DNA from: Halobacteria archaeon
Lineage (GTDB): Archaea; Methanobacteriota_B; Thermococci; Methanofastidiosales; NM3
Reading direction: 5' to 3'
Length of the DNA stretch: 64,000 nt
Assembly: GCA_036733165.1 (NCBI GenBank)
Contig: DAINBB010000003.1
Span: 7,546-71,545, forward strand
In this document: positions 1 to 64,000 of the stretch, piece after piece
How positions within the stretch are numbered: position 1 is the first letter of the stretch
Layout of the letters: each line of letters starts with the position of its first letter
The notes under the pieces: generated by a model
What the model saw: the letters and a program-made list of their open reading frames with translations, nothing else
The model's database searches: none
Told to the model about the DNA's origin: nothing
Translations under genes and position numbers: made by a program

Positions 1-2
1 TG

Positions 3-1934
3 GGCGTCGAACTTGACGAGAACGGGTTCTTCAAGGAGCGCGACCTGATATCCTGCCCCATGGAGAGCTCAAGGCCGGGAGTGTTCCTTTCGGGCTGTTC
101 ACAGTCACCTAAGGATATCCCCGATTCTGTTGCCCAGGGTTCTGCGGCAGCTGCGATGGTCATGGACATATTGCCAAAGCCCGTCATCAAGCCTGTCGAG
201 CAGTCCCCTGAAAAGGCCATCAAGGCCGACGATGAACCAAAGATAGGCGTGTTCATCTGCATGTGCGGTAAGAACATAGCAGGTTACATGGATGTCAACA
301 AGCTCTCGGAGTACGCATTGTCATTGCCAAATGTCAAGCATGCGGAGACATTGATGTTCGCATGTTCACAGGATGCCCAGGGCAAGATCAAGAAGGCTAT
401 CAAGGACAACGACCTCAACCGTGTCGTCGTTGCGGCATGCACGCCAAGGACCCATGAGGCCCTCTTCCAGGACACGATAAGGGAAGTTGGAATCAACAAG
501 TTCCTCTTCGAGATGGCAAACATCAGGAATCAGTGCTCATGGGTGCATTCGAACGACCCAGAGGTCGCTCTTCAGAAGGCCAAGGAGCTTGTGAATATGT
601 CTGTCGCCAAGGCGCGTCTGCTGGAATCGTTGGACCAGGGTCAGATAGAGGTCGAGGAATCGGCCATGGTGATAGGCGGCGGTGTATCTGGCATGAGCGC
701 TGCACTGGCACTGGCGGAATCCGGTATCAAGGTCTATCTCGTTGAGAAAAAGGACAAGCTTGGAGGAATGTTGAACGAACTCACTACACTGTATCCTTCA
801 GACATCAAGGCCCAGGACGTAGTCGACAAGCTTGCAGACGAGATTTCCAAGAACAAGAACATCGATGTGATGATAAACACGGTCATTAAGAACATATCTG
901 GTTACATCGGCAACTTTGAGGTGGAGCTCAAGGAAGTTGATCCGATGTACAAGAACTTTGAGGAGCCATTCAAGGTCGGGACTGTAATCATCGCCACCGG
1001 AGCTGAGCTCATCGACCCCAAGGGAATATACGGGTATGGCGACAGCGACAAGATAATCACCCAGCAAGAACTGGAGAAGATGCTCAAGGAGGGCACGTTC
1101 CCCAAGGATGCCAAAGAGGTAATATTCATATCTTGCGCCGGAGCCAGGGAAGACGAGGGCAGGACCTACTGTTGCAGGGTAGGATGCGGCACGATGCTCA
1201 GGAACGCAAAGGCCCTCAAGGAACTTGACCCCGACCTGAACCTGTTCGTCCTCTTCAGGGACATGAGGTCCTTCGGTAAGAAAGAGGAGGAATACTATGT
1301 CGACGTTCAGGAAAAATACGGTGTCAAATTCCTTAGGTACGAGAAGGACAACAAGCCTCAGGTGACCGTCGAGAACGGAGATGTGAAGCTTCTTGTGCAC
1401 GACATGCTTCTGGGTGAGGACCTTGAGTTCAAGCCCGATATGGTCGTGCTCACAACACCGACAGAGGGACAGGCAGAGGACGTTGCAATGATGCTCAAGG
1501 TGCCAACGTCAAAGAACGGTGGGTTCTTCATGGAGGCCCATGCCAAGATAAGACCGCTAGACTTCGCCACTGATGGTGTCTATGTCTGCGGTAGTGCACA
1601 CTTCCCCAAGGGAGTTGCAGACTCGATCGCGCAGGCGGTCGGCGCGGCATCAAGGGCGGCGGTCCCGATTTTCGAGAGGATCGTCAAGGGAGAGGCCATC
1701 GTCAGCGATGTTGACCAGGAAAAATGCATCGGTTGCGGTATATGCGTCAGCATCTGTCCATACGGTGCAATGGCACTAACAGAGGGAAAGTCCCAGTCCA
1801 ACAAGGCTCTCTGCAAGGGGTGCGGCACATGCGCTTCGGCCTGCCCGATGTTCGCGATAAAGATGCCACACTTCACTGACGGCCAGATATTCGAACAGAT
1901 CAAGGCTGCGACCGAGAAGCCCGGAGGTGCATGA
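3..1934 (+). CDS. hdrA: HdrA-like flavoprotein, 5'-partial, apparent tandem fusion. The C-terminal part of an upstream HdrA-like FAD domain runs in frame into a complete HdrA (N-terminal Cys4 domain, FAD domain, C-terminal 2x[4Fe-4S] ferredoxin).
   Basis: Frame is open from window position 3 with no stop. Residues [26 protein letters not shown] match the HdrA FAD-domain C-terminal motif. This is followed by [19 protein letters not shown], which matches the N-terminus of the second HdrA at 3858 (MIGVFICFCGQNIGGYINV). Also present: [17 protein letters not shown] dinucleotide fold, two CxxCxxCxxxCP motifs near the C-terminus, and ATGA stop/start overlap with the next gene. Confidence 0.8.
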
Positions 1935-2686
1935 AAATGGCAGAAGAAAAGTTTGAACCTAAGATAGTGGCTTTCACATGCAACTGGTGTTCATATGCAG
2001 GTGCAGACCTGGCGGGTACATCGCGTATCCAATATGCGCCGAACATGCGCATCATCCGTGTCATGTGCTCTGGCAGGGTCGAACCTACCTTTATCCTGGA
2101 AGCCCTAAAAGAGGGTGCCGACGGCGTATGCGTTCTCGGCTGCCACTTCGGGGACTGCCACTACATAAGCGGGAACTATGAGGCCAACAGGAGAATGGAG
2201 CTTCTGAAGAAGCTCTTCCAGGACCTAGGCATCGATGAGAGAAGGATAATGATCGAATGGGTCTCTGCCTCTGAAGGGGAGAGATTCTCAGAGGTCGTCA
2301 ACAACTTCACGGAGCAGATAAGGGAACTTGGACCATTGCCCCCAGATTACAATGACAAGCTCGAGCTGATAAGGGGTGCCCTTGAGGGAGAGAGGCTCAG
2401 GATCGTCCTGGGTTCCACCAAGAGGGCGTTCGAAGGCGGCAGTGTAGAGGAGGAAAGGTACAATACGGCCCTCCACGACATCGCGAAGGACGAAATCGAC
2501 AGGGTCAAGATGTTCAAGGTCCTTGACAGGGAGGCTCGTCCGCTCACGGTTCCAGAGTTCTCTGAAATGACCGGAATTCCCAAGATGACGGTATGGAGAC
2601 ACGTACTCTCACTCACAAGGAAGAACCTCCTTGAGGCAATTGGTGAGGAGCATCAATACATGCTGTACCAAAGGAGGGGTGTGTAA
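1931..2686 (+). CDS. mvhD: MvhD-like (methyl-viologen-reducing hydrogenase delta subunit) domain protein with an approximately 110-aa C-terminal extension resembling a winged helix-turn-helix. The likely true start is ATG 1937 (RBS GGAGGTG 1924-1930).
   Basis: [19 protein letters not shown]...[36 protein letters not shown] is the canonical MvhD Cys pattern. The C-terminal [31 protein letters not shown] looks like an HTH recognition helix plus wing. Confidence 0.8.
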
Positions 2687-3861
2687 TGGTCATCAAGGAC
2701 GAGGAGATGGACTTCGAGTTCTCAAAGAAACTTGAGAAGGAGCTTGAGAACAGCTTTGCGAAGTGTTTCCAGTGCGGTACCTGCACAGCCAGGTGCCCCG
2801 GGGGCGTCATCTCCGATTACAGGACAAGAAAGTTCATGAGAATGGCCCAATTGGGTCTAAAGGACAAGATACTGGGCTCAGAAGACCTATGGAACTGCAC
2901 GACATGTTCCACCTGCAAGATCCTTTGCCCTTGGGAAGTAGACCCCCTATCCACGATCTTGAAGCTGAGAAGGGAAGCGGTCAAGGCCGGCAAGGAGAAC
3001 AAGAAGCATGATCCCCTAGTGAAGAGCCTTATCAACTATGACAACCCCTGGTTGCAACCAAGGGCGGCAAGGAAGAAATGGTACAAGGGTCTCGATGTCG
3101 TTGACCTCTCAAAGGAACCCGGCAAGGCGGATGTGCTCTATTACGTTGGATGCACGGCCACCTTCGACAAGAGGCTGTGGGGCATGTCAAGATCTGTGGT
3201 CAAGGTCCTCAACAAGGCAGGCATCACCGTAGGTGTGCTTGGCAAGGATGAGAAGTGCTGCGGAGGTACTGTCCGCGGTGTGGGTCATCCAGAGATCTTT
3301 GAAGAGCTGGCGAAACAGAATGTAGACGATCTCAACAACGCCGGCGTGGACACTATAATATTCTCATGTCCCGGATGTCTCAACACGATAAAGAACGCAT
3401 ACAAGGCCGAGAAGATAGGGGAAATAAAACCCAGGCTCATTCATGTCGTTGAATATGTGGACGAGCTTCTCAAGGAAGGCAAGCTGAAACTTGACAAGGA
3501 TGTCAAGAGGATAGTCACATACCATGACCCATGCCACCTTGGAAAGCACTGTGAGGTTTTCGATGCCCCGAGGGATATCCTCAAGGCCATCCCTGGACTT
3601 GACTTCAGGGAGATGAAGTTTGTAAGAAAGGATTCCTGGTGTTGCGGTGCCGGCGGAGGCGTGAAGACTGCATTCCCCGAGCGCGCGACAGAACTGGCGG
3701 TCAATCGTCTGGATCAGGCGGAGGAGACGGAAGCTGACACGATATGCAGCGCATGCTCGTTCTGCTATCAGAATCTTTTGGACGGTCTGGTGGCCAAGAA
3801 GGATTCCAAGATGGAGATGAAAGATATTATGGAACTTGTAGCGGAGGCGATTGAGGAATGA
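2686..3861 (+). CDS. hdrD: HdrD-like iron-sulfur/CCG-domain oxidoreductase (HdrC-like 2x[4Fe-4S] ferredoxin fused to an HdrB-like tandem CCG domain)
   Basis: CFQCGTCTARCP and CTTCSTCKILCP ferredoxin motifs. Two CCG domains (…GCTATFD…KCCGGTV… and …HDPCHLGKHC…WCCGAGGGV). TAATG overlap with mvhD, and RBS AAGGAGGGG upstream. Confidence 0.8.
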   Translation: MVIKDEEMDFEFSKKLEKELENSFAKCFQCGTCTARCPGGVISDYRTRKFMRMAQLGLKDKILGSEDLWNCTTCSTCKILCPWEVDPLSTILKLRREAVKAGKENKKHDPLVKSLINYDNPWLQPRAARKKWYKGLDVVDLSKEPGKADVLYYVGCTATFDKRLWGMSRSVVKVLNKAGITVGVLGKDEKCCGGTVRGVGHPEIFEELAKQNVDDLNNAGVDTIIFSCPGCLNTIKNAYKAEKIGEIKPRLIHVVEYVDELLKEGKLKLDKDVKRIVTYHDPCHLGKHCEVFDAPRDILKAIPGLDFREMKFVRKDSWCCGAGGGVKTAFPERATELAVNRLDQAEETEADTICSACSFCYQNLLDGLVAKKDSKMEMKDIMELVAEAIEE

Positions 3862-6140
3862 TTGGCGTATTCATATGTTTCTGCGGACAGAACATTGGTG
3901 GTTACATCAATGTCCCAGAGCTCACAGACTACTTCAATAACTGGAGAGATGACGTTGTTGCCTTCAACACAACATTCCTTTGCTCCGAGATCGGTCAGGA
4001 TTTGATCAAGGACAAGATAGAGGAATTGAACCTTGAGGCAGTGGTAATTGCTTCATGTTCTCCTAAGCACCATGGTGGGATCTTCCAGGCCTGCATTGGA
4101 CAGAAGATGAACCAGTACAGGTGGGAGTTTGCCAACATCAGGGAGCAGTGTGCTTGGGTGACACCCAACAAGAAGAATGCCACCGAGAAGGCCAAGGCCA
4201 TCATAGCCGGCGCCGTCGAGAAGGCCAGATTGTTGCAGGACATCGGTTCAACAAGGGTGCCTGTGACCAAGGACGTCCTTGTCATAGGCGGAGGTATCGC
4301 TGGTATGCACGGTTCCTTGGAACTCACTGACAAGGGATTCCATGTGCACATGGTGGAAAAACAGGAGACCATCGGCGGACACATGGTACAGTTCGACAGG
4401 GTATTTCCGACCGATGACTGTGCAATGTGTACGAGCTCGCCTATTCTTGCCGACGTAGCAATGGACCCACTGATAGACATATACTCCCTTTCCGAGGTCA
4501 TAGAGGTCCGAGGAAGGCCTGGAGAGTATATTGTGAAGATCAGAAGAAATCCAAGATATGTCGATGAGTCTAAGTGTACGGCCTGCGGTGACTGTACCAC
4601 GCACTGCCCAGTCGAGGCCTGGAGCGAATGGCGCTATGGAATGGCGGTCAGGTCTGCGATAGACAAGCCGCTTGCACAGGCTGTGCCGCTCAAGAACAGG
4701 ATATACAATGACACATGTATCAGGTGCGGGACCTGTGAGAACGTCTGTAAGGCAGATGCGGTTCTATATAATCAGGAACCCGAGGAGTTCGAGATAACCG
4801 TCGGTGCGATAATGATATCGACAGGCTACGACATTCTTGACCTTTCAAACACAGAATATCATCAGGAGCATCCCAATGTCATATCCCATCTGCAACTTGA
4901 GGCGCTGAAGGTGCCATCTGGTCCAACGGCCGGAGAGATTCTGAGGCCATCGGACGGTAAGATGCCGAAGCACCTCGTGTTCGTACTATGTGCGGGGTCC
5001 AGGGACAGGAGACACAACGTATACTGTTCCAAGGTGTGCTGCATGTACACCACCAAGAACGCAAGGCTGATCAAGGCGGAGAATCCCAACATGAAGATCA
5101 CCATTTGCTATATCGACGTCCGTGCTGCAGGAAGGGGATATGAGGAATACTTTGACAAGGCCCGTGAGATGGGCATAAACTATGTCAGAGGCAATGTGTC
5201 CGAGATAGTTCCCAACGGGGAGGACCTCATAGTGAGGCTCGAGGACACCTTCACGAGCGAGCCATTGGAGCTTGACGCTGACCTTGTTGTCCTGTCAAGC
5301 GGAATGGTGCCTTCGCAAGGTACCAGGGACATGTCCGAAGTGATACATGTGGTATCTGGCGCAGACAAGTTCCTTGCGCCGGTGCACGTGAAGATCGCGC
5401 CTGTCGACACTGCCAACACCGGTGTCTACATCGCGGGTACCGTTGAGGCACCCAAACCTATCCAGGAGTCAATCACGGACGCGGGTCTCGTGGCATCCAG
5501 GATAGCCACGTTCCTTAAGGATCCCGAGATAGAGATCGATCTGAAGACCTCGAAGATAAACGCCGACGTATGTATAAAGTGCGGCACATGCGCGGACAAC
5601 TGTGTCTACGATGCCATTGACACCACCGGTGAGGACTTCAAGGTGCTTGATGTGTCATGCCAGGCATGCGGTAAGTGCTCGGTGATATGTCCGACAGGGG
5701 CCATTGACCTTCAGTTGTACACCGAGGACCAGCTCATCAAACAGGTCGATGGTATACTGGAGCAGGACCCGGACTCGATAATAGGATACTGCTGTTACCA
5801 ATGCGGTTACAACGCCGCTGACCTTGCAGGTACTGCAAAGGCTTTCATAAACCCCAAGGTCAAGGTCGTATTGGTGCCCTGTTCAGGACGTGTGACCATA
5901 CAGCACATGCTCTATCCGTTCTTCAAGGGCGCGAAGGGCGTCTTCCTCGCAGCATGCCTCGAGGGCCAGTGCCATTACATAGACGGCAATCTGCAGGCCA
6001 AGGAGAAGGTCAAGCTGGCGAAGAAATCACTGGACCTGATGGGTGTTGGTGGACGTAAGCTGAATCTGTTCAACATGTCCTCGGCAGAAGGTCCTAAGTT
6101 TGTCGCTGCTGCTAAAAGGATGGTGGAAATATGTCAGTAG
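3858..6140 (+). CDS. hdrA: HdrA-MvhD fusion protein (HdrA2-type): N-terminal Cys4 domain, FAD domain with an inserted ferredoxin domain, C-terminal ferredoxin, then a fused MvhD domain
   Basis: MIGVFICFCGQNIGGY N-terminal domain; VLVIGGGIAGMHGSLEL FAD fold; four CxxCxxCxxxC(P) motifs; C-terminal YCCYQCGYNAADLAG…VPCSGRV…ACLEGQCHY is MvhD-like. ATGA overlap with the upstream gene. Confidence 0.85.
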   Translation: MIGVFICFCGQNIGGYINVPELTDYFNNWRDDVVAFNTTFLCSEIGQDLIKDKIEELNLEAVVIASCSPKHHGGIFQACIGQKMNQYRWEFANIREQCAWVTPNKKNATEKAKAIIAGAVEKARLLQDIGSTRVPVTKDVLVIGGGIAGMHGSLELTDKGFHVHMVEKQETIGGHMVQFDRVFPTDDCAMCTSSPILADVAMDPLIDIYSLSEVIEVRGRPGEYIVKIRRNPRYVDESKCTACGDCTTHCPVEAWSEWRYGMAVRSAIDKPLAQAVPLKNRIYNDTCIRCGTCENVCKADAVLYNQEPEEFEITVGAIMISTGYDILDLSNTEYHQEHPNVISHLQLEALKVPSGPTAGEILRPSDGKMPKHLVFVLCAGSRDRRHNVYCSKVCCMYTTKNARLIKAENPNMKITICYIDVRAAGRGYEEYFDKAREMGINYVRGNVSEIVPNGEDLIVRLEDTFTSEPLELDADLVVLSSGMVPSQGTRDMSEVIHVVSGADKFLAPVHVKIAPVDTANTGVYIAGTVEAPKPIQESITDAGLVASRIATFLKDPEIEIDLKTSKINADVCIKCGTCADNCVYDAIDTTGEDFKVLDVSCQACGKCSVICPTGAIDLQLYTEDQLIKQVDGILEQDPDSIIGYCCYQCGYNAADLAGTAKAFINPKVKVVLVPCSGRVTIQHMLYPFFKGAKGVFLAACLEGQCHYIDGNLQAKEKVKLAKKSLDLMGVGGRKLNLFNMSSAEGPKFVAAAKRMVEICQ

Positions 6141-8083
6141 ATGAGAAGAAGGAAGAACCTATCCAGGTATCCGGCGGATGCGAGATAGGTGGCGTCTTGG
6201 AATGTGCCACCTGCAAGAGATGTTCGCTTGTCTGTCCGACAGAGCTTAACCTGGAAAAGGTCGTAAGGATCTCAAGATACCTCAGGGACCCGAAAGGATC
6301 CCACAGGAACATCTTCAAGATCACGTCGAAGCTCGCCGGAATGGCGGAGACACAGAGCTGGCTCAAGAACGGCGAGACAGGCACTGACATAGCATACTTC
6401 CCAGGTTGTTCAGCCCTCTTTGACATACTGTTGCAGAGGGACACCAACTACGCTGGTTCCGCCGAGGCGGCCGTGCTCGTATTGAACAAGCTAGGTTTCA
6501 AACCAGAAGTCATCTATGGCTGTTGCGGACATGACCTATATTACTCGGGTGCGCTCGATGAGTTCGAGACCGTCAAGAAAGAGATGATGAAGAAGGTCGA
6601 GGGCAAGAAGATAGTGGTCGGTTGTGCCGAATGCTACCATATGCTCAAGAACGTATATGGCATAGAGGATACGATACCTTTCGCAGAGTTCGTCCTTCAG
6701 CACAATCCGAAGTTCGAAAAGACCGACCTCAAGACCACCTACCACGACCCATGCAGGCTTGGCAGGTACAACAGCGTCTACGATGCTCCAAGGGAACTTC
6801 TGAAGAAGGCATCCGACTTCAGGGAGATGGAGAACATAAGGGAAGAGGCCATATGTTGTTCCGTTTCCGCCTGGCTCAACTGCAACAAGACGGCAAGGGA
6901 GGTCAGATTCAACAGGATCAAGGAAGCGAAGGCGACTGGCGCGGATTACCTTGTGACCGCATGCAACAAGTGTTCCATACATCTCGACTGTGTCCATTAC
7001 GAACTCAACAAGGAAGAGGTCGAGGAGCTCAGCGATATCAAGATAATGGGGCTTGAGGAGGTCGTCGGCTACGCCATGGGTGTCTATGACCCGTTCAAGG
7101 AGGAGAAGTCGTACGAGGTGCCGGAGATCACAGGCAAGTTCCTTGAACCGATCGAGATCGAGAAGGACCTTGAGAGATATATCGACGAGGAACTTGTCGA
7201 AGAGGCGTTCAAGTGCACGTCCTGCAAGAACTGCGCCATTGTATGCCCCGTGCATTACGATACCCCCGGAATGATGATGGAGGTATTCAGGCCGGAGCTT
7301 GTAAAGCGCGGCCACGGTCCTGAGAAACACGCGAAGATAGAGGGCGTCCTAAGGAAGACCGGAAATGCTTTCGGTGCGGAGGAAGGCGTAAAGACCAAAC
7401 TAAATCCAAAGGCAAAGTATGTATACTTCCCGGGATGCGTTGCTCAGTTCAGGCGCGATGACGTTTTCCAGGCAACGACCAAGATCTTGGACCTTCTCAA
7501 GATCGACTATGAGATACCAGAAGGGCTCGTATGTTGCGGTTCCGTCCTGAAGAGGACAGGTCACCCGATGGACTTCCTGATCGAGCAGAACATGAAGCTG
7601 CTCAAGGGCAAGCCCATAATCACATCCTGTTCAGGTTGTTATGCAACCTTGAAGAAGGACTATGAGGGCCTTGAGGTGTATCACATAACAGATATCATCA
7701 AGGAGAATCTGGACAAGCTTCCGCTGAAGGAGGTCAAGAAGAAGGTCATGTACCACGATCCTTGCCACCTTGGAAGGAAGTTCAGTTACTACGACATCCC
7801 AAGGGAGATAATCGAGGCCATTCCGGGCATTGAGCTCGTACCCTTCGACAAGGAGAAGGAGAACGCGCAATGTTGTGGTGCAGGTGGCGGGGTGAAGTCT
7901 GCGAAGCCAGACATCGCAAACAAACTTGCACAGAAGAAGATGGACGAGGCCAAGGAAAAGAAGGCCGACATGGTCGTATCATCATGTCCCTTCTGTGAGC
8001 TCAATCTTCAGGACAACAACAACGACATACCGGTGGTCGACATCCTGAATCTCCTTATGGAATCACTGGGGGTGGAAGCATGA
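6131..8083 (+). CDS. Internally duplicated HdrD-like protein: two consecutive [ferredoxin + CCG + CCG] units in one polypeptide
   Basis: Unit 1: CATCKRCSLVCP; YFPGC…CCGHD; HDPCRLG…ICCSVSAW. Unit 2: FKCTSCKNCAIVCP; YFPGC…VCCGS; HDPCHLGRKF…QCCGAGGGV. Confidence 0.75.
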   Translation: MSVDEKKEEPIQVSGGCEIGGVLECATCKRCSLVCPTELNLEKVVRISRYLRDPKGSHRNIFKITSKLAGMAETQSWLKNGETGTDIAYFPGCSALFDILLQRDTNYAGSAEAAVLVLNKLGFKPEVIYGCCGHDLYYSGALDEFETVKKEMMKKVEGKKIVVGCAECYHMLKNVYGIEDTIPFAEFVLQHNPKFEKTDLKTTYHDPCRLGRYNSVYDAPRELLKKASDFREMENIREEAICCSVSAWLNCNKTAREVRFNRIKEAKATGADYLVTACNKCSIHLDCVHYELNKEEVEELSDIKIMGLEEVVGYAMGVYDPFKEEKSYEVPEITGKFLEPIEIEKDLERYIDEELVEEAFKCTSCKNCAIVCPVHYDTPGMMMEVFRPELVKRGHGPEKHAKIEGVLRKTGNAFGAEEGVKTKLNPKAKYVYFPGCVAQFRRDDVFQATTKILDLLKIDYEIPEGLVCCGSVLKRTGHPMDFLIEQNMKLLKGKPIITSCSGCYATLKKDYEGLEVYHITDIIKENLDKLPLKEVKKKVMYHDPCHLGRKFSYYDIPREIIEAIPGIELVPFDKEKENAQCCGAGGGVKSAKPDIANKLAQKKMDEAKEKKADMVVSSCPFCELNLQDNNNDIPVVDILNLLMESLGVEA

Positions 8084-8706
8084 GCGAAGCCGAGACAAAG
8101 AAGGTGGATCAGATGGAAGAGGACCCGTACGAACTGGAGAACTTCCACAAGATCCTTGAGGACAGCAAGATCCTCAACTGCGTCCAATGCGGGAAATGCA
8201 CCGGAGGCTGCCCTGCAGGAAGGGACTCCAGGATAAGGATAAGGGAGCTTATCCATCTTGCCCACGAGGGTCATGACATCAAGGACTGCAAGGAGCTATG
8301 GCTTTGCACAACATGCTACAACTGCCAGGAAAGGTGTCCCAAGGGCGTTGACACGACAGAGGCCATCATTTCCCTGAGAAACAGGGCCATAAGAAAGGGC
8401 GACCACAACTTCCCGGAGATCCACGTCACCGCGATCACGTCCTTGCGTGATCAGGCCGATGGATTCCCGCTCAGCCCCGATGTTGAGTCTATCAGGTCTG
8501 TCATCGGACTTCCGAAACATCCGCACGACCTGGCCCATGACCCAGAGGGTCTCAAGAAGTTCCAGGAACTCATGGACGACCTTGACATCGTGGGACTAAT
8601 CGAGAAGCAATGTGGCGACAGCAAGCCATGGAAGTACGTGGACATCGATTACAAGCCACCAGTTGCCAGAGGCGCCAAGAAGAAGGAGGCTGAGTCAGAT
8701 GAGTGA
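8080..8706 (+). CDS. hdrC: HdrC-like subunit (2x[4Fe-4S] ferredoxin)
   Basis: CVQCGKCTGGCPAG and CTTCYNCQERCPKGVD motifs. ATGA overlap with the upstream gene. Confidence 0.8.
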   Translation: MSEAETKKVDQMEEDPYELENFHKILEDSKILNCVQCGKCTGGCPAGRDSRIRIRELIHLAHEGHDIKDCKELWLCTTCYNCQERCPKGVDTTEAIISLRNRAIRKGDHNFPEIHVTAITSLRDQADGFPLSPDVESIRSVIGLPKHPHDLAHDPEGLKKFQELMDDLDIVGLIEKQCGDSKPWKYVDIDYKPPVARGAKKKEAESDE

Positions 8707-9604
8707 AGAGGAAACAAGGAAACAGGAGACTTACTCTCTTTTCCCTGGATGCATCGCCAAGAACATGTATCCCTCCATAGAGAAGTCTACATATACCATC
8801 TTTGAGAAGATAGGCGTAAAGCTTCTCAATCACAGATACTCCTGCTGTCCAGCACCAGGTGTCTTCAGGGGATATGACAGGAAGACCCACATGACACTAG
8901 GTGTCAGGAACATAGTCATGGCGGCACAGGACAACGTGGATGTCATGACAATATGCAACGGATGCTACGGTTCCCTTTGGGAAGCGAACGAGATGTTCAG
9001 GAAGAGCAAGGAGAACCAGGAATTTGTGAACGGGAAACTTGCCAAGATAGGGCTCTCATACGATGGGAAGACCGAGGTGCTCCACTTCGTGGATGTTCTT
9101 CACAAGCACTTGGAGGATGTGGAGAATGCAAAGGAGATCGATCTTGGTCTTAAGGTGGCGGTCCATTACGGATGCCATTATCTGAGGCCGTCTGACAAGC
9201 ATCCCGACATCAATCCCGAAAGCCCACACGTCATCGAGGATGTCGTTGAGGCATTGGGCTGCGAGAGCGTGGACTTCAAGAACAAGCTTTCCTGCTGCGG
9301 TGCCGGCGGAGGTGTCTGGAGCGGAGCAGAGGAACTTGGGCTCAGGGTCCTTGATGCGAAGCTCAAGAACGTTCAAGAGTCAGGCGCAGACTGCATAGTC
9401 AACATATGCCCGTTCTGCCACATGCACCTTGACCAGAGCCAGGGCAAGCTTGAGGAGAGGTACAAGATACCTATCCTGCACCTTAGCGAGTTGACCGGTC
9501 TGGCATTTGGCATAAGACCAAAACACCTTGCGATGCACACGCACCTGATATCCACGCGTGACATCGAGAAGAAGATCAAGAGCGCAAAGAAGGAAAAGGC
9601 ATAG
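8699..9604 (+). CDS. hdrB: HdrB-like subunit (two CCG domains)
   Basis: ATG at 8699 overlaps the hdrC stop (8704-8706). FPGCIAKN…SCCPAPG and HYGCHYLRP…SCCGAGGGV motifs. The track ORF began further upstream with out-of-context residues. Confidence 0.8.
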   Translation: MSEEETRKQETYSLFPGCIAKNMYPSIEKSTYTIFEKIGVKLLNHRYSCCPAPGVFRGYDRKTHMTLGVRNIVMAAQDNVDVMTICNGCYGSLWEANEMFRKSKENQEFVNGKLAKIGLSYDGKTEVLHFVDVLHKHLEDVENAKEIDLGLKVAVHYGCHYLRPSDKHPDINPESPHVIEDVVEALGCESVDFKNKLSCCGAGGGVWSGAEELGLRVLDAKLKNVQESGADCIVNICPFCHMHLDQSQGKLEERYKIPILHLSELTGLAFGIRPKHLAMHTHLISTRDIEKKIKSAKKEKA

Positions 9605-9650
9605 ACCTTTCCTTTATTTTTTTTCTATTTGTAAGACAAATTTTTTATTA
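9605..9650 (+). terminator. Oligo-T rich tract directly after hdrB (archaeal-type terminator candidate)
   Basis: cctttattttttttctatttgtaagacaaattttttatta; runs of 8 and 6 T. Confidence 0.4.
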
Positions 9651-9676
9651 CGAAAATCATACTACCTTCATACAAT

Positions 9677-11443
9677 ATGGTGGTCATGATGCTCAATTAT
9701 TCTGGTGGTCTTAATTTTCATAGAATGGGCCTCTTCATTGGAATTATAGTCTTCTTTATCATGTTGATGCTGCCATCGTTTGGTTCCATGGATGACAGCA
9801 GCTATGATGTAATCTATGAAAAACTGCCGACAGATCTGAAGGAAAAAATATCCAGCGAGTTCGGTGATGTTAATGATGACAACTTTGATGATTTCTTGGA
9901 ATACTCCAAGTCCGTGGGTGTCTCGATATCAAAGACATCGGCGTCCTTCATCTCGGACCAGACCTACGATTCCCTCTCTTACAAATCGAACTATGCGGCG
10001 CCCATAAGCCTCTATGAGCTGATAAAGGGACAGAGCGAGGCACAGATGAAGGTCTTGGCGATCGCCCTTCTGATGGCGATATGGTGGATCACGGAGGCGA
10101 TACCCGTTTCTGTGACAGCCCTTCTTCCTGCCATGTTGCTTCCGTTCCTGGGCGTATGCCATTACAACGGCAACACATACCCTGGATACTTCTCTGCCTT
10201 TGAGCAATATGCCAATTACCTGATATTCCTTTTCCTTGGGGGATTCATAATCGCGGCGTCTATGAGGAAATGGGGTCTGGACAAGAGGATATCCCTCAAC
10301 ATACTTCGTGTATTTGGAACAAAACCTTCCAGGGTAGTGCTGGGATTCATGGTGGCCACAGCATTCTTGTCAATGTGGATATCCAACACCGCCACCGCGG
10401 CAATGATGATGCCTGTGGCGCTGGCGGTCCTGACGCAGGCCGGCCTAAAACCCGGCAAGAGCTCCTTTGGGTTCTGCCTCATGCTATCCATAGCCTATGC
10501 GGCGTCCATAGGCGGCATTGGCACGTTGATAGGCACGCCTCCCAACGGCATTGCGGTGGGATTCATTGCACAGTTCCAGGGAAAGGTGATAACATTCGCC
10601 GATTGGCTGAAGATAGGCCTGCCCATTGTAATAATATTTCTTCCGATAGCGTGGAGATACATAATATGGCGCTTTCCGCCCGAAGTTGAGGAGATATCCG
10701 GTGGCAAGGGAGTTATCAGGGAAAACCTGCGCAAACTTGGCAACCTCTCGACCGGTGAGAAGACGACCCTTTTCGTTTTCGTCCTCACTGCCGTCATGTG
10801 GGCCACAAGGTCATCCATAGTAATAGGCGACTTCACATTGCTGAAGGGATGGTCAACATGGTTTGGGGGATACTTTTCGTTCGTTCATGACAGCACGGTG
10901 TCCATCCTGGCGGTCATACTCCTGTTCCTATTGCCTGTCGGTGAGGGGAAGTTCACAATGGACTGGAGTACTGCAAGCAGATATGTTCCATGGGGCACAT
11001 TGATACTGTTCGGCGGGGGTCTCACACTTGGCAAGTCCATAGCTAACACCGGGCTTTCCTCCTGGTTCGCTTCGCATCTCACATCGTTTGGATCAGTGAA
11101 TATCGTCATCGTGCTGCTTGCCATAGCCATTATGAGCGTGCTTCTATCAGAGGTCACCTCGAACACTGCGACCACCTCCATGCTGATGCCTGTCATGTTC
11201 TCGCTTGGGGTGGCACTGAACAGGGATCCCGTGACATTCATGATAACATCCGCCGTGGCAACATCCATGGTGTTTTCCTTGCCTGTCGCGACTCCGCCCA
11301 ATGCAATAGTCTTTGGAACTGGTTATGTGGGCATCGACAGGATGGCCAAGAACGGCATACTTCTTGACTTTATTGGCATAATAATCTGGACGATTGTTGT
11401 GTATCTGGTGATAGGGACGCTATTCGGCATAATCGCTGTCTGA
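9677..11443 (+). CDS. DASS/SLC13-family anion (di/tricarboxylate or sulfate) symporter with an N-terminal approximately 130-aa extension
   Basis: Polytopic membrane protein with internal repeat. Motifs of the ArsB/NhaD/DASS superfamily: SNTATAAMMMPV and SNTATTSMLMPV re-entrant loops. Confidence 0.75.
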   Translation: MVVMMLNYSGGLNFHRMGLFIGIIVFFIMLMLPSFGSMDDSSYDVIYEKLPTDLKEKISSEFGDVNDDNFDDFLEYSKSVGVSISKTSASFISDQTYDSLSYKSNYAAPISLYELIKGQSEAQMKVLAIALLMAIWWITEAIPVSVTALLPAMLLPFLGVCHYNGNTYPGYFSAFEQYANYLIFLFLGGFIIAASMRKWGLDKRISLNILRVFGTKPSRVVLGFMVATAFLSMWISNTATAAMMMPVALAVLTQAGLKPGKSSFGFCLMLSIAYAASIGGIGTLIGTPPNGIAVGFIAQFQGKVITFADWLKIGLPIVIIFLPIAWRYIIWRFPPEVEEISGGKGVIRENLRKLGNLSTGEKTTLFVFVLTAVMWATRSSIVIGDFTLLKGWSTWFGGYFSFVHDSTVSILAVILLFLLPVGEGKFTMDWSTASRYVPWGTLILFGGGLTLGKSIANTGLSSWFASHLTSFGSVNIVIVLLAIAIMSVLLSEVTSNTATTSMLMPVMFSLGVALNRDPVTFMITSAVATSMVFSLPVATPPNAIVFGTGYVGIDRMAKNGILLDFIGIIIWTIVVYLVIGTLFGIIAV

Positions 11444-11477
11444 GAAATGGAGCAAGACAATGAAACAAGGGGAATCG

Positions 11478-11493
11478 GGTCGTTGTATCGACC
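11478..11493. terminator. GGTCG-ttgtat-CGACC hairpin followed by a T-rich tract between convergent genes
   Basis: 5-bp inverted repeat with a 6-nt loop at 11478-11493, then ttccgtccttttgag. Confidence 0.3.
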
Positions 11494-11509
11494 TTCCGTC
11501 CTTTTGAGT

Positions 11510-12514
11510 CTATGGCCGGTTGATGTTCCTATAAGGGCTTTGATAATCCTCTGGTTTTCTTATCCCTGTTATCATGTCCTTTGAGAAGTCAAAGAGCGTC
11601 CTTGACGAGCGAGTGTCCTTTATTGTCATTTTCCCATCGTCGGTGACCTTGCCGATGACACATGAACTGACGCTGCCGACATTGAACAGTTCTATGATGT
11701 CCTCGCTGTTGTCCTCATCACATGTCATGATGAAACCAAATCCCGGATACATCCTTATCCAATCTAGGAAGTCTATTCCATCCGGTCGGGGAACCGAGTC
11801 CAAATCCACAACGGCGCCAACGCGCGATGTTTCCAACAACATGCCTATGGTGCCCAGCAATCCCGGGTTCGATATGTCCTTGGCAGCTGTTGCCAGTCCA
11901 TCCTCGGCCACGGTGACCATCTTCTCCAGCCTGCCCACAACCTCTGTTGGGGACCTCATGCTTGTGGAGTCCCAGTTGAAGAAGTTCTTATGCCTCTCGC
12001 CTCCAAGGTCTATCGCCACGACGATGTCCTGGCCAGGCCTGGCATCGAACGATGTCAGTATGCTCTTTGCCTCGCCGACTATTGATACTGATAGCGACAT
12101 GGTGCTTGTATCGGGATGAAGATGTCCTCCTACCATCGGCACCTTGAACTTCTTGCATGCCATGTTTATGCCCTTGAGCACATCGTTGCACCCATCCGCC
12201 TCGGTCGTCGATAGGATGTTGGTCATGGCAAGCGGCCTCCCTCCCATTGCGTAGATATCGTTCACATTCGCCAACACGGCGCAATATCCCGCCCATATAG
12301 GGTCGTTCTCCATAAGCCTTTTCCATATGCCATCTGCCGCAAAAAGAAGATAATGGCCTTCATCGTCCTTGATGACAGCACTGTCGTCTCCGAAAGATAT
12401 TATCGTCTTGCCAAAGTCATCCACATCTGCGAAACAGTTCACAAGCTTGCATATGGGATTTTTCCTCAATACGCCATCATAGTTTCTCACGGCACTGATC
12501 ACGTCGTCCATCAA
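11510..12514 (-). CDS. AIR-synthase-related (PurM-superfamily) protein, ThiL/HypE-like fold
   Basis: FGDDSAVIKDDEGHYLLFAADGI motif (GDDxA of the PurM family); approximately 330 aa; sits 16 nt downstream of the ABC ATPase gene on the same strand. Confidence 0.55.
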   Translation of the reverse strand: MMDDVISAVRNYDGVLRKNPICKLVNCFADVDDFGKTIISFGDDSAVIKDDEGHYLLFAADGIWKRLMENDPIWAGYCAVLANVNDIYAMGGRPLAMTNILSTTEADGCNDVLKGINMACKKFKVPMVGGHLHPDTSTMSLSVSIVGEAKSILTSFDARPGQDIVVAIDLGGERHKNFFNWDSTSMRSPTEVVGRLEKMVTVAEDGLATAAKDISNPGLLGTIGMLLETSRVGAVVDLDSVPRPDGIDFLDWIRMYPGFGFIMTCDEDNSEDIIELFNVGSVSSCVIGKVTDDGKMTIKDTRSSRTLFDFSKDMITGIRKPEDYQSPYRNINRP

Positions 12515-12530
12515 CTTCCAACACCCGCTC

Positions 12531-13262
12531 TCATTCTATCTTAGATAAGATCTTCTTCCTAATGTTGATAAAATCGTTCGATGTCCTGTCCCTGGGTCTT
12601 GGGAGGTCTATGATAACCTCCGCATTGACCATGGTGGGCCTGGCTGTAAGGATAAGCACTCTGTCGGCCAGGTAAACGGCCTCGTCCACATTGTGCGTGA
12701 TGAATATTATCGTGTTCTGTCTCTTCTCCCATACCTTGATGAGTTCCCTTTGGAGCACGTTTCTCGTCTGTGCGTCCAGGGAAACGAAGGGTTCGTCCAT
12801 CAGCAGGAGCTCAGGCTCTATCACCAGGGCCCTGGATATGGCCACCCTCTTTTGCATGCCCCCCGACAGTTCCTTTGGATAGGAGTTCTCGAATCCCTTG
12901 AGCCCCATGAACTCTATCAGTTCCGAGACCTTCTTCTTTATCTCGTCCTTGGGCATTTTTGAAAGTTCAAGCCCAAGCGCTATGTTGTTGTATGCGGTTC
13001 TCCAAGGAAGTAGGGCATCGTCTTGGAAAACGAATCCTATCTTGTGGTCACTGCCGTCCTCCCACTCCATGGTACCGCTTGTGGGTTTCTCAAGACCAGC
13101 TATGATTCTCAGGAGGGTGGTCTTCCCGCATCCGCTGGGTCCTACTATGCAGAGAAACTCCTTGTCTTTCACAGTGAAGTTCATATCCCTGACAGCAGTT
13201 ACCTTGCTCTTTTTCTCGGATATGAACGTCTTCTCCAAGTCTTTGATACGTAGCTTTTCCAT
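12531..13262 (-). CDS. ABC transporter ATP-binding protein, nitrate/sulfonate/bicarbonate (TauB/SsuB) type
   Basis: Walker A GPSGCGKTT, signature LSGGMQKRVAISRAL, Walker B LLLMDEPF. Confidence 0.85.
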   Translation of the reverse strand: MEKLRIKDLEKTFISEKKSKVTAVRDMNFTVKDKEFLCIVGPSGCGKTTLLRIIAGLEKPTSGTMEWEDGSDHKIGFVFQDDALLPWRTAYNNIALGLELSKMPKDEIKKKVSELIEFMGLKGFENSYPKELSGGMQKRVAISRALVIEPELLLMDEPFVSLDAQTRNVLQRELIKVWEKRQNTIIFITHNVDEAVYLADRVLILTARPTMVNAEVIIDLPRPRDRTSNDFINIRKKILSKIE

Positions 13263-13270
13263 GGGGACAC

Positions 13271-14041
13271 CTACTGTTTAATCTCCCTCCAGGAGAAATA
13301 TCTCTTCTCGATCAGCTTGAAGCTTCTGTCAATGAGCAGTCCGATTATGCCTATGTATATGATACCTGAGATGATTATGGAGATCTGCCCTACGGTATTG
13401 GCCTGCCAGATAAGGTACCCAAGCCCTGAAGGGGCTATCCCAGGCATCATCTCTGCGGCCACGAGGCACATCCATGCTATTCCCATGCCGATCCTGAGCC
13501 CAGTGACAATGTATGGCGAGGAATGCGGGATCACTATCTTCCTCATTATGTCATAGTCGCTTGCATCAAAGGTCTTTGCGACCTCGATGTGCGATTTGCT
13601 TATGCTCTTGACGCCCTCGATGGTATTGACCAGTATCGGGAAGAATGCGCCAAGGAATATTATCATCACGGCGGACCTGAGACCAAGACCCAACCATGCC
13701 ATTATGAGGGGTATCCAGGCAAGTGGTGGGATCGGCCTAAGCACCTCCACGATATAATCAAAGAGGTCCCCAAGGTACTTCGACCATCCCATCCCGACTC
13801 CGAGGGGGATGGCTATCAGGCATGCGAGTCCGAATCCCAGCACTACCCTCTTCAGCGAATAGTAGGTATTCTCTATCAAAGTGCCGGTTCCAAGAAGACT
13901 ATTGTTGGGATGGGTGACAATGGATAATATTTTTACAAGTTGAGGTAGTTTCCAAGGATTGTCGATAGACATCGCAATCAGTTCCCATCCTACCACTATA
14001 CAGATAGGCACTATCAGTTTAATGATCTTCCTGTTCATCAT
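13271..14041 (-). CDS. ABC transporter permease (TauC/SsuC-like, BPD inner-membrane component)
   Basis: Six predicted TM helices; conserved loop AAEMMPGIAPSGLGYLI. Operonic with the ATPase. Confidence 0.8.
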   Translation of the reverse strand: MMNRKIIKLIVPICIVVGWELIAMSIDNPWKLPQLVKILSIVTHPNNSLLGTGTLIENTYYSLKRVVLGFGLACLIAIPLGVGMGWSKYLGDLFDYIVEVLRPIPPLAWIPLIMAWLGLGLRSAVMIIFLGAFFPILVNTIEGVKSISKSHIEVAKTFDASDYDIMRKIVIPHSSPYIVTGLRIGMGIAWMCLVAAEMMPGIAPSGLGYLIWQANTVGQISIIISGIIYIGIIGLLIDRSFKLIEKRYFSWREIKQ

Positions 14042-14222
14042 AGCACCTTGACTATAGGATATATACTAAAATATATTATTATATAATATATTCTGGACCT
14101 TTCCCTGATAAAATCCATGACTACTTTCTGGCGTTTGTTTAAAAATCTTTCTTAAAATTATTTTATCTGTTTTAGGAATATTATTTACCCAAAAGTATAA
14201 ATAATTCTATTTTATACTACTT

Positions 14223-14756
14223 TTGTGTGTTTATATGACTTATATCGATGTCTTGAACTCTATAGCGATATCCCATGACAGGTTCATAGAGTCTCTTAAG
14301 AAGACGATATATGATGAACACCACATGTCCATATCCAGCTTCGCCGACTATTCCAAGATACCTAAGAGCACCTTGTATAAGATATTTGATGGAAACAGGG
14401 AACCTACCCTCAAGGCTGTGAGGGACATATTAAAATCCCTTAAAAGGTTGGAAGATGTGACAGACCAACCGTTCATTGCAGTAATAGCTGCCAGGTCAGT
14501 CCTTTCAATGTATTCCCGCAACACCATAAAGATAAATAACAAGGAATACACGATACGGGAATACTCTGCTGTCACGATGGACGATGCCATAATATCGGCC
14601 GTAAATGCCGAGAGGGGCGGGGCCTTGGCGATAGTGTGCGCCCCCATCGTGTCGCCTTCCATTGACAGATTGGTCAAGATCCCCGTAATCACCATGATGC
14701 CAAAGTTCGCGCTCGAGGACGCGATCAAGAGGGCTGCGAAAAAAATATCGGAATAA
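14223..14756 (+). CDS. Putative HTH-containing regulator (XRE-like helix-turn-helix plus uncharacterized C-terminal domain)
   Basis: SKIPKSTLYKIFDGNREPTLKAVRDILKSL resembles a Cro/C1 HTH. The likely start is ATG at 14235. Divergent from the ABC operon across an AT-rich spacer. Confidence 0.45.
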   Translation: MCVYMTYIDVLNSIAISHDRFIESLKKTIYDEHHMSISSFADYSKIPKSTLYKIFDGNREPTLKAVRDILKSLKRLEDVTDQPFIAVIAARSVLSMYSRNTIKINNKEYTIREYSAVTMDDAIISAVNAERGGALAIVCAPIVSPSIDRLVKIPVITMMPKFALEDAIKRAAKKISE

Positions 14757-14772
14757 TAAAATAAAAAAGGAA

Positions 14773-15972
14773 TTAGACCTTGTAGTCTATTCCTGATTCC
14801 TGCAAAGCGTATTTGATCATTACATCCTGTATTGCGCCTATCATCGGAACGCCGATCTTTACAGTATCCCCTTCAGCGTACATCTCCTTTATCCAGTCGA
14901 TGAACTCGTCCCAGTTGTCCGCCGGCACATCGTTTGCAACAACAACACCCGAACCCTCTGTCTGCACTGGGGAGATTATCTTGGCTGGCGAGCCCTGGTC
15001 AATGAACATGATCGCCGGTGGGGCGCCGATGATCGCATAATCGAGATTTCCCTGGCTTATCGCCGTCATCACTGCGGAACCTGCTGAGAACTCTATGACA
15101 TTGACATTCGCGACCAAGGTCTCGTTCACATACAACTGGTAATCTGTCCCAGTCCCTGGGTTATCTGAATACAGATATATGCCAACATTGTCCCTGAAGT
15201 ATTCCCAATCATAGGCTGCCACGAAGAGTGCTGCATCATGGTCCGATGGAAGATAACCGAAACTTACCGTGGGGACGTTCCCTGAGAACTCATCATCGAG
15301 GTAGTCCATGCTCGTTAGGCTTTCATAGGCATCGTTGTATAGGCCAAGCTCAAGCAGGGCATCCAGTAACTCGTCGCCGGAAAGGTCCACCAGTTTGTCG
15401 TTTATCATGTCTATCTCCTTAAGGGACTCAACGAAGAGCTCTATGCCATTCAGCCAATCCTCGGATGGTTCCGTGACAAACCTTATCGTCTCTATCGACA
15501 TCTCCTCGACGTCGTATGAGTTCACTATGATGTCTCCGAAGGCCAGGTCCTCGCCACCAAAGAGCCAGTCGGCACAATATGCCACCGTTTCCTCCGTATG
15601 AGTCTCAATGTAGGAATCTGCACTGATCATCAACATGGTGAGGTACTTGACTATATCATAGTCCTCTTCAATGAAACTGTCAGTGGATACAAGGCAGCAA
15701 CACGGATGATTGGTCCATTGTCCGTCTGGTGGAAGGTTCTCTGAATATGTAATGACCTTTCCAACCTCAGCGACCTCTGCCACAGACACCATAGGTTGCC
15801 AGGCGATATATGCATCCAATTGATCGTTCGCTAGGGCAGAGGGCATTGTTCCACACCCTGACATGTAGACGAGTTCCACCACAGGTGTATCGGTTTCCTC
15901 ATCTCCACCTATACAGCCCGAACAAACAATTCCAACCAGTATGATCAAACCAATCAATATCCTCTTTAGCAT
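14773..15972 (-). CDS. NMT1/SsuA/TauA-like substrate-binding lipoprotein with a long acidic insertion
   Basis: N-terminal signal with lipobox-like SGCIGG. SBP-like segments (AWQPMVSV; GNLDYAIIGAPPAIMFIDQG). Start moved to M17 (ATG 15970-15972) with GGTGA upstream. Confidence 0.55.
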   Translation of the reverse strand: MLKRILIGLIILVGIVCSGCIGGDEETDTPVVELVYMSGCGTMPSALANDQLDAYIAWQPMVSVAEVAEVGKVITYSENLPPDGQWTNHPCCCLVSTDSFIEEDYDIVKYLTMLMISADSYIETHTEETVAYCADWLFGGEDLAFGDIIVNSYDVEEMSIETIRFVTEPSEDWLNGIELFVESLKEIDMINDKLVDLSGDELLDALLELGLYNDAYESLTSMDYLDDEFSGNVPTVSFGYLPSDHDAALFVAAYDWEYFRDNVGIYLYSDNPGTGTDYQLYVNETLVANVNVIEFSAGSAVMTAISQGNLDYAIIGAPPAIMFIDQGSPAKIISPVQTEGSGVVVANDVPADNWDEFIDWIKEMYAEGDTVKIGVPMIGAIQDVMIKYALQESGIDYKV

Positions 15973-16302
15973 AAATTCACCAAAGATAACATCTAGCTGT
16001 GATTTATATATTTTTCCCATATATTCAAAATAAATTGTCTTTTAATATAAAATATTTTATAATAATATACCTTAAGGTATTATATTTATATATTTCATAC
16101 ATATTAATGATACAATTCAGCAATGTGCGACTATTGGGATGGACATTTCACACAGGCGGATATGTTACTCGCATCGTGCATAACGCCCTCATTTCACAGG
16201 AGTTATCACTAAAATGAATAAATGAGGATCATTAGGATCAACTTATCGGTCCCTGACAATACAATCCCCAAATGTTCCTGCTAAATAGTACATGAGGTCT
16301 GC

Positions 16303-16761
16303 TCAGAAGAATCTTATCTCATGGGCATGTTTGTAAATCTCCGTGAACGTGGAGACGTGGATCATGCCGATTCCTGACTTGACGCCATCTATCGTCTTGA
16401 TCTTCTCATTCACGAATCGTCCTATGGACCTCTCATCAGGACCGATTACTTCCATGACTATGTCGTGGTCACCGCCAGTGGTACCTATCATCGTTACCTC
16501 ATCGAACTTTGATATTTTGTCTGCCACTTCTTCTATCTTGTCAGGCTGTACTGTCAGGCCCACTATCTTGCATGCTGGATATCCTACCTTCTTGGGATCG
16601 ACTATTGCTGCAAATTTCAAGATTATTCCGTTCTCGACCATTTTTTTTACTCTGGAGTGAACGGTCGTTGAACCAACATCCAACATCTTTCCGATTTCAT
16701 AGTACGGCGTTTTATCGTTCTTCTGTAAGATTTCAAGGATTTTCTTGTCCAAATCATCCAT
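16303..16761 (-). CDS. lrp: Lrp/AsnC-family transcriptional regulator
   Basis: MDDLDKKILEILQKNDKTPYYEIGKMLDVGSTTVHSRVKKMVENGII HTH plus C-terminal RAM domain. Confidence 0.85.
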   Translation of the reverse strand: MDDLDKKILEILQKNDKTPYYEIGKMLDVGSTTVHSRVKKMVENGIILKFAAIVDPKKVGYPACKIVGLTVQPDKIEEVADKISKFDEVTMIGTTGGDHDIVMEVIGPDERSIGRFVNEKIKTIDGVKSGIGMIHVSTFTEIYKHAHEIRFF

Positions 16762-16959
16762 AACAGCACCAAAATATAGAATAATATATTTATATTTAAA
16801 CTTATTGGAGAAGATGGTACATTTTTGCTTGGTTTTGGAGGTATTTCCTATATTGTATCTTATTTTTTTCTTATGGAATGAGGTCCATTTTTATCTGAAT
16901 ATTATACTTACTTATCAGAAGATGCAAAGATATTTATACCGTTCCCATTTTTTATAGCC

Positions 16960-17988
16960 ATGGACGACATCTTCGTCTTCGGTGTTCCTCTCGATCCTGA
17001 TGAACGAGAGGAGACTGTCATAAAAAAGAACGACACCGCCTTGAGGGACAAGCTTGGAATGAAGGATCCCTATGCCGCCATAAGTGATAGGCTGCCATTC
17101 AGAAAAAACCTTATCGGCAACGCCCCCGTCGAGGGCTGGCTGACACCATGCCCCCCGGATGAGGAACTCTTCATGTGCACGGTTGAGAACTATGTGGCGT
17201 TCATTGATTGCGATGGGTGCTGGGAATACACAAAGGCCATAAAGGATTCCATGGGCTCCATGATAGGGGGCAACAGGTCCCTCATGATAGCTGTCGACCA
17301 CTCTGTCGCCTGCGCCTCGATGATGCATTCAGCGGAAATATATGGGAGGGATGACCTTGGGGTGATCATATTTGATAGTCATTTCGATGGCATCTTGCCA
17401 AGCTATAGGTGCGGCCTGATACAATACGACATCGATACAAATCCACGCTCCCCATTCGATCCGAACGACCCGTTCATCTTTGATAGGCCGGACAGCTTCA
17501 ATGCAGATTCGTTCCTGTTCAAGATGATAGATGACGGTTACCTGCTTCCGGAGAACATCACAGTCATAGGCGTGTCGGACTATCCTTCGAATAAATCCGA
17601 AAAGATAGACGACGAGAGGGTGGCACGGTATCTAGAATTTTATCATGGCTATGAGGAACGGGGGCTGAACATAATATCCAAGGACAGACTTAGGGCGAAC
17701 AAGAGACTATTTGACCTTTCACAGTTGGAAGCTGGCCATCTGCATGTGTCCATAGATGTGGACGTGGGTTCCAGAATGGCCCTTCACGGTGCCAGATTCA
17801 TAGATTACAAAGGGCTCTCGGAGAGAGAGATATTCTCTCTGTTGGAAAGCGTAAGGTCCTCGAACAAAAGGATCGTCAGTTCAGATATCAACGAGATGGA
17901 CGTTTGGAAGGCGGGCCAGATGTACTCGGGGAAAAAGGACAGGACATACGACATTGCCGTAAGGATGACCAACAGCTTATTTGGATAG
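16960..17988 (+). CDS. Arginase/agmatinase/formiminoglutamase-family (ureohydrolase fold) protein
   Basis: Mn-binding motif series: AVDHS, IFDSHFDG (DxHxD), SIDVDVGS (SxDxD). Confidence 0.6.
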   Translation: MDDIFVFGVPLDPDEREETVIKKNDTALRDKLGMKDPYAAISDRLPFRKNLIGNAPVEGWLTPCPPDEELFMCTVENYVAFIDCDGCWEYTKAIKDSMGSMIGGNRSLMIAVDHSVACASMMHSAEIYGRDDLGVIIFDSHFDGILPSYRCGLIQYDIDTNPRSPFDPNDPFIFDRPDSFNADSFLFKMIDDGYLLPENITVIGVSDYPSNKSEKIDDERVARYLEFYHGYEERGLNIISKDRLRANKRLFDLSQLEAGHLHVSIDVDVGSRMALHGARFIDYKGLSEREIFSLLESVRSSNKRIVSSDINEMDVWKAGQMYSGKKDRTYDIAVRMTNSLFG

Positions 17989-18064
17989 GTCATTCATATC
18001 CTTTCGTCAAATGCAAAGCAACTGGTCCGGATTAGCATAAATTATTTATCATATATATGCCATT

Positions 18065-18078
18065 ATGACATATGTCAT
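18065..18078. promoter_or_regulatory. Perfect 14-bp palindrome ATGACATATGTCAT overlapping the start codon of the 18072 gene
   Basis: Read directly from sequence; candidate operator. Confidence 0.4.
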
Positions 18079-18650
18079 ATGGACCCAAACCGAACTTCCA
18101 CGAATTTGATGTTATTAGAGCGTTGTACATCGTAGATACCAAGGGCCCCATAGGTAGACACCTCTTGAGGAAAGAGCTCGACATAACTGAATGTTCGGTG
18201 AGGACCATATTGAAAAAGTTGATCAGGGACGATTTCATCGGTTCGACCTCATCGGGCCAGGTGATCAGGAAGGAAGGCAAAAAGGAACTCTCTTCTTGGC
18301 ACTTCTTTGACAGGGCACGCTATATCGATGTGGGGAATCTAAGTCTTGGAGACCATGATTTCCTCATAATTGCCGATAATCTAAAGAGGGAGGTCACAAA
18401 CGGGCTGGACCAAAGGGATGAGGCGATAAAGATCGGTGGGGATGGCGCGACCATCCTATTATACAAGGATGGCAAGTTCCATATGCCCCCGGGTTTCATG
18501 GACCTTGAGGAGAACTATCCCGAGGAGGTCAAAAAGCTTCGTTCAACGTTGGACCTATCCGACGGCGACACGCTGATCATCGGCAGCGGGAAGACAAAGA
18601 GGCTGGCACAGCTCGCTGCGATGGCCGCCTTCAGTTCCCTGAAGGGTTAA
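18072..18650 (+). CDS. Archaeal winged-helix domain protein (DUF4443-like putative regulator)
   Basis: N-terminal wHTH-like segment IGRHLLRKELDITECSVRTILKKLIRDDFI. Confidence 0.4.
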   Translation: MSYGPKPNFHEFDVIRALYIVDTKGPIGRHLLRKELDITECSVRTILKKLIRDDFIGSTSSGQVIRKEGKKELSSWHFFDRARYIDVGNLSLGDHDFLIIADNLKREVTNGLDQRDEAIKIGGDGATILLYKDGKFHMPPGFMDLEENYPEEVKKLRSTLDLSDGDTLIIGSGKTKRLAQLAAMAAFSSLKG

Positions 18651-18925
18651 CCTGCGCCAGTGTTCTCGCTCATCTCGCCGCTCTGAATGGCCCTTTGGAG
18701 GTCTTCCTGCATCTCCTTTTGCTTGTCTATGTCCAGCTCTTTGATGGCCTCTTTCTTCGCCACGGGCTTGTCGGTCTTTTCAAGGTATTCCATATCATAA
18801 TAGAGGTCTGTTCCTTCAAGTAGGGCGAACATCCTGCCATCTATCTCCTTGATCTCGGAGACCTTGCCAACTGTTCCGGTATTTACATACCTTGCATAAT
18901 CACCTTGTTCAATCATCTGCATCAT
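18647..18925 (-). CDS. Small conserved archaeal hypothetical protein (KOW/SH3-like N-terminus, acidic C-tail)
   Basis: 92-aa ORF; 17-nt overlap with the upstream gene on the same strand. Confidence 0.4.
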   Translation of the reverse strand: MMQMIEQGDYARYVNTGTVGKVSEIKEIDGRMFALLEGTDLYYDMEYLEKTDKPVAKKEAIKELDIDKQKEMQEDLQRAIQSGEMSENTGAG

Positions 18926-19466
18926 ATCCGATGATGATTGTCCAGAAGTTCTCAGATGTGTTGGACAACTTTTTGAGGTATGCGTCCGCTGGAGGCGAAA
19001 CAGTTCCGCTGACCACGTTTCTTATCCCCTCCACATCATCCAGTTCTGGAAATGGCAATGGCGGCATCATGAAAAAGCATTTTCCCACCCTGGGCGTCTT
19101 CTTGTAGAGAACAAAGTCATTGCTGATGAACTGGACGTCATCCCTTTCCTTGAACTCTTCCATACGTTCCTCTGGTATCCATTCCCCCACCGTGTTGCCC
19201 ATCTCATCGACTATGAGGGTCCATGAGCAGGGGGGATTCCTGAAACCCTGTTCCATGTCTGCCACTATAAGTACCAGGTGTTTTCTTCCAAGGGAGTCCC
19301 ATACGCCCTTGTTCTTGAACTCCATCATGCCTCCTGCGGCACCGTTGTCCTCGGCCAGCTTTTCGAGCTTGGAGATATTTCTCTTGTCCTTGAGGTCAAG
19401 TTTCATGATCTTCAGGATCCCCGGGACCTCCAACAGCCTCTTTTCCACATTTTCGTAAATGTCCAT
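18909..19466 (-). CDS. Hypothetical protein, co-oriented immediately downstream of ksgA
   Basis: 185-aa ORF; 5-nt gap to ksgA; no recognisable motif. Confidence 0.4.
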   Translation of the reverse strand: MDIYENVEKRLLEVPGILKIMKLDLKDKRNISKLEKLAEDNGAAGGMMEFKNKGVWDSLGRKHLVLIVADMEQGFRNPPCSWTLIVDEMGNTVGEWIPEERMEEFKERDDVQFISNDFVLYKKTPRVGKCFFMMPPLPFPELDDVEGIRNVVSGTVSPPADAYLKKLSNTSENFWTIIIGYDADD

Positions 19467-19470
19467 GGTC

Positions 19471-20265
19471 TCACCCGATGGCGTTGATTATGTAATCTGT
19501 GATCTCCTTCATCTTGTAAATGTCCAGGTCCTTTCCCCTGACATTCCTGTAAGGCACATCTTCCGCAACCACCCTCATTTCTTCCTTGTCTTTGTTAAAA
19601 CTTTCTCTGGAATCTATCAGGGCGTTCCTGACGATCTTTTTCTTGTGCGTCATCAGGCTCGTCACCACGGTCGAGTATGCCTCATCCACAGTGAACTTCC
19701 TGTTCGGCACTATCCTCACGATCATGGAATTGACCTTTGGCCTTGGGAAGAATGCCTTTGGCGGAACCTTCATCACAGGCGTCGTGTCACATAGCGCCTG
19801 GCTCATCATGGTCAATCTGGAGGGATTCTCGCTTGAATAGAGCTTCTCTGCAAACTCCTTCTGCAACATGAGCACAAGATATTCGTATTCTAGGCCCAAC
19901 AGCTTGAAGAGCAGGGGTGAGGAGATGGAATATGGCACCGAGGATATGCACACATCGAATCTTGGGACCTCCATCTCCAACACATCGGCGTATATTATCT
20001 CGACATTGTCCCAGTCGTGTTCCTGTGTCAGCACCCTTACCATGTTGGGGTCCTTTTCTATCGCAATGACGTTTTCCGCGTTCTTTGCCAACTCTTCGGT
20101 AAGTGTGCCAAGCCCCGGTCCGACCTCCAGGACGGTACCCTTTGCATAGGATGCCATCTTTTGGATAACCTGTCCGGAAACCAGGAAGTTCTGGGAGTAA
20201 TAGCTCTTTGCCCGCAGGCCGTACCTGGATAGAAGGGACCGTGGATCGATCGTCATCGGATACAC
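19471..20265 (-). CDS. ksgA: 16S rRNA (adenine1518/1519-N6)-dimethyltransferase KsgA/Dim1
   Basis: QNFLVSGQVIQKM, SAM motif VLEVGPGLGTLT, 264 aa. Confidence 0.85.
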   Translation of the reverse strand: MYPMTIDPRSLLSRYGLRAKSYYSQNFLVSGQVIQKMASYAKGTVLEVGPGLGTLTEELAKNAENVIAIEKDPNMVRVLTQEHDWDNVEIIYADVLEMEVPRFDVCISSVPYSISSPLLFKLLGLEYEYLVLMLQKEFAEKLYSSENPSRLTMMSQALCDTTPVMKVPPKAFFPRPKVNSMIVRIVPNRKFTVDEAYSTVVTSLMTHKKKIVRNALIDSRESFNKDKEEMRVVAEDVPYRNVRGKDLDIYKMKEITDYIINAIG

Positions 20266-20288
20266 TATCGGAGACAGGGATTAAAGGT

Positions 20289-20861
20289 TTATCTGAAGAT
20301 GGGATTGACGAATATCTTGTATCTGTCCTCGTTGTTTAATTCAGATATGATCCTTTTGACCACCATGTTGAGCGGATCAGGTATCGATGATATCCTTTCC
20401 TGAATGTCCTTGAAGGAGTCAAAGCTTCTCTTTTCCCTCTCCCCAAGTATCTCTTTCATGAGTTTCTTTCCGACACCAGGCAATAGCTCTAGTTGGTGGT
20501 ATCTTATCGAGAGCGGTTGGGACGTGTTGAAGAACTTGACGAACCTCGTATCATCCTCCATGACGATACTCTTCAGGATGTCCTCTATCTCTGACTTTGC
20601 GTATGATGTGAGGTCATCATACAATATCCTTCTCTTTACATGGGATATCTTGGTCCTGTCGCCCTTACCGATGAAGACCCTCTCATGGGATGAGAGCTCG
20701 GACTTGGGGACGACTTCCAAGAGTGAGAAGAAGTTCACGCCTATTATCTGTGCCAGAGGCACCCTCTTGTAGGACGGGGTGCTGTCCCCTATATGTCCTG
20801 TTGGCAGGTAATCCAGCACTACCGCTTCGGTTTCATACCTTTTTTGTACCATTTTTCTCAC
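20289..20861 (-). CDS. DUF655-family archaeal RNA-binding protein
   Basis: N-terminal EAVVLDYLPTGH motif and conserved position between rpoF and ksgA. Confidence 0.6.
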   Translation of the reverse strand: MRKMVQKRYETEAVVLDYLPTGHIGDSTPSYKRVPLAQIIGVNFFSLLEVVPKSELSSHERVFIGKGDRTKISHVKRRILYDDLTSYAKSEIEDILKSIVMEDDTRFVKFFNTSQPLSIRYHQLELLPGVGKKLMKEILGEREKRSFDSFKDIQERISSIPDPLNMVVKRIISELNNEDRYKIFVNPIFR

Positions 20862-20873
20862 CTCAAGAGATTC

Positions 20874-21212
20874 TTACCTATAGTTGTCAACTATCTCCAG
20901 AATCTTGTTCACTTCGTCATCGGTGAGGATAATTCGTTCCTTAGAAAAGATTAGGTTTAGGTCTTCCTTATCTGTAGGCATTATGTCTATTATCTTTACT
21001 ATGTTGTCTTCCTTGATCCTGGGCACTCCCTCTTCCAGCCTGTTGAGCATCTCCAGTCCTTGCTCCTCTGTGATCTTTGTGAACTTATGGATTATGTCCA
21101 AGGCTATCCTTTGCTCATATAGAGGCTCGGCTATGCTTTCCCTGGCCTCTAGTATGGCCCTGGCCTCTGACTGAGTCACATTTCGCTCATTGATCAACTT
21201 TTTTCCTATCAT
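20874..21212 (-). CDS. rpoF: DNA-directed RNA polymerase subunit F (Rpo4)
   Basis: 112 aa; conserved position next to L21e; Rpb4-like helical pattern. Confidence 0.65.
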   Translation of the reverse strand: MIGKKLINERNVTQSEARAILEARESIAEPLYEQRIALDIIHKFTKITEEQGLEMLNRLEEGVPRIKEDNIVKIIDIMPTDKEDLNLIFSKERIILTDDEVNKILEIVDNYR

Positions 21213-21216
21213 TATC

Positions 21217-21513
21217 TCACATTGCTTGGAGTTTGAGATGTTCGGGCCTGGATATGACTATCTTCCTTGCGTCCCCTTCCCTTATTTCCAGAAGATAGCT
21301 CCTACCCCTTCTTTCAAGGACTGTGCCTGTCTTTCCCTGGAATCTTGGATGTGGCATGCCTTTGTGGACTGAAGGTTCTATGGCGATGTGCACCTTCTGG
21401 CCTTGTTCGAATGTGGCAAGGGATCTGGTAATTGGGAACATGCCCTTCTTTCTGCTCTTCTTTGAAAGCTTGTTTCTCGTGCTTCTCCTGAATCCTTTGG
21501 ATTTTAGAGTCAT
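21217..21513 (-). CDS. rpl21e: 50S ribosomal protein L21e
   Basis: HKGMPHPRFQGKTGTV motif typical of L21e; 98 aa. Confidence 0.85.
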   Translation of the reverse strand: MTLKSKGFRRSTRNKLSKKSRKKGMFPITRSLATFEQGQKVHIAIEPSVHKGMPHPRFQGKTGTVLERRGRSYLLEIREGDARKIVISRPEHLKLQAM

Positions 21514-21517
21514 TGTC

Positions 21518-22603
21518 TCACCTGGAATGATCGTAATGTATCTTCATTACATCTAGCTTTAAACAAGTCAGTTCCATATTTAAAAGACTTGCGGCGCTAG
21601 GTGTGGTACGACCTTCATCACCAGAGATTAGTTCCTTAATATAAAGGCCACCATCACAATAAATCTCTAGTTCTGTAGTTTTATTGTTTTTTCCTATTAC
21701 TTTATAAACCTTTCTCTTTCTTATTTTATCGCTTCTTCGATGGGAAACCCTGATCGGGGTCCTTTGTTCAATTTCTGTTGTTAATTCATTTTCTATTATG
21801 GAAATATCATTATTTGTAATCTTTTTGTCCAAATGGGCCACGTATGTCTTTTTAAATTTGCCGTTCTTAAGGTGTTCGATCAATGATTTCTCACAATTTT
21901 CTAGGCCAGATACCTTGACCCTTTCGTCCTCGTTGACGAGCGCCTCCATCTCCGCCAGGTCCAGTTCCCTCGCCTTTGGATTGATTATCTCGATGACGAA
22001 TGGCCTGCCATCGCCGAGCATCCTGACATCTATGTCCTCCCTGCCGGCCCCATGGAACCTTGATTCCCTCCCCCTGGTGGCTTCCAGGAGGGGGGCGGCG
22101 ATTATTTCCTCCACAGAAGTCGGATACATCTTGCCCGTGAAGTCGCATCTCTTGCATCCCCTTCCCCTACAGGACTTGCAATGCCATTTTGTCTGCGGTA
22201 TCTCCCTTGAGAGCTTGCGGTATCTGCCGAACAATGTCAGTGACCTTATCTTGTAGAACACCCTGCCCTTCGCGAAGTTGATCTCGAATGTGACATCAGG
22301 ATTCTCAAGATCCACCGTTTTTCCCAGTCTTTTTGAAAGTACGTCCCTCAACTCCCGATTGAACTCTGTCTTGTAGCTTCTGACGTTTGATAGGCAAAGT
22401 TCCCTAACAAGTCCCGCCTCTCTCTCGGACGCGGAGGGGGGGAGCACTATGCCAACGTTGAATGATTCATACTCGAAGTCGGGAGATATGGAATCTATGA
22501 GGTCGGTCCTGTCAAGTACATTTTGACATATTTGGCATTCTCCTTCCTCGGAATCCTCTATTCCCAATCTTTTCGCACATCGGTCGCAAAGGATGGGCCT
22601 CAT
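21518..22603 (-). CDS. pus10: tRNA pseudouridine(54/55) synthase Pus10
   Basis: N-terminal zinc ribbon (CDRC…CQIC), internal CKSCRGRGCKRC, catalytic-region motif GAGREDIDVRMLG. Confidence 0.75.
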   Translation of the reverse strand: MRPILCDRCAKRLGIEDSEEGECQICQNVLDRTDLIDSISPDFEYESFNVGIVLPPSASEREAGLVRELCLSNVRSYKTEFNRELRDVLSKRLGKTVDLENPDVTFEINFAKGRVFYKIRSLTLFGRYRKLSREIPQTKWHCKSCRGRGCKRCDFTGKMYPTSVEEIIAAPLLEATRGRESRFHGAGREDIDVRMLGDGRPFVIEIINPKARELDLAEMEALVNEDERVKVSGLENCEKSLIEHLKNGKFKKTYVAHLDKKITNNDISIIENELTTEIEQRTPIRVSHRRSDKIRKRKVYKVIGKNNKTTELEIYCDGGLYIKELISGDEGRTTPSAASLLNMELTCLKLDVMKIHYDHSR

Positions 22604-22680
22604 AATATTGGAGTGAAAGATGATGTTTAAAAAGTTTTCAATTTGTCAATGGCAAGTCTTATATATGGCATCTTTGAGGT

Positions 22681-24060
22681 ATGCTGATGCAGGAGGAACA
22701 GGCGAGGAACCATCGTTATAGATTGTTGGACTCGAATCCGAAGAAGGGTATCATATCCTTGGCGATGCCAATGATCATCGCCTTTCTCTTCCAGAGCGGT
22801 TTCAATATCGTTGACACCATATTCGTGGGAAGGCTTGGGTACAGCGCCATCGCCGGCGTGAGCCTTGCGTTCCCCTTCCAGATGTTCATAATATCCATCT
22901 CTGCCGGACTTGGGATTGGGGCACAGTCCCTCATAGCGAGATCGATAGGCCGATCAAGGAAAGAGGATGCTGACAGGGCCGCAGGTCATGTAATAGTTCT
23001 GGCATTGATTTTCGGAGCGATAACCACATCGATAGGGCTCTTGATCTCACCCGCTCTTGTTTCCTCGCTTGATGCGTCGGAGGATGTGGTAGATAACTGC
23101 CTTTTATATCTTACACCCATACTTGCCGGTTCGGTCTTCATATACCTGAACATGGTCATGAATTCTGTATTTCGTGGAGAGGGCGACACTAAGCGCCCAA
23201 TGTACTTCATGGCCATCAGTGCCGTGATGAACATAGTGCTCGATCCCATCTTCATATTCTATCTGGACTATGGGGTGAGCGGAGCTGCCTATGCAACAGT
23301 ATTGTCGAGGATCACCGCGATATTGATCATCCTTTACTACATATTGATCAAGAAGAGCACATATGTCAGTTTCGTTAAGGATTCATTCAAGCTGAAGATC
23401 GGGACGATAAAGAACATAATCGATGTTGGTCTCCCAGCCTCGCTGGCCCAGACCGCCATGTCCCTTTCGTTGTTCTTCCTCAATGATATAGTTTCCCCAT
23501 TCGGCGACGAGGCATTGGCGGCATTCGGCGTGGGATTCAGGGTGGAGTCCTTGGTATTTCTTCCCATGATAGGATTTTCGAACGCCTTTATCTCCGCTGT
23601 CGGTTACTTCAAGGGTTCTGGCCAACCTCATAAAATCAAGACCATCCACACATATACTATCAAATTGCTGATAATGTTCATGGTCTTTTGTAGCATCCTG
23701 TTCTATACCATGCCGGACATCATATACGCCATATTCACAAATGAAGCCAACGTCATATCGATAGGGGAGGGATATCTGAGGATATTGGCGCTGTTCTATC
23801 CCATCATGCCATTCTCTCTCATGTCGGCCGCAGGGTTCCAAGGCATCGGAAAAGGGTATCCGTCGCTCGTGCTGGCCTTGGTCAGGTCGGGATGTGTATC
23901 GGTCCCAATGGCATATTACTTCACCGTCGTGGCGGGCGGTTCCATAAGGTACATATGGCTTGCCATAGCCATGGGTGACCTCTTCTCCGCGGTGTTTGGA
24001 CACATATGGTTCAAGATTGAGCAGAGAAAATTAGAAAATATGGCAACGAAAAATATTTAA
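22681..24060 (+). CDS. MATE-family multidrug/oligosaccharidyl-lipid efflux transporter
   Basis: 459 aa, 12 TM helices, two-fold repeat, N-terminal KKGIISLAMPMIIAFLFQSGFNIVDTIFVGRLG typical of MATE. Confidence 0.8.
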   Translation: MLMQEEQARNHRYRLLDSNPKKGIISLAMPMIIAFLFQSGFNIVDTIFVGRLGYSAIAGVSLAFPFQMFIISISAGLGIGAQSLIARSIGRSRKEDADRAAGHVIVLALIFGAITTSIGLLISPALVSSLDASEDVVDNCLLYLTPILAGSVFIYLNMVMNSVFRGEGDTKRPMYFMAISAVMNIVLDPIFIFYLDYGVSGAAYATVLSRITAILIILYYILIKKSTYVSFVKDSFKLKIGTIKNIIDVGLPASLAQTAMSLSLFFLNDIVSPFGDEALAAFGVGFRVESLVFLPMIGFSNAFISAVGYFKGSGQPHKIKTIHTYTIKLLIMFMVFCSILFYTMPDIIYAIFTNEANVISIGEGYLRILALFYPIMPFSLMSAAGFQGIGKGYPSLVLALVRSGCVSVPMAYYFTVVAGGSIRYIWLAIAMGDLFSAVFGHIWFKIEQRKLENMATKNI

Positions 24061-24091
24061 ACACATTTTGCCAATCGCCTTTATCAATTGT

Positions 24092-24166
24092 GCTCCGATA
24101 GTGTAGTCCGGTCAATCATCCAGCCCTCTCGAGGCTGAGACCCGGGTTCGAATCCCGGTCGGAGCA
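24092..24166 (+). tRNA. tRNA-Glu (anticodon CUC), no encoded CCA
   Basis: Cloverleaf by eye: acceptor GCUCCGA/UCGGAGC, anticodon stem CAGCC/GGCUG with loop CU-CUC-GA, T-arm CCGGGTTCGAATCCCGG. Close to the archaeal tRNA-Glu consensus. Confidence 0.85.
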
Positions 24167-24174
24167 CTCACATT

Positions 24175-24360
24175 CTACGATAAGCGTTTCTCTTTTTCCC
24201 TGTGATTGACCCACAATACTGTCAGGACAATTATAATTATGACCGCGAACAGCATCGTCACGTCACCGTCGTCCAGTCTTTCAGTCGCTCTGCCATACAG
24301 TATTATTGCAACAATACCTAAAAAGAAAGCTCCCATTGCCCGAATGTATTTGTTTTGCAT
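24175..24360 (-). CDS. Small two-TM membrane protein (hypothetical)
   Basis: 61-aa ORF with two hydrophobic helices; no homolog recognised. Confidence 0.3.
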   Translation of the reverse strand: MQNKYIRAMGAFFLGIVAIILYGRATERLDDGDVTMLFAVIIIIVLTVLWVNHREKEKRLS

Positions 24361-24408
24361 AGGGTAAAAACATCCTGAGGATATAAAAAATAATCTGTCA
24401 GAGTGTCA

Positions 24409-25158
24409 TCAGCTATCGTTCCTTTCCCTTACAAGCGCGCTTAGCGCCCTCAGTGTGGAAAATCCCTTTTCCGTGATCATGTAGTCTCCACGGTCATGCC
24501 TTTGCATTATCATCCCGGAACATTGAAGCTTCTGAAGGTGGAAAAGTAGGTTCCCTCCGTTAAGGTCCGTCATCCTTGAGATCTCCGAGAATGTCATTGT
24601 CCGCTTTGACAAGGCAAGCATTATCTGCATTCTCCTGTCATTTGCGATAGGTTCAAGGTATTCGTCAACTATGCCTTCAAGGTCGCCTATTGAAACGTCT
24701 AGGTCTTCCTGGCCCGCACCACTATATACGTCCAGTGAGCTAATGAGCCTCAAGTGCCTGTCGAAGATGTTCGACAGCTCTGTGGCACAGGTCTCACATT
24801 TGTCATAGGGCGCCTTGTCCTTTATCTCCATGATCAGGTCCTTTTTTATATCAGAGACCATGTCTTCGTTTTCTGCGTTGTCTATGATATCGATGTTTCT
24901 TTCGATAAGGTCCCTGAAATAATCGATGCACTTCGTCCTGTTGGGACATTCATTATCGATGTATCTGTTGAGGGACTCGTCGGAATTCTTCATGAGACTG
25001 TCGAGCATCCTCTCGCGCATCATGTCCCATGTGGCCTTCAGGACAACTTCGTAGTGTTTCTTATCGGTGGATTCCATATATCTTCTCAGTTCTTCCTGAA
25101 GACAATCCATCTTCTTGTCCATCTTTTCAAGCTTGTCATGGATTTCACCTTCGTTCAT
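24409..25158 (-). CDS. ArsR/SmtB-type wHTH transcriptional regulator with an N-terminal coiled-coil and Cys4 (CPNRTKC…CETC) region
   Basis: C-terminal RRMQIMLALSKRTMTFSEISRMTDLNGGNLLFHLQKLQCSGMIMQ is an ArsR-like HTH. Start set at M17 (ATG 25156-25158) with GGGTGA upstream. Confidence 0.6.
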   Translation of the reverse strand: MNEGEIHDKLEKMDKKMDCLQEELRRYMESTDKKHYEVVLKATWDMMRERMLDSLMKNSDESLNRYIDNECPNRTKCIDYFRDLIERNIDIIDNAENEDMVSDIKKDLIMEIKDKAPYDKCETCATELSNIFDRHLRLISSLDVYSGAGQEDLDVSIGDLEGIVDEYLEPIANDRRMQIMLALSKRTMTFSEISRMTDLNGGNLLFHLQKLQCSGMIMQRHDRGDYMITEKGFSTLRALSALVRERNDS

Positions 25159-25250
25159 TTGATTCACCCAGGTCTCAAAAATGTAGTTGGTATATTTTAA
25201 TAACAAAAAAATATATAAATATAACTGAATCTAATCATATCGGTGATACA

Positions 25251-25631
25251 ATGACCAAACTTACCAAGGAAGTAATCGATCTGCTCAATAAGGAACACCT
25301 TGTCTATGCCGCCACATCCTCAAAGGATGGTGTACCCAACGTGTCTCCGAAAGGCAGCATCACCGTGATCGACGAGGAAAAGCTTATTTTCGCTGAGATC
25401 GCATCCCCCCACACGATTGAGAACCTCAAGGCCAACCCCAAGATTTCCATGTACGTTCTGGACAGGGAATCGAACAAAGGATGCCAGATAAAGGGCACAT
25501 GCGTCTTGATGGATTCGGGCCCCATATTTGATAATGTGGCAAAGAAATTGAAGGAAATGATGCCCCAGCTTCCACCCACCAACTATGCGGTAATGGTGAA
25601 TGTTGAGGAGCTGTTCCCCTACAATCTATAA
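25251..25631 (+). CDS. Pyridoxamine 5'-phosphate oxidase-like FMN-binding split-barrel protein
   Basis: 126 aa from ATG 25251; VYAATSSKDGVPNVSPKGS pattern of the PNPOx-like family. Divergent from the ArsR gene. Confidence 0.6.
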   Translation: MTKLTKEVIDLLNKEHLVYAATSSKDGVPNVSPKGSITVIDEEKLIFAEIASPHTIENLKANPKISMYVLDRESNKGCQIKGTCVLMDSGPIFDNVAKKLKEMMPQLPPTNYAVMVNVEELFPYNL

Positions 25632-25634
25632 TTT

Positions 25635-26549
25635 TCACTCTCTTTTATTTTTTATCAGATACTCTGCTATTCCATATCCTTTCTTTCCATCATAGGTGTA
25701 TTCGGCAAGCGTTTCGTGCATTACGGACAATGTTTTCTTATCCTCGCTCATGAACGGCAGTTTGATGTTCTTGATGACCTTCGCGTCCACACTTCTTACT
25801 CTTCCCTCTGCGTCGGTCAGTTCCATCGTGAAGCTCTCCGGCGCACCATCGTCACCGAAGACGGTATCTATATTTGCGCCGATGATGGGGTGGTCTGTCC
25901 CATCTACATGGAAGAATCCAGCATCGACCTCCCCCTCGTCCACGATCAGTTTTGTGACGTTTAGGGCAAGCTTCTCTGAGAACTGCCCCGTCAACCATAT
26001 CCACATCCTGGGGGCGTTCCAGTCCCTGACCCCCCAACTGTGGTCCCTTTCCCCAAGACCATCGATCTCAAGGGTCTTTTCAAGCATCTCTATCTTCCCT
26101 GTGACCCTGCCAAACTGTTCGTAATGCTCAGACGCCACGGACCGGGACATCATTTCCTTGGGTCCGGTAACACATTTCCTGTAATCGAACATGTCGTTGA
26201 GGGCATTGAACTCTAGGTCGAGCTTCACGTCAATATATTCCAGAGTCTTGCACGAGACGACCTTCATGTCCCCTTCGTATGTCATCTTCCATCTCTTCTC
26301 TGCCTCAAGCTTCTCGTATTTCAATCCGTTTGTTTCCATCCCGTTGTGGTATATGTGCCCGTAGGCCCTCTTCCCTGCGACGATATGCGGGGTCGAGATG
26401 TAGCAGAACATGTTCTTCTCCTTTTTGTTGGGTCTCAACCCCATTCTCATGAATGCATAGGAATCATTGTCCTTATCATAAAAACTAAAATAGAAGCTCT
26501 CGTTCCATTCAGGTTCGCTGTTCGGTTCATGCAAAACATCTGTGTCCAT
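25635..26549 (-). CDS. Hypothetical protein (304 aa), translationally coupled downstream of the PEP-utilizing enzyme
   Basis: Start at MDTDVLHEPN (ATG 26547-26549) with GGAGTGA 8 nt upstream and only 4 nt after the upstream stop. No motif recognised. Confidence 0.5.
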   Translation of the reverse strand: MDTDVLHEPNSEPEWNESFYFSFYDKDNDSYAFMRMGLRPNKKEKNMFCYISTPHIVAGKRAYGHIYHNGMETNGLKYEKLEAEKRWKMTYEGDMKVVSCKTLEYIDVKLDLEFNALNDMFDYRKCVTGPKEMMSRSVASEHYEQFGRVTGKIEMLEKTLEIDGLGERDHSWGVRDWNAPRMWIWLTGQFSEKLALNVTKLIVDEGEVDAGFFHVDGTDHPIIGANIDTVFGDDGAPESFTMELTDAEGRVRSVDAKVIKNIKLPFMSEDKKTLSVMHETLAEYTYDGKKGYGIAEYLIKNKRE

Positions 26550-26553
26550 ATTA

Positions 26554-29187
26554 TCACTCCTCAAGATAAATAACTCCTTCATTACCGTCCAATGTGATCT
26601 TCTGCCCGTTCTTAAAAAAAGATGTTGCGTTCTTGACCGCGGTGACCGCCGGTATGCCATATTCCCTTGAGACCACGGCGCCATGTGAGAGTATTCCTCC
26701 CGTCTCCGTTATCAATCCGCCAAGTTTGGCGAAGATGGGCGTCCATCCCGGGTCCGTGTTCGAAGTGACCAGAATCTCGTCATCGTTGACAGATGGCAAC
26801 TGTTCGATGGATTCCACCACCCTTGCATATCCTGTGACTATGCCCGGGCTCGCCGATGTCCCTATGATCTTCACGACATCCTTGTCGTACATCACGGTGT
26901 CGTCGAACTCTGTCCTCCCCTTGAGGAACTTTGGTGGGAGCTTGTACCTGTTCTTCTCGAACTCCCCCCGTCTGGACTTTATGTGTCGTAGGGCGGCCCT
27001 GCTGCCACCGGCCGCGATTGAGAAGACCTCCTCCCTGGACAGAAAGAAAACGTCTTCAATAGAGTCTGTCAGTCCTTCTTCATGGAAGCGCCTGCCATAC
27101 TCGAGAAAGAGCCTTCTGGTCCTACAGAGGATGTGGTCGAGATAGAACCTCTGATTCTCCCTGAATATCAGGTATGTCTGAGCATATCTCAAAACGACAT
27201 TGAAGATTCTCTTCCTGAAGAAACCCATCGGCATCTTGCCAATCCTTTCGTCTATAAGTTTCTGGACCTCCAGTCTCTCCATTACATTTTTCTGCTCGAT
27301 CTCCTCAAAATCAATAGGTTGGGATCCAACAAGGGACCTGAGTATATCTATCACGAGACCTTGGTCCTCTGACCACCTTGGGAAGAGGATCTCCCTGGTA
27401 TGTGACCTATGGCCATATTCATCGATAAATCCCTGATAGTGCAGATATTGTGGTCTTCCCCTAAGTGTCTCGAGAAACTCTTCTTCTCCGCCATCTATCA
27501 AGGCCTTCGTCAAATCTTCGTCTTTCCTTATCATATCGGCAAGCCTGGCAATGGCCATGTTGGTCAATATCGTCTTGTTGTCTGGCAGGCCTGATATCAA
27601 CTTGGAGTACAGTTCGCCTGTTGAGTCGTCCAACCAATCCACCAACCATCTCTTGACCATAAGGTTGGTGCCTATGCTGTGGGTGACCATTCCGTACCTT
27701 ATCAGCCTGAAGTGCTTTAAGAATGCGCACTCCATGTAGTCGTACTGTGCCTTGAGCTCCTCGAAAGATAGCTTGCCGAGGTCCGTCCTGTCGTATGCCT
27801 CCATGGCGGCAAGAAAGTTCTCCGTCCATTCCCTGTATGCCTTGTCGGTCTTCATCATGCTTCCGTCAGGGTCTTTTAGCATGATCCTGATCTCTGCCCA
27901 GAGCCTTCTGAGGGTCTTCGTCTTGGCATTTGCGATCCTGTCCTGGTCCTTTATCGGAAAATAGTTGAGAAGTTCCTTTGTCCTTGAGAACCTTGGATTG
28001 AACGTGAACACTTCCTCAAGTACCTTTGAGTTGAAGTAGATGTGCCCCTTATGGAGCTTTAGTAGCTTAAGGTCCGTCAGTTCCTTGTATCCCATTATCT
28101 CGGAACCCTCATCGTTCACATACCTTGTGAGATAATGCCCAAGAAATGAAAAGAACAGCGGGGAAGTGGCATCGGCCCAGTATTCATCACCGTATGCCCT
28201 TGTCCACAATATATCCCCTCCGTCCCCGAGCGTTGTGATGGGGCGGGACTGAAGCAGCAGTATGGAACCATCCTCTATAGACCATTCTATGTCCTGCGGG
28301 CCGTCGAAATGATCCTCTATCCTCCTTCCAAAATCCAATAGTTCCATTATCTGCTCTTCCGATAGCGAGGATGACTCTTGTCTTCCTCGATCTATCGTTA
28401 CCGCTTCGTTTCCTGAATCGGAGAGGAATATGCCCCTTTCTTTCCTGTTGATCTTTTTCTCAACAATACTGCGACTTTCAAGGTCTATTACAAACCTGTC
28501 AGGGGTTACCAATCCAGATACTATCGACTCTCCCAGGCCCCAACTGGATTCGATGATGGCCCTTTTGCCGTTCTTGTCAACAGGGTCCCTGGTGAACATT
28601 ACGCCCGAGACATCGGAGTCCACCATCCTTTGGACGATGACTGCGACACCCCCCTCCGTGTGGGAAATGCCTGCGTAATGCCTGTACGACATGGCCCTCT
28701 CGTTCCAATATGATGCCCAACATCTCTTGATCGCACCCAGGACCGACTTGTCATCGACATTGAGAAATGTGTCCTGTTGTCCGGCAAAAGATGCTTCCGG
28801 AAGGTCCTCTGCGACAGCAGATGATCTTATGGCCCAAACTGTTCCGTCTGCAGATTCCCGTATCAGGCCCTCTATCTCATCTACGATACCTTTCCCGATG
28901 GCCGGAGCGGTGATCATCTCCCGTATGGCGTCCGAGCACATCTTTAGGGCGTTCTTGTCGTTCAGGTCGGCGTCCTGAAGCAAATCTGCTATTTTGCCGT
29001 CCAGGCCGTTTGACCCTATGAAGTCCAGGTACGCGTCCACTGTAACGACAAAGCCCCTGGGCACGGGGAATCCCCCTTCCAACAGCCTTATGAGATTGGC
29101 AGCCTTGCCCCCTACCTTGTTCAGGTCGCCCGATCTTGTTGTGTCAAGAGGTATACAATTGCTGTACATTCCATCACTTGCCAGCAT
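26554..29187 (-). CDS. PEP-utilizing enzyme with PPDK_N ATP-grasp N-terminal domain and C-terminal phosphohistidine swivel domain. It lacks the PEP/pyruvate-binding TIM-barrel domain, giving a rifampin-phosphotransferase-like architecture.
   Basis: N-terminus GGKAANLIRLLEGGFPVPRGFVVT (PPDK_N). Extreme C-terminus TSNTDPGWTPIFAKLGGLITETGGILSHGAVVSREYGIPAV (mobile His domain). 877 aa. Confidence 0.75.
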   Translation of the reverse strand: MLASDGMYSNCIPLDTTRSGDLNKVGGKAANLIRLLEGGFPVPRGFVVTVDAYLDFIGSNGLDGKIADLLQDADLNDKNALKMCSDAIREMITAPAIGKGIVDEIEGLIRESADGTVWAIRSSAVAEDLPEASFAGQQDTFLNVDDKSVLGAIKRCWASYWNERAMSYRHYAGISHTEGGVAVIVQRMVDSDVSGVMFTRDPVDKNGKRAIIESSWGLGESIVSGLVTPDRFVIDLESRSIVEKKINRKERGIFLSDSGNEAVTIDRGRQESSSLSEEQIMELLDFGRRIEDHFDGPQDIEWSIEDGSILLLQSRPITTLGDGGDILWTRAYGDEYWADATSPLFFSFLGHYLTRYVNDEGSEIMGYKELTDLKLLKLHKGHIYFNSKVLEEVFTFNPRFSRTKELLNYFPIKDQDRIANAKTKTLRRLWAEIRIMLKDPDGSMMKTDKAYREWTENFLAAMEAYDRTDLGKLSFEELKAQYDYMECAFLKHFRLIRYGMVTHSIGTNLMVKRWLVDWLDDSTGELYSKLISGLPDNKTILTNMAIARLADMIRKDEDLTKALIDGGEEEFLETLRGRPQYLHYQGFIDEYGHRSHTREILFPRWSEDQGLVIDILRSLVGSQPIDFEEIEQKNVMERLEVQKLIDERIGKMPMGFFRKRIFNVVLRYAQTYLIFRENQRFYLDHILCRTRRLFLEYGRRFHEEGLTDSIEDVFFLSREEVFSIAAGGSRAALRHIKSRRGEFEKNRYKLPPKFLKGRTEFDDTVMYDKDVVKIIGTSASPGIVTGYARVVESIEQLPSVNDDEILVTSNTDPGWTPIFAKLGGLITETGGILSHGAVVSREYGIPAVTAVKNATSFFKNGQKITLDGNEGVIYLEE

Positions 29188-29392
29188 TGATAGTAGATTA
29201 TCATTAAAATACGTTTTTCCATTTTTAAATGGTACCTAATAGGAAAAGTGAGGGGGTGGAAGGTGTCGAAGGTGGGAGGTTCCACATCCATTCCGTCGGC
29301 ATCGTGAATGAGGACGCCATACATTACCTGGTCGACAGGCGTTTTTGCATGATGGCGGAACAGATGGGGAAATATTCATTGGACCGAAAGGG

Positions 29393-30826
29393 TCATCTTG
29401 CCTCGTAGAAGGCCTTGAACCCTTTCTTTGTCATCCAGAGGTCTGCCTTTGATGCGATTTCGAAGGAAGAGTGCATGGACAATAGGGCAGGCCCGACGTC
29501 CACGACCTCCATGCCTAGGCGCGCCATGTACTTGGCTATCGTACCGCCGCCTCCCTCATCGACCTTTCCCAGTTCACCGGACTGCCAGACGATGTTGTTG
29601 TCGTTGAATATCTTCCTTATCTCTGAGACGAATTCGGCATTCGCATCGTTGGCCTCATATTTGCCGCTGGTACCGCTGTACTTTTGGATATAGAGGCCGT
29701 TCCCGAGCCTGGGTGCATTGTTCTCCTCGTGGACCTTTGGGAAGTTCGGATTCAGTGCGGCGCCGACATCGGAGGATATCGTCTTTCCGCCCATAAGGGC
29801 GTCCATAAGCTTCTGATTCGTTGTTTCACCCTGGATTGACATCATCTTAGACAGTGCCCAAGGGAAGAAGTTGCTTTGCATGGCGGTGTTGCCTTCGGAG
29901 TGGGTCTCCTCCTTGTCTGCCAGGAAGACTATCGATGTGTACTCCGGCACATCCATCTCCATCAAGGCCTTGAGCGAACAGAATACGCATATCCTGTCGT
30001 CCTGGCCATATGCGCCGATCATGCTCATGTCTATTCCGACATTCCTTGACTTTCCTGCCGGAACGGCCTCGATCTCCGCTGACACGAAGTCCTCTTCAGT
30101 TATGCCATACTTCTCATACAACAGCTTCAGCGCCATCATCTTTGTCTTCGTATCCATCTTCGTGTCCTTGTCTGGAATGCTTGAGAAGAGTATGTTAAGT
30201 TCCTCGCCCTTGATGACGTCCGGGGTCTTCCTTTCGTACTGGACCTTCTTGGACAGGTGTATCAGGATGTCGTTGACGGTGAACACGGGTTCGTCCTCGT
30301 TCTCGCCTATGGTGATGTCCACCCTGCTGCCGTCCCTTTTGTATACGACCCCGTGCAGTGCAAGGGGTATATTCGCGAAATGGTACTTCTTGATGCCGCC
30401 GTAGTAATGGGTCTTGAGCATTGCAAATTTCTTGGTCTCGATCAACGGATTTGGCTTGAGGTCAAGCCTTGGCGAGTCGACATGCGAGCCGATCATCCTG
30501 AATCCCTCGCTCAATGGCCTTTTTCCAATGACGAAGAGCACGATGTTCTTTTCCTTGTTCTTGACATATACCCTTTTTCCCGCCATTGTCCCTTTTCCAT
30601 CTTTCTTGAAAGATGCCTCGAGATCCTCTATTGGGACGAATCCGTCTTTTAGTGCCATCCTCTCGGAAAGTTCCACGACCTCCCTTTCGGTCTTTGCGTT
30701 ATCTATGAAGTCCCTGTACTCCCTTGAGAGCACTTCTATCTCATCTTTTTCGTCATCCCCTATGACGTTCCATACGGATTTCCTGTTCAACGTCAATTCC
30801 TCGTCAGTCAGCATAGAATTCCCCAC
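29393..30826 (-). CDS. M18-family aminopeptidase (aspartyl aminopeptidase-like)
   Basis: GSHVDSPRLDLKPNP (the AHTDSP-type motif), 477 aa. Confidence 0.7.
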   Translation of the reverse strand: MGNSMLTDEELTLNRKSVWNVIGDDEKDEIEVLSREYRDFIDNAKTEREVVELSERMALKDGFVPIEDLEASFKKDGKGTMAGKRVYVKNKEKNIVLFVIGKRPLSEGFRMIGSHVDSPRLDLKPNPLIETKKFAMLKTHYYGGIKKYHFANIPLALHGVVYKRDGSRVDITIGENEDEPVFTVNDILIHLSKKVQYERKTPDVIKGEELNILFSSIPDKDTKMDTKTKMMALKLLYEKYGITEEDFVSAEIEAVPAGKSRNVGIDMSMIGAYGQDDRICVFCSLKALMEMDVPEYTSIVFLADKEETHSEGNTAMQSNFFPWALSKMMSIQGETTNQKLMDALMGGKTISSDVGAALNPNFPKVHEENNAPRLGNGLYIQKYSGTSGKYEANDANAEFVSEIRKIFNDNNIVWQSGELGKVDEGGGGTIAKYMARLGMEVVDVGPALLSMHSSFEIASKADLWMTKKGFKAFYEAR

Positions 30827-30917
30827 GTTCGATAAACGATTGTAAATTTATAGCTTATTAGGGGGAGAAACCTTTTTAAAAACTTTGCATATCCCTTATA
30901 TAACGGCTGTGAAAATC

Positions 30918-31142
30918 ATGAAAGAGAAGGTAAAAGAAGTATTGGACAAGATTCGCCCAATGCTACAGGCGGATGGCGGGGATGTCGAACTTGTCGATGT
31001 CGATGAGGAGACAGGGAAGGTCATGGTGAAACTTACAGGTGCATGCGGCGGGTGTCCCATGTCCCAGATGACCTTGAAGTTCGGTATAGAGGCCGAACTG
31101 AAGAAGGAGATCCCAGAGGTCACGGAAGTAGTCAACCTTTGA
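30918..31142 (+). CDS. NifU-like (Nfu) Fe-S cluster scaffold domain protein
   Basis: LTGACGGCPMSQMTL CxxC motif of the NifU C-terminal domain; start set at ATG 30918. Confidence 0.7.
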   Translation: MKEKVKEVLDKIRPMLQADGGDVELVDVDEETGKVMVKLTGACGGCPMSQMTLKFGIEAELKKEIPEVTEVVNL

Positions 31143-31154
31143 TTTTTTGGATTT

Positions 31155-31481
31155 TTATTTTGATTCCTCTTTTTTTATACGCTTAGCTTCTGCCTTGATC
31201 CTCTTTTTCTCGATCTTGAGGCGTTCTTTCTCCGGTCCGTCGTCATTGTCAGTGATCAAGGTATTTTCTTCATTTTTTAGAATATGTTCACGATTGTGGC
31301 TATATGTCAGTAAAATCGCAATAAGCGCATATAGGCAAAGCCCCCCCACTATAACATAGACCATGCGTTCTGGAACTTCAGGATAGAATCTGGTAATCGC
31401 GAAAAATATAGATAACAATGCCAATGCGGCCCATGCATGATGCTTGTACCATCCGTAGCTTCTCTTTGCATCATCGCCCAT
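31155..31481 (-). CDS. Small membrane protein with a lysine-rich C-terminal tail (hypothetical)
   Basis: 108 aa, two TM helices. Confidence 0.4.
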   Translation of the reverse strand: MGDDAKRSYGWYKHHAWAALALLSIFFAITRFYPEVPERMVYVIVGGLCLYALIAILLTYSHNREHILKNEENTLITDNDDGPEKERLKIEKKRIKAEAKRIKKEESK

Positions 31482-31518
31482 TACAATAGATTGTGTGGGC
31501 TATCTATTAATAATATCG

Positions 31519-32283
31519 CTACAGTTCCAGCTCCAGTGCAATGGGGCAATGGTCGCTGCCCATGACGTCAGAGAGCATGTAGGATGCCTTCACGTTGCCG
31601 ACAAGCCCCTTGCTGACATAGAAGTAGTCTAGCCTCCAACCGACGTTCCTTTCCCGTGCCCTTGTCTTGTAGTCCCACCAGCTGTAGTGTCCGCCTTCAT
31701 CGTTAAACAGTCTGAACGTGTCTACAAGCCCGTTCTCGATGAATCTGTCCAGCCATTCCCTCTCCTCTGGCAGGAATCCGGAGGCCATCTCGTTCTCTTT
31801 GGGTCTGGCGATGTCCTTTTCTGTGTGGGCGGTATTCACATCGCCGCATACCACCAAGTCCATCCCTTTTGACATCATGTCCTTGCACTGTTCGATGAAC
31901 ACCTTGTAAAAGTCCATTTTGTACTCCAGCCTCTCCTTGGACATCTTTCCGTTCGGAAAGTATATGTTCATAAGATGGAATCTGTCGTAATCGGCAACGA
32001 TTATCCTTCCTTCATCCTCGACATCACCGAAATAGAACGTTTTATTGACAGATGTTGGGGATTGCCTGGTGTATATCGCGACACCACTGTAACCTCTTCG
32101 CTCAGGATACGAGAAAATGGCATCATACCCTTCTATATATCTCAGGTCCAGGGGAAGCTGATCCTCATGGGACTTGGTCTCCTGGATGCAGAGGATGTCA
32201 GGCCCCACAGACCTGAACCATTCCAGAAATCCCTTCTTGTACACTGCCCTGAGGCCATTGACGTTCCATGAGACGATCTGCAT
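31519..32283 (-). CDS. xth: Exodeoxyribonuclease III (Xth/APE1 family)
   Basis: [13 protein letters not shown], …QETK…, SDHCP motifs; 254 aa. Confidence 0.85.
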
Positions 32284-32310
32284 TTGAATCAGAAAAGGAA
32301 AATGGAAAGG

Positions 32311-32946
32311 TCAATCGACCTTCTTGTAGCAGAACCACCAGTCCTTGCACTCGAGGCTGTCGTCCTTGAGCCTTTTCTCCGCTTCCTCGACAGTGGTCGC
32401 GGGCGGAACTATGGCCCTGCCGCCTATGAACTCGTTGTTCGGCCAGTTGGCGGGCGCGGCAACCTTGTTCTTGTCCGTGAACTGGAGCGCCTTGACTATC
32501 CTCACTATCTCATCGAGGTTTCTTCCGATCTCCTGTGGATAGTATAGTATTACCCTTATTATGCTGTTCGGGTCTACAACGAACACCGCCCTGACGGTGT
32601 TGGAACCCTTGTTTGGATGAAGCATTCCAAGCATCTTTGAAAGTTTCCCATGGTCGGCGATAACTGGGAAAGGTATCTTTACACCAAGATTCTCTTCTAT
32701 CCATTGGACCCACATGATGTGTGAGAATACTTGGTCTATCGAGAGCCCTATTAGTTCACAGTTGAGCTCCTTGAGTTCAGGCGCCTTCTTTGCGAACCCT
32801 GCAAACTCGGTAGTGCATACTGGAGTGAAGTCACCTGGGTGACTAAAAAGGATGAACCATTTTCCCGAATATTCATTGGGAAGTATCTTCCTTCCCATGG
32901 TAGTTACCACCTTGACCTCCGGGAACTTATCCCCGATGAGGGGCAT
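32311..32946 (-). CDS. Peroxiredoxin (1-Cys/Prx6-type thiol peroxidase)
   Basis: [19 protein letters not shown] peroxidatic Cys motif; start set at [10 protein letters not shown]. Confidence 0.85.
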
Positions 32947-33085
32947 GCTTCTTTCTTCTTCACACATTTCAATACCTCTTTTGATTTGTGATAATCGTTA
33001 TGTTGGGGGATTATAATAATTTTTTTCAGAAAAGCATTAAAAACTTGTAGAAAATATGAATACAAAGAAAAAAAGGAGGTATCTC

Positions 33086-33202
33086 ATGACGAAGGTAGGA
33101 GAAAAGTACATCTGCGACATATGCGGAAACGAGGTCGAGGTCGTCAAGGCCGGAGGCGGGACGCTTGTATGTTGCGGAGTAAAGATGAGACTTACAGATT
33201 AA
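33086..33202 (+). CDS. dsr: Desulforedoxin (37 aa), absent from the ORF track
   Basis: MTKVGEKYICDICGNEVEVVKAGGGTLVCCGVKMRLTD with the CxxC…GGGTLVCCG desulforedoxin signature. RBS GGAGGT 6 nt upstream. Confidence 0.7.
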   Translation: MTKVGEKYICDICGNEVEVVKAGGGTLVCCGVKMRLTD

Positions 33203-33208
33203 TCTGAG

Positions 33209-33225
33209 TCCATGCCCTGCATGGA
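33209..33225 (+). other. Short hairpin TCCATG-ccctg-CATGGA followed by a C/T-rich tract between dsr and fprA
   Basis: 6-bp inverted repeat read from sequence. Confidence 0.25.
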
Positions 33226-33251
33226 CCCTTCCCTTTTCAAGGGGGATCCCA

Positions 33252-34442
33252 ATGAACAAAATAGAGTTGAAGAACGGTATATACTGGGTCGGGGCTATAG
33301 ATTGGAATCTCCGCGATTTCCACGGATACAAAACGCCGAACGGGTCTACATATAATGCATATCTCGTAGTTGGCGAGAAGATTGCATTGATAGACACGGT
33401 GAAGAGACCTTTTCTGAACGACCTTGTTGAAAACATCAGGAACATAGTGGAACCTGAGAAGATCGATTATCTTATAGTAAACCATGTCGAGATGGACCAT
33501 TCAGGTTCATTCCCGGAGATCGTGAAACTGCTCAAGAACGCCCGCATTGTCGCCACCAAGGAGGGCAAGGAGGAACTTTTGAAGCACCACGGCAAGGATT
33601 ATGACATAACGGTCGTGGAGGACGGTGACACGATATCCCTGGGCAACAAGACCCTCAGATTCATAAAGACTCCGATGCTGCATTGGCCCGACTCGATGAT
33701 GACATATGTCCAGGAGGACAAGGTGATATTTACTTCGGACGCCTTTGGCCAACATTACGCCTCCACAGAAAGGTTCGACGACGAGCTTGACGAGAAGACG
33801 CTCTATGACGCGGCTGGGGAATACTATTCCAACATACTTTGGCTCTACAGCCCGCTTGTATCACGCCTGATCGAGAAGGTGATGGACATGGGCATCAAGC
33901 TGGAGATGGTGGCACCCGACCATGGCATAATATGGAGAAACGACCCGCATAAACCCATAAACTGGTATTGCGAGTGGGCAAATGGAAAGTCTGTGAACAA
34001 GGTGTTGCTGGTATATGAAACGATGTGGGGCTCCACGGAAAAGATGGCCAGGGCGATAGCCAAGGGAATAACAGACCAGGGAATGAACGTCAAGCTGATG
34101 AAGCTTAAGGAGACCGAATACAGCTACGTGATCAAGGAACTGCTCGGGTGCAGAGGCATACTTGTGGGCACACCTACCCTCAACAACAACATGTTCCCCT
34201 CCATGGGCGGTTTTCTGACATATCTTAAAGGGCTCAGGCCAAAGGGAAGGATAGGAGCGACCTTTGGTTCCTATGGCTGGGGCGGCGGTGCGTGCAAGGC
34301 CGCGGAGGAGATGCTGGACGAGGCGGGTGTCAGGATAGCGTTCCCGCCACTGGAGCTTAAATGGGTCCCTACGGCCGAAGAGCTCGAGGACTGTTACACC
34401 TTTGGAAAGGAGTTTGCATCTAAAGCTATGGAGAAGATATAG
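33252..34442 (+). CDS. fprA: Flavodiiron protein FprA (metallo-beta-lactamase-like diiron domain + flavodoxin domain)
   Basis: HVEMDHSGS (HxExDH) motif plus a C-terminal flavodoxin-like domain; 396 aa. Confidence 0.85.
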   Translation: MNKIELKNGIYWVGAIDWNLRDFHGYKTPNGSTYNAYLVVGEKIALIDTVKRPFLNDLVENIRNIVEPEKIDYLIVNHVEMDHSGSFPEIVKLLKNARIVATKEGKEELLKHHGKDYDITVVEDGDTISLGNKTLRFIKTPMLHWPDSMMTYVQEDKVIFTSDAFGQHYASTERFDDELDEKTLYDAAGEYYSNILWLYSPLVSRLIEKVMDMGIKLEMVAPDHGIIWRNDPHKPINWYCEWANGKSVNKVLLVYETMWGSTEKMARAIAKGITDQGMNVKLMKLKETEYSYVIKELLGCRGILVGTPTLNNNMFPSMGGFLTYLKGLRPKGRIGATFGSYGWGGGACKAAEEMLDEAGVRIAFPPLELKWVPTAEELEDCYTFGKEFASKAMEKI

Positions 34443-35342
34443 TTGGAGAAACAGGATCTTAAGAATGAGGCATGGAAGAAGGTCGGCACAAAGTTTGCAC
34501 ATATAACAAGTGTCCATCCATGCTACAATGAGGATGCGCATCACAAAAACGCCAGGATACACCTCCCAGTGGCCCCGAAATGCAACATCCAATGCAGATT
34601 CTGCAGCAGGGGTCTGGACAAGTGTGCCAATCGGCCTGGCGCCTATTCCCACCTATTGAGCCCCGAGGGGGCTGTGGAACGGGTCAGGGAGGCGAAGAAG
34701 AAGTATAGGACGCTCCGGGTGGTCGGAATAGCGGGCCCGGGCGAACCATTGTTCAACCTCGAGACGTTCGAGACATTGTCAATGGTTGACAAGGCGTTCC
34801 CGAAACTATACAAGTGCATAGCCACCAACGGCCTCCTATTGCCAAAGAAAGTGGACATCCTCAAGAGCAACAACGTCGGCAGCGTCACCGTGACGGTGAA
34901 CGGCCTGGACCCGGATGTCGTTTCACAGATAGTGTCATGGGTGGTGTACGAGGGCAAGCTGTACAAGGACGAAAGGGGCGCCGAGAAGCTGATAGAGAAT
35001 CAGCTTGAAGGGATCGAAAAGGCCGTTAATGCGGGAATGGTGGTGAAGGTCAACACGGTCCTCATACCTTCCATCAACATGGACGAGGTAGAGATGATAG
35101 CAAAGACCGCATCCGAGCTTGGCGCATGGATAATGAACATCATCCCACTGATACCGCTCAACGATTTCTCAGACATGGAACCGCCGGGTTGCGATGACCT
35201 CAAGAGGGCAAGGCAGATGGCCGAGAAGCATATAAATCAGTTCAGGCTCTGCAAACAGTGCAGGGCGGATTCCTGCGGCGTTCCGGGAAAAGAGGACCAT
35301 TCAATACCAAGGACCTGCGCATCAGAATATTTCCATGGGTGA
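34443..35342 (+). CDS. NifB-like radical SAM protein (minimal NifB, no NifX domain), apparent TTG start abutting the fprA stop
   Basis: HPCYNEDAHHKNARIHLPVAPKCNIQCRFCSRGLDKCANRPG is nearly the NifB signature (HPCY…AHH…ARMH…VAP.[21 protein letters not shown]). There is no in-frame ATG before this motif. Confidence 0.7.
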   Translation: MEKQDLKNEAWKKVGTKFAHITSVHPCYNEDAHHKNARIHLPVAPKCNIQCRFCSRGLDKCANRPGAYSHLLSPEGAVERVREAKKKYRTLRVVGIAGPGEPLFNLETFETLSMVDKAFPKLYKCIATNGLLLPKKVDILKSNNVGSVTVTVNGLDPDVVSQIVSWVVYEGKLYKDERGAEKLIENQLEGIEKAVNAGMVVKVNTVLIPSINMDEVEMIAKTASELGAWIMNIIPLIPLNDFSDMEPPGCDDLKRARQMAEKHINQFRLCKQCRADSCGVPGKEDHSIPRTCASEYFHG

Positions 35343-35348
35343 TCCGGC

Positions 35349-37685
35349 ATGGAAGGGAGGTTCCATCTCGAGGGAATACACTGTGCAGGGTGTGTGAAGA
35401 AGATAGAGGATGCACTAAGGTCCCTTGATGGCGTGAAAGATGTGGCCATCAACCTTGCATCCAATTCTGGAACAGTCGATTACGATGAATCCGTTGTAGA
35501 CGGCAGGACGATATCGGCGAAGATATCCTCTCTGGGTTACAAGGTGAAGCTCGAGAGCGTCGTGGTGGACATAGTGGGCATGCACTGCGCCAACTGCGCG
35601 CTCGGTCTTGAGAAGGCCCTGGGCGGCACCGACGGCGTATCCAGTGCAAATGTGAACTTCAACACTGGCAGGGCGTTTGTCACCTACGACCCCTTGGCGT
35701 TCGATGCGGGGCTTATCAACGATATAGTTGAGAAGAGGGGGTACAAGGTCGCCTCAAGGGAGAAGACCGACGAGAAGGAAAGCAATCCGTATCTGAGGAC
35801 GTTCATCTTTACCTTGCTGCTCGCAGTTCCTGTCATATTCATCACCCACTTCACCGAGTTTGACAACAGGCCCATCGTGCTTTTCCTTTTGACAACGCCG
35901 ATACAGTTTATCTCGGGCTTTACATTCTACAGAAGCGCCCTCTACTCTCTCAAGGGTGGTAGCGCCAACATGGATGTCCTCGTGATGCTTGGGACATCTG
36001 CGGCATACTTCTATTCGGTGGGGACGACGTTCTTCTTCGAAGGCCCACTGTTCTTTGAGACCACCGCAATGCTCCTTTCGTTCATACTGCTGGGAAAACT
36101 GCTTGAGACATACGCCAAGGGTAGAACCTCCCAGGCCCTAAAGAAGCTGATGGCACTGCAGGTCAAGTTCGCACTGGTCGAACGCGACGGAAGACAGATA
36201 GAGGTGCCCATAGACTTCGTGAAGGAGGGAGACATAACGATAGTGAGGCCAGGGGAACGCGTGCCCGTGGACGGCATCGTCACTGAAGGGTATTCGACGG
36301 TGGACGAGTCCATGATAACGGGCGAGTCGATACCCAGGGAGAAGGTCGGGGGCGATGATGTCATAGGGGGCACCATAAACGGCAATGGCCTTCTGAAGGT
36401 AAGGGCCACCAAGGTGGGGGCGGATGCCATGCTATCCCAGATAATATCGTTTGTCGAGAAGACCCAGGGCACCAAGCCGCCCATACAAAGGTTCGCCGAC
36501 AGGGTGTCATCCTATTTCGTCCCGGCGATCATCATCATCGGCCTGACCACCTTCGCATTGTGGTATCTCGTCCTTGACGAGACATTCGTCTTCTCGCTGA
36601 CCAGGATGATAGCCGTGCTTGTCGTGGCGTGCCCATGCGCGCTGGGCCTTGCGACACCCACGGCCATTGCGGTCGGCACGGGTGTGGGGGCGAACAACGG
36701 CATCCTGATAAAGAGCGGCGAGGCGCTTGAGAAGGTCCAGGACGTCGACACGGTAGTGTTCGACAAGACGGGGACCCTGACCAGGGGAACGCCGGAGGTC
36801 ACTGACTACACATCCATGGATGTGCTCAGGTACGCTGCCAGCATTGAAAAGGGGTCTACGCATCCCCTTGCCGAGGCCATCGCCTCAAAGGCGGAGCAAG
36901 AGGGCATAGAACTGGCCGGCGTTGAAAAGCTGAACACGATCCCTGGAAGGGGCATCGAGGCCGAGATGGGCGGCAAGAGGTACCTTTTAGGCAATTCATC
37001 ATTATTGAAGGACAATCATATCCCGTTCAGGGAGGAGGGGGCCATACTTCTTGAAAACAGGGGAAACACCGTTGTGCACCTGGCAAGGGAGGGCGAGTAT
37101 CTGGGACATGTGGCTTTGGCAGACACGGTAAAGGACAATGCGCCCCGGGCGGTTGCAGACCTTCGCAGGAGGGGCATATCCGTATGGATGATCACGGGGG
37201 ACAATGAGAACACGGCCAGGGCCATATCACATCAGCTTGGCATAGACAACTTCATGTCCAACATACTTCCAAAGGACAAGGCGCTCAAGATAAAGGAGCT
37301 TCAGGACGGCGGAAAGAAGGTCGCGATGGTCGGCGACGGCATCAACGACGCGCCCGCCCTGATACAGGCGGACGCGGGGATAGCCATCGGCTCCGGTTCC
37401 GAGATAGCCATAGAATCCGGAGAGATAATACTGGTCGGTGACGACATAGGCGATGTCAACGTCTCCTTGTCCCTGTCCAAGAGCATATATTCGAAGATAA
37501 TGCAGAACATGTTCTGGGCGCTGTTCTACAATTCCCTGATGATCCCCATCGCCGCAGGGCTACTGTCGGGTCATGGCATAAACATGAGGCCCGAGCTGGC
37601 GGCGCTCGCCATGTCAATGTCCTCCGTGTCTGTGGTTTCCAACTCCCTTTTGTTAAGAAGATTTAAAATGAAGGATTCAGATTAG
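35349..37685 (+). CDS. copA: Cu+-translocating P1B-type ATPase CopA with two N-terminal HMA domains
   Basis: GIHCAGC and GMHCANC metal-binding sites; CPC, DKTGTLT, HP and [10 protein letters not shown] motifs. Confidence 0.9.
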
Positions 37686-37705
37686 TGTGTTGGAGGTAGG
37701 AACAA

Positions 37706-38200
37706 ATGAGCAACCCCCTTGATCTGGCCATAAAGACCGAAAAGGACGGTATAGCGTTCTATAAGAAAGAAGCCGAAAAGAGTGGCGATGAAATGGGAAG
37801 GAAGATGTTCCTTTCATTCGTTGAGGATGAGAAGCGGCACCTTGAGATACTTCAAAAGATGTCATGCAAGGAACATGTCTGCATATCCGACATTGAGAAC
37901 TACAGTCCGAAAAAGAACCTCAAGACCATATTCTCTGAGATGAAGGAAGAGGAAAGGAAGGGTTCCATCGACACCTCGACGGACATTGGGGCGCTTGAGT
38001 TGGCCATGGAGATGGAAAGGATGGGCTATGACCAATACATGGAGGCAGCGAAGATGGAAAAGGACGAGGAACACAAGAGGATATACATGAAGCTTGCCCA
38101 GGAGGAGAAGGAGCACTTTGACCTTCTGCAGGAGGCAAGGAGCTATCTTGAAGACACAGGGAACTGGTACATGTGGTACGAGCACAAGTTCCCGACATAG
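37706..38200 (+). CDS. Ferritin-like diiron protein (rubrerythrin family, no rubredoxin domain)
   Basis: Two ExxH motifs (EDEKRH, EEKEH) in a four-helix pattern; RBS GGAGGT upstream. Confidence 0.6.
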   Translation: MSNPLDLAIKTEKDGIAFYKKEAEKSGDEMGRKMFLSFVEDEKRHLEILQKMSCKEHVCISDIENYSPKKNLKTIFSEMKEEERKGSIDTSTDIGALELAMEMERMGYDQYMEAAKMEKDEEHKRIYMKLAQEEKEHFDLLQEARSYLEDTGNWYMWYEHKFPT

Positions 38201-38319
38201 GAGATGAGATTATGTACGATGATGACGAAATGGAGACGTTGTTCTGCTTCGAGCCTTCGAAGCATGTTGGAAAGAGCAATGGCAGGGTACTTTACTTTCT
38301 ATACAACAAATATATGTAG

Positions 38320-38808
38320 GTGCTATGGGTGACATATACTGTTAAGGACATACTCAACATTGCCGTAAGGTCCGAAGAGGAGGCGGAACTGTACTATTCC
38401 CGCCTGGGCGACAAGACCGAAAATGTATTTTTTAAAGAAAAGTTACGGCAGCTATCGGCAGAGGAGAAGGGACACAAGGCCGTGATACTCTCATTGATGG
38501 GTGAACAAGGCGTGAATGTTGCCATAAGTGAGGAGAAGGCCGTATCCCTGGAGCTGCCTTCCCTGACGTTCGACGACTCAAAGCCCATGTCCTTGCTCAT
38601 AGAGGCGGCCATGGATGCAGAGAATGCGGCAAGGGTCTTTTACAAGACATTGTCGGAGAGTGTCGAGGAAGGACGCGAACGTGCGATGTTGGAGTACCTT
38701 GCATCGTTTGAAGCGTCCCATTATCACATGCTGGAGGCCGAGATGGCGGCCATCAAGCATTTCGAGGACTACGATGAGTTCAACGAGATGATGCATGTGG
38801 GGCCCTAA
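38320..38808 (+). CDS. Ferritin-like diiron protein, paralog of the upstream gene
   Basis: EEKGHKAV and EASHYHMLE ExxH motifs; GTG start (alternative GTG at 38329). Confidence 0.55.
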   Translation: MLWVTYTVKDILNIAVRSEEEAELYYSRLGDKTENVFFKEKLRQLSAEEKGHKAVILSLMGEQGVNVAISEEKAVSLELPSLTFDDSKPMSLLIEAAMDAENAARVFYKTLSESVEEGRERAMLEYLASFEASHYHMLEAEMAAIKHFEDYDEFNEMMHVGP

Positions 38809-39641
38809 GCCCTCATTTTCACCATTTCAATAAGCTCTTCTTTTGAGGAAAAACCATCCCTTGAGCCCATATTTCTCACGTTCAGCGCCGTACATGCCAC
38901 CCCCCACCTTCCGCATTCCTCAAGTCCGAACCCTTCTGTCAGGCCATAGATGAATCCCGCATCGAACGCGTCCCCGGCGCCCGTGGTGTCCAGGGCCTCA
39001 TCTTCCCAGCCCCGCACCCTGAGCGTGCCGTTGATGACGCAACCGCCGCCGTTCATCGTGACAACGATGTTCCCAGGGGGGTTTCCGTCGACCTCTTCCT
39101 GGTGCCTTCCGTATTCGTCCTCGTTCATGAAGAGGTAGTCCACCTTGTCCAGGATCCCCTCATGCAGCGAGTCCGAGGGGTCCCACGAGACCGTTATGCC
39201 ATGGCGCTCGGCGAATCTGACAATGCTTTCGGCCATTTTTTTCTTCACTGAGGACATATGGATGTGCGAGGCATTGTCATACTGGTCCTCGTCGAAGGGG
39301 ATGTCGTTGTTCGCTCCAGCGACCTTTATCATCCTCTTGTCCTGCCCGCACGAGATGATGGTGGCCAGACCAGTTCGCCTGCAGCTTCTTCCGATGGTCG
39401 TCGTGTCGACACCTGCCGACTTTAGATCCTCTATGGCATCGTCGCCAAGTCTGTCCCTTCCGACACACCCCACCATCCTGGCATCAGCACCCATCCTTGC
39501 CAACCACCATGCGGTGTTCGCGGCGGAACCACCCTGGCCGATATAATAGTAACGGGTGGTCACCTTCTCATGGCATCCTGGAAATCTGTCCAGCGAAAAG
39601 ATGATGTCCTGGTTGATGTTACCGCATAGGCATACTGTCAT
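38805..39641 (-). CDS. PfkB-family carbohydrate/nucleoside kinase
   Basis: N-terminal GG motif (GQGGSAAN) and C-terminal DTTGAGDAFDAGF anion-hole motif. Confidence 0.8.
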   Translation of the reverse strand: MTVCLCGNINQDIIFSLDRFPGCHEKVTTRYYYIGQGGSAANTAWWLARMGADARMVGCVGRDRLGDDAIEDLKSAGVDTTTIGRSCRRTGLATIISCGQDKRMIKVAGANNDIPFDEDQYDNASHIHMSSVKKKMAESIVRFAERHGITVSWDPSDSLHEGILDKVDYLFMNEDEYGRHQEEVDGNPPGNIVVTMNGGGCVINGTLRVRGWEDEALDTTGAGDAFDAGFIYGLTEGFGLEECGRWGVACTALNVRNMGSRDGFSSKEELIEMVKMRA

Positions 39642-39667
39642 TGTGATAGTTATCGCCCTTGATGATT

Positions 39668-40180
39668 TTATCTTTTGCGTTCGATGCGCATGCCCTCGTA
39701 GAACGGCATGAAGTACAGGGTGGCAACGCCTATGATCAGAAGTATCTGCATGTTCGTCTGCCCCTCACCCATGAAGTATATGTCATAGAGGCCGAACCGT
39801 GACAACAGTCCGAACGTGATGATTATCGCTGCCAGATAGAGCATTGGGGGAACGTATTTCCTGTTCCTTCTCAACCTGAGCCATGGTAGCCCCATACCCC
39901 TTGCCTTGTTGAGAGTGTGTTCGAGTGCGACCAGCATTGGCAGCAATATGGCAATGGTGAACGACAGCGTGGACGTATCGAACGCGTTCTTGAAATGAAA
40001 GAGATGGGAGAGGATCATTGCGTCCGAGAACGCTATCAGGAGCAGACCTCTTTCGTTCCACCTGTATGTTAGGGCGATGGACAGGATGGCCAGCAATGAA
40101 AGCATGACAAGATACTGCCACGCCACTCCGGAGTAAATGCCTATTGCGAGGGAGTAGAATGAGAACAGAATTGCCATCAT
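39668..40180 (-). CDS. Polytopic membrane protein, terminal gene of the MoxR operon
   Basis: 170 aa, about 5 TM helices; 4-nt overlap with the DUF58 gene. Confidence 0.45.
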   Translation of the reverse strand: MMAILFSFYSLAIGIYSGVAWQYLVMLSLLAILSIALTYRWNERGLLLIAFSDAMILSHLFHFKNAFDTSTLSFTIAILLPMLVALEHTLNKARGMGLPWLRLRRNRKYVPPMLYLAAIIITFGLLSRFGLYDIYFMGEGQTNMQILLIIGVATLYFMPFYEGMRIERKR

Positions 40181-41592
40181 GACAGTTCACCCTTTATCTT
40201 TGGATATATGATACTAAGTGTGTCTTCGGGCGTCTCTTCGATTATCCTGACCCCGACGTTCCTCATCGTGGACATGTTCCTCCTCTTTGTCAGATAGTTC
40301 TTGTAGAGCCCTTCGGCAGTCTTTATGTCCATTGAGGAGATATCCATGTCGTACCATGGGGAATATGGCGTGATGAGAAGGACCTCCCCACCCCTGGAGC
40401 TTATCATCTTGATGGTGTCAATCAATGCCTTCGAGTTCGATTCAAGGTCCGAGATCACCAGCATCAGGCTCTTTTCGTACTTCTCCCCCATCGCCATGAC
40501 GGTACTGTACAGTCCCGATACGCCCATGATGGACTTGACGGCCCTTCTGCTGCCTGAGAGGTATGGCAGGACCTTTCCTAGGAATTCCTTCGATTCCTCA
40601 TCAAGCGCGTCCTGCTCATATCTGGGGTCGAGAGGATATGTCGCCCTGTACGTGTCAGGCAGCCTCTCGAGCGAGGAGAGGATCGTGCTGTACTGTCCCC
40701 TGTTGAAGAAGGCCGGCACGTTCTCGACCACAGTGTGCTCATCGAAGGCTATGAATCCTGTAGGATTCTCATGTTCAAGGAATATCTTCGTCAATTGCAT
40801 TGTGAGAAGTATGGAATGATTGAACTTGGACCTGTCACCATATGTTGCCCTCATAGACCTGGAGACGTCAAGCAGGACGTATATGCTGCCATACCCCTCC
40901 GCTTCTGAGAGCTTTGTGAGCAGTTTCTGGAGCCTTGACGAGGCCTTCCAGTCTATGTCGGATATCCTGTCCCCAGGTTGGTACTCACGTATCCCTGCAA
41001 AGTCCATCCCTGTGGTGAGCACAGTTTCCTCCTCGACCAGCTCCTCCCTTGAAGAACCTTTTGCAATGTAATCGGCCCTCTTGATCCTGTCTCTGGAATC
41101 CTGGTATGTTATCTCGTTGCGGAGGTCGTACCCCCTCTGGAACATGAACAGCCCCCGCTTGTCAACTACATTGGTCTCAATGGCCTCGAAGACGGCCGTT
41201 CCCCTGCTTTCCCTCACAAGGTCATACGAGTACTCTATTCCCCTCAGGGAGCTGACGACATCGGTATGGACGTTGCTCCCCTCCAGCACGAACGAGTCCT
41301 TCGGGATCCTATCCTTGATCTCGAGGAAGACCTCGTCCGTGAACGGATAGGAGTAACTGACGCTGACCCTTACGGGTTCCTTAGCGAAATAGGTCTTCTT
41401 TTGGATGTTCCTTTGTATGTTCACGTCTTGACTGTCCACGGCGGCGGCGAACGATGATCTGCAGAAGAGGATGTATGAAAGTACGCCGATGCCAAGCAGG
41501 GAGGGAAGGACATTTCCAGAGAGATAGCTCTGCAAGAAGAGCACGAAGATCAGTGCGAACAATATCCTTGCGTCCCTACTAAGTTCCATCAA
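40177..41592 (-). CDS. DUF58-domain protein (vWA-like partner of MoxR) with N-terminal TM helices
   Basis: DWKASSRLQKLLTKL…IYVLLDVSRSMRA is the DUF58 core. Confidence 0.7.
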   Translation of the reverse strand: MMELSRDARILFALIFVLFLQSYLSGNVLPSLLGIGVLSYILFCRSSFAAAVDSQDVNIQRNIQKKTYFAKEPVRVSVSYSYPFTDEVFLEIKDRIPKDSFVLEGSNVHTDVVSSLRGIEYSYDLVRESRGTAVFEAIETNVVDKRGLFMFQRGYDLRNEITYQDSRDRIKRADYIAKGSSREELVEEETVLTTGMDFAGIREYQPGDRISDIDWKASSRLQKLLTKLSEAEGYGSIYVLLDVSRSMRATYGDRSKFNHSILLTMQLTKIFLEHENPTGFIAFDEHTVVENVPAFFNRGQYSTILSSLERLPDTYRATYPLDPRYEQDALDEESKEFLGKVLPYLSGSRRAVKSIMGVSGLYSTVMAMGEKYEKSLMLVISDLESNSKALIDTIKMISSRGGEVLLITPYSPWYDMDISSMDIKTAEGLYKNYLTKRRNMSTMRNVGVRIIEETPEDTLSIIYPKIKGELS

Positions 41593-41597
41593 TTACA

Positions 41598-43013
41598 CTA
41601 CCTTTTCTCCAACGGTACTTTGATGTTCTCCAAAATATTGTTGATTACCCCCCCTATCGAACCCTCCTCGGGGTCCAGGTCGGGGGATGGCAGCAGTCTG
41701 TGGTTCAAGGTGTCATACACAACGTCCTTCACGTCATCGGGTATGATGTAGTCCCTCCCCCTTATGCAGGCCTTTGCCCTTGCGGCGTACAATAGCTGTT
41801 CCGAGGCCCTCGGGGAGGCGCCGATGGTGATCAGTCGGCTGTTCCTTGTGGAGGCTATGATCTCGTTGATGTACTCTATGATGCTTTCATCGACAAACAC
41901 GTTGTCATAGGCCTCTTCCAATCTCTCGAGGTCGAAGACCTTTGGGGGAGCATGACTGGTCCGTTTCCCGTTTGCCTTCATCCTCAGGAGCTCTAGCTCC
42001 CTTTCCTTTGATATATAGCCCATGTTTACCTTTAGCATGAATCTGTCTGCCTGGGCCATGGGCAACTGGTACACTCCGTCGTGTTCGATTGGATTGATCG
42101 TGGCGATCACCATGAAGGGTTGGGGCAGCACGAAGGTCTTGCCCTCTATCGTGACCTGTTTCTCCTCCATGGACTCCAAGAGTGCGGACTGGGTCTTTGG
42201 CGTAGTACGATTTATCTCGTCGGCCAAGAGCAGATTGGAGAAGATGGGTCCCTTCCTCAGCTCGAACTCATGGGCCATCTGGTTGTAGAAGAAGTGACCG
42301 GTAATGTCCTGCGGCAGCATGTCTGGCGTGAACTGTATCCTCTGGCATTCCATTCCCAATGTCGATGTGAATGTCTTGGCGAGGGTCGTCTTCGCGATTC
42401 CTGGAACGCCTTCGAGGAGGACATGCCCCCTTGCCAGAAGGGCTATCAGCAAGTTCTCGACAATATCGTCATAGCCGATGACGACACGGCTGATCTCCCG
42501 CTTGAACTCCTGGACCATGTCCAGGATATCTTTGTTCAGGCAGCCTTCCGCCGGCATGTCGCCAAATATGCTGTCTCTGACGACGTTAATTGGGGATACT
42601 TCATCGTTCACGGCCTGGGGGGGAATCTGCTCATCCTCGAACATGTTCTCGATGATCTCGCCTTTCTCAGCGACGACGGGGGATACGTCGGCCGGTGGCT
42701 CGCCCTCCTCATACAGGTCCTCGGGCGCTTCAAACGTTTCCACGCGTTCGTTGGGTGGCATCTGTTCTTCGATGGCCATGTCATCTTCGGCTGCCTGATC
42801 CTCGTAGACCGTTGTTTTTTCATGCTCGGACGCTTCCTCTGCCGCGATGGGCTCTTCGGGCGTCTTTGCGTCTTCTTCCCTGTCCTCCGTCATTGCCGCC
42901 GTTTCGTCGATATTGATGTTTTCCAAGTCCTTGAGGGTCTCTTCCATATCCTTGTATATCTGGGCGATGGTGTCCTTGACCTCCTCATGGGACAGTTTTT
43001 TCGTTTCTTCCAT
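41598..43013 (-). CDS. MoxR-family AAA+ ATPase with an approximately 150-aa acidic low-complexity N-terminal extension
   Basis: LLEGVPGIAKTTLAK Walker A; QFTPDMLPQDITG typical of MoxR. The N-terminus is E/D-rich. Confidence 0.85.
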   Translation of the reverse strand: MEETKKLSHEEVKDTIAQIYKDMEETLKDLENINIDETAAMTEDREEDAKTPEEPIAAEEASEHEKTTVYEDQAAEDDMAIEEQMPPNERVETFEAPEDLYEEGEPPADVSPVVAEKGEIIENMFEDEQIPPQAVNDEVSPINVVRDSIFGDMPAEGCLNKDILDMVQEFKREISRVVIGYDDIVENLLIALLARGHVLLEGVPGIAKTTLAKTFTSTLGMECQRIQFTPDMLPQDITGHFFYNQMAHEFELRKGPIFSNLLLADEINRTTPKTQSALLESMEEKQVTIEGKTFVLPQPFMVIATINPIEHDGVYQLPMAQADRFMLKVNMGYISKERELELLRMKANGKRTSHAPPKVFDLERLEEAYDNVFVDESIIEYINEIIASTRNSRLITIGASPRASEQLLYAARAKACIRGRDYIIPDDVKDVVYDTLNHRLLPSPDLDPEEGSIGGVINNILENIKVPLEKR

Positions 43014-43022
43014 ATAATCCCC

Positions 43023-44120
43023 CTACCTGAACTTTGAAAAAAATGAATTGAGACCTGAAGCCTGCCATTCCGGATGCATCTTCTTAAGCGAATCTATCAA
43101 TTCCTTCCTATCCGTACTTCTTAAAGATGTTTCCTTACCGAATTTAAACTTATTTATAATATGTCTTGAGACCGAACCGACATACGATAACAGATTGCCC
43201 TCTATCACGAGCACGATCAAGAGGAATGATATGATGATGTATCTGAAGAGGGGATTGTTAGGCATGGTGAGCACCACGTTGAACCTCTCTATGTCCTCCA
43301 AGGTGCCAAGATGCGCCTCGTCTATGTATACCGTCTTTGAGTAGTTGTCCGTGATATCCTCCATCATATGATGTAAAAATGCCATGTTGTCCATCTTGCC
43401 GATCATGTTGTTTATGAGGATGCTGGGGTCGGAGATCATGTACACGATCCCGTCCCCTATCTCCACGCTCGCCACGACCGTAAAGGGCCCGCTGATATCG
43501 CCTTTGCCATAGGAACCGTCCTCATCTATGTCCAGGAATGCCATGCTTGTGGTCTCGAATATCGGTATCACGTCCCCTTCTATGGTGGAAGGGTAGTTGA
43601 GGAGCAGGCTGTACTCAGAGAGCTCGCCTCCCTTGTAGGCTATGGGGAATGCACCCGCCTTTTCGAAGACGGTGTCCAGCATCGGCAGATTGCTGAATCT
43701 TGCCTCGAGCCCTATCCCTTCAAGTACTTCGTTCCCCGTGCCGAAATCGTCGGCTATGAGCAGTGTGCCGCCACCCTCGACAAATTGCCTCAAGAACGCT
43801 TTTTCGTCCCCCGAGTAGCTTGCCCTTGGCCCTATTATGACCACTACGGAGTCATTGTAATCTCCCTCCAGGGTCTCTGACAGGTCTCCGAAGAACGCGT
43901 TGAGGTACCTTTCCTCGTTCATCTCAAGGTCTATGGCACTGACGTTCTCCATATAATCCCTATAGAATCCCGAGGTCCCGTTCCAGCCATTGTTAAAGAC
44001 ACTGAAGTCCGAGGACCTTGAGAGGTAGGGCACCACCAACGGGACGAATATGAACACTATGACTATGATAAAGATAAGAAGATAGACGTAGAACTTCTTC
44101 ATTCCTGGCGAAAACATCAT
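43023..44120 (-). CDS. DUF4350-like membrane-anchored protein
   Basis: N-terminal and C-terminal TM helices, extracytoplasmic middle; gene-context match to MoxR/DUF58 operons. Confidence 0.5.
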   Translation of the reverse strand: MMFSPGMKKFYVYLLIFIIVIVFIFVPLVVPYLSRSSDFSVFNNGWNGTSGFYRDYMENVSAIDLEMNEERYLNAFFGDLSETLEGDYNDSVVVIIGPRASYSGDEKAFLRQFVEGGGTLLIADDFGTGNEVLEGIGLEARFSNLPMLDTVFEKAGAFPIAYKGGELSEYSLLLNYPSTIEGDVIPIFETTSMAFLDIDEDGSYGKGDISGPFTVVASVEIGDGIVYMISDPSILINNMIGKMDNMAFLHHMMEDITDNYSKTVYIDEAHLGTLEDIERFNVVLTMPNNPLFRYIIISFLLIVLVIEGNLLSYVGSVSRHIINKFKFGKETSLRSTDRKELIDSLKKMHPEWQASGLNSFFSKFR

Positions 44121-45775
44121 CTCCCACCACCTATCCTTCCGACAACGTGTCTGACAGACCTGAAGAACGAGCTTTTCCTGTCTTTTCCTATGTCCCTCCC
44201 GGAGTACCTTGCCAGTTCGAAGGTGGCGGTTATGTCCCTGACCTCGTTGGCCGAATCCGAGATCGTTCTCAGTTCCCTGTCTATGTCCGTATGGGTCGTC
44301 GACGGGTGCAGATGCACGACCCTGCGGACCGCAAGGAACTCTATCATCCTGGAATAGGCGAGTATCACGGATTCCTTGACATTTCCTATCTTCTCAAGAA
44401 TGCCCAGTTCAATCAGGAACGTTTCCCTGCGTCCAATATCCTCCATCCCTTCCGTTTCTGGGGACGAGGATTGCATATCTTTTCTCGCATGGCCATCTCT
44501 CCAGTGCACGAGAAGGGCGATAACAAGGCCCGACACCACCGTAATTGCCAACAGCATCTCATATATGTTATTGGAACCTTGCCCTGCCTCTGTTACATGG
44601 GTGCTGAACTCAAGGGCCTGCGACCTGCTTTGAACGAACGGGGCACCTTCCTCAGGGACAAACTCTGCGTACACAACATAGTCAGCATCGTCGATGCCCT
44701 GAACAGTATGTTCGAATAGGCCGTCTTCCCCGGTGACGATGTGGGTCGCCTCCCCGTTTATGTTCAATAAGACGTTCCTGTCTTCCAATCCGTGCCCATA
44801 GATGTCATCAAGCCTGCCTGTAAATAATATGGAATAATCGTTTCCTGCCGGCCCCTGTCCCCTCGACAGTGATATCGTTGTAGGTATTTCGACATACACC
44901 TCAATCTCGTCCGACAGTATTGTCTCATATTGATATGTGGTCTGGGCCATTATGTTAATATGGTCGAAGTCGGCATTGACGGGAAGGTCGTAAAGATAGC
45001 TGAAATGTCCATCCTCGTCAGTTTCAAGCGTTATGGCCGATCCGTTGATGACCAACCCTATGTCGTGAAGTCCCACGGGCAGACCTTCAAAATAGAGATG
45101 TCCATCGACGATAAGCCTGTAGTTCTCGCTAGACCCTGTGTCATATGCGCTGATAAACAGGCCGTTGCCCTGGTACCCATTGTTCTCCATGAGTGCGTCT
45201 ATGGAATCCCTGTAGGTATCGAGGGTGCCCCTGAGCAGCGATATGGAGGCTGCCACGTTCCCCGTCTCATAACCTAATCCTAAAAGGCCGGATGCCGCCT
45301 CCTCGAGATTGTCAAGTCTTGACTCTATCTGGGCGAGCATGTTATCGGCAATTATTATGTGTGATCCGATGTCCGGTCCATCCCCCATCGTCTCAAGGCC
45401 CTCCAGGAGCGTTTTCAATTCTGGCTGGATATTGATGATGCCGTACAGCTGTTCATAAATCGCTTGGAATGACCGATAGTAGAGTGGGAGAAGCTGTTCT
45501 TCAAGTTCCTTGGTGTCCAGCTCTAGCACTATTTCCCCCGGGACCGCAAGGTCGTTTGAAAGTGTTCCTATCCCTTCCATGGCACCCTGGAAGTTCTCTT
45601 GGGAAAGGTGGAAGACCGCATCGGATATGATAGTCACATCGCCCATGAAGTATGAATGCAGGACCTCTGGGTCCTCCATGGCCTCGTTTATGTTCTGGTG
45701 AGAAGGCGAACCCGCCAAGGGGCATGAGGACATTAGCACTATGGCCAACGCGATGGCCAAATGATATTTTCTCAT
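44117..45775 (-). CDS. Secreted/membrane protein with C-terminal DUF4129-like cytoplasmic domain
   Basis: Signal peptide; CarboxypepD_reg-like beta-sandwich segment; TM helix near residue 420; C-terminal …TFELARYSGRDI… resembles the DUF4129 motif. Confidence 0.5.
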   Translation of the reverse strand: MRKYHLAIALAIVLMSSCPLAGSPSHQNINEAMEDPEVLHSYFMGDVTIISDAVFHLSQENFQGAMEGIGTLSNDLAVPGEIVLELDTKELEEQLLPLYYRSFQAIYEQLYGIINIQPELKTLLEGLETMGDGPDIGSHIIIADNMLAQIESRLDNLEEAASGLLGLGYETGNVAASISLLRGTLDTYRDSIDALMENNGYQGNGLFISAYDTGSSENYRLIVDGHLYFEGLPVGLHDIGLVINGSAITLETDEDGHFSYLYDLPVNADFDHINIMAQTTYQYETILSDEIEVYVEIPTTISLSRGQGPAGNDYSILFTGRLDDIYGHGLEDRNVLLNINGEATHIVTGEDGLFEHTVQGIDDADYVVYAEFVPEEGAPFVQSRSQALEFSTHVTEAGQGSNNIYEMLLAITVVSGLVIALLVHWRDGHARKDMQSSSPETEGMEDIGRRETFLIELGILEKIGNVKESVILAYSRMIEFLAVRRVVHLHPSTTHTDIDRELRTISDSANEVRDITATFELARYSGRDIGKDRKSSFFRSVRHVVGRIGGGR

Positions 45776-45907
45776 CGCAATTTTGCTATATTTAAATGTT
45801 AATATATTTTTCCTATTCGGTCCATATAATAAGATAGGAAAATTGCATATTTGAACATGTTAATAACTAGAATAATGTGTTACAATATATGATATTTTCA
45901 TTGAATG

Positions 45908-45951
45908 GTGTTATTAATGATAACAACTTTTTTAAAATGATGTTATTAGTG
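45908..45951. promoter_or_regulatory. Direct repeat TGTTATTA(A/G)TG twice, 30 bp apart, in the AT-rich promoter region of the ABC importer operon
   Basis: gtgttattaatga at 45908-45920 and gatgttattagtg at 45938-45951. Confidence 0.3.
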
Positions 45952-45967
45952 CAGTGTTGGTGTAATA

Positions 45968-47287
45968 ATGGCAAATGACACTAAGAAGATTGGAGCTGTA
46001 GCATTGACCGCTATAGTGATCATAGCTGCTATTTTCATATTTTACGACAGAGGCCCCGACCAGGACCTCACAGAGGCCTTGGGAGAGAACACCGAGTTCT
46101 CCGACCTCTTTGACGCTTTGGAGTCAACAGGAATCCTTGAGGGCCTTGCCGGAAGCGAATACACGATACTGGCCCCCACTGACGGCGCCTTCGACGACTA
46201 CGATACAGAGCTTTATGGCGACCTTCTGGAGGACACCGACTCCCTTGGGGCATTGTTGAACTATCACATCATAGAAGGCAAGTACTCTGTGGCAGATATA
46301 TCGAAGATGTCTACCGTAACGACACTGCAGGGAGAGGTTATCTCGATATCCACGACCGGCAATGTGACGGTTAACGATGTTGAGATATCCCAGAGCGAGG
46401 AGATAGAGTGCGAGAACGGATATATCATCCCCGTGGGCGAGATACTCCTGCCACCAACCATCGAGAGTACCTACATCGACCTGACGATCACGGATGCTGC
46501 TGGAAGGGAGGTATACATCAAGAAGGTCCCTGAAAGGATAGTATCGATTGCGAGTTCCGCCACGGAGACGCTGTATGCGATCAATGCGGGGGACCTCCTG
46601 GTCGGAAGGGACAAGTACAGTGTCTATCCTGAGGAGGCCAACGATCTTCCAGATCTCGGCAGCGGTTCATCCCTCGCCCTTGAGGAGACATTGAACCTGA
46701 ATCCGGACCTTGTGATCACGTGGTACTACAGCACCTCGGCGATAGAGAGCCTTGAACAGAACGGAATAACCGTCCTTGCCATAGGGCCGTCATCGGTTCA
46801 GGACGTACTGGACCTTATCACGTTGTTTGGTCAGATATGCGACCACGAAGCCGATGCCCAGGCCATAGTCCAAGATATGCAGACGACCATCGATGAGATC
46901 TCATCATATGCGGAATCCTTGTCCGAAGATGAGAAGGTCAAGGTGTTCTACGAGCTGTCAACCGCCTTCAAGAGCGTGAGCGACCAGACGTTCACAGGGG
47001 AGCTTATAGAGCTTGCGGGGGGCATAAACATCGCGGCGGACCAGGAGGCGACATATCCGCAGATGTCCAGCGAATGGATAATAGACCAAAATCCCGATGT
47101 TGTTGTCGTTGTCTCATACGGCGCCACAACGGACGAGATCAAGTCAAGGGACGGTTGGGACTCCATCGATGCAGTTTTAAATGACAAAGTGTATTCTATT
47201 GAGAGCAACTGGGTCAGTTCTACCCCTAGAATGGTATTGGGGCTTGAACAGTTCGCCAAGTGGTTCTACCCTGAACACTTTGCGTGA
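45968..47287 (+). CDS. Siderophore/cobalamin-type (BtuF/FepB-like) ABC substrate-binding protein with an N-terminal fasciclin (FAS1) domain
   Basis: FAS1 motifs YTILAPTDGAFDD, LLNYHIIEG and NGYIIPVGEILLPP. Then BtuF-like IVSIASSATETLYAINAGDLLVGRDKYS…NPDLVITWYY. N-terminal TM anchor. Confidence 0.75.
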   Translation: MANDTKKIGAVALTAIVIIAAIFIFYDRGPDQDLTEALGENTEFSDLFDALESTGILEGLAGSEYTILAPTDGAFDDYDTELYGDLLEDTDSLGALLNYHIIEGKYSVADISKMSTVTTLQGEVISISTTGNVTVNDVEISQSEEIECENGYIIPVGEILLPPTIESTYIDLTITDAAGREVYIKKVPERIVSIASSATETLYAINAGDLLVGRDKYSVYPEEANDLPDLGSGSSLALEETLNLNPDLVITWYYSTSAIESLEQNGITVLAIGPSSVQDVLDLITLFGQICDHEADAQAIVQDMQTTIDEISSYAESLSEDEKVKVFYELSTAFKSVSDQTFTGELIELAGGINIAADQEATYPQMSSEWIIDQNPDVVVVVSYGATTDEIKSRDGWDSIDAVLNDKVYSIESNWVSSTPRMVLGLEQFAKWFYPEHFA

Positions 47288-48345
47288 ATCAAATGCATAA
47301 CATCGACGGATACTACCAAGACATAAAGCACAAGAGGTTTATGCTTCTCATAGGCCTCTTGATTATTCTTTTTTTCGTCACCGTTCTTGGGATAATGGTG
47401 GGTCCGGTTTTCATAAGCCCCAAGGTGGTGCTCAAGATACTGGCCTCCAATCTGCCCCTGATAGGCGACGACATCGTTCAGACATGGCCTGGAACGTACA
47501 ACAGCATAGTGATGGACGTCAGGCTTCCACGGGTGTTGGTCGGTCTGATGGTGGGTGCAGGCCTGTCGGTTGCCGGCTGCGGCATGCAGGGGCTTTTCAG
47601 GAACCCAATGGCATCTCCGTACGTCACGGGCATATCATCCGGCGGCGCCTTCGGTGCAGCCCTTGCGGTGAATCTCGGCATAATATATTATCTTGTTCCG
47701 GCATTCGCGTTCTTTTTCTCTGCCATGACGGTGTTCTTGGTCTATGCAATCTCCATGGTGCGCGGAAAGGTCAGGATGGAGACCTTGCTCCTTTCGGGAA
47801 TAGCTGTGGCATCCTTCTTCTCGGCCCTCGTCTCCCTGATGATGTACCTGGCCGCGCAGAAGCTTGAGAGCATCGTCTTCTGGATGATGGGGGGATTCTG
47901 GGCGTCGGGCTGGGACGAGGTGATGATCATCCTGCCGTTCGTCATAGTATGCATCCCGATATACATCTTTCTTTCAAGGGACCTAAATGCGATGATGCTT
48001 GGGGAGGATGCCGCAAGGGACCTTGGCATAGATGTGGAGACGACTAAGAAGATAGTCCTCGTGCTCACAGCGATCCTTGTCGGATGCTGTGTTGCAGTTT
48101 CGGGGACCATTGGTTTCGTGGGCCTTATAATCCCCCACATCACCAGGATAATCGTGGGCCCGGACCACAGGGTCCTCATCCCCGCCTCTGTGTTCACAGG
48201 AGGCATATTCATGATATTCACGGACATTGTGGCACGAATGATAATACAGCCATCGGAGCTCCCTGTCGGCATCATAACGTCCTTGTGCGGAGTGCCCTTC
48301 TTCCTATATCTACTTAGGAGGAGAAAGTCTTCAATGGGGTGGTAG
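47284..48345 (+). CDS. FecCD/BtuC-family ABC permease
   Basis: 353 aa polytopic; typical FecCD glycine-rich TM pattern; ATGA overlap with the SBP gene. Confidence 0.8.
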   Translation: MNQMHNIDGYYQDIKHKRFMLLIGLLIILFFVTVLGIMVGPVFISPKVVLKILASNLPLIGDDIVQTWPGTYNSIVMDVRLPRVLVGLMVGAGLSVAGCGMQGLFRNPMASPYVTGISSGGAFGAALAVNLGIIYYLVPAFAFFFSAMTVFLVYAISMVRGKVRMETLLLSGIAVASFFSALVSLMMYLAAQKLESIVFWMMGGFWASGWDEVMIILPFVIVCIPIYIFLSRDLNAMMLGEDAARDLGIDVETTKKIVLVLTAILVGCCVAVSGTIGFVGLIIPHITRIIVGPDHRVLIPASVFTGGIFMIFTDIVARMIIQPSELPVGIITSLCGVPFFLYLLRRRKSSMGW

Positions 48346-48346
48346 G

Positions 48347-49129
48347 GTGGACCTGAACGTGGAATCTCTTTATTTCGGATACTTCAAGAAGAACATTCTC
48401 AAGGATGTCAGCTTCACTGCCAAGAGCGGGGAGGTCATGGGAATAGTCGGACCCAATGGTTCCGGAAAGACCACACTTCTCAAGTGCATCAGGAAGGCGC
48501 TCACCCCAAGGCAAGGGAGTATAATGCTGGACGGCGAGGACATAATGGAATGGGATAGGACGAAGATAGCCAAGTACTTTGGCGTCGTTCCCCAAAACAC
48601 GAACATTACATTTCCCTTCACCGTTCTCGAGATAGTCATGATGGGGAGGATACCCCACCTGAAGAGGATGCAGGGGGAGGGTGAGGACGATGTCTATGTG
48701 GCCAAGAAGGCCATGTCCCTGACAGCCATTGAACATCTCTACTACCGTTACGTCAACAATCTTTCAGGAGGCGAGGTGCAAAGGGTCATCATTGCCAGGG
48801 CTCTTGCCCAGGAACCCAAGATACTCCTGCTCGACGAACCGACATCGAACCTGGACATAAATCACCAGTTCGAGACCATGAAGCTTATCAGAAAACTTGC
48901 AAAGGATGAGGACATGATAGTTGTCATCATATCCCATGACCTCAACCTTTCGATGAGATATTGCGACAATCTAATCCTTCTGCACGACGGCGAGGTATTC
49001 TCGAGCGGCAGGCCCGTCGATGTGCTGACGAAGGAAAACATAAGAAAGGTCTACGGCGTCGAGGCCCAGATAGACTTCAACACCGCAATAGACTCAAATC
49101 AGATAACGCTGATAGATATTGTGGAATGA
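48347..49129 (+). CDS. ABC ATP-binding protein (FecE/BtuD-like), GTG start
   Basis: GPNGSGKTT, LSGGEVQRVIIARAL, LLLDEPTSNLD. Confidence 0.8.
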   Translation: MDLNVESLYFGYFKKNILKDVSFTAKSGEVMGIVGPNGSGKTTLLKCIRKALTPRQGSIMLDGEDIMEWDRTKIAKYFGVVPQNTNITFPFTVLEIVMMGRIPHLKRMQGEGEDDVYVAKKAMSLTAIEHLYYRYVNNLSGGEVQRVIIARALAQEPKILLLDEPTSNLDINHQFETMKLIRKLAKDEDMIVVIISHDLNLSMRYCDNLILLHDGEVFSSGRPVDVLTKENIRKVYGVEAQIDFNTAIDSNQITLIDIVE

Positions 49130-49813
49130 TCACTTCTTGAAGGGCAGCATGGGTGTCAACCATGAGGCGAACGCGGTCGGATTCCTTGTCTGCATGAAGA
49201 CCTTTCCCCGTCCTCTGAGCTTGAGGACCAGGCCCTCCCCTGAGAGGAACGTCGATTTCAATCCGCCGATCTTTTTTACCTCGTATTGTATCCCGCCCTG
49301 GAACCCAACCAAGTGACCGGTGTCAACGATGAGCTCGCCGTCGAGGTCGTATTCGTACAGGGCGCCGAACGCGGATATGAAGATGTCCCCGACCCCCTCT
49401 GCCTTAAGGAAAAATAGGCCTTCCCTGGAGACGAATCCCTTAAGCCCCTGGAACTTGGTGTCGAGGTCTATGTTGACGTTCGATGCCAGGAAGGCTCCCC
49501 CCTGCAGGAACCAGGTCTCATTGTTGAGCTCTAACCTCTCCACATCCCCAGGATAACCCGGGGCCAGCGTTATCTCTCCCTGGCCGTCAGCCTTGAAGAT
49601 GTTCTGGAAGAAGGACTCGCCTCCGAGGGCGCTCCTCTTAAGGGCATTGAACATCCCGCCCTGCATTTTCGTCTCTATATTTAAGTTGGGCGTCATGGAG
49701 ACCAGGGCGCCTGCCTCTGCCTTTATCTCCTGTCCATCTTTGAGACCCACTTTCAGCAACGTGTAAGCAGGACTCTTGAAAATTTCATATTCATAGTCTA
49801 TTCCGGTTGGCAT
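49130..49813 (-). CDS. AIM24/DUF124 (TIGR00266) family protein
   Basis: 227 aa, with the characteristic Gly-rich beta pattern of the family. Confidence 0.55.
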   Translation of the reverse strand: MPTGIDYEYEIFKSPAYTLLKVGLKDGQEIKAEAGALVSMTPNLNIETKMQGGMFNALKRSALGGESFFQNIFKADGQGEITLAPGYPGDVERLELNNETWFLQGGAFLASNVNIDLDTKFQGLKGFVSREGLFFLKAEGVGDIFISAFGALYEYDLDGELIVDTGHLVGFQGGIQYEVKKIGGLKSTFLSGEGLVLKLRGRGKVFMQTRNPTAFASWLTPMLPFKK

Positions 49814-49886
49814 GTATACACCGATAATAATAGCTTTATAATGTATATAATCTTATTGATATTTGAACATATGTGACGTGGCGGCA

Positions 49887-50834
49887 ATGGAGTATCTGAT
49901 AATCCTGGCTTCCTTTGCGGTGGCCTTGAGCATAGGCGCCAACGATATGGCGAACGCTATCGGAACGACCGTCGGTTCTAACGTGCTGAGGTACAGGAGG
50001 GCCATCTTGTACGGAGGGATCGCCGTAGGCATAGGGGCGCTTTGGGGCGGGAGCAATACCATCGAGACTGTGGGAAAGGGCGTCATAGACACGACAACAG
50101 TGGAACCCGCGGTCCTTGCGGCCGCGATATTCTGTGCCGCGCTCACCGTGGGCGTTGCAACGTACCTGAGCTTTCCGGTCTCTGCAACACAGGCCCTTGT
50201 AGGTTCCCTCGCCGGCACGGGCATGGCAATGGGCATAGAATTGAACAGTCAGGTCCTCCTCGACATCGCCGTTGTCTGGCTGTTCCTACCATTCCTGTCG
50301 ATGGCCCTGTCGTTCTCCCTTTATTTTGTGATTAGGGTCCCGTTCAGTGCCATATATGGCCGATGGTATGGGGCATACCAGATACTTATCCGGTACCTTG
50401 TCATATTCTCGGGCATACTGGTTGCCTTCTCGTTGGGGACGAACAACATCGGGAACGTGGTCGGCGTCCTGGAGGTGAATTCCGTGTTGGGCACAGTTCC
50501 CTCCGTAGTCCTGGGTGCCGTGGGGATCACCATAGGGGCCTTCTTGTTCTCCCAGGGTGTAATACTGTCGATAGGCAAGCGGATCACCACGCTGGACCCC
50601 CTGCGCGCATTTGTCAGCCAGCTTGCGACGGCGCTTTCGGTCCTTGTATGCACCGCGATTGGCATACCCGTATCATTGAGCCAGGCAATGGTCGGAAGTG
50701 TCATGGGTTGCGGCCTTACAAAGGGCAGGGCATACATAAACAAGGGATTCATGTTAAAGGTGGTCGCCAGCTGGGCGCTTTGTCCCTTGTTATCAGGGCT
50801 GACGATGTATGTGCTCTATGGCATCATAGCCTGA
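49887..50834 (+). CDS. PiT-family inorganic phosphate transporter
   Basis: Twice-repeated GANDxANAIGT motif (GANDMANAIGTTVGS; GTNNIGNVVG). ATG at 49887; the track ORF began at an upstream TTG. Confidence 0.8.
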   Translation: MEYLIILASFAVALSIGANDMANAIGTTVGSNVLRYRRAILYGGIAVGIGALWGGSNTIETVGKGVIDTTTVEPAVLAAAIFCAALTVGVATYLSFPVSATQALVGSLAGTGMAMGIELNSQVLLDIAVVWLFLPFLSMALSFSLYFVIRVPFSAIYGRWYGAYQILIRYLVIFSGILVAFSLGTNNIGNVVGVLEVNSVLGTVPSVVLGAVGITIGAFLFSQGVILSIGKRITTLDPLRAFVSQLATALSVLVCTAIGIPVSLSQAMVGSVMGCGLTKGRAYINKGFMLKVVASWALCPLLSGLTMYVLYGIIA

Positions 50835-51588
50835 TCCTTGTGCCGGGATTCTTGCCTTCCAGCGCCATTCTCAAAGACCCTTTCTTCTCCAGATTCGTGA
50901 TCACTATCTCGTTGATGTGTCCCTTGAACTGCAGTATTTCGTCCAGTTTGCCCTTCATGCCACCGGTGGCATCGCCTGTGGTGCCCGCATCTATCTTTTC
51001 CAATTCGTCGAAAGTTATCTCTTTAAGAAGCTTGGCATTGCCATCGACCTTTGGATCTGTGGTATATATGCCTTCCACATCTGTTAGGAATATTGCCTTG
51101 GAACCGGGATATCTCTCCGCCATTTTCCTCATTATCTGGTCTCCGGAGACTATGCTGAAAGCGTTGGTCCTGTCGTATACCACATCCCCGTACAGTATCG
51201 GCACGAAACCGAGTTTCACCAGGTTATCTATCAATTCCAGATCAAAGTTCTTGATGATGCCGTTGTCGGCGTCCATTATCGCGCTCGTTTGGAGGGCGAA
51301 TGGCCTGCACCCTTCCTTCTCCAACGCCTCCGCTACTATGTTGGACAGCCTCCTCATCGCTATGTTTATCTTGGACACGCCCCTTTTCTGGTCGTCTGTG
51401 CCAATCTTCCCAACGATGTTGTACTTCAGTGCCAATGGATGGCCAAATGACCCGCCCCCATGGCAGATCACCATTTCCTGCCTGGTCCCGGACAGCTCAC
51501 TGGCAAGCGTACAGAGCGCTTCCTTCTTTATGGAGAAAGGGGTCCTCTTGTCAGTCAGGGCCGAGCCCCCCGCCTTGATCAGAATCAT
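50824..51588 (-). CDS. ipk: Isopentenyl phosphate kinase (amino-acid-kinase fold; archaeal mevalonate pathway)
   Basis: MILIKAGGSALTDK…ICHGGGSFGHP matches IPK rather than NAGK. Confidence 0.75.
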   Translation of the reverse strand: MILIKAGGSALTDKRTPFSIKKEALCTLASELSGTRQEMVICHGGGSFGHPLALKYNIVGKIGTDDQKRGVSKINIAMRRLSNIVAEALEKEGCRPFALQTSAIMDADNGIIKNFDLELIDNLVKLGFVPILYGDVVYDRTNAFSIVSGDQIMRKMAERYPGSKAIFLTDVEGIYTTDPKVDGNAKLLKEITFDELEKIDAGTTGDATGGMKGKLDEILQFKGHINEIVITNLEKKGSLRMALEGKNPGTRIRL

Positions 51589-51596
51589 TCCATCAC

Positions 51597-52232
51597 CTAA
51601 AATTTAAGGAAGGATATTGCCCGTGATATGTCCTCTTCGTTCACGATGAAGATGGTGTTTGTCCAACAGCTCATCGTCTCTTTTATGTTTATCCCATGCT
51701 CTCCGAACAATGAGTAGAGGTAGGCGGTCACACCGGCCGTGTTCTCAAGTTCCTGAGGGCTCTTTATGGTGATCATTGCCAGGTCCTCAGACATCTTGAT
51801 GATGTCGTCGCCTATCATGCTCTCCACCGCGTCCTTGTGCTTCTGTGTGGTGATGAGCGTTATGGCGGTGGACCCCTCTATGCTGTAGAAGATGTCCTGC
51901 CTGTCCTTGATCTTGTCCTCCAGTGTGAGGATGATCTTTTGGGGAATCCCCTTCTTGATGATGGCCACCACGATCCTGTTCTTGATCTCAAGCTCGCTCT
52001 TCCTAAGGATCTCCATGACCTTGTCCTCGTGGGTCTTCTTTGGCTTGAGATGTTCGAAGTACCTTCTGCTGGCCACGATGATGGCGTCCTTGCTGGTCTT
52101 TTTCTCGATGTGCATCTCGCCTGCGATCTTTTCCGCCAGTTTGGAATAGTTTATAAGATTGTTCCTTATGCAGTCCTTGATGGATGGATGAGTGTCAATA
52201 TACTCCTTGGTGATCTCTGCAGTTGTTTTCAT
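51597..52232 (-). CDS. COG2150-like putative regulator with ACT domain
   Basis: C-terminal ACT-like beta-alpha-beta-beta-alpha-beta segment. Confidence 0.45.
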   Translation of the reverse strand: MKTTAEITKEYIDTHPSIKDCIRNNLINYSKLAEKIAGEMHIEKKTSKDAIIVASRRYFEHLKPKKTHEDKVMEILRKSELEIKNRIVVAIIKKGIPQKIILTLEDKIKDRQDIFYSIEGSTAITLITTQKHKDAVESMIGDDIIKMSEDLAMITIKSPQELENTAGVTAYLYSLFGEHGINIKETMSCWTNTIFIVNEEDISRAISFLKF

Positions 52233-52390
52233 ATTAAGGGAGTGATATTATTTCTTATATAAATGTTTTTAGAAGAACATTGACGTTTGATATCAAATTG
52301 TTTAAAAATCACTTTATTGTTGTTTGAATAGTTCGAAATTGGTCGATACTTTTAAGTTAATATCAGCACTGCTCATCCTCAGTGATAATA

Positions 52391-53602
52391 ATGGAGAACA
52401 AGAAGGTTATCTTGGCATACAGTGGAGGCCTCGACACATCCATAATACTGAAGTGGCTCGTGGAAAGGGGCAACGAGGTAGTTGCCTACGTCGCCGATGT
52501 AGGGCAGGATGATGATTTCAAGAAGATCGAGGAGAAGGCTTACTATTGCGGAGCCTCAAAGGTATACGTGAGCGACCTCAGGGAGGAGTTCATCACCGAA
52601 TATGTGTTCAGGGCGCTAAAGGCCAATGCGGTCTACGAGGGCACATACCTCCTGGGCACCGCTGTTGCAAGGCCCCTGATAGCCAAGGAGCATGTAAGGA
52701 TCGCCAAGCTCGAGAACGCCACGGTGCTGTGTCATGGCGCCACAGGCAAGGGGAACGACCAGGCGAGATTCGAGATAGGTTACATGGCGCTTATGCCCGA
52801 GGCGGAGATATACAGTCCTTGGAAGGACGCCGAGTTCCTCAATGAGTTCCAGGGCCGAAAGGACATGATCAAGTATGCCGAGGAACATGACATACCCATA
52901 CCGGTGACACTGAAGAAACCATTCTCCATTGATGAGAATCTGTTGCACACGAGCTACGAGGCCGGAATCCTGGAAGACCCGGCAAACAAGTACGATCCTG
53001 CGATGTTCAAAAAAGGCATACATCCAAAGGACGCGCCAGACCAGACGGAGACGATCAAACTGACGTTCAAGGAAGGCGTCCCTGTGGAAGTGGAAAATCT
53101 TGGCACCGGAGCCTCCTACACGGATCCGTTGGAGCTCTTCACATACCTCAACGATCTTGGTTACAAGCACGGGATAGGGATTGTCGACATGGTGGAGAAC
53201 AGATTGATGGGAATGAAGTCACGTGGTGTGTACGTGACCCCTGGCGGCACGATACTCTATAACGCCCACAAGGACCTTGAGACGATAACGTTGGACAAGG
53301 AAGTGCAGCATTACAAGCTCCTTATGTCCTCCGAGATAGGAAGGATAATATACAACGGCCTCTGGTTCTCGCCGGAAATGGAGTTCCTGATGGCCGCCAT
53401 CGACAACAGCCAGAAAAGCGTCAATGGCGAGGTAGAGATGTGCCTTTATAAAGGAAATGCCATCGTCACGTCGAGAACATCCGAGAACTCTTTATATAAT
53501 GAGGGCATAGCTTCAATGGACATCAACGGAGACTATGACCAGACGGACGCAAAGGGATTCATAAGGATCTATGGACTGAGATTGAGAGGCAGGTACCAGT
53601 AG
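52391..53602 (+). CDS. argG: Argininosuccinate synthase
   Basis: ILAYSGGLDTS PP-loop and a conserved C-terminal region. Start moved to ATG 52391. Confidence 0.9.
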   Translation: MENKKVILAYSGGLDTSIILKWLVERGNEVVAYVADVGQDDDFKKIEEKAYYCGASKVYVSDLREEFITEYVFRALKANAVYEGTYLLGTAVARPLIAKEHVRIAKLENATVLCHGATGKGNDQARFEIGYMALMPEAEIYSPWKDAEFLNEFQGRKDMIKYAEEHDIPIPVTLKKPFSIDENLLHTSYEAGILEDPANKYDPAMFKKGIHPKDAPDQTETIKLTFKEGVPVEVENLGTGASYTDPLELFTYLNDLGYKHGIGIVDMVENRLMGMKSRGVYVTPGGTILYNAHKDLETITLDKEVQHYKLLMSSEIGRIIYNGLWFSPEMEFLMAAIDNSQKSVNGEVEMCLYKGNAIVTSRTSENSLYNEGIASMDINGDYDQTDAKGFIRIYGLRLRGRYQ

Positions 53603-54790
53603 ATGAAGCTGTGGGAAAAGAACATACCACATGATGAGGACGCATCAGAGTTCTCGGCAGGAAAGGACAAGGTTCAGGACGACCTGCTACTGCCATACGA
53701 TTGCAAGGCATCCATCGCGCATGCCAAGGGACTTTGCAAGATAGGCATGCTCACAGATGCCGAGACGGATGAGATCGTGGGCGTGCTGGAGGACATCATA
53801 TCCGCACATGCCGAGGGCAAATTCTCCTTGACGGACGAGGACGAGGACTGTCACAGCGCCATAGAGCGTCATCTCACCGAGCGATTGGGCGACGTGGGCA
53901 GGAAGATACATACCTGCCGTTCAAGGAACGACCAGGTGCTCTGCGCGCTCAGGCTCTACTACATAGACAGCATGGACGACATATCGCACAGCGCCATCAA
54001 CCTGATAACGTCCCTTCACGACTTTCTCGAGAAACATGGAAAGACAGAGTTCCCCGGACACACCCATACCCGCAAGGCCATGCCCACCTCCGTCAAGGAC
54101 TGGGCCATGGGATATATAGCGTGCGTCAAGGACAGTATCGCGATCATGGACTTCCTGGTCAAGATGCTGAGGTCGAATCCTTTGGGCACGGGGGCCGGTT
54201 ATGGTCTGCCCATTGAGACGGACAGGAAATTTGTAGCGAGGGAGCTCGGTTTCGGGACGATCGATGTCAATGGCATATATTCCCAGCTGAGCAGGACCAA
54301 GCACGAGAAGATGATAATGTGCTCTCTCTCGGCCGCCATGTACGACCTGAACAGGATGGCCAGCGACCTGATATTGTTCACCTACCCTGATATAGGCTAC
54401 TTCGTCCTCGATAGGTCCCTCACCACAGGTTCCTCCATAATGCCACAGAAGACCAACCCCGACGTGCTCGAGATAATAAGGGGGTATTATTCCGTCATAC
54501 AGGGATATGAGCTGCAGACATCCACATTGTCGCAAAATCTCATATCAGGCTACCACAGGGACCTCCAGCTCTCTAAATCGGCCATCTTCGAGTCCTTCGG
54601 GATAGTTGACAGATGCCTTGACATGATGGCCAAGGTGATAGATTCCCTTTCGGTCTCCCCCGAGAAATGCAAAGAGGCCCTTACCGACGACATCTATCTG
54701 ACGATGAAGGCATATGAGCTCGTGAAAAAGGGCATACCTTTCAGGACAGCGTATCAGCAGGTTGCCAATGAGTACCTCGATGAGGAGTAA
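53603..54790 (+). CDS. argH: Argininosuccinate lyase
   Basis: Fumarate-lyase signature GSSIMPQKTNPD; abuts the argG stop. Confidence 0.9.
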   Translation: MKLWEKNIPHDEDASEFSAGKDKVQDDLLLPYDCKASIAHAKGLCKIGMLTDAETDEIVGVLEDIISAHAEGKFSLTDEDEDCHSAIERHLTERLGDVGRKIHTCRSRNDQVLCALRLYYIDSMDDISHSAINLITSLHDFLEKHGKTEFPGHTHTRKAMPTSVKDWAMGYIACVKDSIAIMDFLVKMLRSNPLGTGAGYGLPIETDRKFVARELGFGTIDVNGIYSQLSRTKHEKMIMCSLSAAMYDLNRMASDLILFTYPDIGYFVLDRSLTTGSSIMPQKTNPDVLEIIRGYYSVIQGYELQTSTLSQNLISGYHRDLQLSKSAIFESFGIVDRCLDMMAKVIDSLSVSPEKCKEALTDDIYLTMKAYELVKKGIPFRTAYQQVANEYLDEE

Positions 54791-54797
54791 ATTATTA

Positions 54798-55910
54798 ATG
54801 TTTGCTGATTCATCTATCTCTGGTGTTAATTTGCTTGATATTGAGGATTATCTTGAGGACAGCAAGAAGGTCATAGAACCGTTGATAGAGAGGGCGCTTC
54901 CAAAGGTCATCAGCGAGAACTATATTAACTATTTATCAGGGCGGCCATCCTATGCCTACGACACGATGGCCCTTAACAAGGGCATAAGCGAACCTGTTTG
55001 GGATTTTCTCTCCAGGGGCGGCAAGAGATGGAGACCAGCGCTCTTCCTCCTGATAACGAAGGCCCTTGGCGGGGATCTGGACAGGACAAGGCCCTTTGCC
55101 GCGATACCGGAGCTGGTCCACAACGGCACGATAATCATTGACGACATCGAGGACGGTGCGGACACCAGAAGGGGAAAGCCCAGCCTTCATCTCAAGTTCG
55201 GCGTTGACACTGCCATCAACTCTGGAAATGCCATATACTTCATACCCTTGGCGATAATAGAGGCGAACAAGGGCAGATTCGCCGAGGAGGTGTTGCTGGA
55301 CCTTTATTCTGTATATTCCAAGGAGATGATAAACGTTCACATGGGACAGGCGATGGACATAGCCTGGCATCGCGGGGAGAGGGATCCTTCCGAGATAGAT
55401 GAAATGCAGTACATGCAGATGTGCGCCTACAAGACAGGGACCCTTGCCAGGATGTCGGCGAAGCTTGCCGCCGTCCTTTCTGGCGCCAGCGACGAGCAGC
55501 TGGACGCCTTGGGAAGATTTGCAGAGTCCATAGGCATAGCCTTTCAGATACAGGACGACATACTCGACATCGTGACAAGCGGAGAGGAAAGGGAGAAGTT
55601 CGGAAAACCGTACGGCAACGACATCACGGAAGGCAAGATAACCCTGATAGTCATCAAGACGCTCCACAAGGCAGACGCGAGGGACAGGAAGGCGCTCACT
55701 AGGATACTGCAGTCCCATACCAAGAACAAGCGTTCCATAGACGCGGCCATCCGCATCATCGAGAAGTACGGCGCCATAGAGGAATGTGAGAAAGTGGCCC
55801 GTTCACTTGTCGAATCGTCTTGGGAAAAAGCCGAGAAAGTTATCCCAGACGGACATTCTAAGGATGTTTTGGGGGCATTTGCTAACTTCTTAATTGAAAG
55901 AAAACTATAA
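54798..55910 (+). CDS. Geranylgeranyl diphosphate synthase (trans-polyprenyl synthetase) with an approximately 40-aa N-terminal extension
   Basis: FARM IIIDDIEDGADTRRG and SARM FQIQDDILD. Start set at ATG 54798 (RBS GAGGAG 54783-54788). Confidence 0.8.
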   Translation: MFADSSISGVNLLDIEDYLEDSKKVIEPLIERALPKVISENYINYLSGRPSYAYDTMALNKGISEPVWDFLSRGGKRWRPALFLLITKALGGDLDRTRPFAAIPELVHNGTIIIDDIEDGADTRRGKPSLHLKFGVDTAINSGNAIYFIPLAIIEANKGRFAEEVLLDLYSVYSKEMINVHMGQAMDIAWHRGERDPSEIDEMQYMQMCAYKTGTLARMSAKLAAVLSGASDEQLDALGRFAESIGIAFQIQDDILDIVTSGEEREKFGKPYGNDITEGKITLIVIKTLHKADARDRKALTRILQSHTKNKRSIDAAIRIIEKYGAIEECEKVARSLVESSWEKAEKVIPDGHSKDVLGAFANFLIERKL

Positions 55911-56159
55911 TTTTGCTTTTTTCTTCAATTGAATTTTAGTATTTACAATGTAGTAATTGCATTATTTCCTTATTTTTTTTATTTTACAGTAAAACCACTG
56001 CAAAAAGTATTTAAAGGAAAAGTTACATTAAATGCCTATATAGCTATACGGAGTGTTGGAGCGTGAACATGTTCGAAAAAGTAATCCAATTAGTTAATGG
56101 TATATTTACACACGATTCTGATACAGATTTTGTCAATGATAAGTATGGTTGGAGGTTTA

Positions 56160-59100
56160 ATGATGCGACCTGTATATAAGAAGGGAATTTCGATATTATT
56201 TGGAATATTGATCGTTATGAGCCTCGTCTACATCAACGTCGGCTCCACCCGTGCGGCATCTGCCATCACTGGCGCTACTGATGCCGTTTGGTACGACACG
56301 GACGGAAATGGGGTCTTCGATGCTGGAGAGGGGATTGGGAACATCAATGTTTATCTGGACAATTCAGGGGTGGTAGTTGCAACAACGGATGCCAACGGTT
56401 CCTTCCCTGATGTGTTCGCAACCGCTGATTCAGACCTTGATTGGGATGGAGAGCACTATCTAACATTCAAGGCTGATGGTTTCAGGACTGTGACATACAA
56501 TGTCAGCAACGTTGCTGGGGTATATGCTCTTCCGGCAGGGTCGGTCCAGATGGTCACCCAGGACAGCATTTACGGAAGGGTGGTCGACGACGACGGACAA
56601 CCGGTGGCGGGCATCACCATCGAGGCATTGGTGTATGGCACAGGCATCGTGGCCACCGATGTTGTCGGGGGAACGGCCCAGACGGTCACTGATCAGTACG
56701 GTAATTATGTTATAAAGGGATTGCCGGCGGCCACTTACGACATAAGGTCCAAGAAGGCCGAGTACATAACCCAGATCCTGACCGGTGTGAAGGTCGTTTA
56801 CGGCAAGACAACGGAGAACGTCAACTTCACGATGGTGCCTAACTACGGGTCCATCACGGGTCATGTGACAGACGGCGCGACGCCGATACAGGGCGCTGTC
56901 GTCTCCATACCAGGCCTTGGACTATCCGCCGTCACGGACTCGAACGGACAGTACACCATAACGGATGTAATGCCGGGCAGCTACACGATGATATGTGAGA
57001 AGGACGGTTACAAGATATGTGTTCTATACTATAATGACACTGGATCGTCCTATGCTTGCAACCCTGCCGACTATTCGCCATTCGTCCAACCAGGTCCGTC
57101 CGTGACACCTGTCTCTGCAGACTTCAACCTGGAGCCTGAACCGCTGACACCGGTGAATGGATACATCTCAGGTCTCCTCACTGATGAGGACGGGACCCCG
57201 ATAGAATGCGCATATGTGACAATTCCGGGGCTGGGAATGGAAGTGTGCACTGACAAGGGCGGCTACTACATATTCGAGGAAGTTCCCAACGGGGAGTACG
57301 ATGTGTTGGCCCAGGACCCCAATCCAACCACGGGGACCTTGGAACACAAGTCGGCGAAGGCGAGAATTGATGTGATACAGGGCGAGAACTCAGATGCCGA
57401 CTTTTCACTGGACAACAACACGGGTTTCATCGTTGGACAGATATATGATAAGGATGCATTGCCCGTCAGCGGCGCGTCTGTGACCATACCGAACTCCACA
57501 ATATCCTCACTTACCGACCTGAACGGCTGGTATGCCCTTGAGGATGTCGATGTGTGCAGGTATTCCGTATATGACTACACTGCGGAAACGATCACCTACG
57601 TAGTGGCCAATGTTGTCGTAAAGGCATCAAATTCGGACTACAACTCCAACACGCTGATAGTGGAGCCCATACCTGCGAACGGTTCGTACTATAATACATA
57701 TAATATTAATATATTCAAGAAAACTGGCGTCATCAAGGGACAGGTCTATGAAGTAGGGACCGGACAGCCTATCGAGAACGCTAGGGTCAGGGTCTACGGC
57801 AGGGAGGCCATCACCGACGAGAGTGGCGTTTACGAGTTCGTAGGCGTCCCTGTGGGAAGTTACACTGTCGTCGCAGGTGAGGGCCCTGAACAGACATACA
57901 CCGAGACGACCTATGACATAGTCATAGCGACCAACGTGACCGTAGGATCAAATGCGCAGACGATGAAGAACTTCTATCTCCCTGACGACACCAGCTCGCT
58001 CTACGGATACGTATCTGGCATATTATACGATGATGTCAACGGGAGCTCGGGCTTCTCTGAAGGCGAGGGTCTCTCTGGCGTCACCGTTGAGATACCTGGA
58101 TACTCCATTGTGGAGACCGATGACTTCGGATTCTATATAGTCTCAGCCGATGCCGGTGACCATTATCAGGTCATATACGGCGACGACTACGAGTGGGTGA
58201 ACAACGGGCTTGTCACATTCACAAGCGATGTTGAGGATCCGGGCAACGACCTTGAACTTGTCAGGAAGACCGGAGAGCTTATAGGAAACGTTAGCGAGGA
58301 CGGCGCGCCTGTCGAGAGTGCCGAGCTGTGGGTTCCCCAATATGACAACGATTGGGAAGAGGGGTCCACATCGGTAGTACAGGTGACATCCGACGCATAT
58401 GGTAACTACGCCTTCGCAGATTCCTATTCATTGGAGAAGGGCAGACATCTTCTCGTAGTCCAGAGATGGGACGACGGAAACATGTCATTCGAGTTCGACT
58501 TATCATTCGTCAACATAGCATCGACCGTTACCAAGAACGTGTCCCTAACACGTGAGACGGGACGCGTCGAGGGTTACGCATGGGACGACCTCGATGGCGA
58601 TGGCCTCAAGGACGTTAGCGAGCCATACCTTCCGGACGTGGAAGTGTCTCTCTCGAAGGTTTACTCGACGATGACAGACAGCACGGGTTACTACACGATA
58701 TTGGACGTGCCTGTCACCTTGGACAGGTCGACCACACATCCGACACCCGCATACGAGATAAACAGGTACACCGGCATAGCCTACCTTACAGGTTATGACA
58801 CCGAGACCTACGTCATCGATCCGCCTGTGGCTGCCGATCCGGAGATATACGATCACACGAGCATTGCCACAGTAGAATACGTGGACTGCAACAACATAGC
58901 GATATTTGAGGACATATCACTCTCAGATGTCACGACAAACATCGACTATCCCTTGGACAAGGCCGACCCTCTGCCAGTGACAGGGTCCGTGTCGGGCTAT
59001 GTGAACCTTGACATGAATCTGATAAATGCAGAGGCCGAGGTCTGGATAGAGGGCACGAACATGAACACATGGTCGGACATCGAAGGATTCTGGATAATCC

Positions 59101-62100
59101 TGGACGTGTCCCCTGACAACTATGCGATACAGGCCGGAAAGCCCAACTACGTGTCCCAGATACAGGCGAACGTGCCGATAATAGAGGGATACGAGAGTGA
59201 GAACATAGACTTCTCCCTGGAGAAGGACGGTTTCATATATGGTACCGTCTTTGAGGACATAGACCACGATGGGATAAAGGACGCGACAGACGTCCCGATA
59301 CAGGGCGCTGTGGTCACCATCGCTGGCAAACAGGTCTACACTGACTCCAATGGAGAGTTCATCATAGACGACGTCTATGCCAACGCCCCCTACAACGGGT
59401 ACACAGTGACGGCAACGAAGCAGAACTACACGATGGACGTCGAGTATGATGTGGAGGTCATACACGCCGATCCAAACGGCACAGAGGTCAACTTCCTCCT
59501 TGAGAAGTATGAAGGATTCTTCATAGGCAAGGTATCTGACCACTCCACCATGGATGGCATTGCGAACATTGATGTCTATGCCATGGACGATCTGATCACC
59601 AACAACACCGAGACGGGAACGACGGACGACGCAGGTTACTATGTGATCGAGGCCAACAGGGGCACATACACGCTCCAGGCCCCCATGGAACCAAACGCGA
59701 CCGACTATGTCACCAAGGAGATCTACGACGCTTCCCTCGGCGGGTACTCGATAACCAGGGAGAACTTCGTGCTGTGGGACGAGACGACAATGCCTGACAA
59801 CAATGTGTTCGGCATCGTTTACCGTGATGACAATTCAAACTCGACCTATGATGACGGAGAGGAGATCGGTGGCGTCCAGGTGTCCATACCGGGCCTTGGC
59901 ATGACAGTGATCAGCGCCACGGACCTGACGGACCCGGACGGGACGCCGAACTCTGGGGACGAGTACAACTACATATTCATGGATGTCCCGAACAACGGCT
60001 ATCATTACACCGTCACTGCAAAGATGGCCATCCCAGGAACATCGCCTACCCAGTACATAATCGAGTACATAGTGAATGTCGAACCTTCGACAACGGTCCA
60101 GTGGAACATAGGGATGGAATGGCCTCCGACGAGCCCGTACGACTCGTGGATAGAGGGCATAGTGTTCTGGGATGAGAACGGCAACGGCACGGTCGACGAG
60201 AACGAGAGACTGGCCGATATGGACGTTTACATACCAGGGTCATCCGTCGACAACGAGGTCGCCACGGCATTCCTGACGGCCGTTACGGACTCCACGGGAT
60301 ACTACATCATAGATGACATCCCTTCAAGGATAGATGACGTGTCAGTGACATGCACGGTCCTTGCAGGGGAGCCAAGTGCCACCGCAATCTATGAGATTGG
60401 GATCCAGAGGAATCTCCCGATCCAGTCAGGACTGGGCACATGGATAGACTTCCCGCTCGTGAGGACGACATCGTACACCTCGGCATACATCTTTGGAGAG
60501 GTGTACTTCGATGCCGATGACTCTGGCACATACGACGTTGATGATACTCCCTACACCGAGGGCATACTCAATGCCACACTCACAATAGGTTCGGACACGC
60601 AGACGACCGACAGCTTCGGTTTCTACATATTCGACGGGCTCACGGCGAACCAGACATATCTGGTAAACGTCACCGCAAACGGTTATGAGGACCACAACGA
60701 GTATGAGACCGCCAAACTCGGTTACAACGCGAAGGTGAACTTCTCAATGACAAAGGAGGCCAACTCCATATCTGGCTTCGTCTTCGAAGACGTCAATGAG
60801 AACGGTATACTGGACGCGGGCGACAAGATAATCAACGCCAAGATAACCGCGGTCAAGGACGGTGGCGGAAACTATGAGGCTTACACGGACGCCACAGGTT
60901 TCTACCTGCTTCCAAATCTGCCGGTTGGCGACTATGACATAGTGTGCACGCAGATCGTCAGCGGTCTTGAGCTTCCGGAATACCAGGACTGGACGTATCT
61001 TGACAATCCGGTGACCATCACCGCAGGCAACGCGGCCACGGTGGACATCCCGATGGCAAGGTACTATGTCGATGTCGACGGAACTGTCACGGATTCGGAC
61101 ACGTCGATGGCAATAGTGAACGTTACAGTGGCTTGGTACTCTCCAGATGACTTCGTAACGCCTAGATATATAGCACTTACAGACCTTTACGGAGATTGGA
61201 GCACCAGCGCCAACCCTGGCTCGGATGATGACTGGAACCATGCTGACCTTGATGGCGACGGAATTGTCGACCCAGACGAGGTCGGCGTACCTGTAGGCAC
61301 ATGGTACGTGGTATTCTCCGCAACAGGATACAACACCACTTCAAAGTGGGTGGTGCTGGACTATGATGACTATCCGGGACCAATAACGATCGACATTGAG
61401 CTTGATCCGACATCGGCCGATGTCGGCACCCTGGAAGGTTCCGTGACCAACAATAATGGCGGCACACCGATAGAGAACGCCACGATCACGGCAACGAACC
61501 AGACCACGCTTGACATATTTGCCATACAGAGCCTGGCCGACGGCAGCTACTCGCTAGTGGTGCCGGAGGGAACATACGATATAGTGTGCTCCAGGGTCGG
61601 ATTCGTCAGCGAGACTGTGACAAATGTCGTTGTGGGAATAGGCGCCACCGTCACCAACGACTTTGGCCTTGACCCGGCCGGAGGACTTGGCGACATCGTA
61701 GTGAACGTTGAGGACGAAAGCATGAATCCGCTCGACGATGTGCTCGTGACGGTATGGTACCAGAGCCCGACATCGAATCTGTTCGAGATCATCGTGGATG
61801 GCCTCACGACCGCTGGAACGATCACGTTCGTGGACGTGCCGGAAGGCACGTACTATGTATGTGCATCCGACAACGACAACGACAGGATAATGCAGACCGA
61901 GGAAGTGGTCCTCGCTGCAAATGCCACAGAGACAGTGGACTTCACGCTTGTTGACGGAACATCATCGACGATAACGCTTGACGGAACGACATCGCAGTGG
62001 TACCTGCTTTCGCTGCCGGTACTGGTCGAGGACGATACCTTCTGGCCGGCACTGCTATACGCAAGCGGTATAGACCTGACGGATTGGGACATGATAGCTT

Positions 62101-62531
62101 CATGGAGCAATACGACCGACGCCTATGAATACTATGACATGACGCTTTCGAGGACCACGGAGTACTGGCTTGTAAGGGACCCGTCCCTGACATACGAACC
62201 GGGCGTGTGGATCCACATGGAGGCCGGAACATACAATCTCAAGGTAGTGGGCACTGAGGAGACGAGTGTGCAGTACACTCTGCCCGGAGGCCACTGGTCG
62301 CTCGTTGGCTACGCGTTGACAGCAGATGGCAACCCGATCGCGACGGCGCTTGAGCAGACTCCTGAGGACTCGGTGAATCTCATGTGGACATACGACATAC
62401 CACCTACGGCGGCAGAGTTGTATGACCCAAGGGGTAGATTCGTACCTCCAGACTTCACCACGTTCGACATATGGCATGCCTACTGGGTCTATGTGGACTA
62501 TGACTGCACATTGACAATATCCTCCCCATGA
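56160..62531 (+). CDS. Giant secreted surface protein (about 2,120 aa) of about 18 tandem CarboxypepD_reg-like / SdrD-B-like Ca-binding beta-sandwich repeats, a distinct approximately 190-aa C-terminal domain, and no membrane anchor
   Basis: Signal peptide after MMRPVYKKGISILFGILIVMSLVYINVGSTRAASA. Recurring G-x-V-x-D-x-x-G-x-P-I-x-G-A-x-V-x-I-P-G motifs and DxDxDG Ca-sites (DDLDGDGLKD, DIDHDGIKD, DLDGDGIVDPDE). RBS GGAGGT 56151-56156. Confidence 0.8.
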   Translation: MMRPVYKKGISILFGILIVMSLVYINVGSTRAASAITGATDAVWYDTDGNGVFDAGEGIGNINVYLDNSGVVVATTDANGSFPDVFATADSDLDWDGEHYLTFKADGFRTVTYNVSNVAGVYALPAGSVQMVTQDSIYGRVVDDDGQPVAGITIEALVYGTGIVATDVVGGTAQTVTDQYGNYVIKGLPAATYDIRSKKAEYITQILTGVKVVYGKTTENVNFTMVPNYGSITGHVTDGATPIQGAVVSIPGLGLSAVTDSNGQYTITDVMPGSYTMICEKDGYKICVLYYNDTGSSYACNPADYSPFVQPGPSVTPVSADFNLEPEPLTPVNGYISGLLTDEDGTPIECAYVTIPGLGMEVCTDKGGYYIFEEVPNGEYDVLAQDPNPTTGTLEHKSAKARIDVIQGENSDADFSLDNNTGFIVGQIYDKDALPVSGASVTIPNSTISSLTDLNGWYALEDVDVCRYSVYDYTAETITYVVANVVVKASNSDYNSNTLIVEPIPANGSYYNTYNINIFKKTGVIKGQVYEVGTGQPIENARVRVYGREAITDESGVYEFVGVPVGSYTVVAGEGPEQTYTETTYDIVIATNVTVGSNAQTMKNFYLPDDTSSLYGYVSGILYDDVNGSSGFSEGEGLSGVTVEIPGYSIVETDDFGFYIVSADAGDHYQVIYGDDYEWVNNGLVTFTSDVEDPGNDLELVRKTGELIGNVSEDGAPVESAELWVPQYDNDWEEGSTSVVQVTSDAYGNYAFADSYSLEKGRHLLVVQRWDDGNMSFEFDLSFVNIASTVTKNVSLTRETGRVEGYAWDDLDGDGLKDVSEPYLPDVEVSLSKVYSTMTDSTGYYTILDVPVTLDRSTTHPTPAYEINRYTGIAYLTGYDTETYVIDPPVAADPEIYDHTSIATVEYVDCNNIAIFEDISLSDVTTNIDYPLDKADPLPVTGSVSGYVNLDMNLINAEAEVWIEGTNMNTWSDIEGFWIILDVSPDNYAIQAGKPNYVSQIQANVPIIEGYESENIDFSLEKDGFIYGTVFEDIDHDGIKDATDVPIQGAVVTIAGKQVYTDSNGEFIIDDVYANAPYNGYTVTATKQNYTMDVEYDVEVIHADPNGTEVNFLLEKYEGFFIGKVSDHSTMDGIANIDVYAMDDLITNNTETGTTDDAGYYVIEANRGTYTLQAPMEPNATDYVTKEIYDASLGGYSITRENFVLWDETTMPDNNVFGIVYRDDNSNSTYDDGEEIGGVQVSIPGLGMTVISATDLTDPDGTPNSGDEYNYIFMDVPNNGYHYTVTAKMAIPGTSPTQYIIEYIVNVEPSTTVQWNIGMEWPPTSPYDSWIEGIVFWDENGNGTVDENERLADMDVYIPGSSVDNEVATAFLTAVTDSTGYYIIDDIPSRIDDVSVTCTVLAGEPSATAIYEIGIQRNLPIQSGLGTWIDFPLVRTTSYTSAYIFGEVYFDADDSGTYDVDDTPYTEGILNATLTIGSDTQTTDSFGFYIFDGLTANQTYLVNVTANGYEDHNEYETAKLGYNAKVNFSMTKEANSISGFVFEDVNENGILDAGDKIINAKITAVKDGGGNYEAYTDATGFYLLPNLPVGDYDIVCTQIVSGLELPEYQDWTYLDNPVTITAGNAATVDIPMARYYVDVDGTVTDSDTSMAIVNVTVAWYSPDDFVTPRYIALTDLYGDWSTSANPGSDDDWNHADLDGDGIVDPDEVGVPVGTWYVVFSATGYNTTSKWVVLDYDDYPGPITIDIELDPTSADVGTLEGSVTNNNGGTPIENATITATNQTTLDIFAIQSLADGSYSLVVPEGTYDIVCSRVGFVSETVTNVVVGIGATVTNDFGLDPAGGLGDIVVNVEDESMNPLDDVLVTVWYQSPTSNLFEIIVDGLTTAGTITFVDVPEGTYYVCASDNDNDRIMQTEEVVLAANATETVDFTLVDGTSSTITLDGTTSQWYLLSLPVLVEDDTFWPALLYASGIDLTDWDMIASWSNTTDAYEYYDMTLSRTTEYWLVRDPSLTYEPGVWIHMEAGTYNLKVVGTEETSVQYTLPGGHWSLVGYALTADGNPIATALEQTPEDSVNLMWTYDIPPTAAELYDPRGRFVPPDFTTFDIWHAYWVYVDYDCTLTISSP

Positions 62532-64000
62532 TGGTGAAACTGATGAGAAGATATCCTATAGGTCTCGCACTGGCTCTTATCGTGCTCCTCAGCGCGGTCC
62601 AGGTAGCCGGTGTGACCTATGAGCACTACATCGTCTGGGACGAACAGGAAAGGGTGGTGTATGCCGGGAACAGCGCAGAGTTCAATCTGACCATAGTTAC
62701 CACGGCACAAGGCACACCCACATCCACTCCCTCTCCCACGAATCCGCCGACCACGTGGCCTACACCGCCACCACCACCAGACGATTCGGCTTCCCTAGGT
62801 CCGCTGTCATATTCCATGAACGGAGCCGCGGGCGCTGTCCAATCGTCCTTTTCCCTGGCAGATATTAAGAATGTCTACCTGAGCGCAACGGCACCCCAGG
62901 GGTGGGATGTCGAGCTTTCAGCCGACACGCTTTACATGAACGGAGAGGACTCGGAGGAAGTGCTGGTGGAGGTGACATCCCCTTCGGATGCCGAACCCGG
63001 AGTTTACTCCATACTCTTCACTGCCAAGATGGAGGGGGTGGACAAGACCGTAGAGCTGCTCGTGAGGGTGCTCGACCCGTTCGATGTATTCATCTCGAAC
63101 ATATCCTACAGTCCCGCCGAACCCCAGTTGGGACAGGAGATAACGTTCACGGCGGACGTTACCCTTGACGGGAACGTACTGATACCGACAAAGACTGTCG
63201 CACTCTACATAAATGACATCTCCCAGTCGAAACTTGCCAGTGTGGAGGTAGATATAGATCCAAATTCCACAGAAACCATATCTTTAACATGGACCGCAAG
63301 CCAGATCGGTGACTTCACCGCAAGATTGTATCTAAACCCGACCAGCAACGAGTCCGACCTCACCAACAACGAGATATCCACAACGATATCGATACTGCCT
63401 GCCGAGGACCCATGCACACTTGCAGATGATACATACGCCCTGGCACTTGGTATGTATGATGAGGACTGCCAGTCCGCGATGTCAACCCTCGCGGTGGCCA
63501 AGGCCTTGTACGAACAATGCGGGGACACAAACGGCGCGACGCTGTGCCAAGAGCTCATAGACAAGTGCGAGGACTACACCCTAGCCGAGGAGCTGGAGTC
63601 ACAGGGGGACGTACTGGCCGCAAATGGAGATTGCGAGGGCGCCATAGCGAAATGGGAGGCGGCCATAGCGATCTATGAGGACTATGGTGACCAGGACAGG
63701 ATAGATTCCCTTAACACGAAGATTGACAATTGCGAATTGGAGCCAGAGCCGGAACCCCAGAAGGGATTCTTTGGCAAGTACTGGAAGTGGATAGTCTTGC
63801 TTCTTGTCGCTCTACTGCTCTTGCTAATATTACTGTACTCCAGAAGGAAGAAGGAGGACGAAGGCGACACCACGTTTGGTATCTATCCATCCGAGGGCGG
63901 AGCCAAGAAGGAACCCGATTCCTTGTTCGGAGGGCCGCTTGAGGAAGAGCTGGAGATCCCGCCTGTGATACCGATACCCTTGGTGACGAGAAAGGACGAG
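62528..64000 (+). CDS. 3'-partial membrane-anchored surface protein: signal peptide, Pro/Thr-rich linker, CARDB-like domain, Cys-rich helical region, TM helix, cytoplasmic tail
   Basis: Open frame from ATG 62528 to the window end. PTSTPSPTNPPTTWPTPPPPPDD linker. CARDB-like …ISYSPAEPQLGQEITFTADV…LTNNEIS. TM WKWIVLLLVALLLLLILLY. Overlaps the stop of the giant gene (ATGA). Confidence 0.7.
   Translation, partial: MMVKLMRRYPIGLALALIVLLSAVQVAGVTYEHYIVWDEQERVVYAGNSAEFNLTIVTTAQGTPTSTPSPTNPPTTWPTPPPPPDDSASLGPLSYSMNGAAGAVQSSFSLADIKNVYLSATAPQGWDVELSADTLYMNGEDSEEVLVEVTSPSDAEPGVYSILFTAKMEGVDKTVELLVRVLDPFDVFISNISYSPAEPQLGQEITFTADVTLDGNVLIPTKTVALYINDISQSKLASVEVDIDPNSTETISLTWTASQIGDFTARLYLNPTSNESDLTNNEISTTISILPAEDPCTLADDTYALALGMYDEDCQSAMSTLAVAKALYEQCGDTNGATLCQELIDKCEDYTLAEELESQGDVLAANGDCEGAIAKWEAAIAIYEDYGDQDRIDSLNTKIDNCELEPEPEPQKGFFGKYWKWIVLLLVALLLLLILLYSRRKKEDEGDTTFGIYPSEGGAKKEPDSLFGGPLEEELEIPPVIPIPLVTRKDE

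Follow-up and report, generated by a model that had tools for sequence, protein, structure and literature searches.

The gene pair and its surroundings

The stretch of DNA analysed here (the window, 64,000 nucleotides) belongs to a methanogen-related archaeon and carries, on the reverse strand, a gene for a large predicted kinase that is followed by a gene for a 304-aa protein (Table 1). The kinase has 877 aa in our translation, and the identical NCBI protein HPR41231.1 starts at its Met7 and has 871 aa. A 349-aa reading of the smaller gene from the ATG at 26684 was rejected: its homologues are 299-308 aa long and align from MDTD..., and public HPR41230.1 is the same 304 aa.

Table 1. Features of the kinase-lyase locus (window positions)
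Feature	Position	Strand	Basis
Predicted RPH-type small-molecule dikinase gene, 877 aa	26554..29187 (TGA stop 26554..26556)	(-)	ORF list and translation, Pfam
ATP-grasp domain PPDK_N (PF01326)	residues 23-322, 28222..29121	(-)	Pfam, E 4.8e-93
Middle domain, presumed acceptor-substrate-binding	residues 323-770, 26878..28221	(-)	phmmer alignment to 5fbs; counterpart of RIF-binding domain
C-terminal phosphohistidine swivel domain	residues 771-877, 26557..26877	(-)	PF00391 PEP-utilizers at 801-871, E 8.8e-24
DUF7065+DUF7064 protein gene, 304 aa, predicted phosphate-eliminating C-O lyase, 25-PSL-like	25635..26549	(-)	Pfam, profile, AF2 and Foldseek
Signature motif R168-D169-H170-S171-W172-G173-V174-R175	26025..26048	(-)	HMMER alignments to 9fzn, 9g4c
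Gene junction: GAGGAG, TGA stop, 4-nt TAAT spacer before the lyase ATG (26547..26549)	26550..26562	(-)	sequence read
Upstream non-coding region, candidate promoter	29188..29260	(-)	A/T-rich TATA-like stretches, by eye

The junction is as an earlier sequence-only reading of this DNA had described it, with the downstream frame opening 4 nt after the kinase stop behind a good Shine-Dalgarno sequence. The GAGGAG (26557..26562) coincides with the final two sense codons of the kinase gene and stands 7 nt ahead of the lyase ATG; as read from the letters, this arrangement is a signature of translational coupling. An M18 aminopeptidase gene lies upstream of the kinase across a gap of 205 nt, and TATA-like stretches were read by eye in front of the kinase (ATTTAAAAAT at 29221..29230 and ATTTTAATGATAAT at 29197..29210), so that this region may hold an independent promoter of the two-gene unit. 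Also close to the pair within the window are genes for a MatE efflux protein and a regulator of the ArsR type. PADLOC gave no match.

Architecture and identity of the kinase

The kinase bears PPDK_N at its N-terminus and the swivel domain at its extreme C-terminus, the Pfam match to the mobile domain leaving only 6 residues of the protein, and PF02896 (the PEP-utilizers_C TIM barrel) was not found in it by Pfam even at E<=1. Because of this domain order and the missing barrel, its layout is that of rifampin phosphotransferase (RPH) and not that of a true PpsA, which agrees with the sequence-only reading on every point. The PDB entries closest to it by sequence are those of Listeria RPH (RPH-Lm, 5fbs/5hv1; E 6e-97), which phmmer aligned in two stretches (residues 24-348 and 513-874), residues 349-512 of the middle domain being unaligned. 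The precomputed Pfam annotation of P0121, a public protein 100% identical to the window kinase, includes PF27448 (Rph_4th). In addition, a natural fusion homologue that is 56% identical to the kinase had 5hv1 as its top structural match by Foldseek (E 4.5e-42, ~900 columns).

The residues of RPH-Lm whose roles have been described (PMC4844700) have counterparts throughout the protein. The predicted catalytic His835 (codon 26683..26685, reverse strand) aligns with His825, the kinase stretch GGILSHGAVVSREYG pairing with GGLMTHGAVIAREYG, the RPH-Lm segment that contains this histidine. In the middle domain, T539 corresponds to Thr523 and R676/E677, the "block 9" Arg-Glu pair of the acceptor domain, to Arg666/Glu667, and R121 of the ATP-grasp domain corresponds to Arg117; all of these residues are invariant in 38 homologues. 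Both the GG..(S/T)H motif, with its His near the C-terminus, and the Arg-Glu pair are thus present. The phosphate ligand Gln337 is replaced by E335, Glu being the residue of this clade. The middle domain, with 88 invariant columns, is conserved at least as well as the ATP-grasp domain (mean 0.67 vs 0.60). Judging from domain order and catalytic residues, the 877-aa kinase would belong to the RPH-type small-molecule dikinase superfamily.

Homologues are named "pyruvate,water dikinase", "putative phosphoenolpyruvate synthase" or "phosphoenolpyruvate protein kinase", a mis-annotation that had been anticipated. A true PEP synthase (pyruvate, water dikinase) serving gluconeogenesis, as many database names have it, would share the PPDK_N and mobile domains; the first of these names recurs in several sources, and NCBIfam PEP_synth models do match the kinase in part. 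Yet the scores against TIGR01418 (404.5 bits vs a cut-off of 739.75, confined to the common domains) and NF005057 (410.2 bits vs 598) each come from two partial stretches, the TIM barrel is lacking, the His domain is C-terminal rather than central, and pyruvate is not a substrate of RPH enzymes (PMC4844700). The architecture rules this identity out, and we assign it next to no probability.

Membership of the curated RPH and prodiginine-ligase families was rejected as well. As a rifamycin-inactivating phosphotransferase (RPH sensu stricto) it scored 451.5 bits vs 999 on NF041857 and 332.1 vs 1700 on NF000283. Members of clade A, the RPH sensu stricto, have >42% identity to RPH-Lm (PMC4844700), against ~22-27% for the fusion homologue as aligned by Foldseek, and the Gln337 to Glu335 replacement also sets the kinase apart from them. 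As a prodiginine ligase it reached 382.8 (PigC) and 408 bits (RedH) vs cut-offs of 1300 and 1350. We regard the window kinase as RPH-like in architecture only, and since it falls below the RPH, PigC and RedH cut-offs, the name "rifampin phosphotransferase" should not be used for it.

The 304-aa partner and the conservation of the pair

The partner had been described as an unknown 304-aa protein. The length stands, while "unknown" does not: it contains PF23213 (DUF7065; residues 4-175, E 6.9e-21, 75.6 bits vs cut-off 27) followed by PF23212 (DUF7064; residues 177-298, E 2e-19, 70.6 bits vs cut-off 24.7), both above the gathering score and in the order that defines the family, and it shows distant homology to 25-phosphosteroid lyase (25-PSL). 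This lyase is its sole sequence match in the PDB (E 5e-4 with the single sequence; E 6.5e-13 to 9fzn with a profile), and the five best Foldseek matches of its AF2 model (pLDDT 91) are all 25-PSL chains (E 1e-15, TM 0.68-0.73, about 18% identity); Diels-Alderases, AttH and kievitone hydratase rank behind them. An RDxSWGxR motif and a C-terminal E...GYG..E motif are common to both proteins, and R168, D169, S171, W172, G173 and R175 are invariant in the archaeal proteins, in distant bacterial ones and in the 25-PSL fragment. The counterpart of D169 in 9fzn is the Asp of LGSRDRSWGVR, which reads Asn (LGSRNRSWGVR) in 9g4c, a 25-PSL complex with phosphate and alkene product in which the depositors changed this residue; judging from that variant, the motif Asp would have a catalytic role. 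On NF053593 (NCBIfam Rv3169_fam, cut-off 150) the 304-aa protein scores 67.4 bits, whereas a 164-residue 25-PSL fragment (about half the protein) scores 237.8 bits alone, so on profile scores it is a sister subfamily of the Rv3169 family and 25-PSL rather than a member. Because the fold superfamily also holds hydratases and pericyclases, its chemistry could differ from that of 25-PSL.

The proposal of a two-gene module held up well. The kinase is directly upstream of the lyase on the same strand in 81 of the 84 related archaeal loci, five of the 81 being kinase remnants, and the order is head-to-tail in most of them, with tblastn matches 8-20 nt apart. These 84 loci come from at least five lineages (Methanofastidiosa, Methanomassiliicoccales/Thermoplasmata, Methanocella, Methanomethylicia and Conexivisphaerales). 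Natural kinase-lyase fusions, collinear with the gene order, form at least 11 distinct protein clusters of 1119-1228 aa. The two proteins co-evolve, their pairwise identities being correlated (r 0.865) to a degree reached in 0 of 999 permutations of a Mantel test. Conservation across the 84 loci, together with the E-values, rules out chance as the source of the pair, and at the genomic level kinase and lyase are functionally coupled. When the flanks of the related archaeal loci were compared, no conserved third gene was found beside the pair, and the proximity of the MatE and ArsR genes is not conserved. In a few loci (L011, L018, L054, L058, L030, L051 and L063) the lyase is kept with a decayed or absent kinase, so it may have some use without a kinase of the window type.

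Distant DUF7065/64 genes stand beside a kinase in six of the seven cases looked up. The neighbour is an RPH-like dikinase in four (L085, L086, L090 and L092), that of L086 being a split, HpeH-like Rph_4th+swivel protein, and an APH-type kinase, unrelated to RPH and with the kinase domain of ACAD11 as a PDB match, in two (L087 and L089); no kinase lies within 5 kb of the seventh (L088). The distant DUF7065/64 genes therefore display non-orthologous kinase displacement, with two unrelated kinase types.

Proposed function and rival readings

On balance we think it probable, with modest confidence, that the pair stands on its own as an ATP-dependent dehydratase working in two steps, or in broader terms as a system for phosphate-activated C-O cleavage, and that its substrate is a small hydroxylated molecule, probably hydrophobic. 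Judging from homology and the conserved residues, the kinase would work like RPH: the ATP-grasp domain would pyrophosphorylate His835 of the swivel domain, the gamma-phosphate would leave as Pi, and the beta-phosphate would travel with the swivel domain to the middle domain; there, T539, R676 and E677 may assist its transfer to the hydroxyl of the bound substrate (net, ATP + H2O + R-OH -> AMP + Pi + R-O-PO3). The 304-aa double beta-barrel protein would then, like 25-PSL, bind the phosphoester and eliminate phosphate to give an alkene, presumably with the conserved constellation H7, Y20, H142, Q145, R168-D169-x-S171-W172-G173-x-R175 and E296. Spending two phosphoanhydride bonds should make the phosphorylation irreversible; with an ordinary ADP-forming kinase it would be near equilibrium for tertiary alcohols. 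The homology to 25-PSL narrows the "phosphorylation or modification module" of the sequence-only reading to the hypothesis that phosphorylation comes first and the phosphate is then eliminated. Patchily distributed, at times with a decayed kinase, and accompanied by no conserved third gene, the pair looks more like an accessory system for salvage, catabolism or repair than part of a core pathway.

It is unlikely that the kinase by itself inactivates a hydroxylated xenobiotic such as an antibiotic by phosphorylation, in the way RPH inactivates rifampin, with the 304-aa protein as an auxiliary binding protein or as the agent of a further detoxification step. The best-characterised relatives are indeed resistance or scavenging dikinases, namely RPH (PMC4844700) and HpeHI (PMC12167813), MatE and ArsR genes lie near the pair in the window, and a patchy distribution with some decayed kinases would fit such a role; however, those two neighbours are not kept in related loci, PADLOC found nothing, the curated RPH model is far off (451 vs 999 bits), and a middle domain with 88 invariant columns across distant archaeal phyla suits a single defined substrate, not a variety of xenobiotics. 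Phosphorylation alone would also leave the obligatory partner and the fusions unexplained. Quite unlikely, in our judgement, is a phosphate-activated substitution or cyclisation, in which phosphate would be the leaving group that yields a carbocation or electrophile captured by condensation (as in PigC/RedH), cyclisation or rearrangement. The RPH-family enzymes PigC, RedH and HapC use phospho-activation for a condensation (cf. PMC13534948), the RedH model aligns with the window kinase end to end (408 bits, one stretch), and the decalin-forming Diels-Alderases CghA, Fsa2 and Phm7 are among the fold neighbours of the 304-aa protein. Nevertheless, the 304-aa protein shares no more than the fold with these pericyclases (7-11% identity), its sequence-level homology is to 25-PSL only, the kinase misses the PigC and RedH cut-offs ~3-fold, and enzymes of the PigC type work without a partner protein.

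The order of the two reactions is not told by the order of the genes, and a 304-aa hydratase of the CrtC or kievitone hydratase kind might add water to a double bond, after which the dikinase would phosphorylate the new alcohol to a phosphorylated end product. By fold, the 304-aa protein does have kievitone hydratase and AttH as neighbours (E 1e-7 to 3e-9), but Pfam matched it to neither the CrtC nor the AttH family, even at E<=1; its specific sequence relative is the phosphate-eliminating 25-PSL, with RDxSWGxR in common, which holds phosphate plus alkene in 9g4c. We consider this reversed order decidedly unlikely.

Comparison with known systems

AttH, CrtC, kievitone hydratase and the decalin Diels-Alderases (2ICH, 7A0T, 6KAW, 7E5T) have the same two-domain beta-barrel fold around hydrophobic substrates as the 304-aa protein (Foldseek E 1e-7 to 5e-10), but the likeness is one of fold only, with 7-12% identity and no Pfam or sequence-level match. 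We know of no phosphate chemistry in these proteins.

RPH-Lm (5FBS/5HV1; PMC4844700) has, like the window kinase, an ATP-grasp domain, a large helical acceptor-binding domain and a C-terminal swivel His domain, and the same stoichiometry (ATP to AMP, Pi and a phosphoester) is expected of both. The identity is ~25%, and RPH-Lm has no lyase partner, whereas the archaeal kinase has an obligatory one, downstream or fused. HpeHI, CreHI and PpsAB (PMC12167813) share the RPH-type superfamily and the swivel-His mechanism, HpeI (9goj) matches the ATP-grasp domain of the kinase, and their substrates are small and hydroxylated; unlike the window kinase, each consists of two separate proteins and takes phenols as substrates, with carboxylases or other steps coming next instead of a phosphate lyase. 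PigC, RedH and HapC are built like the window kinase and phospho-activate an oxygen into a leaving group, but perform the follow-up chemistry themselves, without the partner protein that the window kinase has.

An analogous logic of phosphorylation and phosphate elimination is known in ACAD10/ACAD11 and the bacterial Lva-type systems (PMC12440821, PMC11342911), where a 4-hydroxyacyl-CoA kinase is fused or coupled to a phosphate-eliminating enzyme, the net result being ATP-dependent dehydration of a lipid alcohol. Their components, an APH kinase and an acyl-CoA dehydrogenase fold, are both unlike the window proteins, and the relation is one of analogy, not homology. A precedent for the proposed dehydratase is 25-HSK/25-PSL of Sterolibacterium denitrificans (PMC8449060, PMC11061730; 9FZN, 9G2I, 9G4C), for which phosphorylation of an alcohol and subsequent elimination of phosphate to an alkene have been established experimentally. 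Sterols would be unlikely in these archaea. 25-PSL has 362 aa with extra insertions, compared with 304 aa here, and belongs to Rv3169_fam, to which the window protein does not. The two genes are apart in Sterolibacterium and adjoin in the window, and 25-HSK is unrelated to the window kinase, being a ~40-kDa ADP-forming enzyme of a phosphotransferase family with a fully reversible reaction, whereas an AMP-forming dikinase is predicted to take its place here.

The gene pair of a kinase and a proposed lyase, and its conservation

The window encodes, in tandem, an 877-aa dikinase of the rifampin phosphotransferase (RPH) type, called here the kinase, and a 304-aa protein, called here the lyase after its proposed activity (see the table). 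At the junction (...CTT GAG GAG TGA TAAT ATG GAC...), the lyase ATG lies 4 nt past the kinase stop, across a TAAT spacer, and GAGGAG is found 7 nt upstream of this ATG, which bears out the sequence-only reading of a downstream ORF starting 4 nt after the kinase stop with a good SD. A 349-aa ORF overlapping the kinase was rejected as the lyase gene, and the 304-aa start is correct, since lengths of 299-308 aa and alignment from the MDTD start are shared by over 100 homologues. Identical public proteins, both from a Candidatus Methanofastidiosa MAG, are HPR41230.1 ("hypothetical protein") for the lyase and HPR41231.1 ("PEP/pyruvate-binding domain-containing protein") for the kinase.

Locations of the gene pair, its neighbours and related loci (L numbers, loci of related genomes)
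Feature	Location	Strand	Basis or remark
Kinase ORF, 877 codons	window 26554..29187	minus	ORF list, translation
Lyase ORF, 304 aa	window 25635..26549	minus	ORF list, translation
PNPOx-like (FMN-binding split-barrel) ORF	window 25029-25631	plus	convergent with lyase gene
ArsR/HTH_5-type regulator gene	window 24409-25206	minus	
tRNA-Glu (CTC)	window 24092-24167	plus	between MatE and ArsR-type genes
Stress/repair genes near pair	window 31519-34442; L002, L003, L022, L024-L029, L050, L052		
Kinase remnants	L011:5562-5954; L018:4961-5998; L054:5125-5628; L058:5466-5951		upstream of intact lyase
1522-aa RPH-like protein	L085:392-4960		
Reversed lyase-kinase modules	L090:3030-7035; L092:470-4330		
Bacterial DUF7065/64 loci amid lipid/steroid-type catabolic genes	L086:5353-6576; L087:1-3269; L088:6066-10960; L089:1933-7656		

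The kinase-then-lyase order was found in all of four look-ups in different lineages, with unrelated flanks. A genome scan gave 429 relatives, and the best 80, which were retained, are archaeal in every case; tblastn located the kinase immediately upstream of the lyase on the same strand in 81 of 84 loci. Pairwise identities of the two proteins are correlated across 46 loci (r 0.865, a value reached in 0 of 999 Mantel permutations). In addition, the top kinase homologues include at least 11 clusters in which one chain of 1119-1228 aa carries all kinase and lyase domains; one of these (P0162) matches the kinase over residues 14-872 (56% identity) and the lyase over residues 879-1172 (49% identity), the order of the two parts following that of the genes. 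An apparent "swivel domain + DUF7065/64" architecture (P0381) was rejected as a truncated fragment of such a fusion because its gene begins at base 1 of a 1.4-kb contig. Two complete high-GC proteins of 766-801 aa (P0261 and P0283; contig of 4965 bp) join a PPDK_N ATP-grasp via a low-complexity linker directly to DUF7065/64, with neither swivel nor Rph_4th; their ATP-grasp motifs look degenerate, RSSIAVRDRPEVFLPTQPEF replacing RSSAVAEDLPEASFAGQQDT, and Fer4 and CCG-domain proteins are encoded next to them.

Clustering of neighbouring ORFs in 85 loci revealed no third conserved gene beside the pair. The sole neighbours to recur are genes for NAD kinase, ribosomal protein S15, Kae1, fibrillarin, an inositol-monophosphatase-like protein and a DHH phosphoesterase; they reflect housekeeping synteny within Methanomassiliicoccales and were rejected as partners. 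In the window, the PNPOx-like ORF ends 4 nt from the lyase stop; counted from its first ATG it overlaps the ArsR/HTH_5-type gene by 178 nt, and its true start is therefore probably further downstream. Neither of these genes was found again beside the pair in other loci; as MatE and the M18 aminopeptidase do not recur there either, all four were discarded as pathway partners. The tRNA-Glu is the sole RNA gene found in the 64-kb window. In 17 of 85 loci, spread over several lineages, oxidative-stress or damage-repair genes (1-Cys peroxiredoxin, desulfoferrodoxin, Fe-SOD, hemerythrin, Ogg) are found no more than 6 kb from the pair, and the window has, in addition, genes for a flavodiiron protein and an Xth-like nuclease. 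A repair or stress function is one possible explanation and accidental clustering in anaerobes another; as the loci are not phylogenetically independent, the association, though suggestive, was not counted as evidence.

Some genomes of Methanofastidiosum and Methanomassiliicoccales have no more than a kinase remnant in front of an intact lyase gene. That of L011 is a 130-aa protein in which the first ~80 residues of the kinase are joined to the last ~40, and that of L018 is a 345-aa C-terminal piece. In L030, L051 and L063 the lyase is present and the kinase is missing altogether. These cases would be explained either by a use of the lyase that does not involve this kinase or by decay of the modules. 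The patchy distribution, the decayed kinases and the orphan lyases point to an accessory role of the pair.

Domains and relatives of the two proteins

Pfam assigns residues 23-322 of the kinase to PPDK_N (E 4.8e-93) and residues 801-871 to the PEP-utilizers mobile domain (E 8.8e-24); the PEP-utilizers_C barrel is absent. The N-terminal ATP-grasp, C-terminal swivel and missing TIM barrel described earlier from the sequence are thus confirmed, and with the ORFs and the junction found, that description proved fully accurate. Among solved structures, the Listeria RPH (RPH-Lm) entries 5fbs, 5hv1 and 5hv2 match best (E about 6e-97), and true PEP synthases and PPDKs match solely via the common ATP-grasp and swivel domains. 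The alignment with RPH-Lm spans residues 24-348 and 513-874 and pairs His835 with the catalytic His825, Thr539 with Thr523, Arg676-Glu677 with Arg666-Glu667, and Arg121 with Arg117; these kinase residues are invariant across 38 homologues, and Glu335 stands where RPH has Gln337. The roles of the RPH residues have been described, as has the swivel mechanism, whose products from ATP are AMP, Pi and a phosphoester, and distant clades, archaeal ones included, were predicted to retain phosphotransferase activity on other substrates (PMC4844700).

The predicted structure of a natural fusion homologue, 56% identical to the kinase (pLDDT 87), has full-length RPH-Lm (5hv1) as its best structural match (E 4.5e-42, about 900 aligned columns). 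Because the curated NCBIfam models are missed by a wide margin (451 bits against a cut-off of 999 for RPH, 383 against 1300 for PigC and 408 against 1350 for RedH), the kinase is no RPH sensu stricto; it also scores far below the cut-off of all PRK06241 "PEP synthase" subfamily models. Its middle domain, which should be the acceptor-binding domain, is at least as conserved in the archaeal clade as the ATP-grasp (mean 0.67 versus 0.60; 88 invariant columns), and this argues for a single defined substrate. To our knowledge, RPH-like "PEP synthases" are among the commonest mis-annotated enzymes of archaeal genomes, and we know of none with an established archaeal substrate.

The lyase consists of DUF7065 and DUF7064, and in the PDB its sequence is related to 25-phosphosteroid lyase alone (25-PSL; 9fzn, 9g2i, 9g4c), at E 5e-4 with a single sequence and E 6.5e-13 with a profile of 32 sequences. 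The AF2 model (pLDDT 91, pTM 0.90) is all-beta with two domains, and its top five Foldseek matches are all 25-PSL chains (E 1e-15, TM 0.68-0.73), followed by the decalin Diels-Alderases CghA, Fsa2 and Phm7, and then by AttH NE1406 and kievitone hydratase. The motif G-E-R168-D169-H-S-W-G-V-R175 is aligned with L-G-S-R-D-R-S-W-G-V-R of 25-PSL. Residue roles were taken from PDB entry titles and sequences: the title of 9g4c describes the lyase with phosphate and alkene product, and the sole difference from 9fzn in the aligned regions is Asp to Asn at the position of D169. When archaeal members are aligned with six distant ones and with the 25-PSL fragment, H7, Y20, F21, G37, Q145, G151, G166, R168, D169, S171, W172, G173 and R175 are invariant. 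Judging from Rv3169_fam of NCBIfam (cut-off 150 bits), to which the 164-residue 25-PSL fragment scores 238 bits and the lyase 67 bits, the relationship is one of superfamily level. Nothing relevant on the function of DUF7065, DUF7064 or Rv3169 was found in the literature searched.

Kinases beside the wider DUF7065/DUF7064 family

A DUF7065/64 profile search (E<=1e-3) gave 2215 clusters at the 50% identity level. Of seven distant members examined, four are encoded beside RPH-type dikinases and two beside unrelated APH-type kinases; the family thus draws on two unrelated types of kinase, as expected if it is phosphorylation of its substrate that the lyase depends on. The RPH-like protein of L085 has a duplicated Rph_4th and swivel (PPDK_N, Rph_4th, PEP-utilizers, Rph_4th, PEP-utilizers) and is directly followed by the gene of a 364-aa DUF7065/64 protein, after which come a fumarate-reductase-like flavoprotein and a Fer2_3 protein, and the L086 kinase is a split Rph_4th and swivel form. 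In L090 and L092 the order is reversed, the lyase gene overlapping the start of a shorter RPH-like kinase (738-774 aa) by 4 nt, and the divergently transcribed HTH_10 regulator upstream suggests a regulated operon of haloarchaeal type.

Among PDB entries, the APH-type neighbours match Rv3168 (3ats/3att) and the kinase domain of ACAD11, and both of their loci (L087, L089) have lipid-catabolic neighbours. The L089 kinase also matches 9fsg, 9ft5 and 9fu5 (E 3.7e-15), a 379-aa "aminoglycoside phosphotransferase-like protein"; these entry codes are near those of 25-PSL, and the protein may be 25-hydroxysteroid kinase (25-HSK), an identity that the entry name does not carry. No kinase was found within 5 kb of the L088 gene, which is surrounded by Mce4, FadB-like and thiolase genes. 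Neighbours in L086-L089 include a geranylgeranyl-reductase-like flavoprotein, patatin, WS/DGAT wax-ester synthases, FadB-like protein, thiolase, Mce4, acyl-CoA dehydrogenase, acyl-CoA ligase and luciferase-like monooxygenases, a context that fits hydrophobic substrates of the family.

Proposed chemistry and comparison with known systems

The two genes are shown to be coupled across genomes and their catalytic residues to be conserved; the chemistry that we infer has two steps. A hydroxyl group on some small molecule would first be phosphorylated by the dikinase, with conversion of ATP to AMP and Pi, and the lyase would then remove the phosphate, leaving an alkene; the sum is an ATP-dependent dehydration. 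The phospho-intermediate would be 80 Da heavier than the substrate and the final product 18 Da lighter. The substrate is most likely a hydrophobic alcohol because the lyase fold family encloses hydrophobic substrates, because the RPH acceptor site is hydrophobic (PMC4844700), and because bacterial lyase relatives sit in lipid-related contexts.

Our tentative proposal, held at well below even confidence, is that the pair is an unrecognised, widespread archaeal "dikinase-lyase" dehydratase of an endogenous compound, for instance an isoprenoid-lipid alcohol of tertiary or otherwise unreactive type, or a hydrated or hydroxylated (damaged) metabolite, serving lipid remodelling or metabolite repair. 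As an alternative to the two-step dehydration, inactivation of a xenobiotic by the kinase, with the 304-aa protein as an accessory, seems improbable, and a phospho-activated substitution or cyclisation in place of elimination slightly more so; that the 304-aa protein acts first as a hydratase and the kinase second is a still longer shot. A genuine PEP synthase, which is refuted by the kinase architecture, has practically no chance. A defence system was rejected, since PADLOC gave no match for either protein.

If the endogenous-compound proposal is true, the pair would provide the first physiological role of an RPH-family dikinase in archaea and the first case of an AMP-forming dikinase, not an ordinary kinase, driving phosphate-elimination chemistry. 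Extended further, the proposal would make DUF7065/DUF7064 a large phosphoester-lyase family using whichever kinase type is available. The link to a 25-PSL-like lyase gives one conserved RPH-like clade a concrete reaction scheme and proposes a function for two Pfam DUFs spanning thousands of protein clusters, and the natural single-chain fusions are ready-made material for structural and enzymological work. Should an archaeal lipid prove to be the substrate, or a damaged cofactor, the pair would give access to membrane or repair biochemistry that is new for archaea.

Dikinases of the RPH family are already known, and so is the kinase/lyase strategy of dehydration. In the literature searched, we found neither their combination, nor its archaeal conservation and fusion, nor the proposal that DUF7065/64 proteins are kinase-coupled phosphoester lyases. 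The precedent is the 25-HSK/25-PSL couple of anaerobic cholesterol degradation, where the tertiary C25 alcohol is phosphorylated in a fully reversible reaction, since the group-transfer potential of the tertiary phosphoester resembles that of ATP (PMC8449060). An AMP-forming dikinase would, we infer, lift this thermodynamic limit. ACAD10/11 is an independent example of the kinase-plus-elimination logic (PMC12440821, PMC11342911). Phosphoester-based ATP-dependent dehydration has so far been shown in anaerobic steroid degradation and 4-hydroxy-acid catabolism, and the link between the archaeal kinase and a 25-PSL-like lyase suggests that it is a general, modular strategy with interchangeable kinases.

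Follow-up and report, generated by a model that had tools for sequence, protein, structure and literature searches.

The rd-roo dicistron of Desulfovibrio gigas encodes rubredoxin together with rubredoxin:oxygen oxidoreductase. In Methanothermobacter thermautotrophicus, the fpaA-rlp-rub operon is controlled by the divergently encoded redox regulator MsvR (Karr 2010, as described in PMC3729527), and nif cluster A of R. capsulatus contains the NifA-activated operon fprA-fdxCN-rcc03282-rnfF-prxS (PMC6925177).

Here we analysed a 64-kb stretch of archaeal DNA (the window), in which a flavodiiron protein (FDP) gene is directly followed by nifB. [quoted passage not shown] In 2023-2025 NifB was recognised as universal and essential in methanogens, which need it even without nitrogenase (PMC12176620; bioRxiv 10.1101/2023.10.20.563283), probably since the MCR activation complex carries L-clusters, as was found for this complex (PMC12176620). 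RNA-seq of M. ruminantium under membrane-damaging stress showed an increase of nifB (log2FC 2.58) along with fprA1/2 and rbr2 (PMC5816558).

Results

Gene families were assigned with Pfam and NCBIfam, and all spacings were checked base by base. A preliminary description had placed seven genes between 32311 and 38808; ORFs and domain hits bear out the position and family of each. The locus comprises the following features:

30885..31142, + strand: Nfu-type (NifU C-terminal domain) [4Fe-4S] carrier gene (PF01106, 109 bits)
31155..31481, - strand: conserved 108-aa protein with two predicted transmembrane helices, downstream of xth (no Pfam hit)
31519..32283, - strand: exodeoxyribonuclease III, xth (TIGR00633, 314 bits vs cut-off 99)
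32311..32967, - strand: archaeal Prx6-type peroxiredoxin, prx, divergent from the dx operon (NF009668, 350 bits vs cut-off 211; PF00578, AhpC-TSA, and PF10417, 1-cysPrx_C)
32968..33085, no strand: AT-rich divergent intergenic region, with TATA-like ATTATAATAA at 33010-33019
33086..33202 (ORF from 33056), + strand: desulforedoxin, dx, 38 aa, with a CxxC...CC FeCys4 centre (PF06397, 53 bits vs cut-off 23; TIGR00319, 43 bits)
33208..33226, + strand: GC-rich hairpin with an eight-pair stem, then a T-rich tract, between dx and fprA (stem search)
33252..34442, + strand: class-A flavodiiron protein FprA, predicted O2 (or NO) reductase (ODP and Flavodoxin_1 domains)
34443..35342, + strand: NifB, archaeal SAM-only type, radical-SAM [8Fe-9S-C] (L-cluster/NifB-co) synthase (TIGR01290, 272 bits)
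35349..37685, + strand: CopA, Cu(I)-exporting P1B-1 ATPase with two N-terminal HMA domains (TIGR01511, 617 bits vs cut-off 397)
37706..38200, + strand: rubrerythrin-like, ferritin-like diiron four-helix-bundle protein, rbr1 or rbrL1 (PF02915, 44 bits)
38212..38319, + strand: conserved 35-codon ORF, orf35, between the two rubrerythrin-like genes (GGAG 8 nt upstream)
38320..38808, + strand: second ferritin-like diiron protein, rbrL2, the last gene of the operon (PF02915, 58 bits; start GTG 38320 or 38329)

The unit proved larger and tighter than the seven genes described before: orf35, overlooked so far, occupies the supposed 119-nt gap between the rubrerythrin-like genes, xth follows prx, and the Nfu-type gene lies just upstream. 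The rightward unit consists of seven genes, dx-fprA-nifB-copA-rbrL1-orf35-rbrL2, and the leftward unit of prx-xth, prx being divergent as previously noted. With orf35 counted, all intergenic gaps from dx to the last rightward gene measure 0-49 nt. The fprA stop codon TAG (34440-34442) abuts the nifB start TTG (34443), and GGAG lies 7 nt before this start; nifB in turn closes with TGA at 35342, leaving 6 nt to the copA ATG at 35349; and GGAGGT lies between the copA stop TAG, whose last base is 37685, and the rbrL1 ATG at 37706. The spacings of 0, 6 and 20 nt given earlier for these three junctions are exact. Shine-Dalgarno sequences precede dx, nifB, rbr1 and orf35, while the start of copA has a weaker GGGTGAT, and rbrL2 overlaps the convergent pfkB by 4 nt. 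Gaps, Shine-Dalgarno sequences and a gene order kept in relatives all agree with the tight coupling claimed for the plus strand, whose genes, judged by their spacing, look like a single co-transcribed and possibly O2-induced operon.

The AT-rich region 32968-33085 presumably holds the promoters of both prx-xth and dx-fprA-nifB-copA-rbr. Its comparison across relatives revealed no conserved motif or operator, and the MsvR box (TTCGN8CGAA) is absent from it. The prx product, which may start at ATG 32946 instead of at the 32967 end, has the peroxidatic motif PVCT and a C-terminal CX5C. The xth gene lies 27 nt downstream on the same strand, and the prx-xth pair is kept in four relatives (L002, L005, L008, L094). 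The 108-aa protein has no Pfam hit on record, and homologues with 45-63% identity occupy the same position in L002, L005, L007, L068 and L094. In every clade locus the Nfu-type gene lies no more than 2 kb upstream of dx, and in L006 it immediately precedes dx in the same orientation; it might belong to the island as a cluster donor.

Translation of dx most likely starts at ATG 33086, with AGGAGG 6 nt before it and a product of 38 aa that matches its relatives. A near-identical dx gene lies directly upstream of fprA in 8/8 clade loci. The hairpin between the two genes could be an attenuator or stabiliser. FprA, in which the HxExDH motif was seen, scores 421 bits against Moorella FprA (1YCF), 357 against D. 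gigas ROO (1E5D) and 335/322 against methanogen F420H2 oxidases, and is thus closest to rubredoxin-dependent bacterial enzymes. Its substrate preference (O2 vs NO) and donor are putative. Desulforedoxin, suggested earlier as a possible electron donor, is a plausible redox partner of FprA, given the position of dx in all eight loci, the rubredoxin gene at the analogous position in Methanoperedens and the affinity of FprA to rubredoxin-dependent enzymes.

The gene at 34443..35342 is, by its sequence, a genuine NifB with all cluster ligands. The full-length product matches the solved NifB structures 7JMA, 7JMB and 7BI7 (292 bits, E 2.5e-86) and is 100% identical to the NifB of a Ca. Methanofastidiosa MAG. 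Residues H25-P-C27, H40, C47/C51/C54, C125 and C270/C273 are invariant in our NifB alignment (A1) and map onto the MaNifB ligands C30/H43/C50-54-57/C129/C274/C277 (PMC6053413, PMC7145814). A generic Fe-S repair factor was rejected on these grounds, and the "Fe-S (re)assembly" formerly proposed is imprecise for an L-cluster synthase. The preliminary description also assigned all seven genes to O2/ROS or metal handling; at family level this holds for O2 reduction, peroxide and Cu efflux, but NifB is a cofactor biosynthesis enzyme.

CopA shows the motifs CPC, YN, MxxSS and DKTGT. The rbrL1 product contains two copies of E/ExxH motifs and in the PDB comes closest to TM1526 (1VJX), a ferritin-like diiron-carboxylate protein that is itself uncharacterised; the best match of rbrL2 is the hypothetical protein 2FZF (E 5.6e-17). 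Pfam detected no rubredoxin domain in either product. L002 and L094 have orf35 homologues of 59-63% identity in the corresponding place, which in L008 is taken by a YHS/TRASH protein.

The identical NifB of the Ca. Methanofastidiosa MAG, an Hdr/MvhD cluster within the window and L068, a clade member assigned to NM3 (Ca. Nuwarchaeales) and a methylotrophic methanogen bearing MCR, point to a methanogen of the Methanofastidiosia/Nuwarchaeales type as host. Comparison with related anaerobic archaea supports the island: dx-fprA-nifB is kept in 8/8 clade loci, down to 60-63% NifB identity and with fprA and nifB spaced by -11 to about +9 nt, and islands of FprA, CopA, YHS protein and rubrerythrin occur elsewhere. 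In 7/8 clade loci copA follows nifB directly or behind a small HMA gene. The presence of prx and rubrerythrin-like genes varies, and L006 is reduced to dx-fprA-nifB, having lost prx, copA and the rbr genes. Since the clade also shares a wider synteny (M18 peptidase, Nfu, PfkB), simple shared ancestry could account for some of the fprA-nifB conservation.

The linkage of FDP or rubredoxin genes to nifB recurs in other MCR archaea. Among species-level archaeal loci, no gene family neighbours nifB on its upstream side more often than FDP (12/74), which together with the conserved dx-fprA-nifB core lets us take the adjacency as more than chance. In Methanofastidiosum (L087), nifB-DUF1858-FDP-rbr-like genes share one strand; 16 Methanoperedens-type loci have fprA and nifB in divergent orientation, with a rubredoxin gene directly upstream of nifB in 12/15 aligned loci; L046 has FDP genes on both sides of nifB. 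The nifB-linked FDPs form three separate clades. In 24 Methanoperedens-type loci nifB also carries the canonical MsvR redox operator (TTCGTA-N4-ACGAA), which controls the fpaA-rlp-rub oxidative-stress operon (PMC3729527). Across 928 kb of loci, 25/35 TTCGN8CGAA sites sit 16-62 nt upstream of nifB, nearly all as TTCGTA-N4-xACGAA with variable spacers. Both FDP neighbour and MsvR box are absent from most sampled archaeal nifB loci (Methanocella, ANME-2a/b, Archaeoglobales, Methanomethylicota, Bathyarchaeia), and the FDP-nifB link is lineage-specific. As a control, the nearest non-clade FprAs (Bathyarchaeia type) lie in CopA-YHS-Trx-OsmC-FprA-Rbr-SOD islands without nifB.

Discussion

On balance, we favour a bidirectional locus against oxidative and metal stress, with one AT-rich intergenic region that appears to drive both units, in a strictly anaerobic archaeon from the Methanofastidiosia/Nuwarchaeales group that bears MCR and is methyl-reducing. 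The rightward unit would represent a type of oxidative-stress operon already known from anaerobes, which captured nifB and tied [8Fe-9S-C] synthesis to O2 defence, a reading to which we give somewhat better than even chances. Electrons would pass from desulforedoxin to the flavodiiron protein, which would reduce O2 to water, while the peroxiredoxin and both diiron four-helix-bundle proteins would take care of peroxide or free iron, and CopA would export Cu(I), an attacker of exposed Fe-S clusters. The leftward prx-xth would combine peroxide removal with repair of oxidised DNA. With nifB, encoding a genuine L-cluster synthase, translationally coupled to fprA on a shared mRNA, the extremely O2-labile NifB and its [8Fe-9S-C] product would be made alongside local O2 scavenging. 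Once an oxidative episode has passed, L-clusters could be renewed for the ATP-driven MCR activation complex, probably the client of NifB here, and for nitrogenase, if the host has one. Methanogens need the NifB cluster to switch on their methane-forming enzyme, and the locus suggests that assembly of a fragile cluster is coordinated with recovery from O2 exposure in an uncultured methane-producing archaeon.

The conserved flanking synteny of the clade would also fit a historical insertion of nifB beside a constitutive fprA, co-transcribed without functional tie in a row of housekeeping genes; most nifB genes of archaea lack an FDP gene next to them, and no stress-responsive operator was detected in the window. 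We consider such hitch-hiking unlikely, since the linkage recurs in three arrangements and three FDP clades, dx-fprA-nifB is retained in L006 despite the loss of prx, copA and rbr, a redox-regulator operator is conserved on Methanoperedens nifB, and chance adjacency amounts to ~0.2-0.3% per lineage by our rough estimate (~2-3 FDP genes among 2000-3000). Quite unlikely is a service of NifB to nitrogenase, with FDP, peroxiredoxin and their partners shielding cofactor assembly from O2 as in the NifA-activated fprA-fdxCN-...-rnfF-prxS operon of R. capsulatus nif cluster A or by heterocyst flavodiiron proteins. An Nfu/NifU-domain gene lies nearby and ~67% of methanogen proteomes encode nitrogenase, but NifB is universal and essential even in nitrogenase-free methanogens, and nifB of M. 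acetivorans is not nitrogen-regulated (bioRxiv 10.1101/2023.10.20.563283). Moreover, nifH, D, K, E and N were found neither in the 64-kb window nor in the eight clade loci, and nifB shares its operon with O2, peroxide and Cu genes instead of other nif genes.

If the stress were nitrosative rather than oxidative, the FDP would act as an NO reductase shielding NifB and other Fe-S enzymes from NO. The structure of Moorella FprA, the best structural relative, is deposited under the name nitric oxide reductase, it is in the nitrate reducer Methanoperedens that the linkage is strongest, and nifB and FDP of Methanofastidiosum are separated by a DUF1858/ScdA_N-like protein; ScdA/RIC proteins repair NO-damaged iron centres. 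FDP substrate preference is not callable from sequence, yet peroxiredoxin, rubrerythrin-like proteins and exonuclease III are typical of O2 and peroxide defence and the methanogen FDPs characterised so far are O2 reductases, which makes this reading improbable. The link could finally be catalytic instead of protective, as radical-SAM enzymes require a low-potential one-electron donor and both lineages have a gene of the rubredoxin type immediately upstream (dx-fprA-nifB in the window clade, rd-nifB in Methanoperedens). However, potentials of rubredoxin and desulforedoxin (~0 mV) are far too high to reduce a radical-SAM [4Fe-4S]2+ cluster, FDPs are terminal oxidases, and the Methanoperedens fprA is on the opposite strand, so that electron delivery to the NifB radical-SAM cluster by desulforedoxin or rubredoxin and the flavodoxin-like domain of FprA is very improbable indeed.

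One of the closest counterparts of the favoured reading, an oxidative-stress operon with a captured nifB, is fpaA-rlp-rub: there too, a single methanogen operon with a divergent promoter region combines a flavodiiron O2 reductase with a rubrerythrin-like protein and an FeCys4 protein of the rubredoxin type. The window differs in its divergent gene, peroxiredoxin instead of msvR, in lacking the TTCGN8CGAA box, in having desulforedoxin as FeCys4 protein and first gene, in the addition of nifB and copA, and in an FDP nearer to bacterial rubredoxin-dependent enzymes than to F420H2 oxidases. The R. capsulatus operon shares the co-regulation of FDP and peroxiredoxin with nitrogenase-cofactor machinery, but that system is bacterial, NifA/RpoN nitrogen-regulated and serves nitrogenase, with nifB in a separate operon, whereas the window has no nitrogenase genes in sight and nifB inside the FDP operon. 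The Bathyarchaeia-type islands (L091-L093; FprA 55% identity) similarly cluster a CopA-type ATPase, a small YHS/TRASH protein and peroxide/redox enzymes, but have neither nifB nor desulforedoxin; their rubrerythrin includes a rubredoxin domain, and OsmC, thioredoxin and SOD are present in addition. As in D. gigas rd-roo, a small FeCys4 protein gene directly precedes a class-A FDP gene; here, however, it encodes desulforedoxin, the host is an archaeon and the operon continues into nifB, copA and rubrerythrin-like genes. NifB itself resembles the archaeal SAM-only enzymes of Methanosarcina acetivorans, Methanothermobacter and Methanothrix (7JMA, 7JMB, 7BI7, 6Y1X) in its ~300 aa, the absence of a NifX domain, the RS CX3CX2C and HPC motifs, the His43 equivalent and the C-terminal CxxC. 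The nifB genes known from methanogens are solitary, as in Methanocella, or follow mmp genes, as in M. marburgensis, whereas that of the window is translationally coupled to fprA in a stress operon.

Gene content and arrangement of the island

ORF listing together with Pfam and NCBIfam profile searches recovered all genes named in the preliminary description of the island at their coordinates, and the spacings quoted for them proved exact: fprA and nifB abut, the nifB-copA spacer is 6 nt long, and the first ferritin-like gene begins 20 nt behind copA.

Features of the island and its flank (window positions)
30885-31142: Nfu-type (NifU C-terminal) gene, beyond the gene for the 108-aa membrane protein
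next after the exonuclease III gene: gene for a conserved 108-aa membrane protein
31519-32283, minus strand: exonuclease III, xth, 27 nt after the peroxiredoxin gene
32311-32967, minus strand: Prx6-type peroxiredoxin, prx (NF009668, 350 bits against a cut-off of 211; PF00578, PF10417)
33056-33202 (ORF), plus strand: desulforedoxin, dx (PF06397)
33252-34442, plus strand: class-A flavodiiron protein (FDP), fprA
34443-35342, plus strand: NifB-type radical SAM enzyme, nifB
35349-37685, plus strand: Cu(I) P1B-ATPase, copA (TIGR01511, 617 bits against 397; two HMA domains)
37706-38200 and 38320-38808, plus strand: two PF02915 diiron four-helix-bundle proteins
38212-38319, plus strand: unannotated 35-codon ORF (MYDDDEMETLFCFEPSKHVGKSNGRVLYFLYNKYM) with its own GGAG 8 nt upstream

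From dx through the final gene of the operon the largest intergenic gap is at most 49 nt. The fprA stop TAG (34440-34442) is followed directly by the nifB start TTG at 34443, with GGAG 7 nt 5' of this start, and the 20-nt spacer behind copA includes GGAGGT. The start of dx is most likely the ATG at 33086, which is preceded by AGGAGG and yields a 38-aa product matching the relatives. Both fprA and nifB lie in one reading frame, split by the TAG and the immediate TTG (34440-34445); a read-through fusion across this in-frame TAG is unlikely, because in relatives the two genes overlap (-4 and -11 nt) in other frames. An 8-bp GC-rich hairpin with a T-rich tract (33208-33226, plus strand) lies within the 49-nt dx-fprA spacer; acting as an attenuator or as a stabiliser, it could determine how much Dx is made relative to FprA. 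What appears as a 119-nt gap between the ferritin-like genes is occupied by the 35-codon ORF, homologues of which (59-63% identical) occur at two other species-level loci, L002 and L094. At L008, another locus of the clade, a 47-aa YHS/TRASH protein takes its place, and the 35-codon product may be a Cys-less derivative of that protein.

FprA combines PF19583 (84 bits) with PF00258 (67 bits) and carries the diiron motif HxExDH as NHVEMDH. Against solved structures it scores 421 bits with Moorella FprA (1YCF) and 357 bits with D. gigas rubredoxin:oxygen oxidoreductase, above the 335 and 322 bits obtained with the methanogen F420H2 oxidases 6FRM and 2OHH. The neighbouring small protein is a desulforedoxin by its profile scores (PF06397 53 bits against 23, TIGR00319 43 against 36) and its CDICG...CCG pattern. 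Its earlier proposed role as electron donor to FprA is supported, though not proven, by this score ranking and by the conserved upstream position of dx, which suggests an FeCys4 donor for FprA.

CopA was judged as a P1B-1 Cu(I)-exporting ATPase by TIGR01511, CPC in TM4, YN in TM5, MxxSS in TM6 and N-terminal HMA domains; its TIGR01511 score, the two HMA domains and an MSMSS in the translation place it in this class. A plausible rationale for its presence, our own, is that oxygenated sulfidic habitats mobilise copper and that Cu(I) attacks exposed Fe-S clusters. The peroxiredoxin, judged by AhpC-TSA fold, PVCT peroxidatic Cys, 1-Cys Prx C-terminal domain and NCBIfam cut-off, is of the Prx6 type, with NF009668 above cut-off and both PF00578 and PF10417 present. 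Both PF02915 proteins have two E/ExxH diiron motifs; since they lack a rubredoxin domain and comprise only 162-164 aa, we class them as rubrerythrin-like (erythrin-type). Rubrerythrin proper is ruled out for both by the missing C-terminal FeCys4 domain, and the oxygen-induced rubrerythrin tubules of P. furiosus (a preprint) were set aside as a model, being built of canonical rubrerythrin with a rubredoxin domain. The best PDB relatives of the two PF02915 proteins, and the sole solved ones, are 1VJX and 2FZF, uncharacterised ferritin-like proteins from structural genomics.

Conservation within the clade

We looked up NifB and FprA homologues, scanned GTDB species genomes and analysed the loci by tblastn and a desulforedoxin motif search, which gave eight distinct clade loci. 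In synteny among these relatives, dx-fprA-nifB is present in all eight, at NifB identities down to 60-63%. The fprA/nifB junctions are tight throughout and measure -11, -4, -4, -1, 0, +7, +7 and about +9 nt. The copA gene lies 3' of nifB in seven of the eight loci, with a small extra HMA protein intervening in two of those; the rubrerythrin-like pair is found in five and prx in six. One locus, L006, keeps just Nfu-dx-fprA-nifB followed by a convergent pfkB, and therefore dx-fprA-nifB is taken as the core and the remaining genes as accessory. Among the 80 best matches, each 50% identical or more, no assembly has a second NifB locus; subject to MAG completeness, the island nifB therefore looks like the housekeeping copy.

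The surroundings of the core vary. At L008 (7014-10025) the rubrerythrin-like genes enclose the YHS/TRASH protein, TusA and a cysteine desulfurase (Aminotran_5); sulfur mobilisation genes here sit inside the island. At L068 (9278-12541) a gap of ~2.3 kb, similar in size to that of L008, separates the rubrerythrin-like genes. A minus-strand string encoding a MoxR AAA+ ATPase, DUF58 (vWA-like), DUF4350 and DUF4129 proteins (40177-45775) is kept beside the island in L001, L002 and L094. Elsewhere in the window, 56097-62531 (plus strand) encodes a 2144-aa protein, probably surface or adhesin-like, in which CarboxypepD_reg, SdrD_B and prealbumin-like folds recur.

Identity of NifB and of its host

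The window NifB aligns full-length with the archaeal NifB structures 7JMA, 7JMB and 7BI7, at 292 bits and E 2.5e-86, and scores 258 bits with 6Y1X. In an alignment with 14-15 homologues the radical-SAM CX3CX2C (C47/C51/C54, CNIQCRFC) is invariant and stands opposite CNIHCKFC of 7JMA, and the K1/K2 [4Fe-4S] ligand set is complete, with H25-P26-C27, H40, C125, C270 and C273 all invariant. In M. acetivorans NifB the ligands are H28/C30, H43 (essential as the nitrogen ligand of K1), C50/54/57, C129 and C274/C277 (PMC6053413, PMC7145814), which correspond to H25/C27, H40, C47/C51/C54, C125 and C270/C273 of the window protein; the set also agrees with the crystal-structure ligands as summarised in bioRxiv 10.1101/2023.10.20.563283. 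TIGR01290 remained below its cut-off (272 against 343.65 bits, matching model positions 9-279 of 441); the model also spans the NifX domain of bacterial proteins, a part missing from the SAM-only NifBs of archaea. Despite this score, the alignments with archaeal structures along the full length argue for NifB membership. Given these matches, the invariant ligands and the NifX part of the model, we treat the protein, from its sequence, as a genuine synthase of the L-cluster ([8Fe-9S-C]) and not as a generic Fe-S repair protein. The preliminary interpretation is supported in part: the detoxification operon stands, while "Fe-S (re)assembly" has to be replaced by "L-cluster synthase NifB".

The protein is 100% identical to one from a "Candidatus Methanofastidiosa archaeon" MAG, and clade locus L068 comes from NM3, the MAG on which Ca. 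Nuwarchaeales was founded. These are MCR-encoding (methyl-coenzyme M reductase), H2-dependent methylotrophic methanogens and form the sister lineage of Methanofastidiosales. A large HdrA-like / MvhD (FlpD) / HdrB-C-like cluster at 60-9604 (plus strand), which includes two proteins of HdrA type and three with a CCG domain, fits the heterodisulfide-linked energy metabolism of a methyl-reducing methanogen. The 64-kb window itself holds no nitrogenase, mcr or mmp genes.

NifB is traditionally viewed as a nitrogen-fixation gene. It was found, however, in all 245 methanogen proteomes surveyed, nitrogenase in ~67% of them, and in M. acetivorans a nifB deletion was unobtainable and nifB is not nitrogen-regulated (bioRxiv 10.1101/2023.10.20.563283). 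In the complex that activates MCR, cryo-EM revealed L-clusters ([8Fe-9S-C]) that NifB presumably supplies (PMC12176620).

Flavodiiron proteins beside nifB in other lineages

Methanofastidiosum, whose NifB is 50-53% identical, has a DUF1858/ScdA_N-like gene, a distant FDP (32-34%) and a rubrerythrin-like gene behind nifB on one strand, with gaps of 13, 64 and 20 nt at L087 (3537-6411); at L058 (6001-9708) a rhodanese-domain gene on the opposite strand interrupts the string. Upstream of nifB, and divergent from it, 16 Methanoperedens-type species loci have a gene for an FprA (49-52% identical). A classical rubredoxin gene (MIKYRCTVCGYIYDPE...DWVCPQCGVGKDMFEKM) stands between the two, on the nifB strand and directly 5' of nifB, in 12 of 15 aligned Methanoperedens intergenic regions (e.g. 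L047 ~5700-5870, L051 ~5560-5720, plus strand), and some of these loci have a second small Cys-rich ORF alongside it. The Methanoperedens-type locus L046 (4292-8383) has FDP genes on both sides of nifB, one divergent upstream and a paralogue (46% identical) downstream.

In an FDP tree, a crude neighbour-joining one with no bootstrap, the proteins of the window clade, Methanoperedens and Methanofastidiosum form three separate clades, with Bathyarchaeia-type FDPs not linked to nifB between them. The nearest relatives of the window FprA outside its clade are Bathyarchaeia/"Crenarchaeota" proteins (53-56% identical). That fprA and nifB were transferred together from the window clade to Methanoperedens, or the reverse, was rejected, as the FprAs fall in separate clades and the window protein is nearer to the Bathyarchaeia type than to that of Methanoperedens. 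At 74 species-level loci, FDP is the family most often encoded by the next gene upstream of nifB (12), followed by GatB/E and DUF169 (7 each).

Three Bathyarchaeia-type control loci (L091-L093, FprA 55% identical) combine FprA with a CopA-type ATPase, YHS, thioredoxin and OsmC. Rubrerythrin, with a rubredoxin domain in L091/L092, is adjacent in these two and ~5 kb off in L093; Fe/Mn-SOD is present in L091/L092, and nifB is absent from all three control islands. The FprA-centred O2/Cu defence island is therefore a recurrent archaeal theme, which bears out the general label of an O2/metal stress island given to the locus before; the distinctive feature of the window island is the captured nifB.

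A candidate MsvR operator upstream of nifB

The top conserved element of the Methanoperedens intergenic alignment is TTCGTA-N4-(T/C/A)ACGAA, 16-34 nt 5' of the nifB start. Exact TTCGN8CGAA occurs at this distance in 24 Methanoperedens-type species loci, and one further site lies 62 nt upstream of nifB at L024 (Methanosarcinales MAG). Together the nifB-upstream sites make up 25 of the 35 occurrences in 928 kb of loci; in Methanoperedens the half-sites are fixed and the spacers variable.

Methanoperedens-type loci with an MsvR-type operator upstream of nifB
L030, L036, L037, L040, L046-L051, L053, L055, L059, L063, L065
L067, L069, L071-L074, L076, L079, L086

A TTCGTAN4TACGAA-type site is the operator of MsvR, the redox-sensitive repressor of the fpaA-rlp-rub oxidative-stress operon of M. 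thermautotrophicus, and M. acetivorans MsvR occupies its own promoter only in the reduced state (PMC3729527). Outside the window, the candidate operator would independently connect nifB with redox stress in a further MCR lineage. RNA-seq of M. ruminantium under lauric-acid stress, in which nifB rose (log2FC 2.58) together with fprA1/2 and rbr2 (PMC5816558), is a small piece of expression evidence in the same direction.

The prx/dx intergenic region of the window (32968-33085) holds no MsvR operator, and the sole TTCGN8CGAA of the window, at position 17586, is intragenic (0.85 expected by chance). Here co-regulation of nifB would come via operon fusion, without an MsvR box. An alignment of 200 nt upstream of dx from seven clade loci showed no shared palindrome or operator, only the SD being conserved. 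A sigma-70 and intrinsic-terminator scan, ill-suited to archaea, gave counts matching shuffle expectation, and only the hairpin behind dx stood out. The protein encoded at 24409-25206 (minus strand), Cys-rich (CX6C...CXXC) and ending in a wHTH of the ArsR type (DUF7347), could be a redox or metal sensor. It was rejected as regulator of the island, because a homologue (33%) lies 1 kb from nifB in L051 and is missing from every other locus, probably a coincidence.

Discussion

We propose that a single divergent promoter region would drive prx-xth on one side and dx-fprA-nifB-copA, the rubrerythrin-like genes and the 35-codon ORF between them on the other. Dx would supply FprA, which would reduce O2, Prx and the diiron proteins would deal with peroxide and iron, and CopA would clear Cu(I). 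With this protection close at hand, NifB from the shared mRNA could rebuild L-clusters, whose clients would be MCR activation and any nitrogenase of the organism.

The rival to which we give most weight is that nifB hitch-hikes in the island with no functional tie. The link is lineage-specific: no FDP neighbours nifB in the sampled Methanocella, ANME-2a/b, Archaeoglobales, Methanomethylicota and Bathyarchaeia. As judged from gene order and phylogeny, however, it appears to exceed inherited synteny on four observations, namely Methanofastidiosum, Methanoperedens, the FDP phylogeny and the neighbour census; a rough estimate, inferred and not a computed statistic, puts chance FDP adjacency at ~0.2-0.3% per lineage (2-3 FDP genes in a 2000-3000-gene genome). 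Next in weight, NifB might be dedicated to a nitrogenase and shielded as in the fprA...prxS nif operon of R. capsulatus (PMC6925177). Neither the 64-kb window nor the flanks of the eight clade loci yielded nifHDK(EN), and a literature search gave no usable report of nitrogenase in Methanofastidiosia. We give less weight to NO instead of O2 as the stressor, and least to a donation of electrons by Dx/FprA to NifB.

[quoted passage not shown] On this view O2 would destroy the L-clusters of the MCR activation machinery, and de novo synthesis would limit the restart of methane metabolism after oxygen exposure. We offer this tentatively and regard it as less likely than not. With this locus and its relatives, how L-cluster supply is regulated and how MCR recovers from O2 become directly testable questions. 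If confirmed, redox sensing would be coupled to cofactor biogenesis for methane metabolism, with a bearing on the O2 tolerance of methane-cycling archaea (wetlands, digesters, sediments), and natural FDP+Dx+NifB modules could aid heterologous expression of the O2-labile NifB.

Neither the protein families of the island nor its type of operon is new. In the literature searched we found no description of nifB embedded in such an operon or of an MsvR operator upstream of Methanoperedens nifB, and no paper linking fprA with nifB in archaea or pairing MsvR with nifB. Work of 2023-2025 established NifB as universal and essential in methanogens and the ATP-driven MCR-activating complex as a carrier of nitrogenase-type L-clusters. 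Set beside this, three MCR lineages appear to tie nifB physically or regulatorily to O2 defence of the flavodiiron/rubredoxin type, one of them with a predicted operator of the canonical MsvR form.

Follow-up and report, generated by a model that had tools for sequence, protein, structure and literature searches.

A stand-alone desulforedoxin gene directly upstream of a class A flavodiiron protein gene in Candidatus Methanofastidiosa

The 64,000-nucleotide stretch of DNA analysed here (the window), from Candidatus Methanofastidiosa, an uncultured methanogen, carries on its forward strand, at 33086-33202, a genuine, textbook stand-alone desulforedoxin (Dx) gene, which lies directly upstream of the gene for a class A flavodiiron protein (FDP). 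The Dx gene is an ordinary member of the family known from D. gigas and is already annotated; its genomic context, more than the gene itself, is the useful part of the finding. The best explanation of this context, which we hold with about as much belief as doubt, is that Dx is a functional carrier in an O2/ROS-defence gene row and serves the FDP as a rubredoxin-like electron donor.

Results

The Dx coding sequence spans 117 nt, that is 38 codons and a stop codon (33200-33202), and specifies the 38-aa protein MTKVGEKYICDICGNEVEVVKAGGGTLVCCGVKMRLTD; the initial annotation had counted 37 codons. The full desulforedoxin signature described there is indeed present. Read from the sequence, the FeS4 ligands are C10-x2-C13, followed after 15 residues by C29-C30 within the motif GGGTLVCCG, which reproduces the CXXCX15CC spacing of the published desulforedoxin definition (PMC3116461), and C10, C13, C29 and C30 are invariant across the alignments. 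The profile search that had been proposed as a check confirmed the similarity to desulforedoxin, with 54.1 bits for Pfam PF06397 (cut-off 23) and coverage of profile positions 1-35 of 36. NCBIfam TIGR00319 was matched with 44.4 bits (cut-off 36.05), and the full desulfoferrodoxin model TIGR00320 gave only 37 bits, compared to its cut-off of 146.9. The AlphaFold model of Dx has a pLDDT of 91.5, and its best structural match is 1DXG, on which it superposes with an rmsd of 0.4 Å over 36 columns (TM 0.93/0.98). Profile, cysteine spacing, a length that leaves no room for an SOR catalytic domain, and fold thus all identify the product as a stand-alone desulforedoxin. By homology, it probably forms a homodimer with one distorted FeS4 centre per chain.

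D. gigas desulforedoxin (1DXG/1CFW) is also the top sequence match in the PDB (1cfw/1dxg, E 1e-7). This protein, which likewise stands alone and has about 36-38 aa, shares the C-x2-C-x15-C-C arrangement and the GGGTLVCCG motif with the window Dx, to which it is 47-49% identical. The two differ in their hosts, that of the window Dx being archaeal, in the position of the window gene directly upstream of an FDP, and in charge as counted from the sequences, the D. gigas protein being acidic and the window Dx having a roughly neutral net charge. With desulfoferrodoxin (2Fe-SOR; 1DFX, 2JI1) and desulforubrerythrin, the window Dx has in common the FeS4 domain PF06397 and an O2/ROS-detoxifying context; unlike in these proteins, however, it has a gene of its own, next to which lies that of an FDP rather than of SOR or rubrerythrin.

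As read from the sequence, a Shine-Dalgarno-like GGAGGT at 33075-33080 (forward strand) precedes the ATG at 33086. It makes a good ribosome-binding site, as had been claimed, although the spacer is 5 nt long (atctc) and not 6. Comparable motifs (GGAGG, GGGGTG or AGAGGTG) are found 5-8 nt 5' of the Dx start in all six Methanofastidiosales orthologues, whose start codons (ATG, GTG or TTG) share the position aligned with 33086. An in-frame extension on the same strand (33056-33085), beginning with an ATG at 33056, appears in the ORF listing as part of a 48-aa ORF that is also proposed by some gene callers (P0001/P0138) and that was the query in our homologue search. This extension is absent from the orthologues, whose starts and Shine-Dalgarno motifs align with 33086, and it is probably not translated. 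The 118-nt intergenic region at 32968-33085, likewise delimited by reading the sequence, lies between Dx and a divergently oriented peroxiredoxin gene on the reverse strand and contains a TATA-like A/T-rich tract, ATTATAATAATTTTTTT, at 33010-33026. It is presumed to be the promoter region of both genes, the promoter scan applied being of the bacterial type.

Given that the ORF is very short, below the usual gene-calling cut-offs, and that the most familiar setting of a Dx domain is the N-terminal part of desulfoferrodoxin, one could conceive of it as what is left of a split and decaying desulfoferrodoxin gene, or as a chance ORF. We regard this reading as barely credible. The PF06397 profile is matched over its full length, and a search for the frameshift or SOR remnant that would betray a decayed gene revealed neither; no SOR-domain sequence lies 3' of Dx, where the FDP gene begins after 49 nt. 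The four cysteines, the start and the Shine-Dalgarno motif are kept in the six orthologues, among which dN amounts to 0.04-0.17 and dS is saturated, with an omega of about 0.05-0.12 where computable, indicating that Dx is under strong purifying selection. Moreover, stand-alone Dx proteins are widespread in uncultured anaerobes, with some 1530 clusters known at 50% identity, most of them short. The remnant or chance-ORF reading is thereby effectively refuted. Nor is the gene unannotated, as had been stated: the identical 38-aa protein from a Candidatus Methanofastidiosa MAG is deposited in GenBank (HPR41238.1/HOP09560.1) as 'desulfoferrodoxin FeS4 iron-binding domain-containing protein', and the orthologues carry annotations of the same kind. 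HPR41238.1 adjoins HPR41239.1 (FprA family flavoprotein), which is the FDP of the window.

This FDP (33252-34442, forward strand; 396 aa; Pfam ODP, Lactamase_B and Flavodoxin_1) belongs to the FprA family and consists of a metallo-beta-lactamase-like diiron domain and a flavodoxin domain with no extra domains, as is characteristic of class A. The conserved diiron ligands (H-x-E-x-D-H, H, D, H) lie in the motifs HVEMDH (78), LHWPD (143), SDAFGQH (162) and PDHG (222), and a full-length alignment to Moorella FprA (1YCF) gives 46% identity. Against Moorella FprA, the window FDP reaches 421 bits, and against D. gigas rubredoxin:oxygen oxidoreductase (ROO) 357, compared to 335 (6FRM) and 322 (2OHH) against the two solved F420H2 oxidases. 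The use of F420 is reported to be limited to one FprA clade (PMC8518648); by closest similarity, taken as a ranking of scores and not from a tree, the window FDP falls outside the F420H2 oxidases.

The genes that follow FDP on the forward strand encode, in order, a NifB-like radical SAM protein that abuts the FDP stop (34443-35342; 299 aa; Pfam Radical_SAM), a copper-type P1B ATPase with HMA domains (35349-37685; 778 aa), identified from its translation and from orthologues carrying HMA, E1-E2_ATPase and Hydrolase domains, and two rubrerythrin-family diiron proteins (37706-38200, 164 aa, PF02915 at 44 bits; 38320-38808, 162 aa, PF02915 at 58 bits). The NCBIfam NifB model scores the radical SAM protein at 272 bits, under its cut-off of 344; the gene is kept after FDP in Methanofastidiosales (L001, L002, L006, L085 and L086). 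Both rubrerythrin-family proteins lack a rubredoxin domain, and the CxxC...CxxC motif of rubredoxin is absent from their sequences, as it is from the entire 64-kb window. The first of the two, whose position after the copper ATPase is kept in L002, L085 and L086, is a possible second acceptor for Dx. On the other side of Dx, the divergent gene (32311-32967, reverse strand) encodes a 1-Cys peroxiredoxin of 218 aa (Pfam AhpC-TSA and 1-cysPrx_C; 350 bits for NCBIfam NF009668, cut-off 211), which occupies the same position beside Dx in L002, L005 and L085. A NifU gene is found 2 kb upstream, and the only Rfam match in the whole window is a tRNA, with no match close to the Dx locus.

Right after the Dx stop, an 8-bp hairpin followed by a C/T-rich tract (33208-33226, forward strand; fold z-score -1.56, not significant) could partly terminate or attenuate transcription on the way from Dx to FDP, according to a scan of the bacterial type. 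Its sequence is not conserved in the orthologues, in which the Dx-FDP spacers are T-rich and TATA-like. Because of the hairpin and these spacers, Dx and FDP may be transcribed separately. A second small hairpin overlaps the ribosome-binding site of FDP.

The conservation of the Dx-fprA pair, which the initial annotation had suggested examining, proved to extend from related genomes to unrelated lineages. Dx and FDP are adjacent in every Methanofastidiosales relative examined (L001, L002/L003, L005, L006 and L085/L086); the pair was counted at six loci of this order. A complete Methanomassiliicoccales genome (L004) has the reverse arrangement, FDP-Dx, with a gap of about 21 bp and among unrelated genes, and the order is also reversed in a Methanomassiliicoccales-like locus (L095). 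In Nitrospirota and other bacteria, the two genes are immediate neighbours on the same strand (L013, L020, L022, L037, L041 and L052); in L013 and L052, neither SOR nor rubrerythrin lies within 3 kb of the pair. Altogether, a credible FDP lies within 5 kb of Dx, always on the same strand, in 19 of the 80 species-level Dx loci. In a neighbour-joining tree of the locus FDPs, two Bathyarchaeia-like FDPs, Moorella FprA and ROO, a set that contains no F420H2 oxidases, the FDPs with an adjacent Dx form three well-separated groups. The closest FDPs from beyond the order, 55% identical, belong to Bathyarchaeia and have no Dx. Dehalococcoidia FDPs located 3-5 kb from Dx were not counted as Dx-dependent, as they possess their own N-terminal canonical rubredoxin domain.

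No fusion of FDP and Dx was found. The apparently extended FDP P0115 (459 aa) owes its extra residues to a mis-called N-terminal start, and they represent neither a Dx nor a rubredoxin domain; an apparent fusion of Dx to a 459-aa E1-like protein (P0133/P0136, same 90% cluster) has no Dx segment inside and is a clustering artefact.

To view the pair against the neighbourhoods of stand-alone Dx in general, we surveyed about 85 loci. The commonest neighbour is 1Fe-SOR (25 loci), followed by FDP, so that the pairing is not unusual, although desulfoferrodoxin had been named as the usual partner; peroxiredoxin (15) and rubrerythrin (11) also recur, and in about half of the loci SOR, FDP and rubrerythrin are all absent from the vicinity. 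Some clusters contain both rubredoxin and Dx (L029, L082), and L061 encodes a desulforubrerythrin-type protein, in which the Dx domain is fused to a diiron peroxidase, an arrangement in which Dx has been described as an electron-transfer module (PMC7482061). The recurrence of Dx beside SOR, FDP and rubrerythrin, the classical acceptors of rubredoxin, supports the view that it substitutes for rubredoxin; these neighbourhoods suggest that Dx serves O2/ROS-defence clusters in general as a carrier of the rubredoxin type.

Discussion

From its family and surroundings, we infer that Dx binds iron, forms a dimer, passes electrons to FDP and is co-transcribed with it. Dx heads an O2/ROS-defence row of Candidatus Methanofastidiosa that comprises Dx, FDP, the radical SAM protein, the copper ATPase and the two rubrerythrin-like proteins without rubredoxin domain. 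By homology, it would shuttle single electrons at roughly 0 mV. In the likeliest mechanism, reduced Dx would stand in for the rubredoxin of Desulfovibrio, Moorella and Clostridium: after binding to the FDP homodimer close to FMN, it would hand over single electrons, which would then cross from FMN to the diiron centre in the partner subunit for the reduction of O2 to water or of NO to N2O. The downstream rubrerythrin-like peroxidases may receive electrons from Dx as well.

That Dx donates electrons to the window FDP is a reasonable and plausible view, to which we assign just under an even chance, because the FDP is more like the rubredoxin-dependent FDPs and no rubredoxin is encoded nearby. 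The potentials of the two carriers are similar, at about 0 mV for Dx-type centres and -50 to +50 mV for rubredoxins (PMC7482061). The literature gives as FDP donors rubredoxins, NAD(P)H oxidoreductases and F420H2, and the extra domains in the published FDP classes are of the rubredoxin type and not Dx (PMC6033852); our literature search returned no experiment or paper linking Dx to FDP and no biochemical precedent for electron transfer from one to the other.

Adjacency alone, however, is weak evidence of a donor role, since in Methanobacteriota an F420H2-using FprA sits beside rubredoxin. There, FprA is clustered with rubrerythrin and rubredoxin, and often with peroxiredoxin, in a methanogen O2-defence set that resembles the row in the window, yet it oxidises F420H2 directly and leaves rubredoxin unused (PMC13135261). 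By analogy, Dx could be a general carrier of an oxidative-stress regulon that came to lie beside FDP merely by co-location or co-regulation of defence genes, its acceptors being the rubrerythrin-like proteins without rubredoxin domain or an SOR elsewhere, and the donor of FDP being F420H2 or another compound. The predominance of SOR among Dx neighbours, with rubrerythrin and peroxiredoxin besides, agrees with this scenario, as do the two rubrerythrin-family genes in the same row and the possible signals for separate transcription of Dx and FDP. Methanofastidiosa MAGs also hold CofC/D/E, so that F420 may be made from scavenged FO. On the other hand, the published MAGs, which are incomplete, lack CofG/H as well as FrhA, FpoF, Mtd and Mer (Zhang 2020), and Methanofastidiosa, in contrast to the Methanobacteriota, thus appears to be without FO synthase and all known F420-reducing enzymes. 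As CofC/D/E are retained, this gene inventory speaks only in part against F420. In addition, the scores place the window FDP nearer to rubredoxin-dependent FDPs than to F420H2 oxidases, the Dx-FDP pair survives inversions of gene order, and isolated pairs exist without SOR or rubrerythrin nearby (L004, L013, L052). We therefore consider a merely general carrier a serious contender, albeit a rather doubtful one.

A quite different role would be that of a small Cys4 metal-binding chaperone, buffer or sensor for Fe, Cu or Zn that carries no electrons and has as its clients the products of the neighbouring NifU, NifB-like radical SAM, HMA and copper ATPase genes. The Cys4 site of Dx takes other metals in vitro, the NifB-like protein and the copper ATPase are part of the row, with NifU 2 kb upstream, and orthologous rows include a separate HMA protein. 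We nevertheless think this quite improbable: linkage to the copper ATPase and radical SAM genes is limited to Methanofastidiosales, whereas the neighbours that recur across phyla are SOR, FDP and rubrerythrin and not metal transporters, and in sequence and modelled fold Dx is indistinguishable from the redox protein desulforedoxin.

Returning to Dx as the donor to FDP, we tentatively propose, with doubts that somewhat outweigh our confidence, that Dx and class A FDP constitute a dedicated two-gene O2/NO-reductase module whose physiological electron donor is Dx instead of rubredoxin or F420H2, and which appears repeatedly, in at least three lineages (Methanofastidiosales, Methanomassiliicoccales and Nitrospirota). 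Should such a module exist, a stand-alone desulforedoxin would for the first time have a defined physiological partner, and methanogens would have a third means of supplying FprA with electrons, one that suits methyl-reducing lineages without F420-reducing enzymes. The compact pairs, such as those of the window and of the complete Methanomassiliicoccales genome, where the pair is isolated, are easy biochemical targets for the long-unsettled role of Dx, and could reveal how methyl-reducing methanogens without an obvious supply of F420H2 detoxify O2.

In having the gene for a small FeS4 carrier beside that for a two-domain FDP, the window resembles the rubredoxin-dependent class A systems, represented by D. 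gigas ROO (1E5D) and Moorella thermoacetica FprA (1YCF). It differs from them in that the carrier is Dx, with its adjacent cysteines and different fold, instead of rubredoxin, and in that no NADH:rubredoxin oxidoreductase-like gene is linked to it. Nor do the Dx-FDP pairs of other genomes share a conserved Dx reductase. Their flanking genes are heterogeneous and include those for a multihaem cytochrome-like protein, an ABC1 kinase-like protein and, in L004 only, a Pyr_redox_2/dim protein.

The desulforedoxin gene

Reading from the ATG at 33086 to the TAA ending at 33202 (+), the small ORF spans 117 nt, that is, 38 codons plus stop, one codon more than the initial annotation had counted. Its product, MTKVGEKYICDICGNEVEVVKAGGGTLVCCGVKMRLTD, carries the desulforedoxin (Dx) signature recognized there, C10-x2-C13-x15-C29-C30, with a spacing identical to the published ligand pattern CXXCX15CC (PMC3116461). 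The ribosome-binding site GGAGGT is indeed present at 33075-33080 (+), but lies 5 nt from the ATG, not 6. PF06397 matched the ORF over the whole profile with 54.1 bits (cut-off 23) and NCBIfam TIGR00319 with 44.4 bits (cut-off 36.05); in the same NCBIfam search, the full desulfoferrodoxin model TIGR00320 stayed far under its cut-off. The top PDB sequence match was D. gigas desulforedoxin, followed by N-terminal domains of desulfoferrodoxins, and an AlphaFold model based on eight homologues (pLDDT 91.5) superimposed on 1DXG with an rmsd of 0.4 Å (TM 0.93/0.98). Judged by profile matches and predicted fold, the identity of the ORF as a desulforedoxin is unambiguous.

The gene is also genuine and under selection. 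In six orthologues from Methanofastidiosales-type genomes (the window and the relatives L001, L002, L005, L006 and L085), the start position is common, with ATG, GTG or TTG as start codon, an SD-like motif lies 5-8 nt 5' of the start in each, and all four cysteines are kept; dN is 0.04-0.17, dS is saturated, and omega, where computable, is 0.05-0.12. As, in addition, no superoxide reductase (SOR)-like sequence occurs 3' of the stop, we reject the readings of the ORF as a desulfoferrodoxin remnant or a chance ORF. An in-frame ATG at 33056 would yield a 48-aa ORF, which we dismissed, the extension being without conservation in the orthologues.

Although described initially as unannotated, the exact 38-aa sequence is already in GenBank (HOP09560.1/HPR41238.1), and orthologues in other MAGs bear the same annotation; Dx thus belongs to a known family and, though uncharacterised, had already been annotated. 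Some orthologues are labelled "superoxide reductase" by JGI, which overstates the capability of a lone Dx domain. The representative of its 90%-identity cluster (P0133, P0136), a 459-aa E1-like adenylyltransferase, is unrelated and has no Dx segment, a database clustering artefact.

Gene neighbourhood

As originally proposed, Dx lies directly upstream of an FprA-family flavodiiron protein (FDP; 33252-34442, +; GenBank HPR41239.1, "FprA family A-type flavoprotein") on the same strand, at a distance of 49 nt. Surrounding genes were assigned from an ORF listing, Pfam and NCBIfam profile matches and a scan for rubredoxin (Rd) and Dx motifs. Dx is preceded by an M18 aminopeptidase (29393-30826, -), NifU (30885-31142, +), a 108-aa membrane protein (31155-31481, -), an exonuclease III-like protein (31519-32283, -) and a 1-Cys peroxiredoxin (32311-32967, -); the class A FDP is followed by a 299-aa NifB-like radical SAM protein (34443-35342, +; NCBIfam NifB 272 bits, under the cut-off of 344), a Cu-type P1B ATPase (35349-37685, +) and two tandem rubrerythrin-family proteins without an Rd domain (37706-38200 and 38320-38808, both +), which would need an external electron donor. 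The scan detected neither an Rd-type motif nor a second Dx motif in the 64-kb window. The stand-alone radical SAM gene abuts the FDP stop and occupies the same place between FDP and Cu-ATPase throughout Methanofastidiosales (L001, L002, L006, L085, L086).

The Dx-FDP spacer contains an 8-bp hairpin and then a C/T-rich tract, and a second small hairpin overlaps the ribosome-binding site of FDP; the fold of the spacer was not significantly better than that of shuffles (z -1.56). Since this spacer sequence is not kept, and the spacers of orthologues are T-rich and TATA-like, co-transcription of Dx and FDP is no more than possible.

Conservation of the Dx-FDP pair

The order Dx-FDP-radical SAM is kept in every Methanofastidiosales relative examined (L001, L002/L003, L005, L006, L085/L086), usually followed by Cu-ATPase and rubrerythrin. 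A reversed FDP-Dx order is found in a complete Methanomassiliicoccales genome (L004), with a gap of ~21 bp and unrelated housekeeping genes as neighbours, and on a short metagenome contig (L095). At six further loci, mostly from Nitrospirota, Dx and FDP are immediate neighbours with no rubredoxin between them (L013, L020, L022, L037, L041, L052); at L013 and L052, no other defence gene lies within 3 kb. The linkage is thus genuine: it is kept in Methanofastidiosales and recurs in other lineages. In a neighbour-joining tree, FDPs adjacent to Dx fall into three groups that are well separated, from Methanofastidiosales, Nitrospirota and Methanomassiliicoccales. Outside Methanofastidiosales, the closest FDP relatives are Bathyarchaeia-like (~55% identical) and occur in an OsmC-FDP arrangement without Dx.

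At L037 (1-2500; a Dissulfurispiraceae MAG), two FDP genes flank Dx, and a 159-aa protein whose C-terminus has a rubredoxin-like motif is also encoded; the same protein precedes Dx at L092-L094. In L002, from a 'Methanomicrobia archaeon' MAG (GCA_004212155.1), a heliorhodopsin gene (438-1229) precedes the Dx-FDP row by ~4 kb.

Survey of stand-alone Dx loci

We scanned GTDB species-representative genomes with a Dx alignment and kept the best 80 of at least 529 Dx-encoding loci. Most of these 80 are stand-alone genes of 36-45 aa, hosted by uncultured Dehalococcoidia, Nitrospirota, Omnitrophota, CPR bacteria, Bathyarchaeia, Methanoperedens and Methanosarcinales. We then clustered every ORF lying up to 3 kb from Dx and confirmed the clusters with Pfam. 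The most frequent neighbour was 1Fe-SOR (25 loci, in every case on the same strand, with a median gap of 26 bp), which together with Dx amounts to a split desulfoferrodoxin, followed by FDP (18 loci, the window included, always on the same strand, with Dx on one side or the other), peroxiredoxin (15), rubrerythrin bearing an Rd-like domain of its own (11), FMN reductase-like proteins and SufBC (7 each), Fur/PerR (6), and Fe/Mn-SOD and glutaredoxin (5 each). SOR, FDP and rubrerythrin were all absent near Dx in about half of the surveyed loci. Rd and Dx are both present at L029 and L082, the close Dx relative P0007 sits between an Rd-domain protein and a rubrerythrin with no FDP adjoining, and at L061 Dx is fused to rubrerythrin. 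Dx belongs to O2/ROS-defence clusters in general and is no accessory specific to FDPs.

Dehalococcoidia loci were not counted as pairs, their FDP being 3-5 kb away and bearing its own N-terminal canonical rubredoxin domain. Six of them (L021, L027, L032, L036, L045, L063) show an operon Dx-rubrerythrin-SufC-SufB with FDP last, and the motif CTVCGY...DDWVCPVCG just 5' of the FDP core, apparently in frame, which would make an N-terminal Rd-FDP arrangement. Among the proteins of a representative-protein search, Dx also occurs in tandem-domain proteins of 73-196 aa (two repeats in P0141 and P0143, four in P0194 and P0258), some repeats having altered Cys patterns; we know of no description of such proteins.

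Dx as a candidate electron donor

In the best-supported reading, Dx would act as a rubredoxin-type one-electron shuttle, binding iron, dimerising and handing electrons to the FMN of the neighbouring FDP and perhaps also to the Rd-less rubrerythrin-like proteins of the same row, for both of which it is a candidate donor. The three enzyme types that recur beside Dx in our survey, SOR, FDP and rubrerythrin, are the classical rubredoxin acceptors of the Desulfovibrio, Clostridium and Pyrococcus systems. Potentials are ~0 mV for Dx-type centres and -50 to +50 mV for rubredoxins, and desulforubrerythrin is a fusion of a Dx domain to rubrerythrin (PMC7482061).

What we regard as the strongest argument against donation from Dx to FDP comes from the Methanobacteriota FprA-rubrerythrin-rubredoxin cluster, whose FDP uses F420H2 despite the adjoining rubredoxin gene (PMC13135261). 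F420 use has been reported in one FprA clade only (PMC8518648). The window FDP consists of the two core domains alone and has intact diiron-ligand motifs; along its full length, it shares 46% identity with Moorella thermoacetica FprA. Against solved structures it scored 421 bits with Moorella FprA, 357 with D. gigas rubredoxin:oxygen oxidoreductase, ~337 with the E. coli flavorubredoxin core, and 335 and 322 with the F420H2 oxidases 6FRM and 2OHH, a ranking which suggests that it falls outside the F420-using clade. F420H2 supply in Methanofastidiosa also looks unlikely, because for two MAGs CofC and CofD are listed, CofE in one of them, and CofG, CofH, FrhA, FpoF, Mtd and Mer are not (Zhang et al. 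2020, Table S2). On the other hand, no reductase is conserved in the flanking genes of the Dx-FDP pairs compared, our literature search found no paper tying Dx to an FDP, and in the review-type introduction of one paper the FDP donors named are limited to rubredoxins, NAD(P)H oxidoreductases and the deazaflavin cofactor (PMC6033852). The initial annotation thus holds as an observation, with two small corrections, and in part as an interpretation: electron donation from Dx to the adjacent FDP is a reasonable, testable hypothesis rather than a finding, to which we give slightly less than an even chance.

Other features of the window

A heterodisulfide reductase/Mvh-type gene row at 60-8083 (+), encoding an HdrA-like flavoprotein, MvhD (FlpD), CCG-domain HdrB/C-like proteins and an HdrA-MvhD fusion, fits a methyl-reducing methanogen. 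The sole Rfam match in the window is a tRNA (24092-24166, +), and the region 25300-26600 holds only short, odd-looking ORFs. A 2144-aa protein with many CarboxypepD_reg/SdrD_B/SpaA-type repeats (56097-62531, +) probably belongs to the cell surface or envelope.
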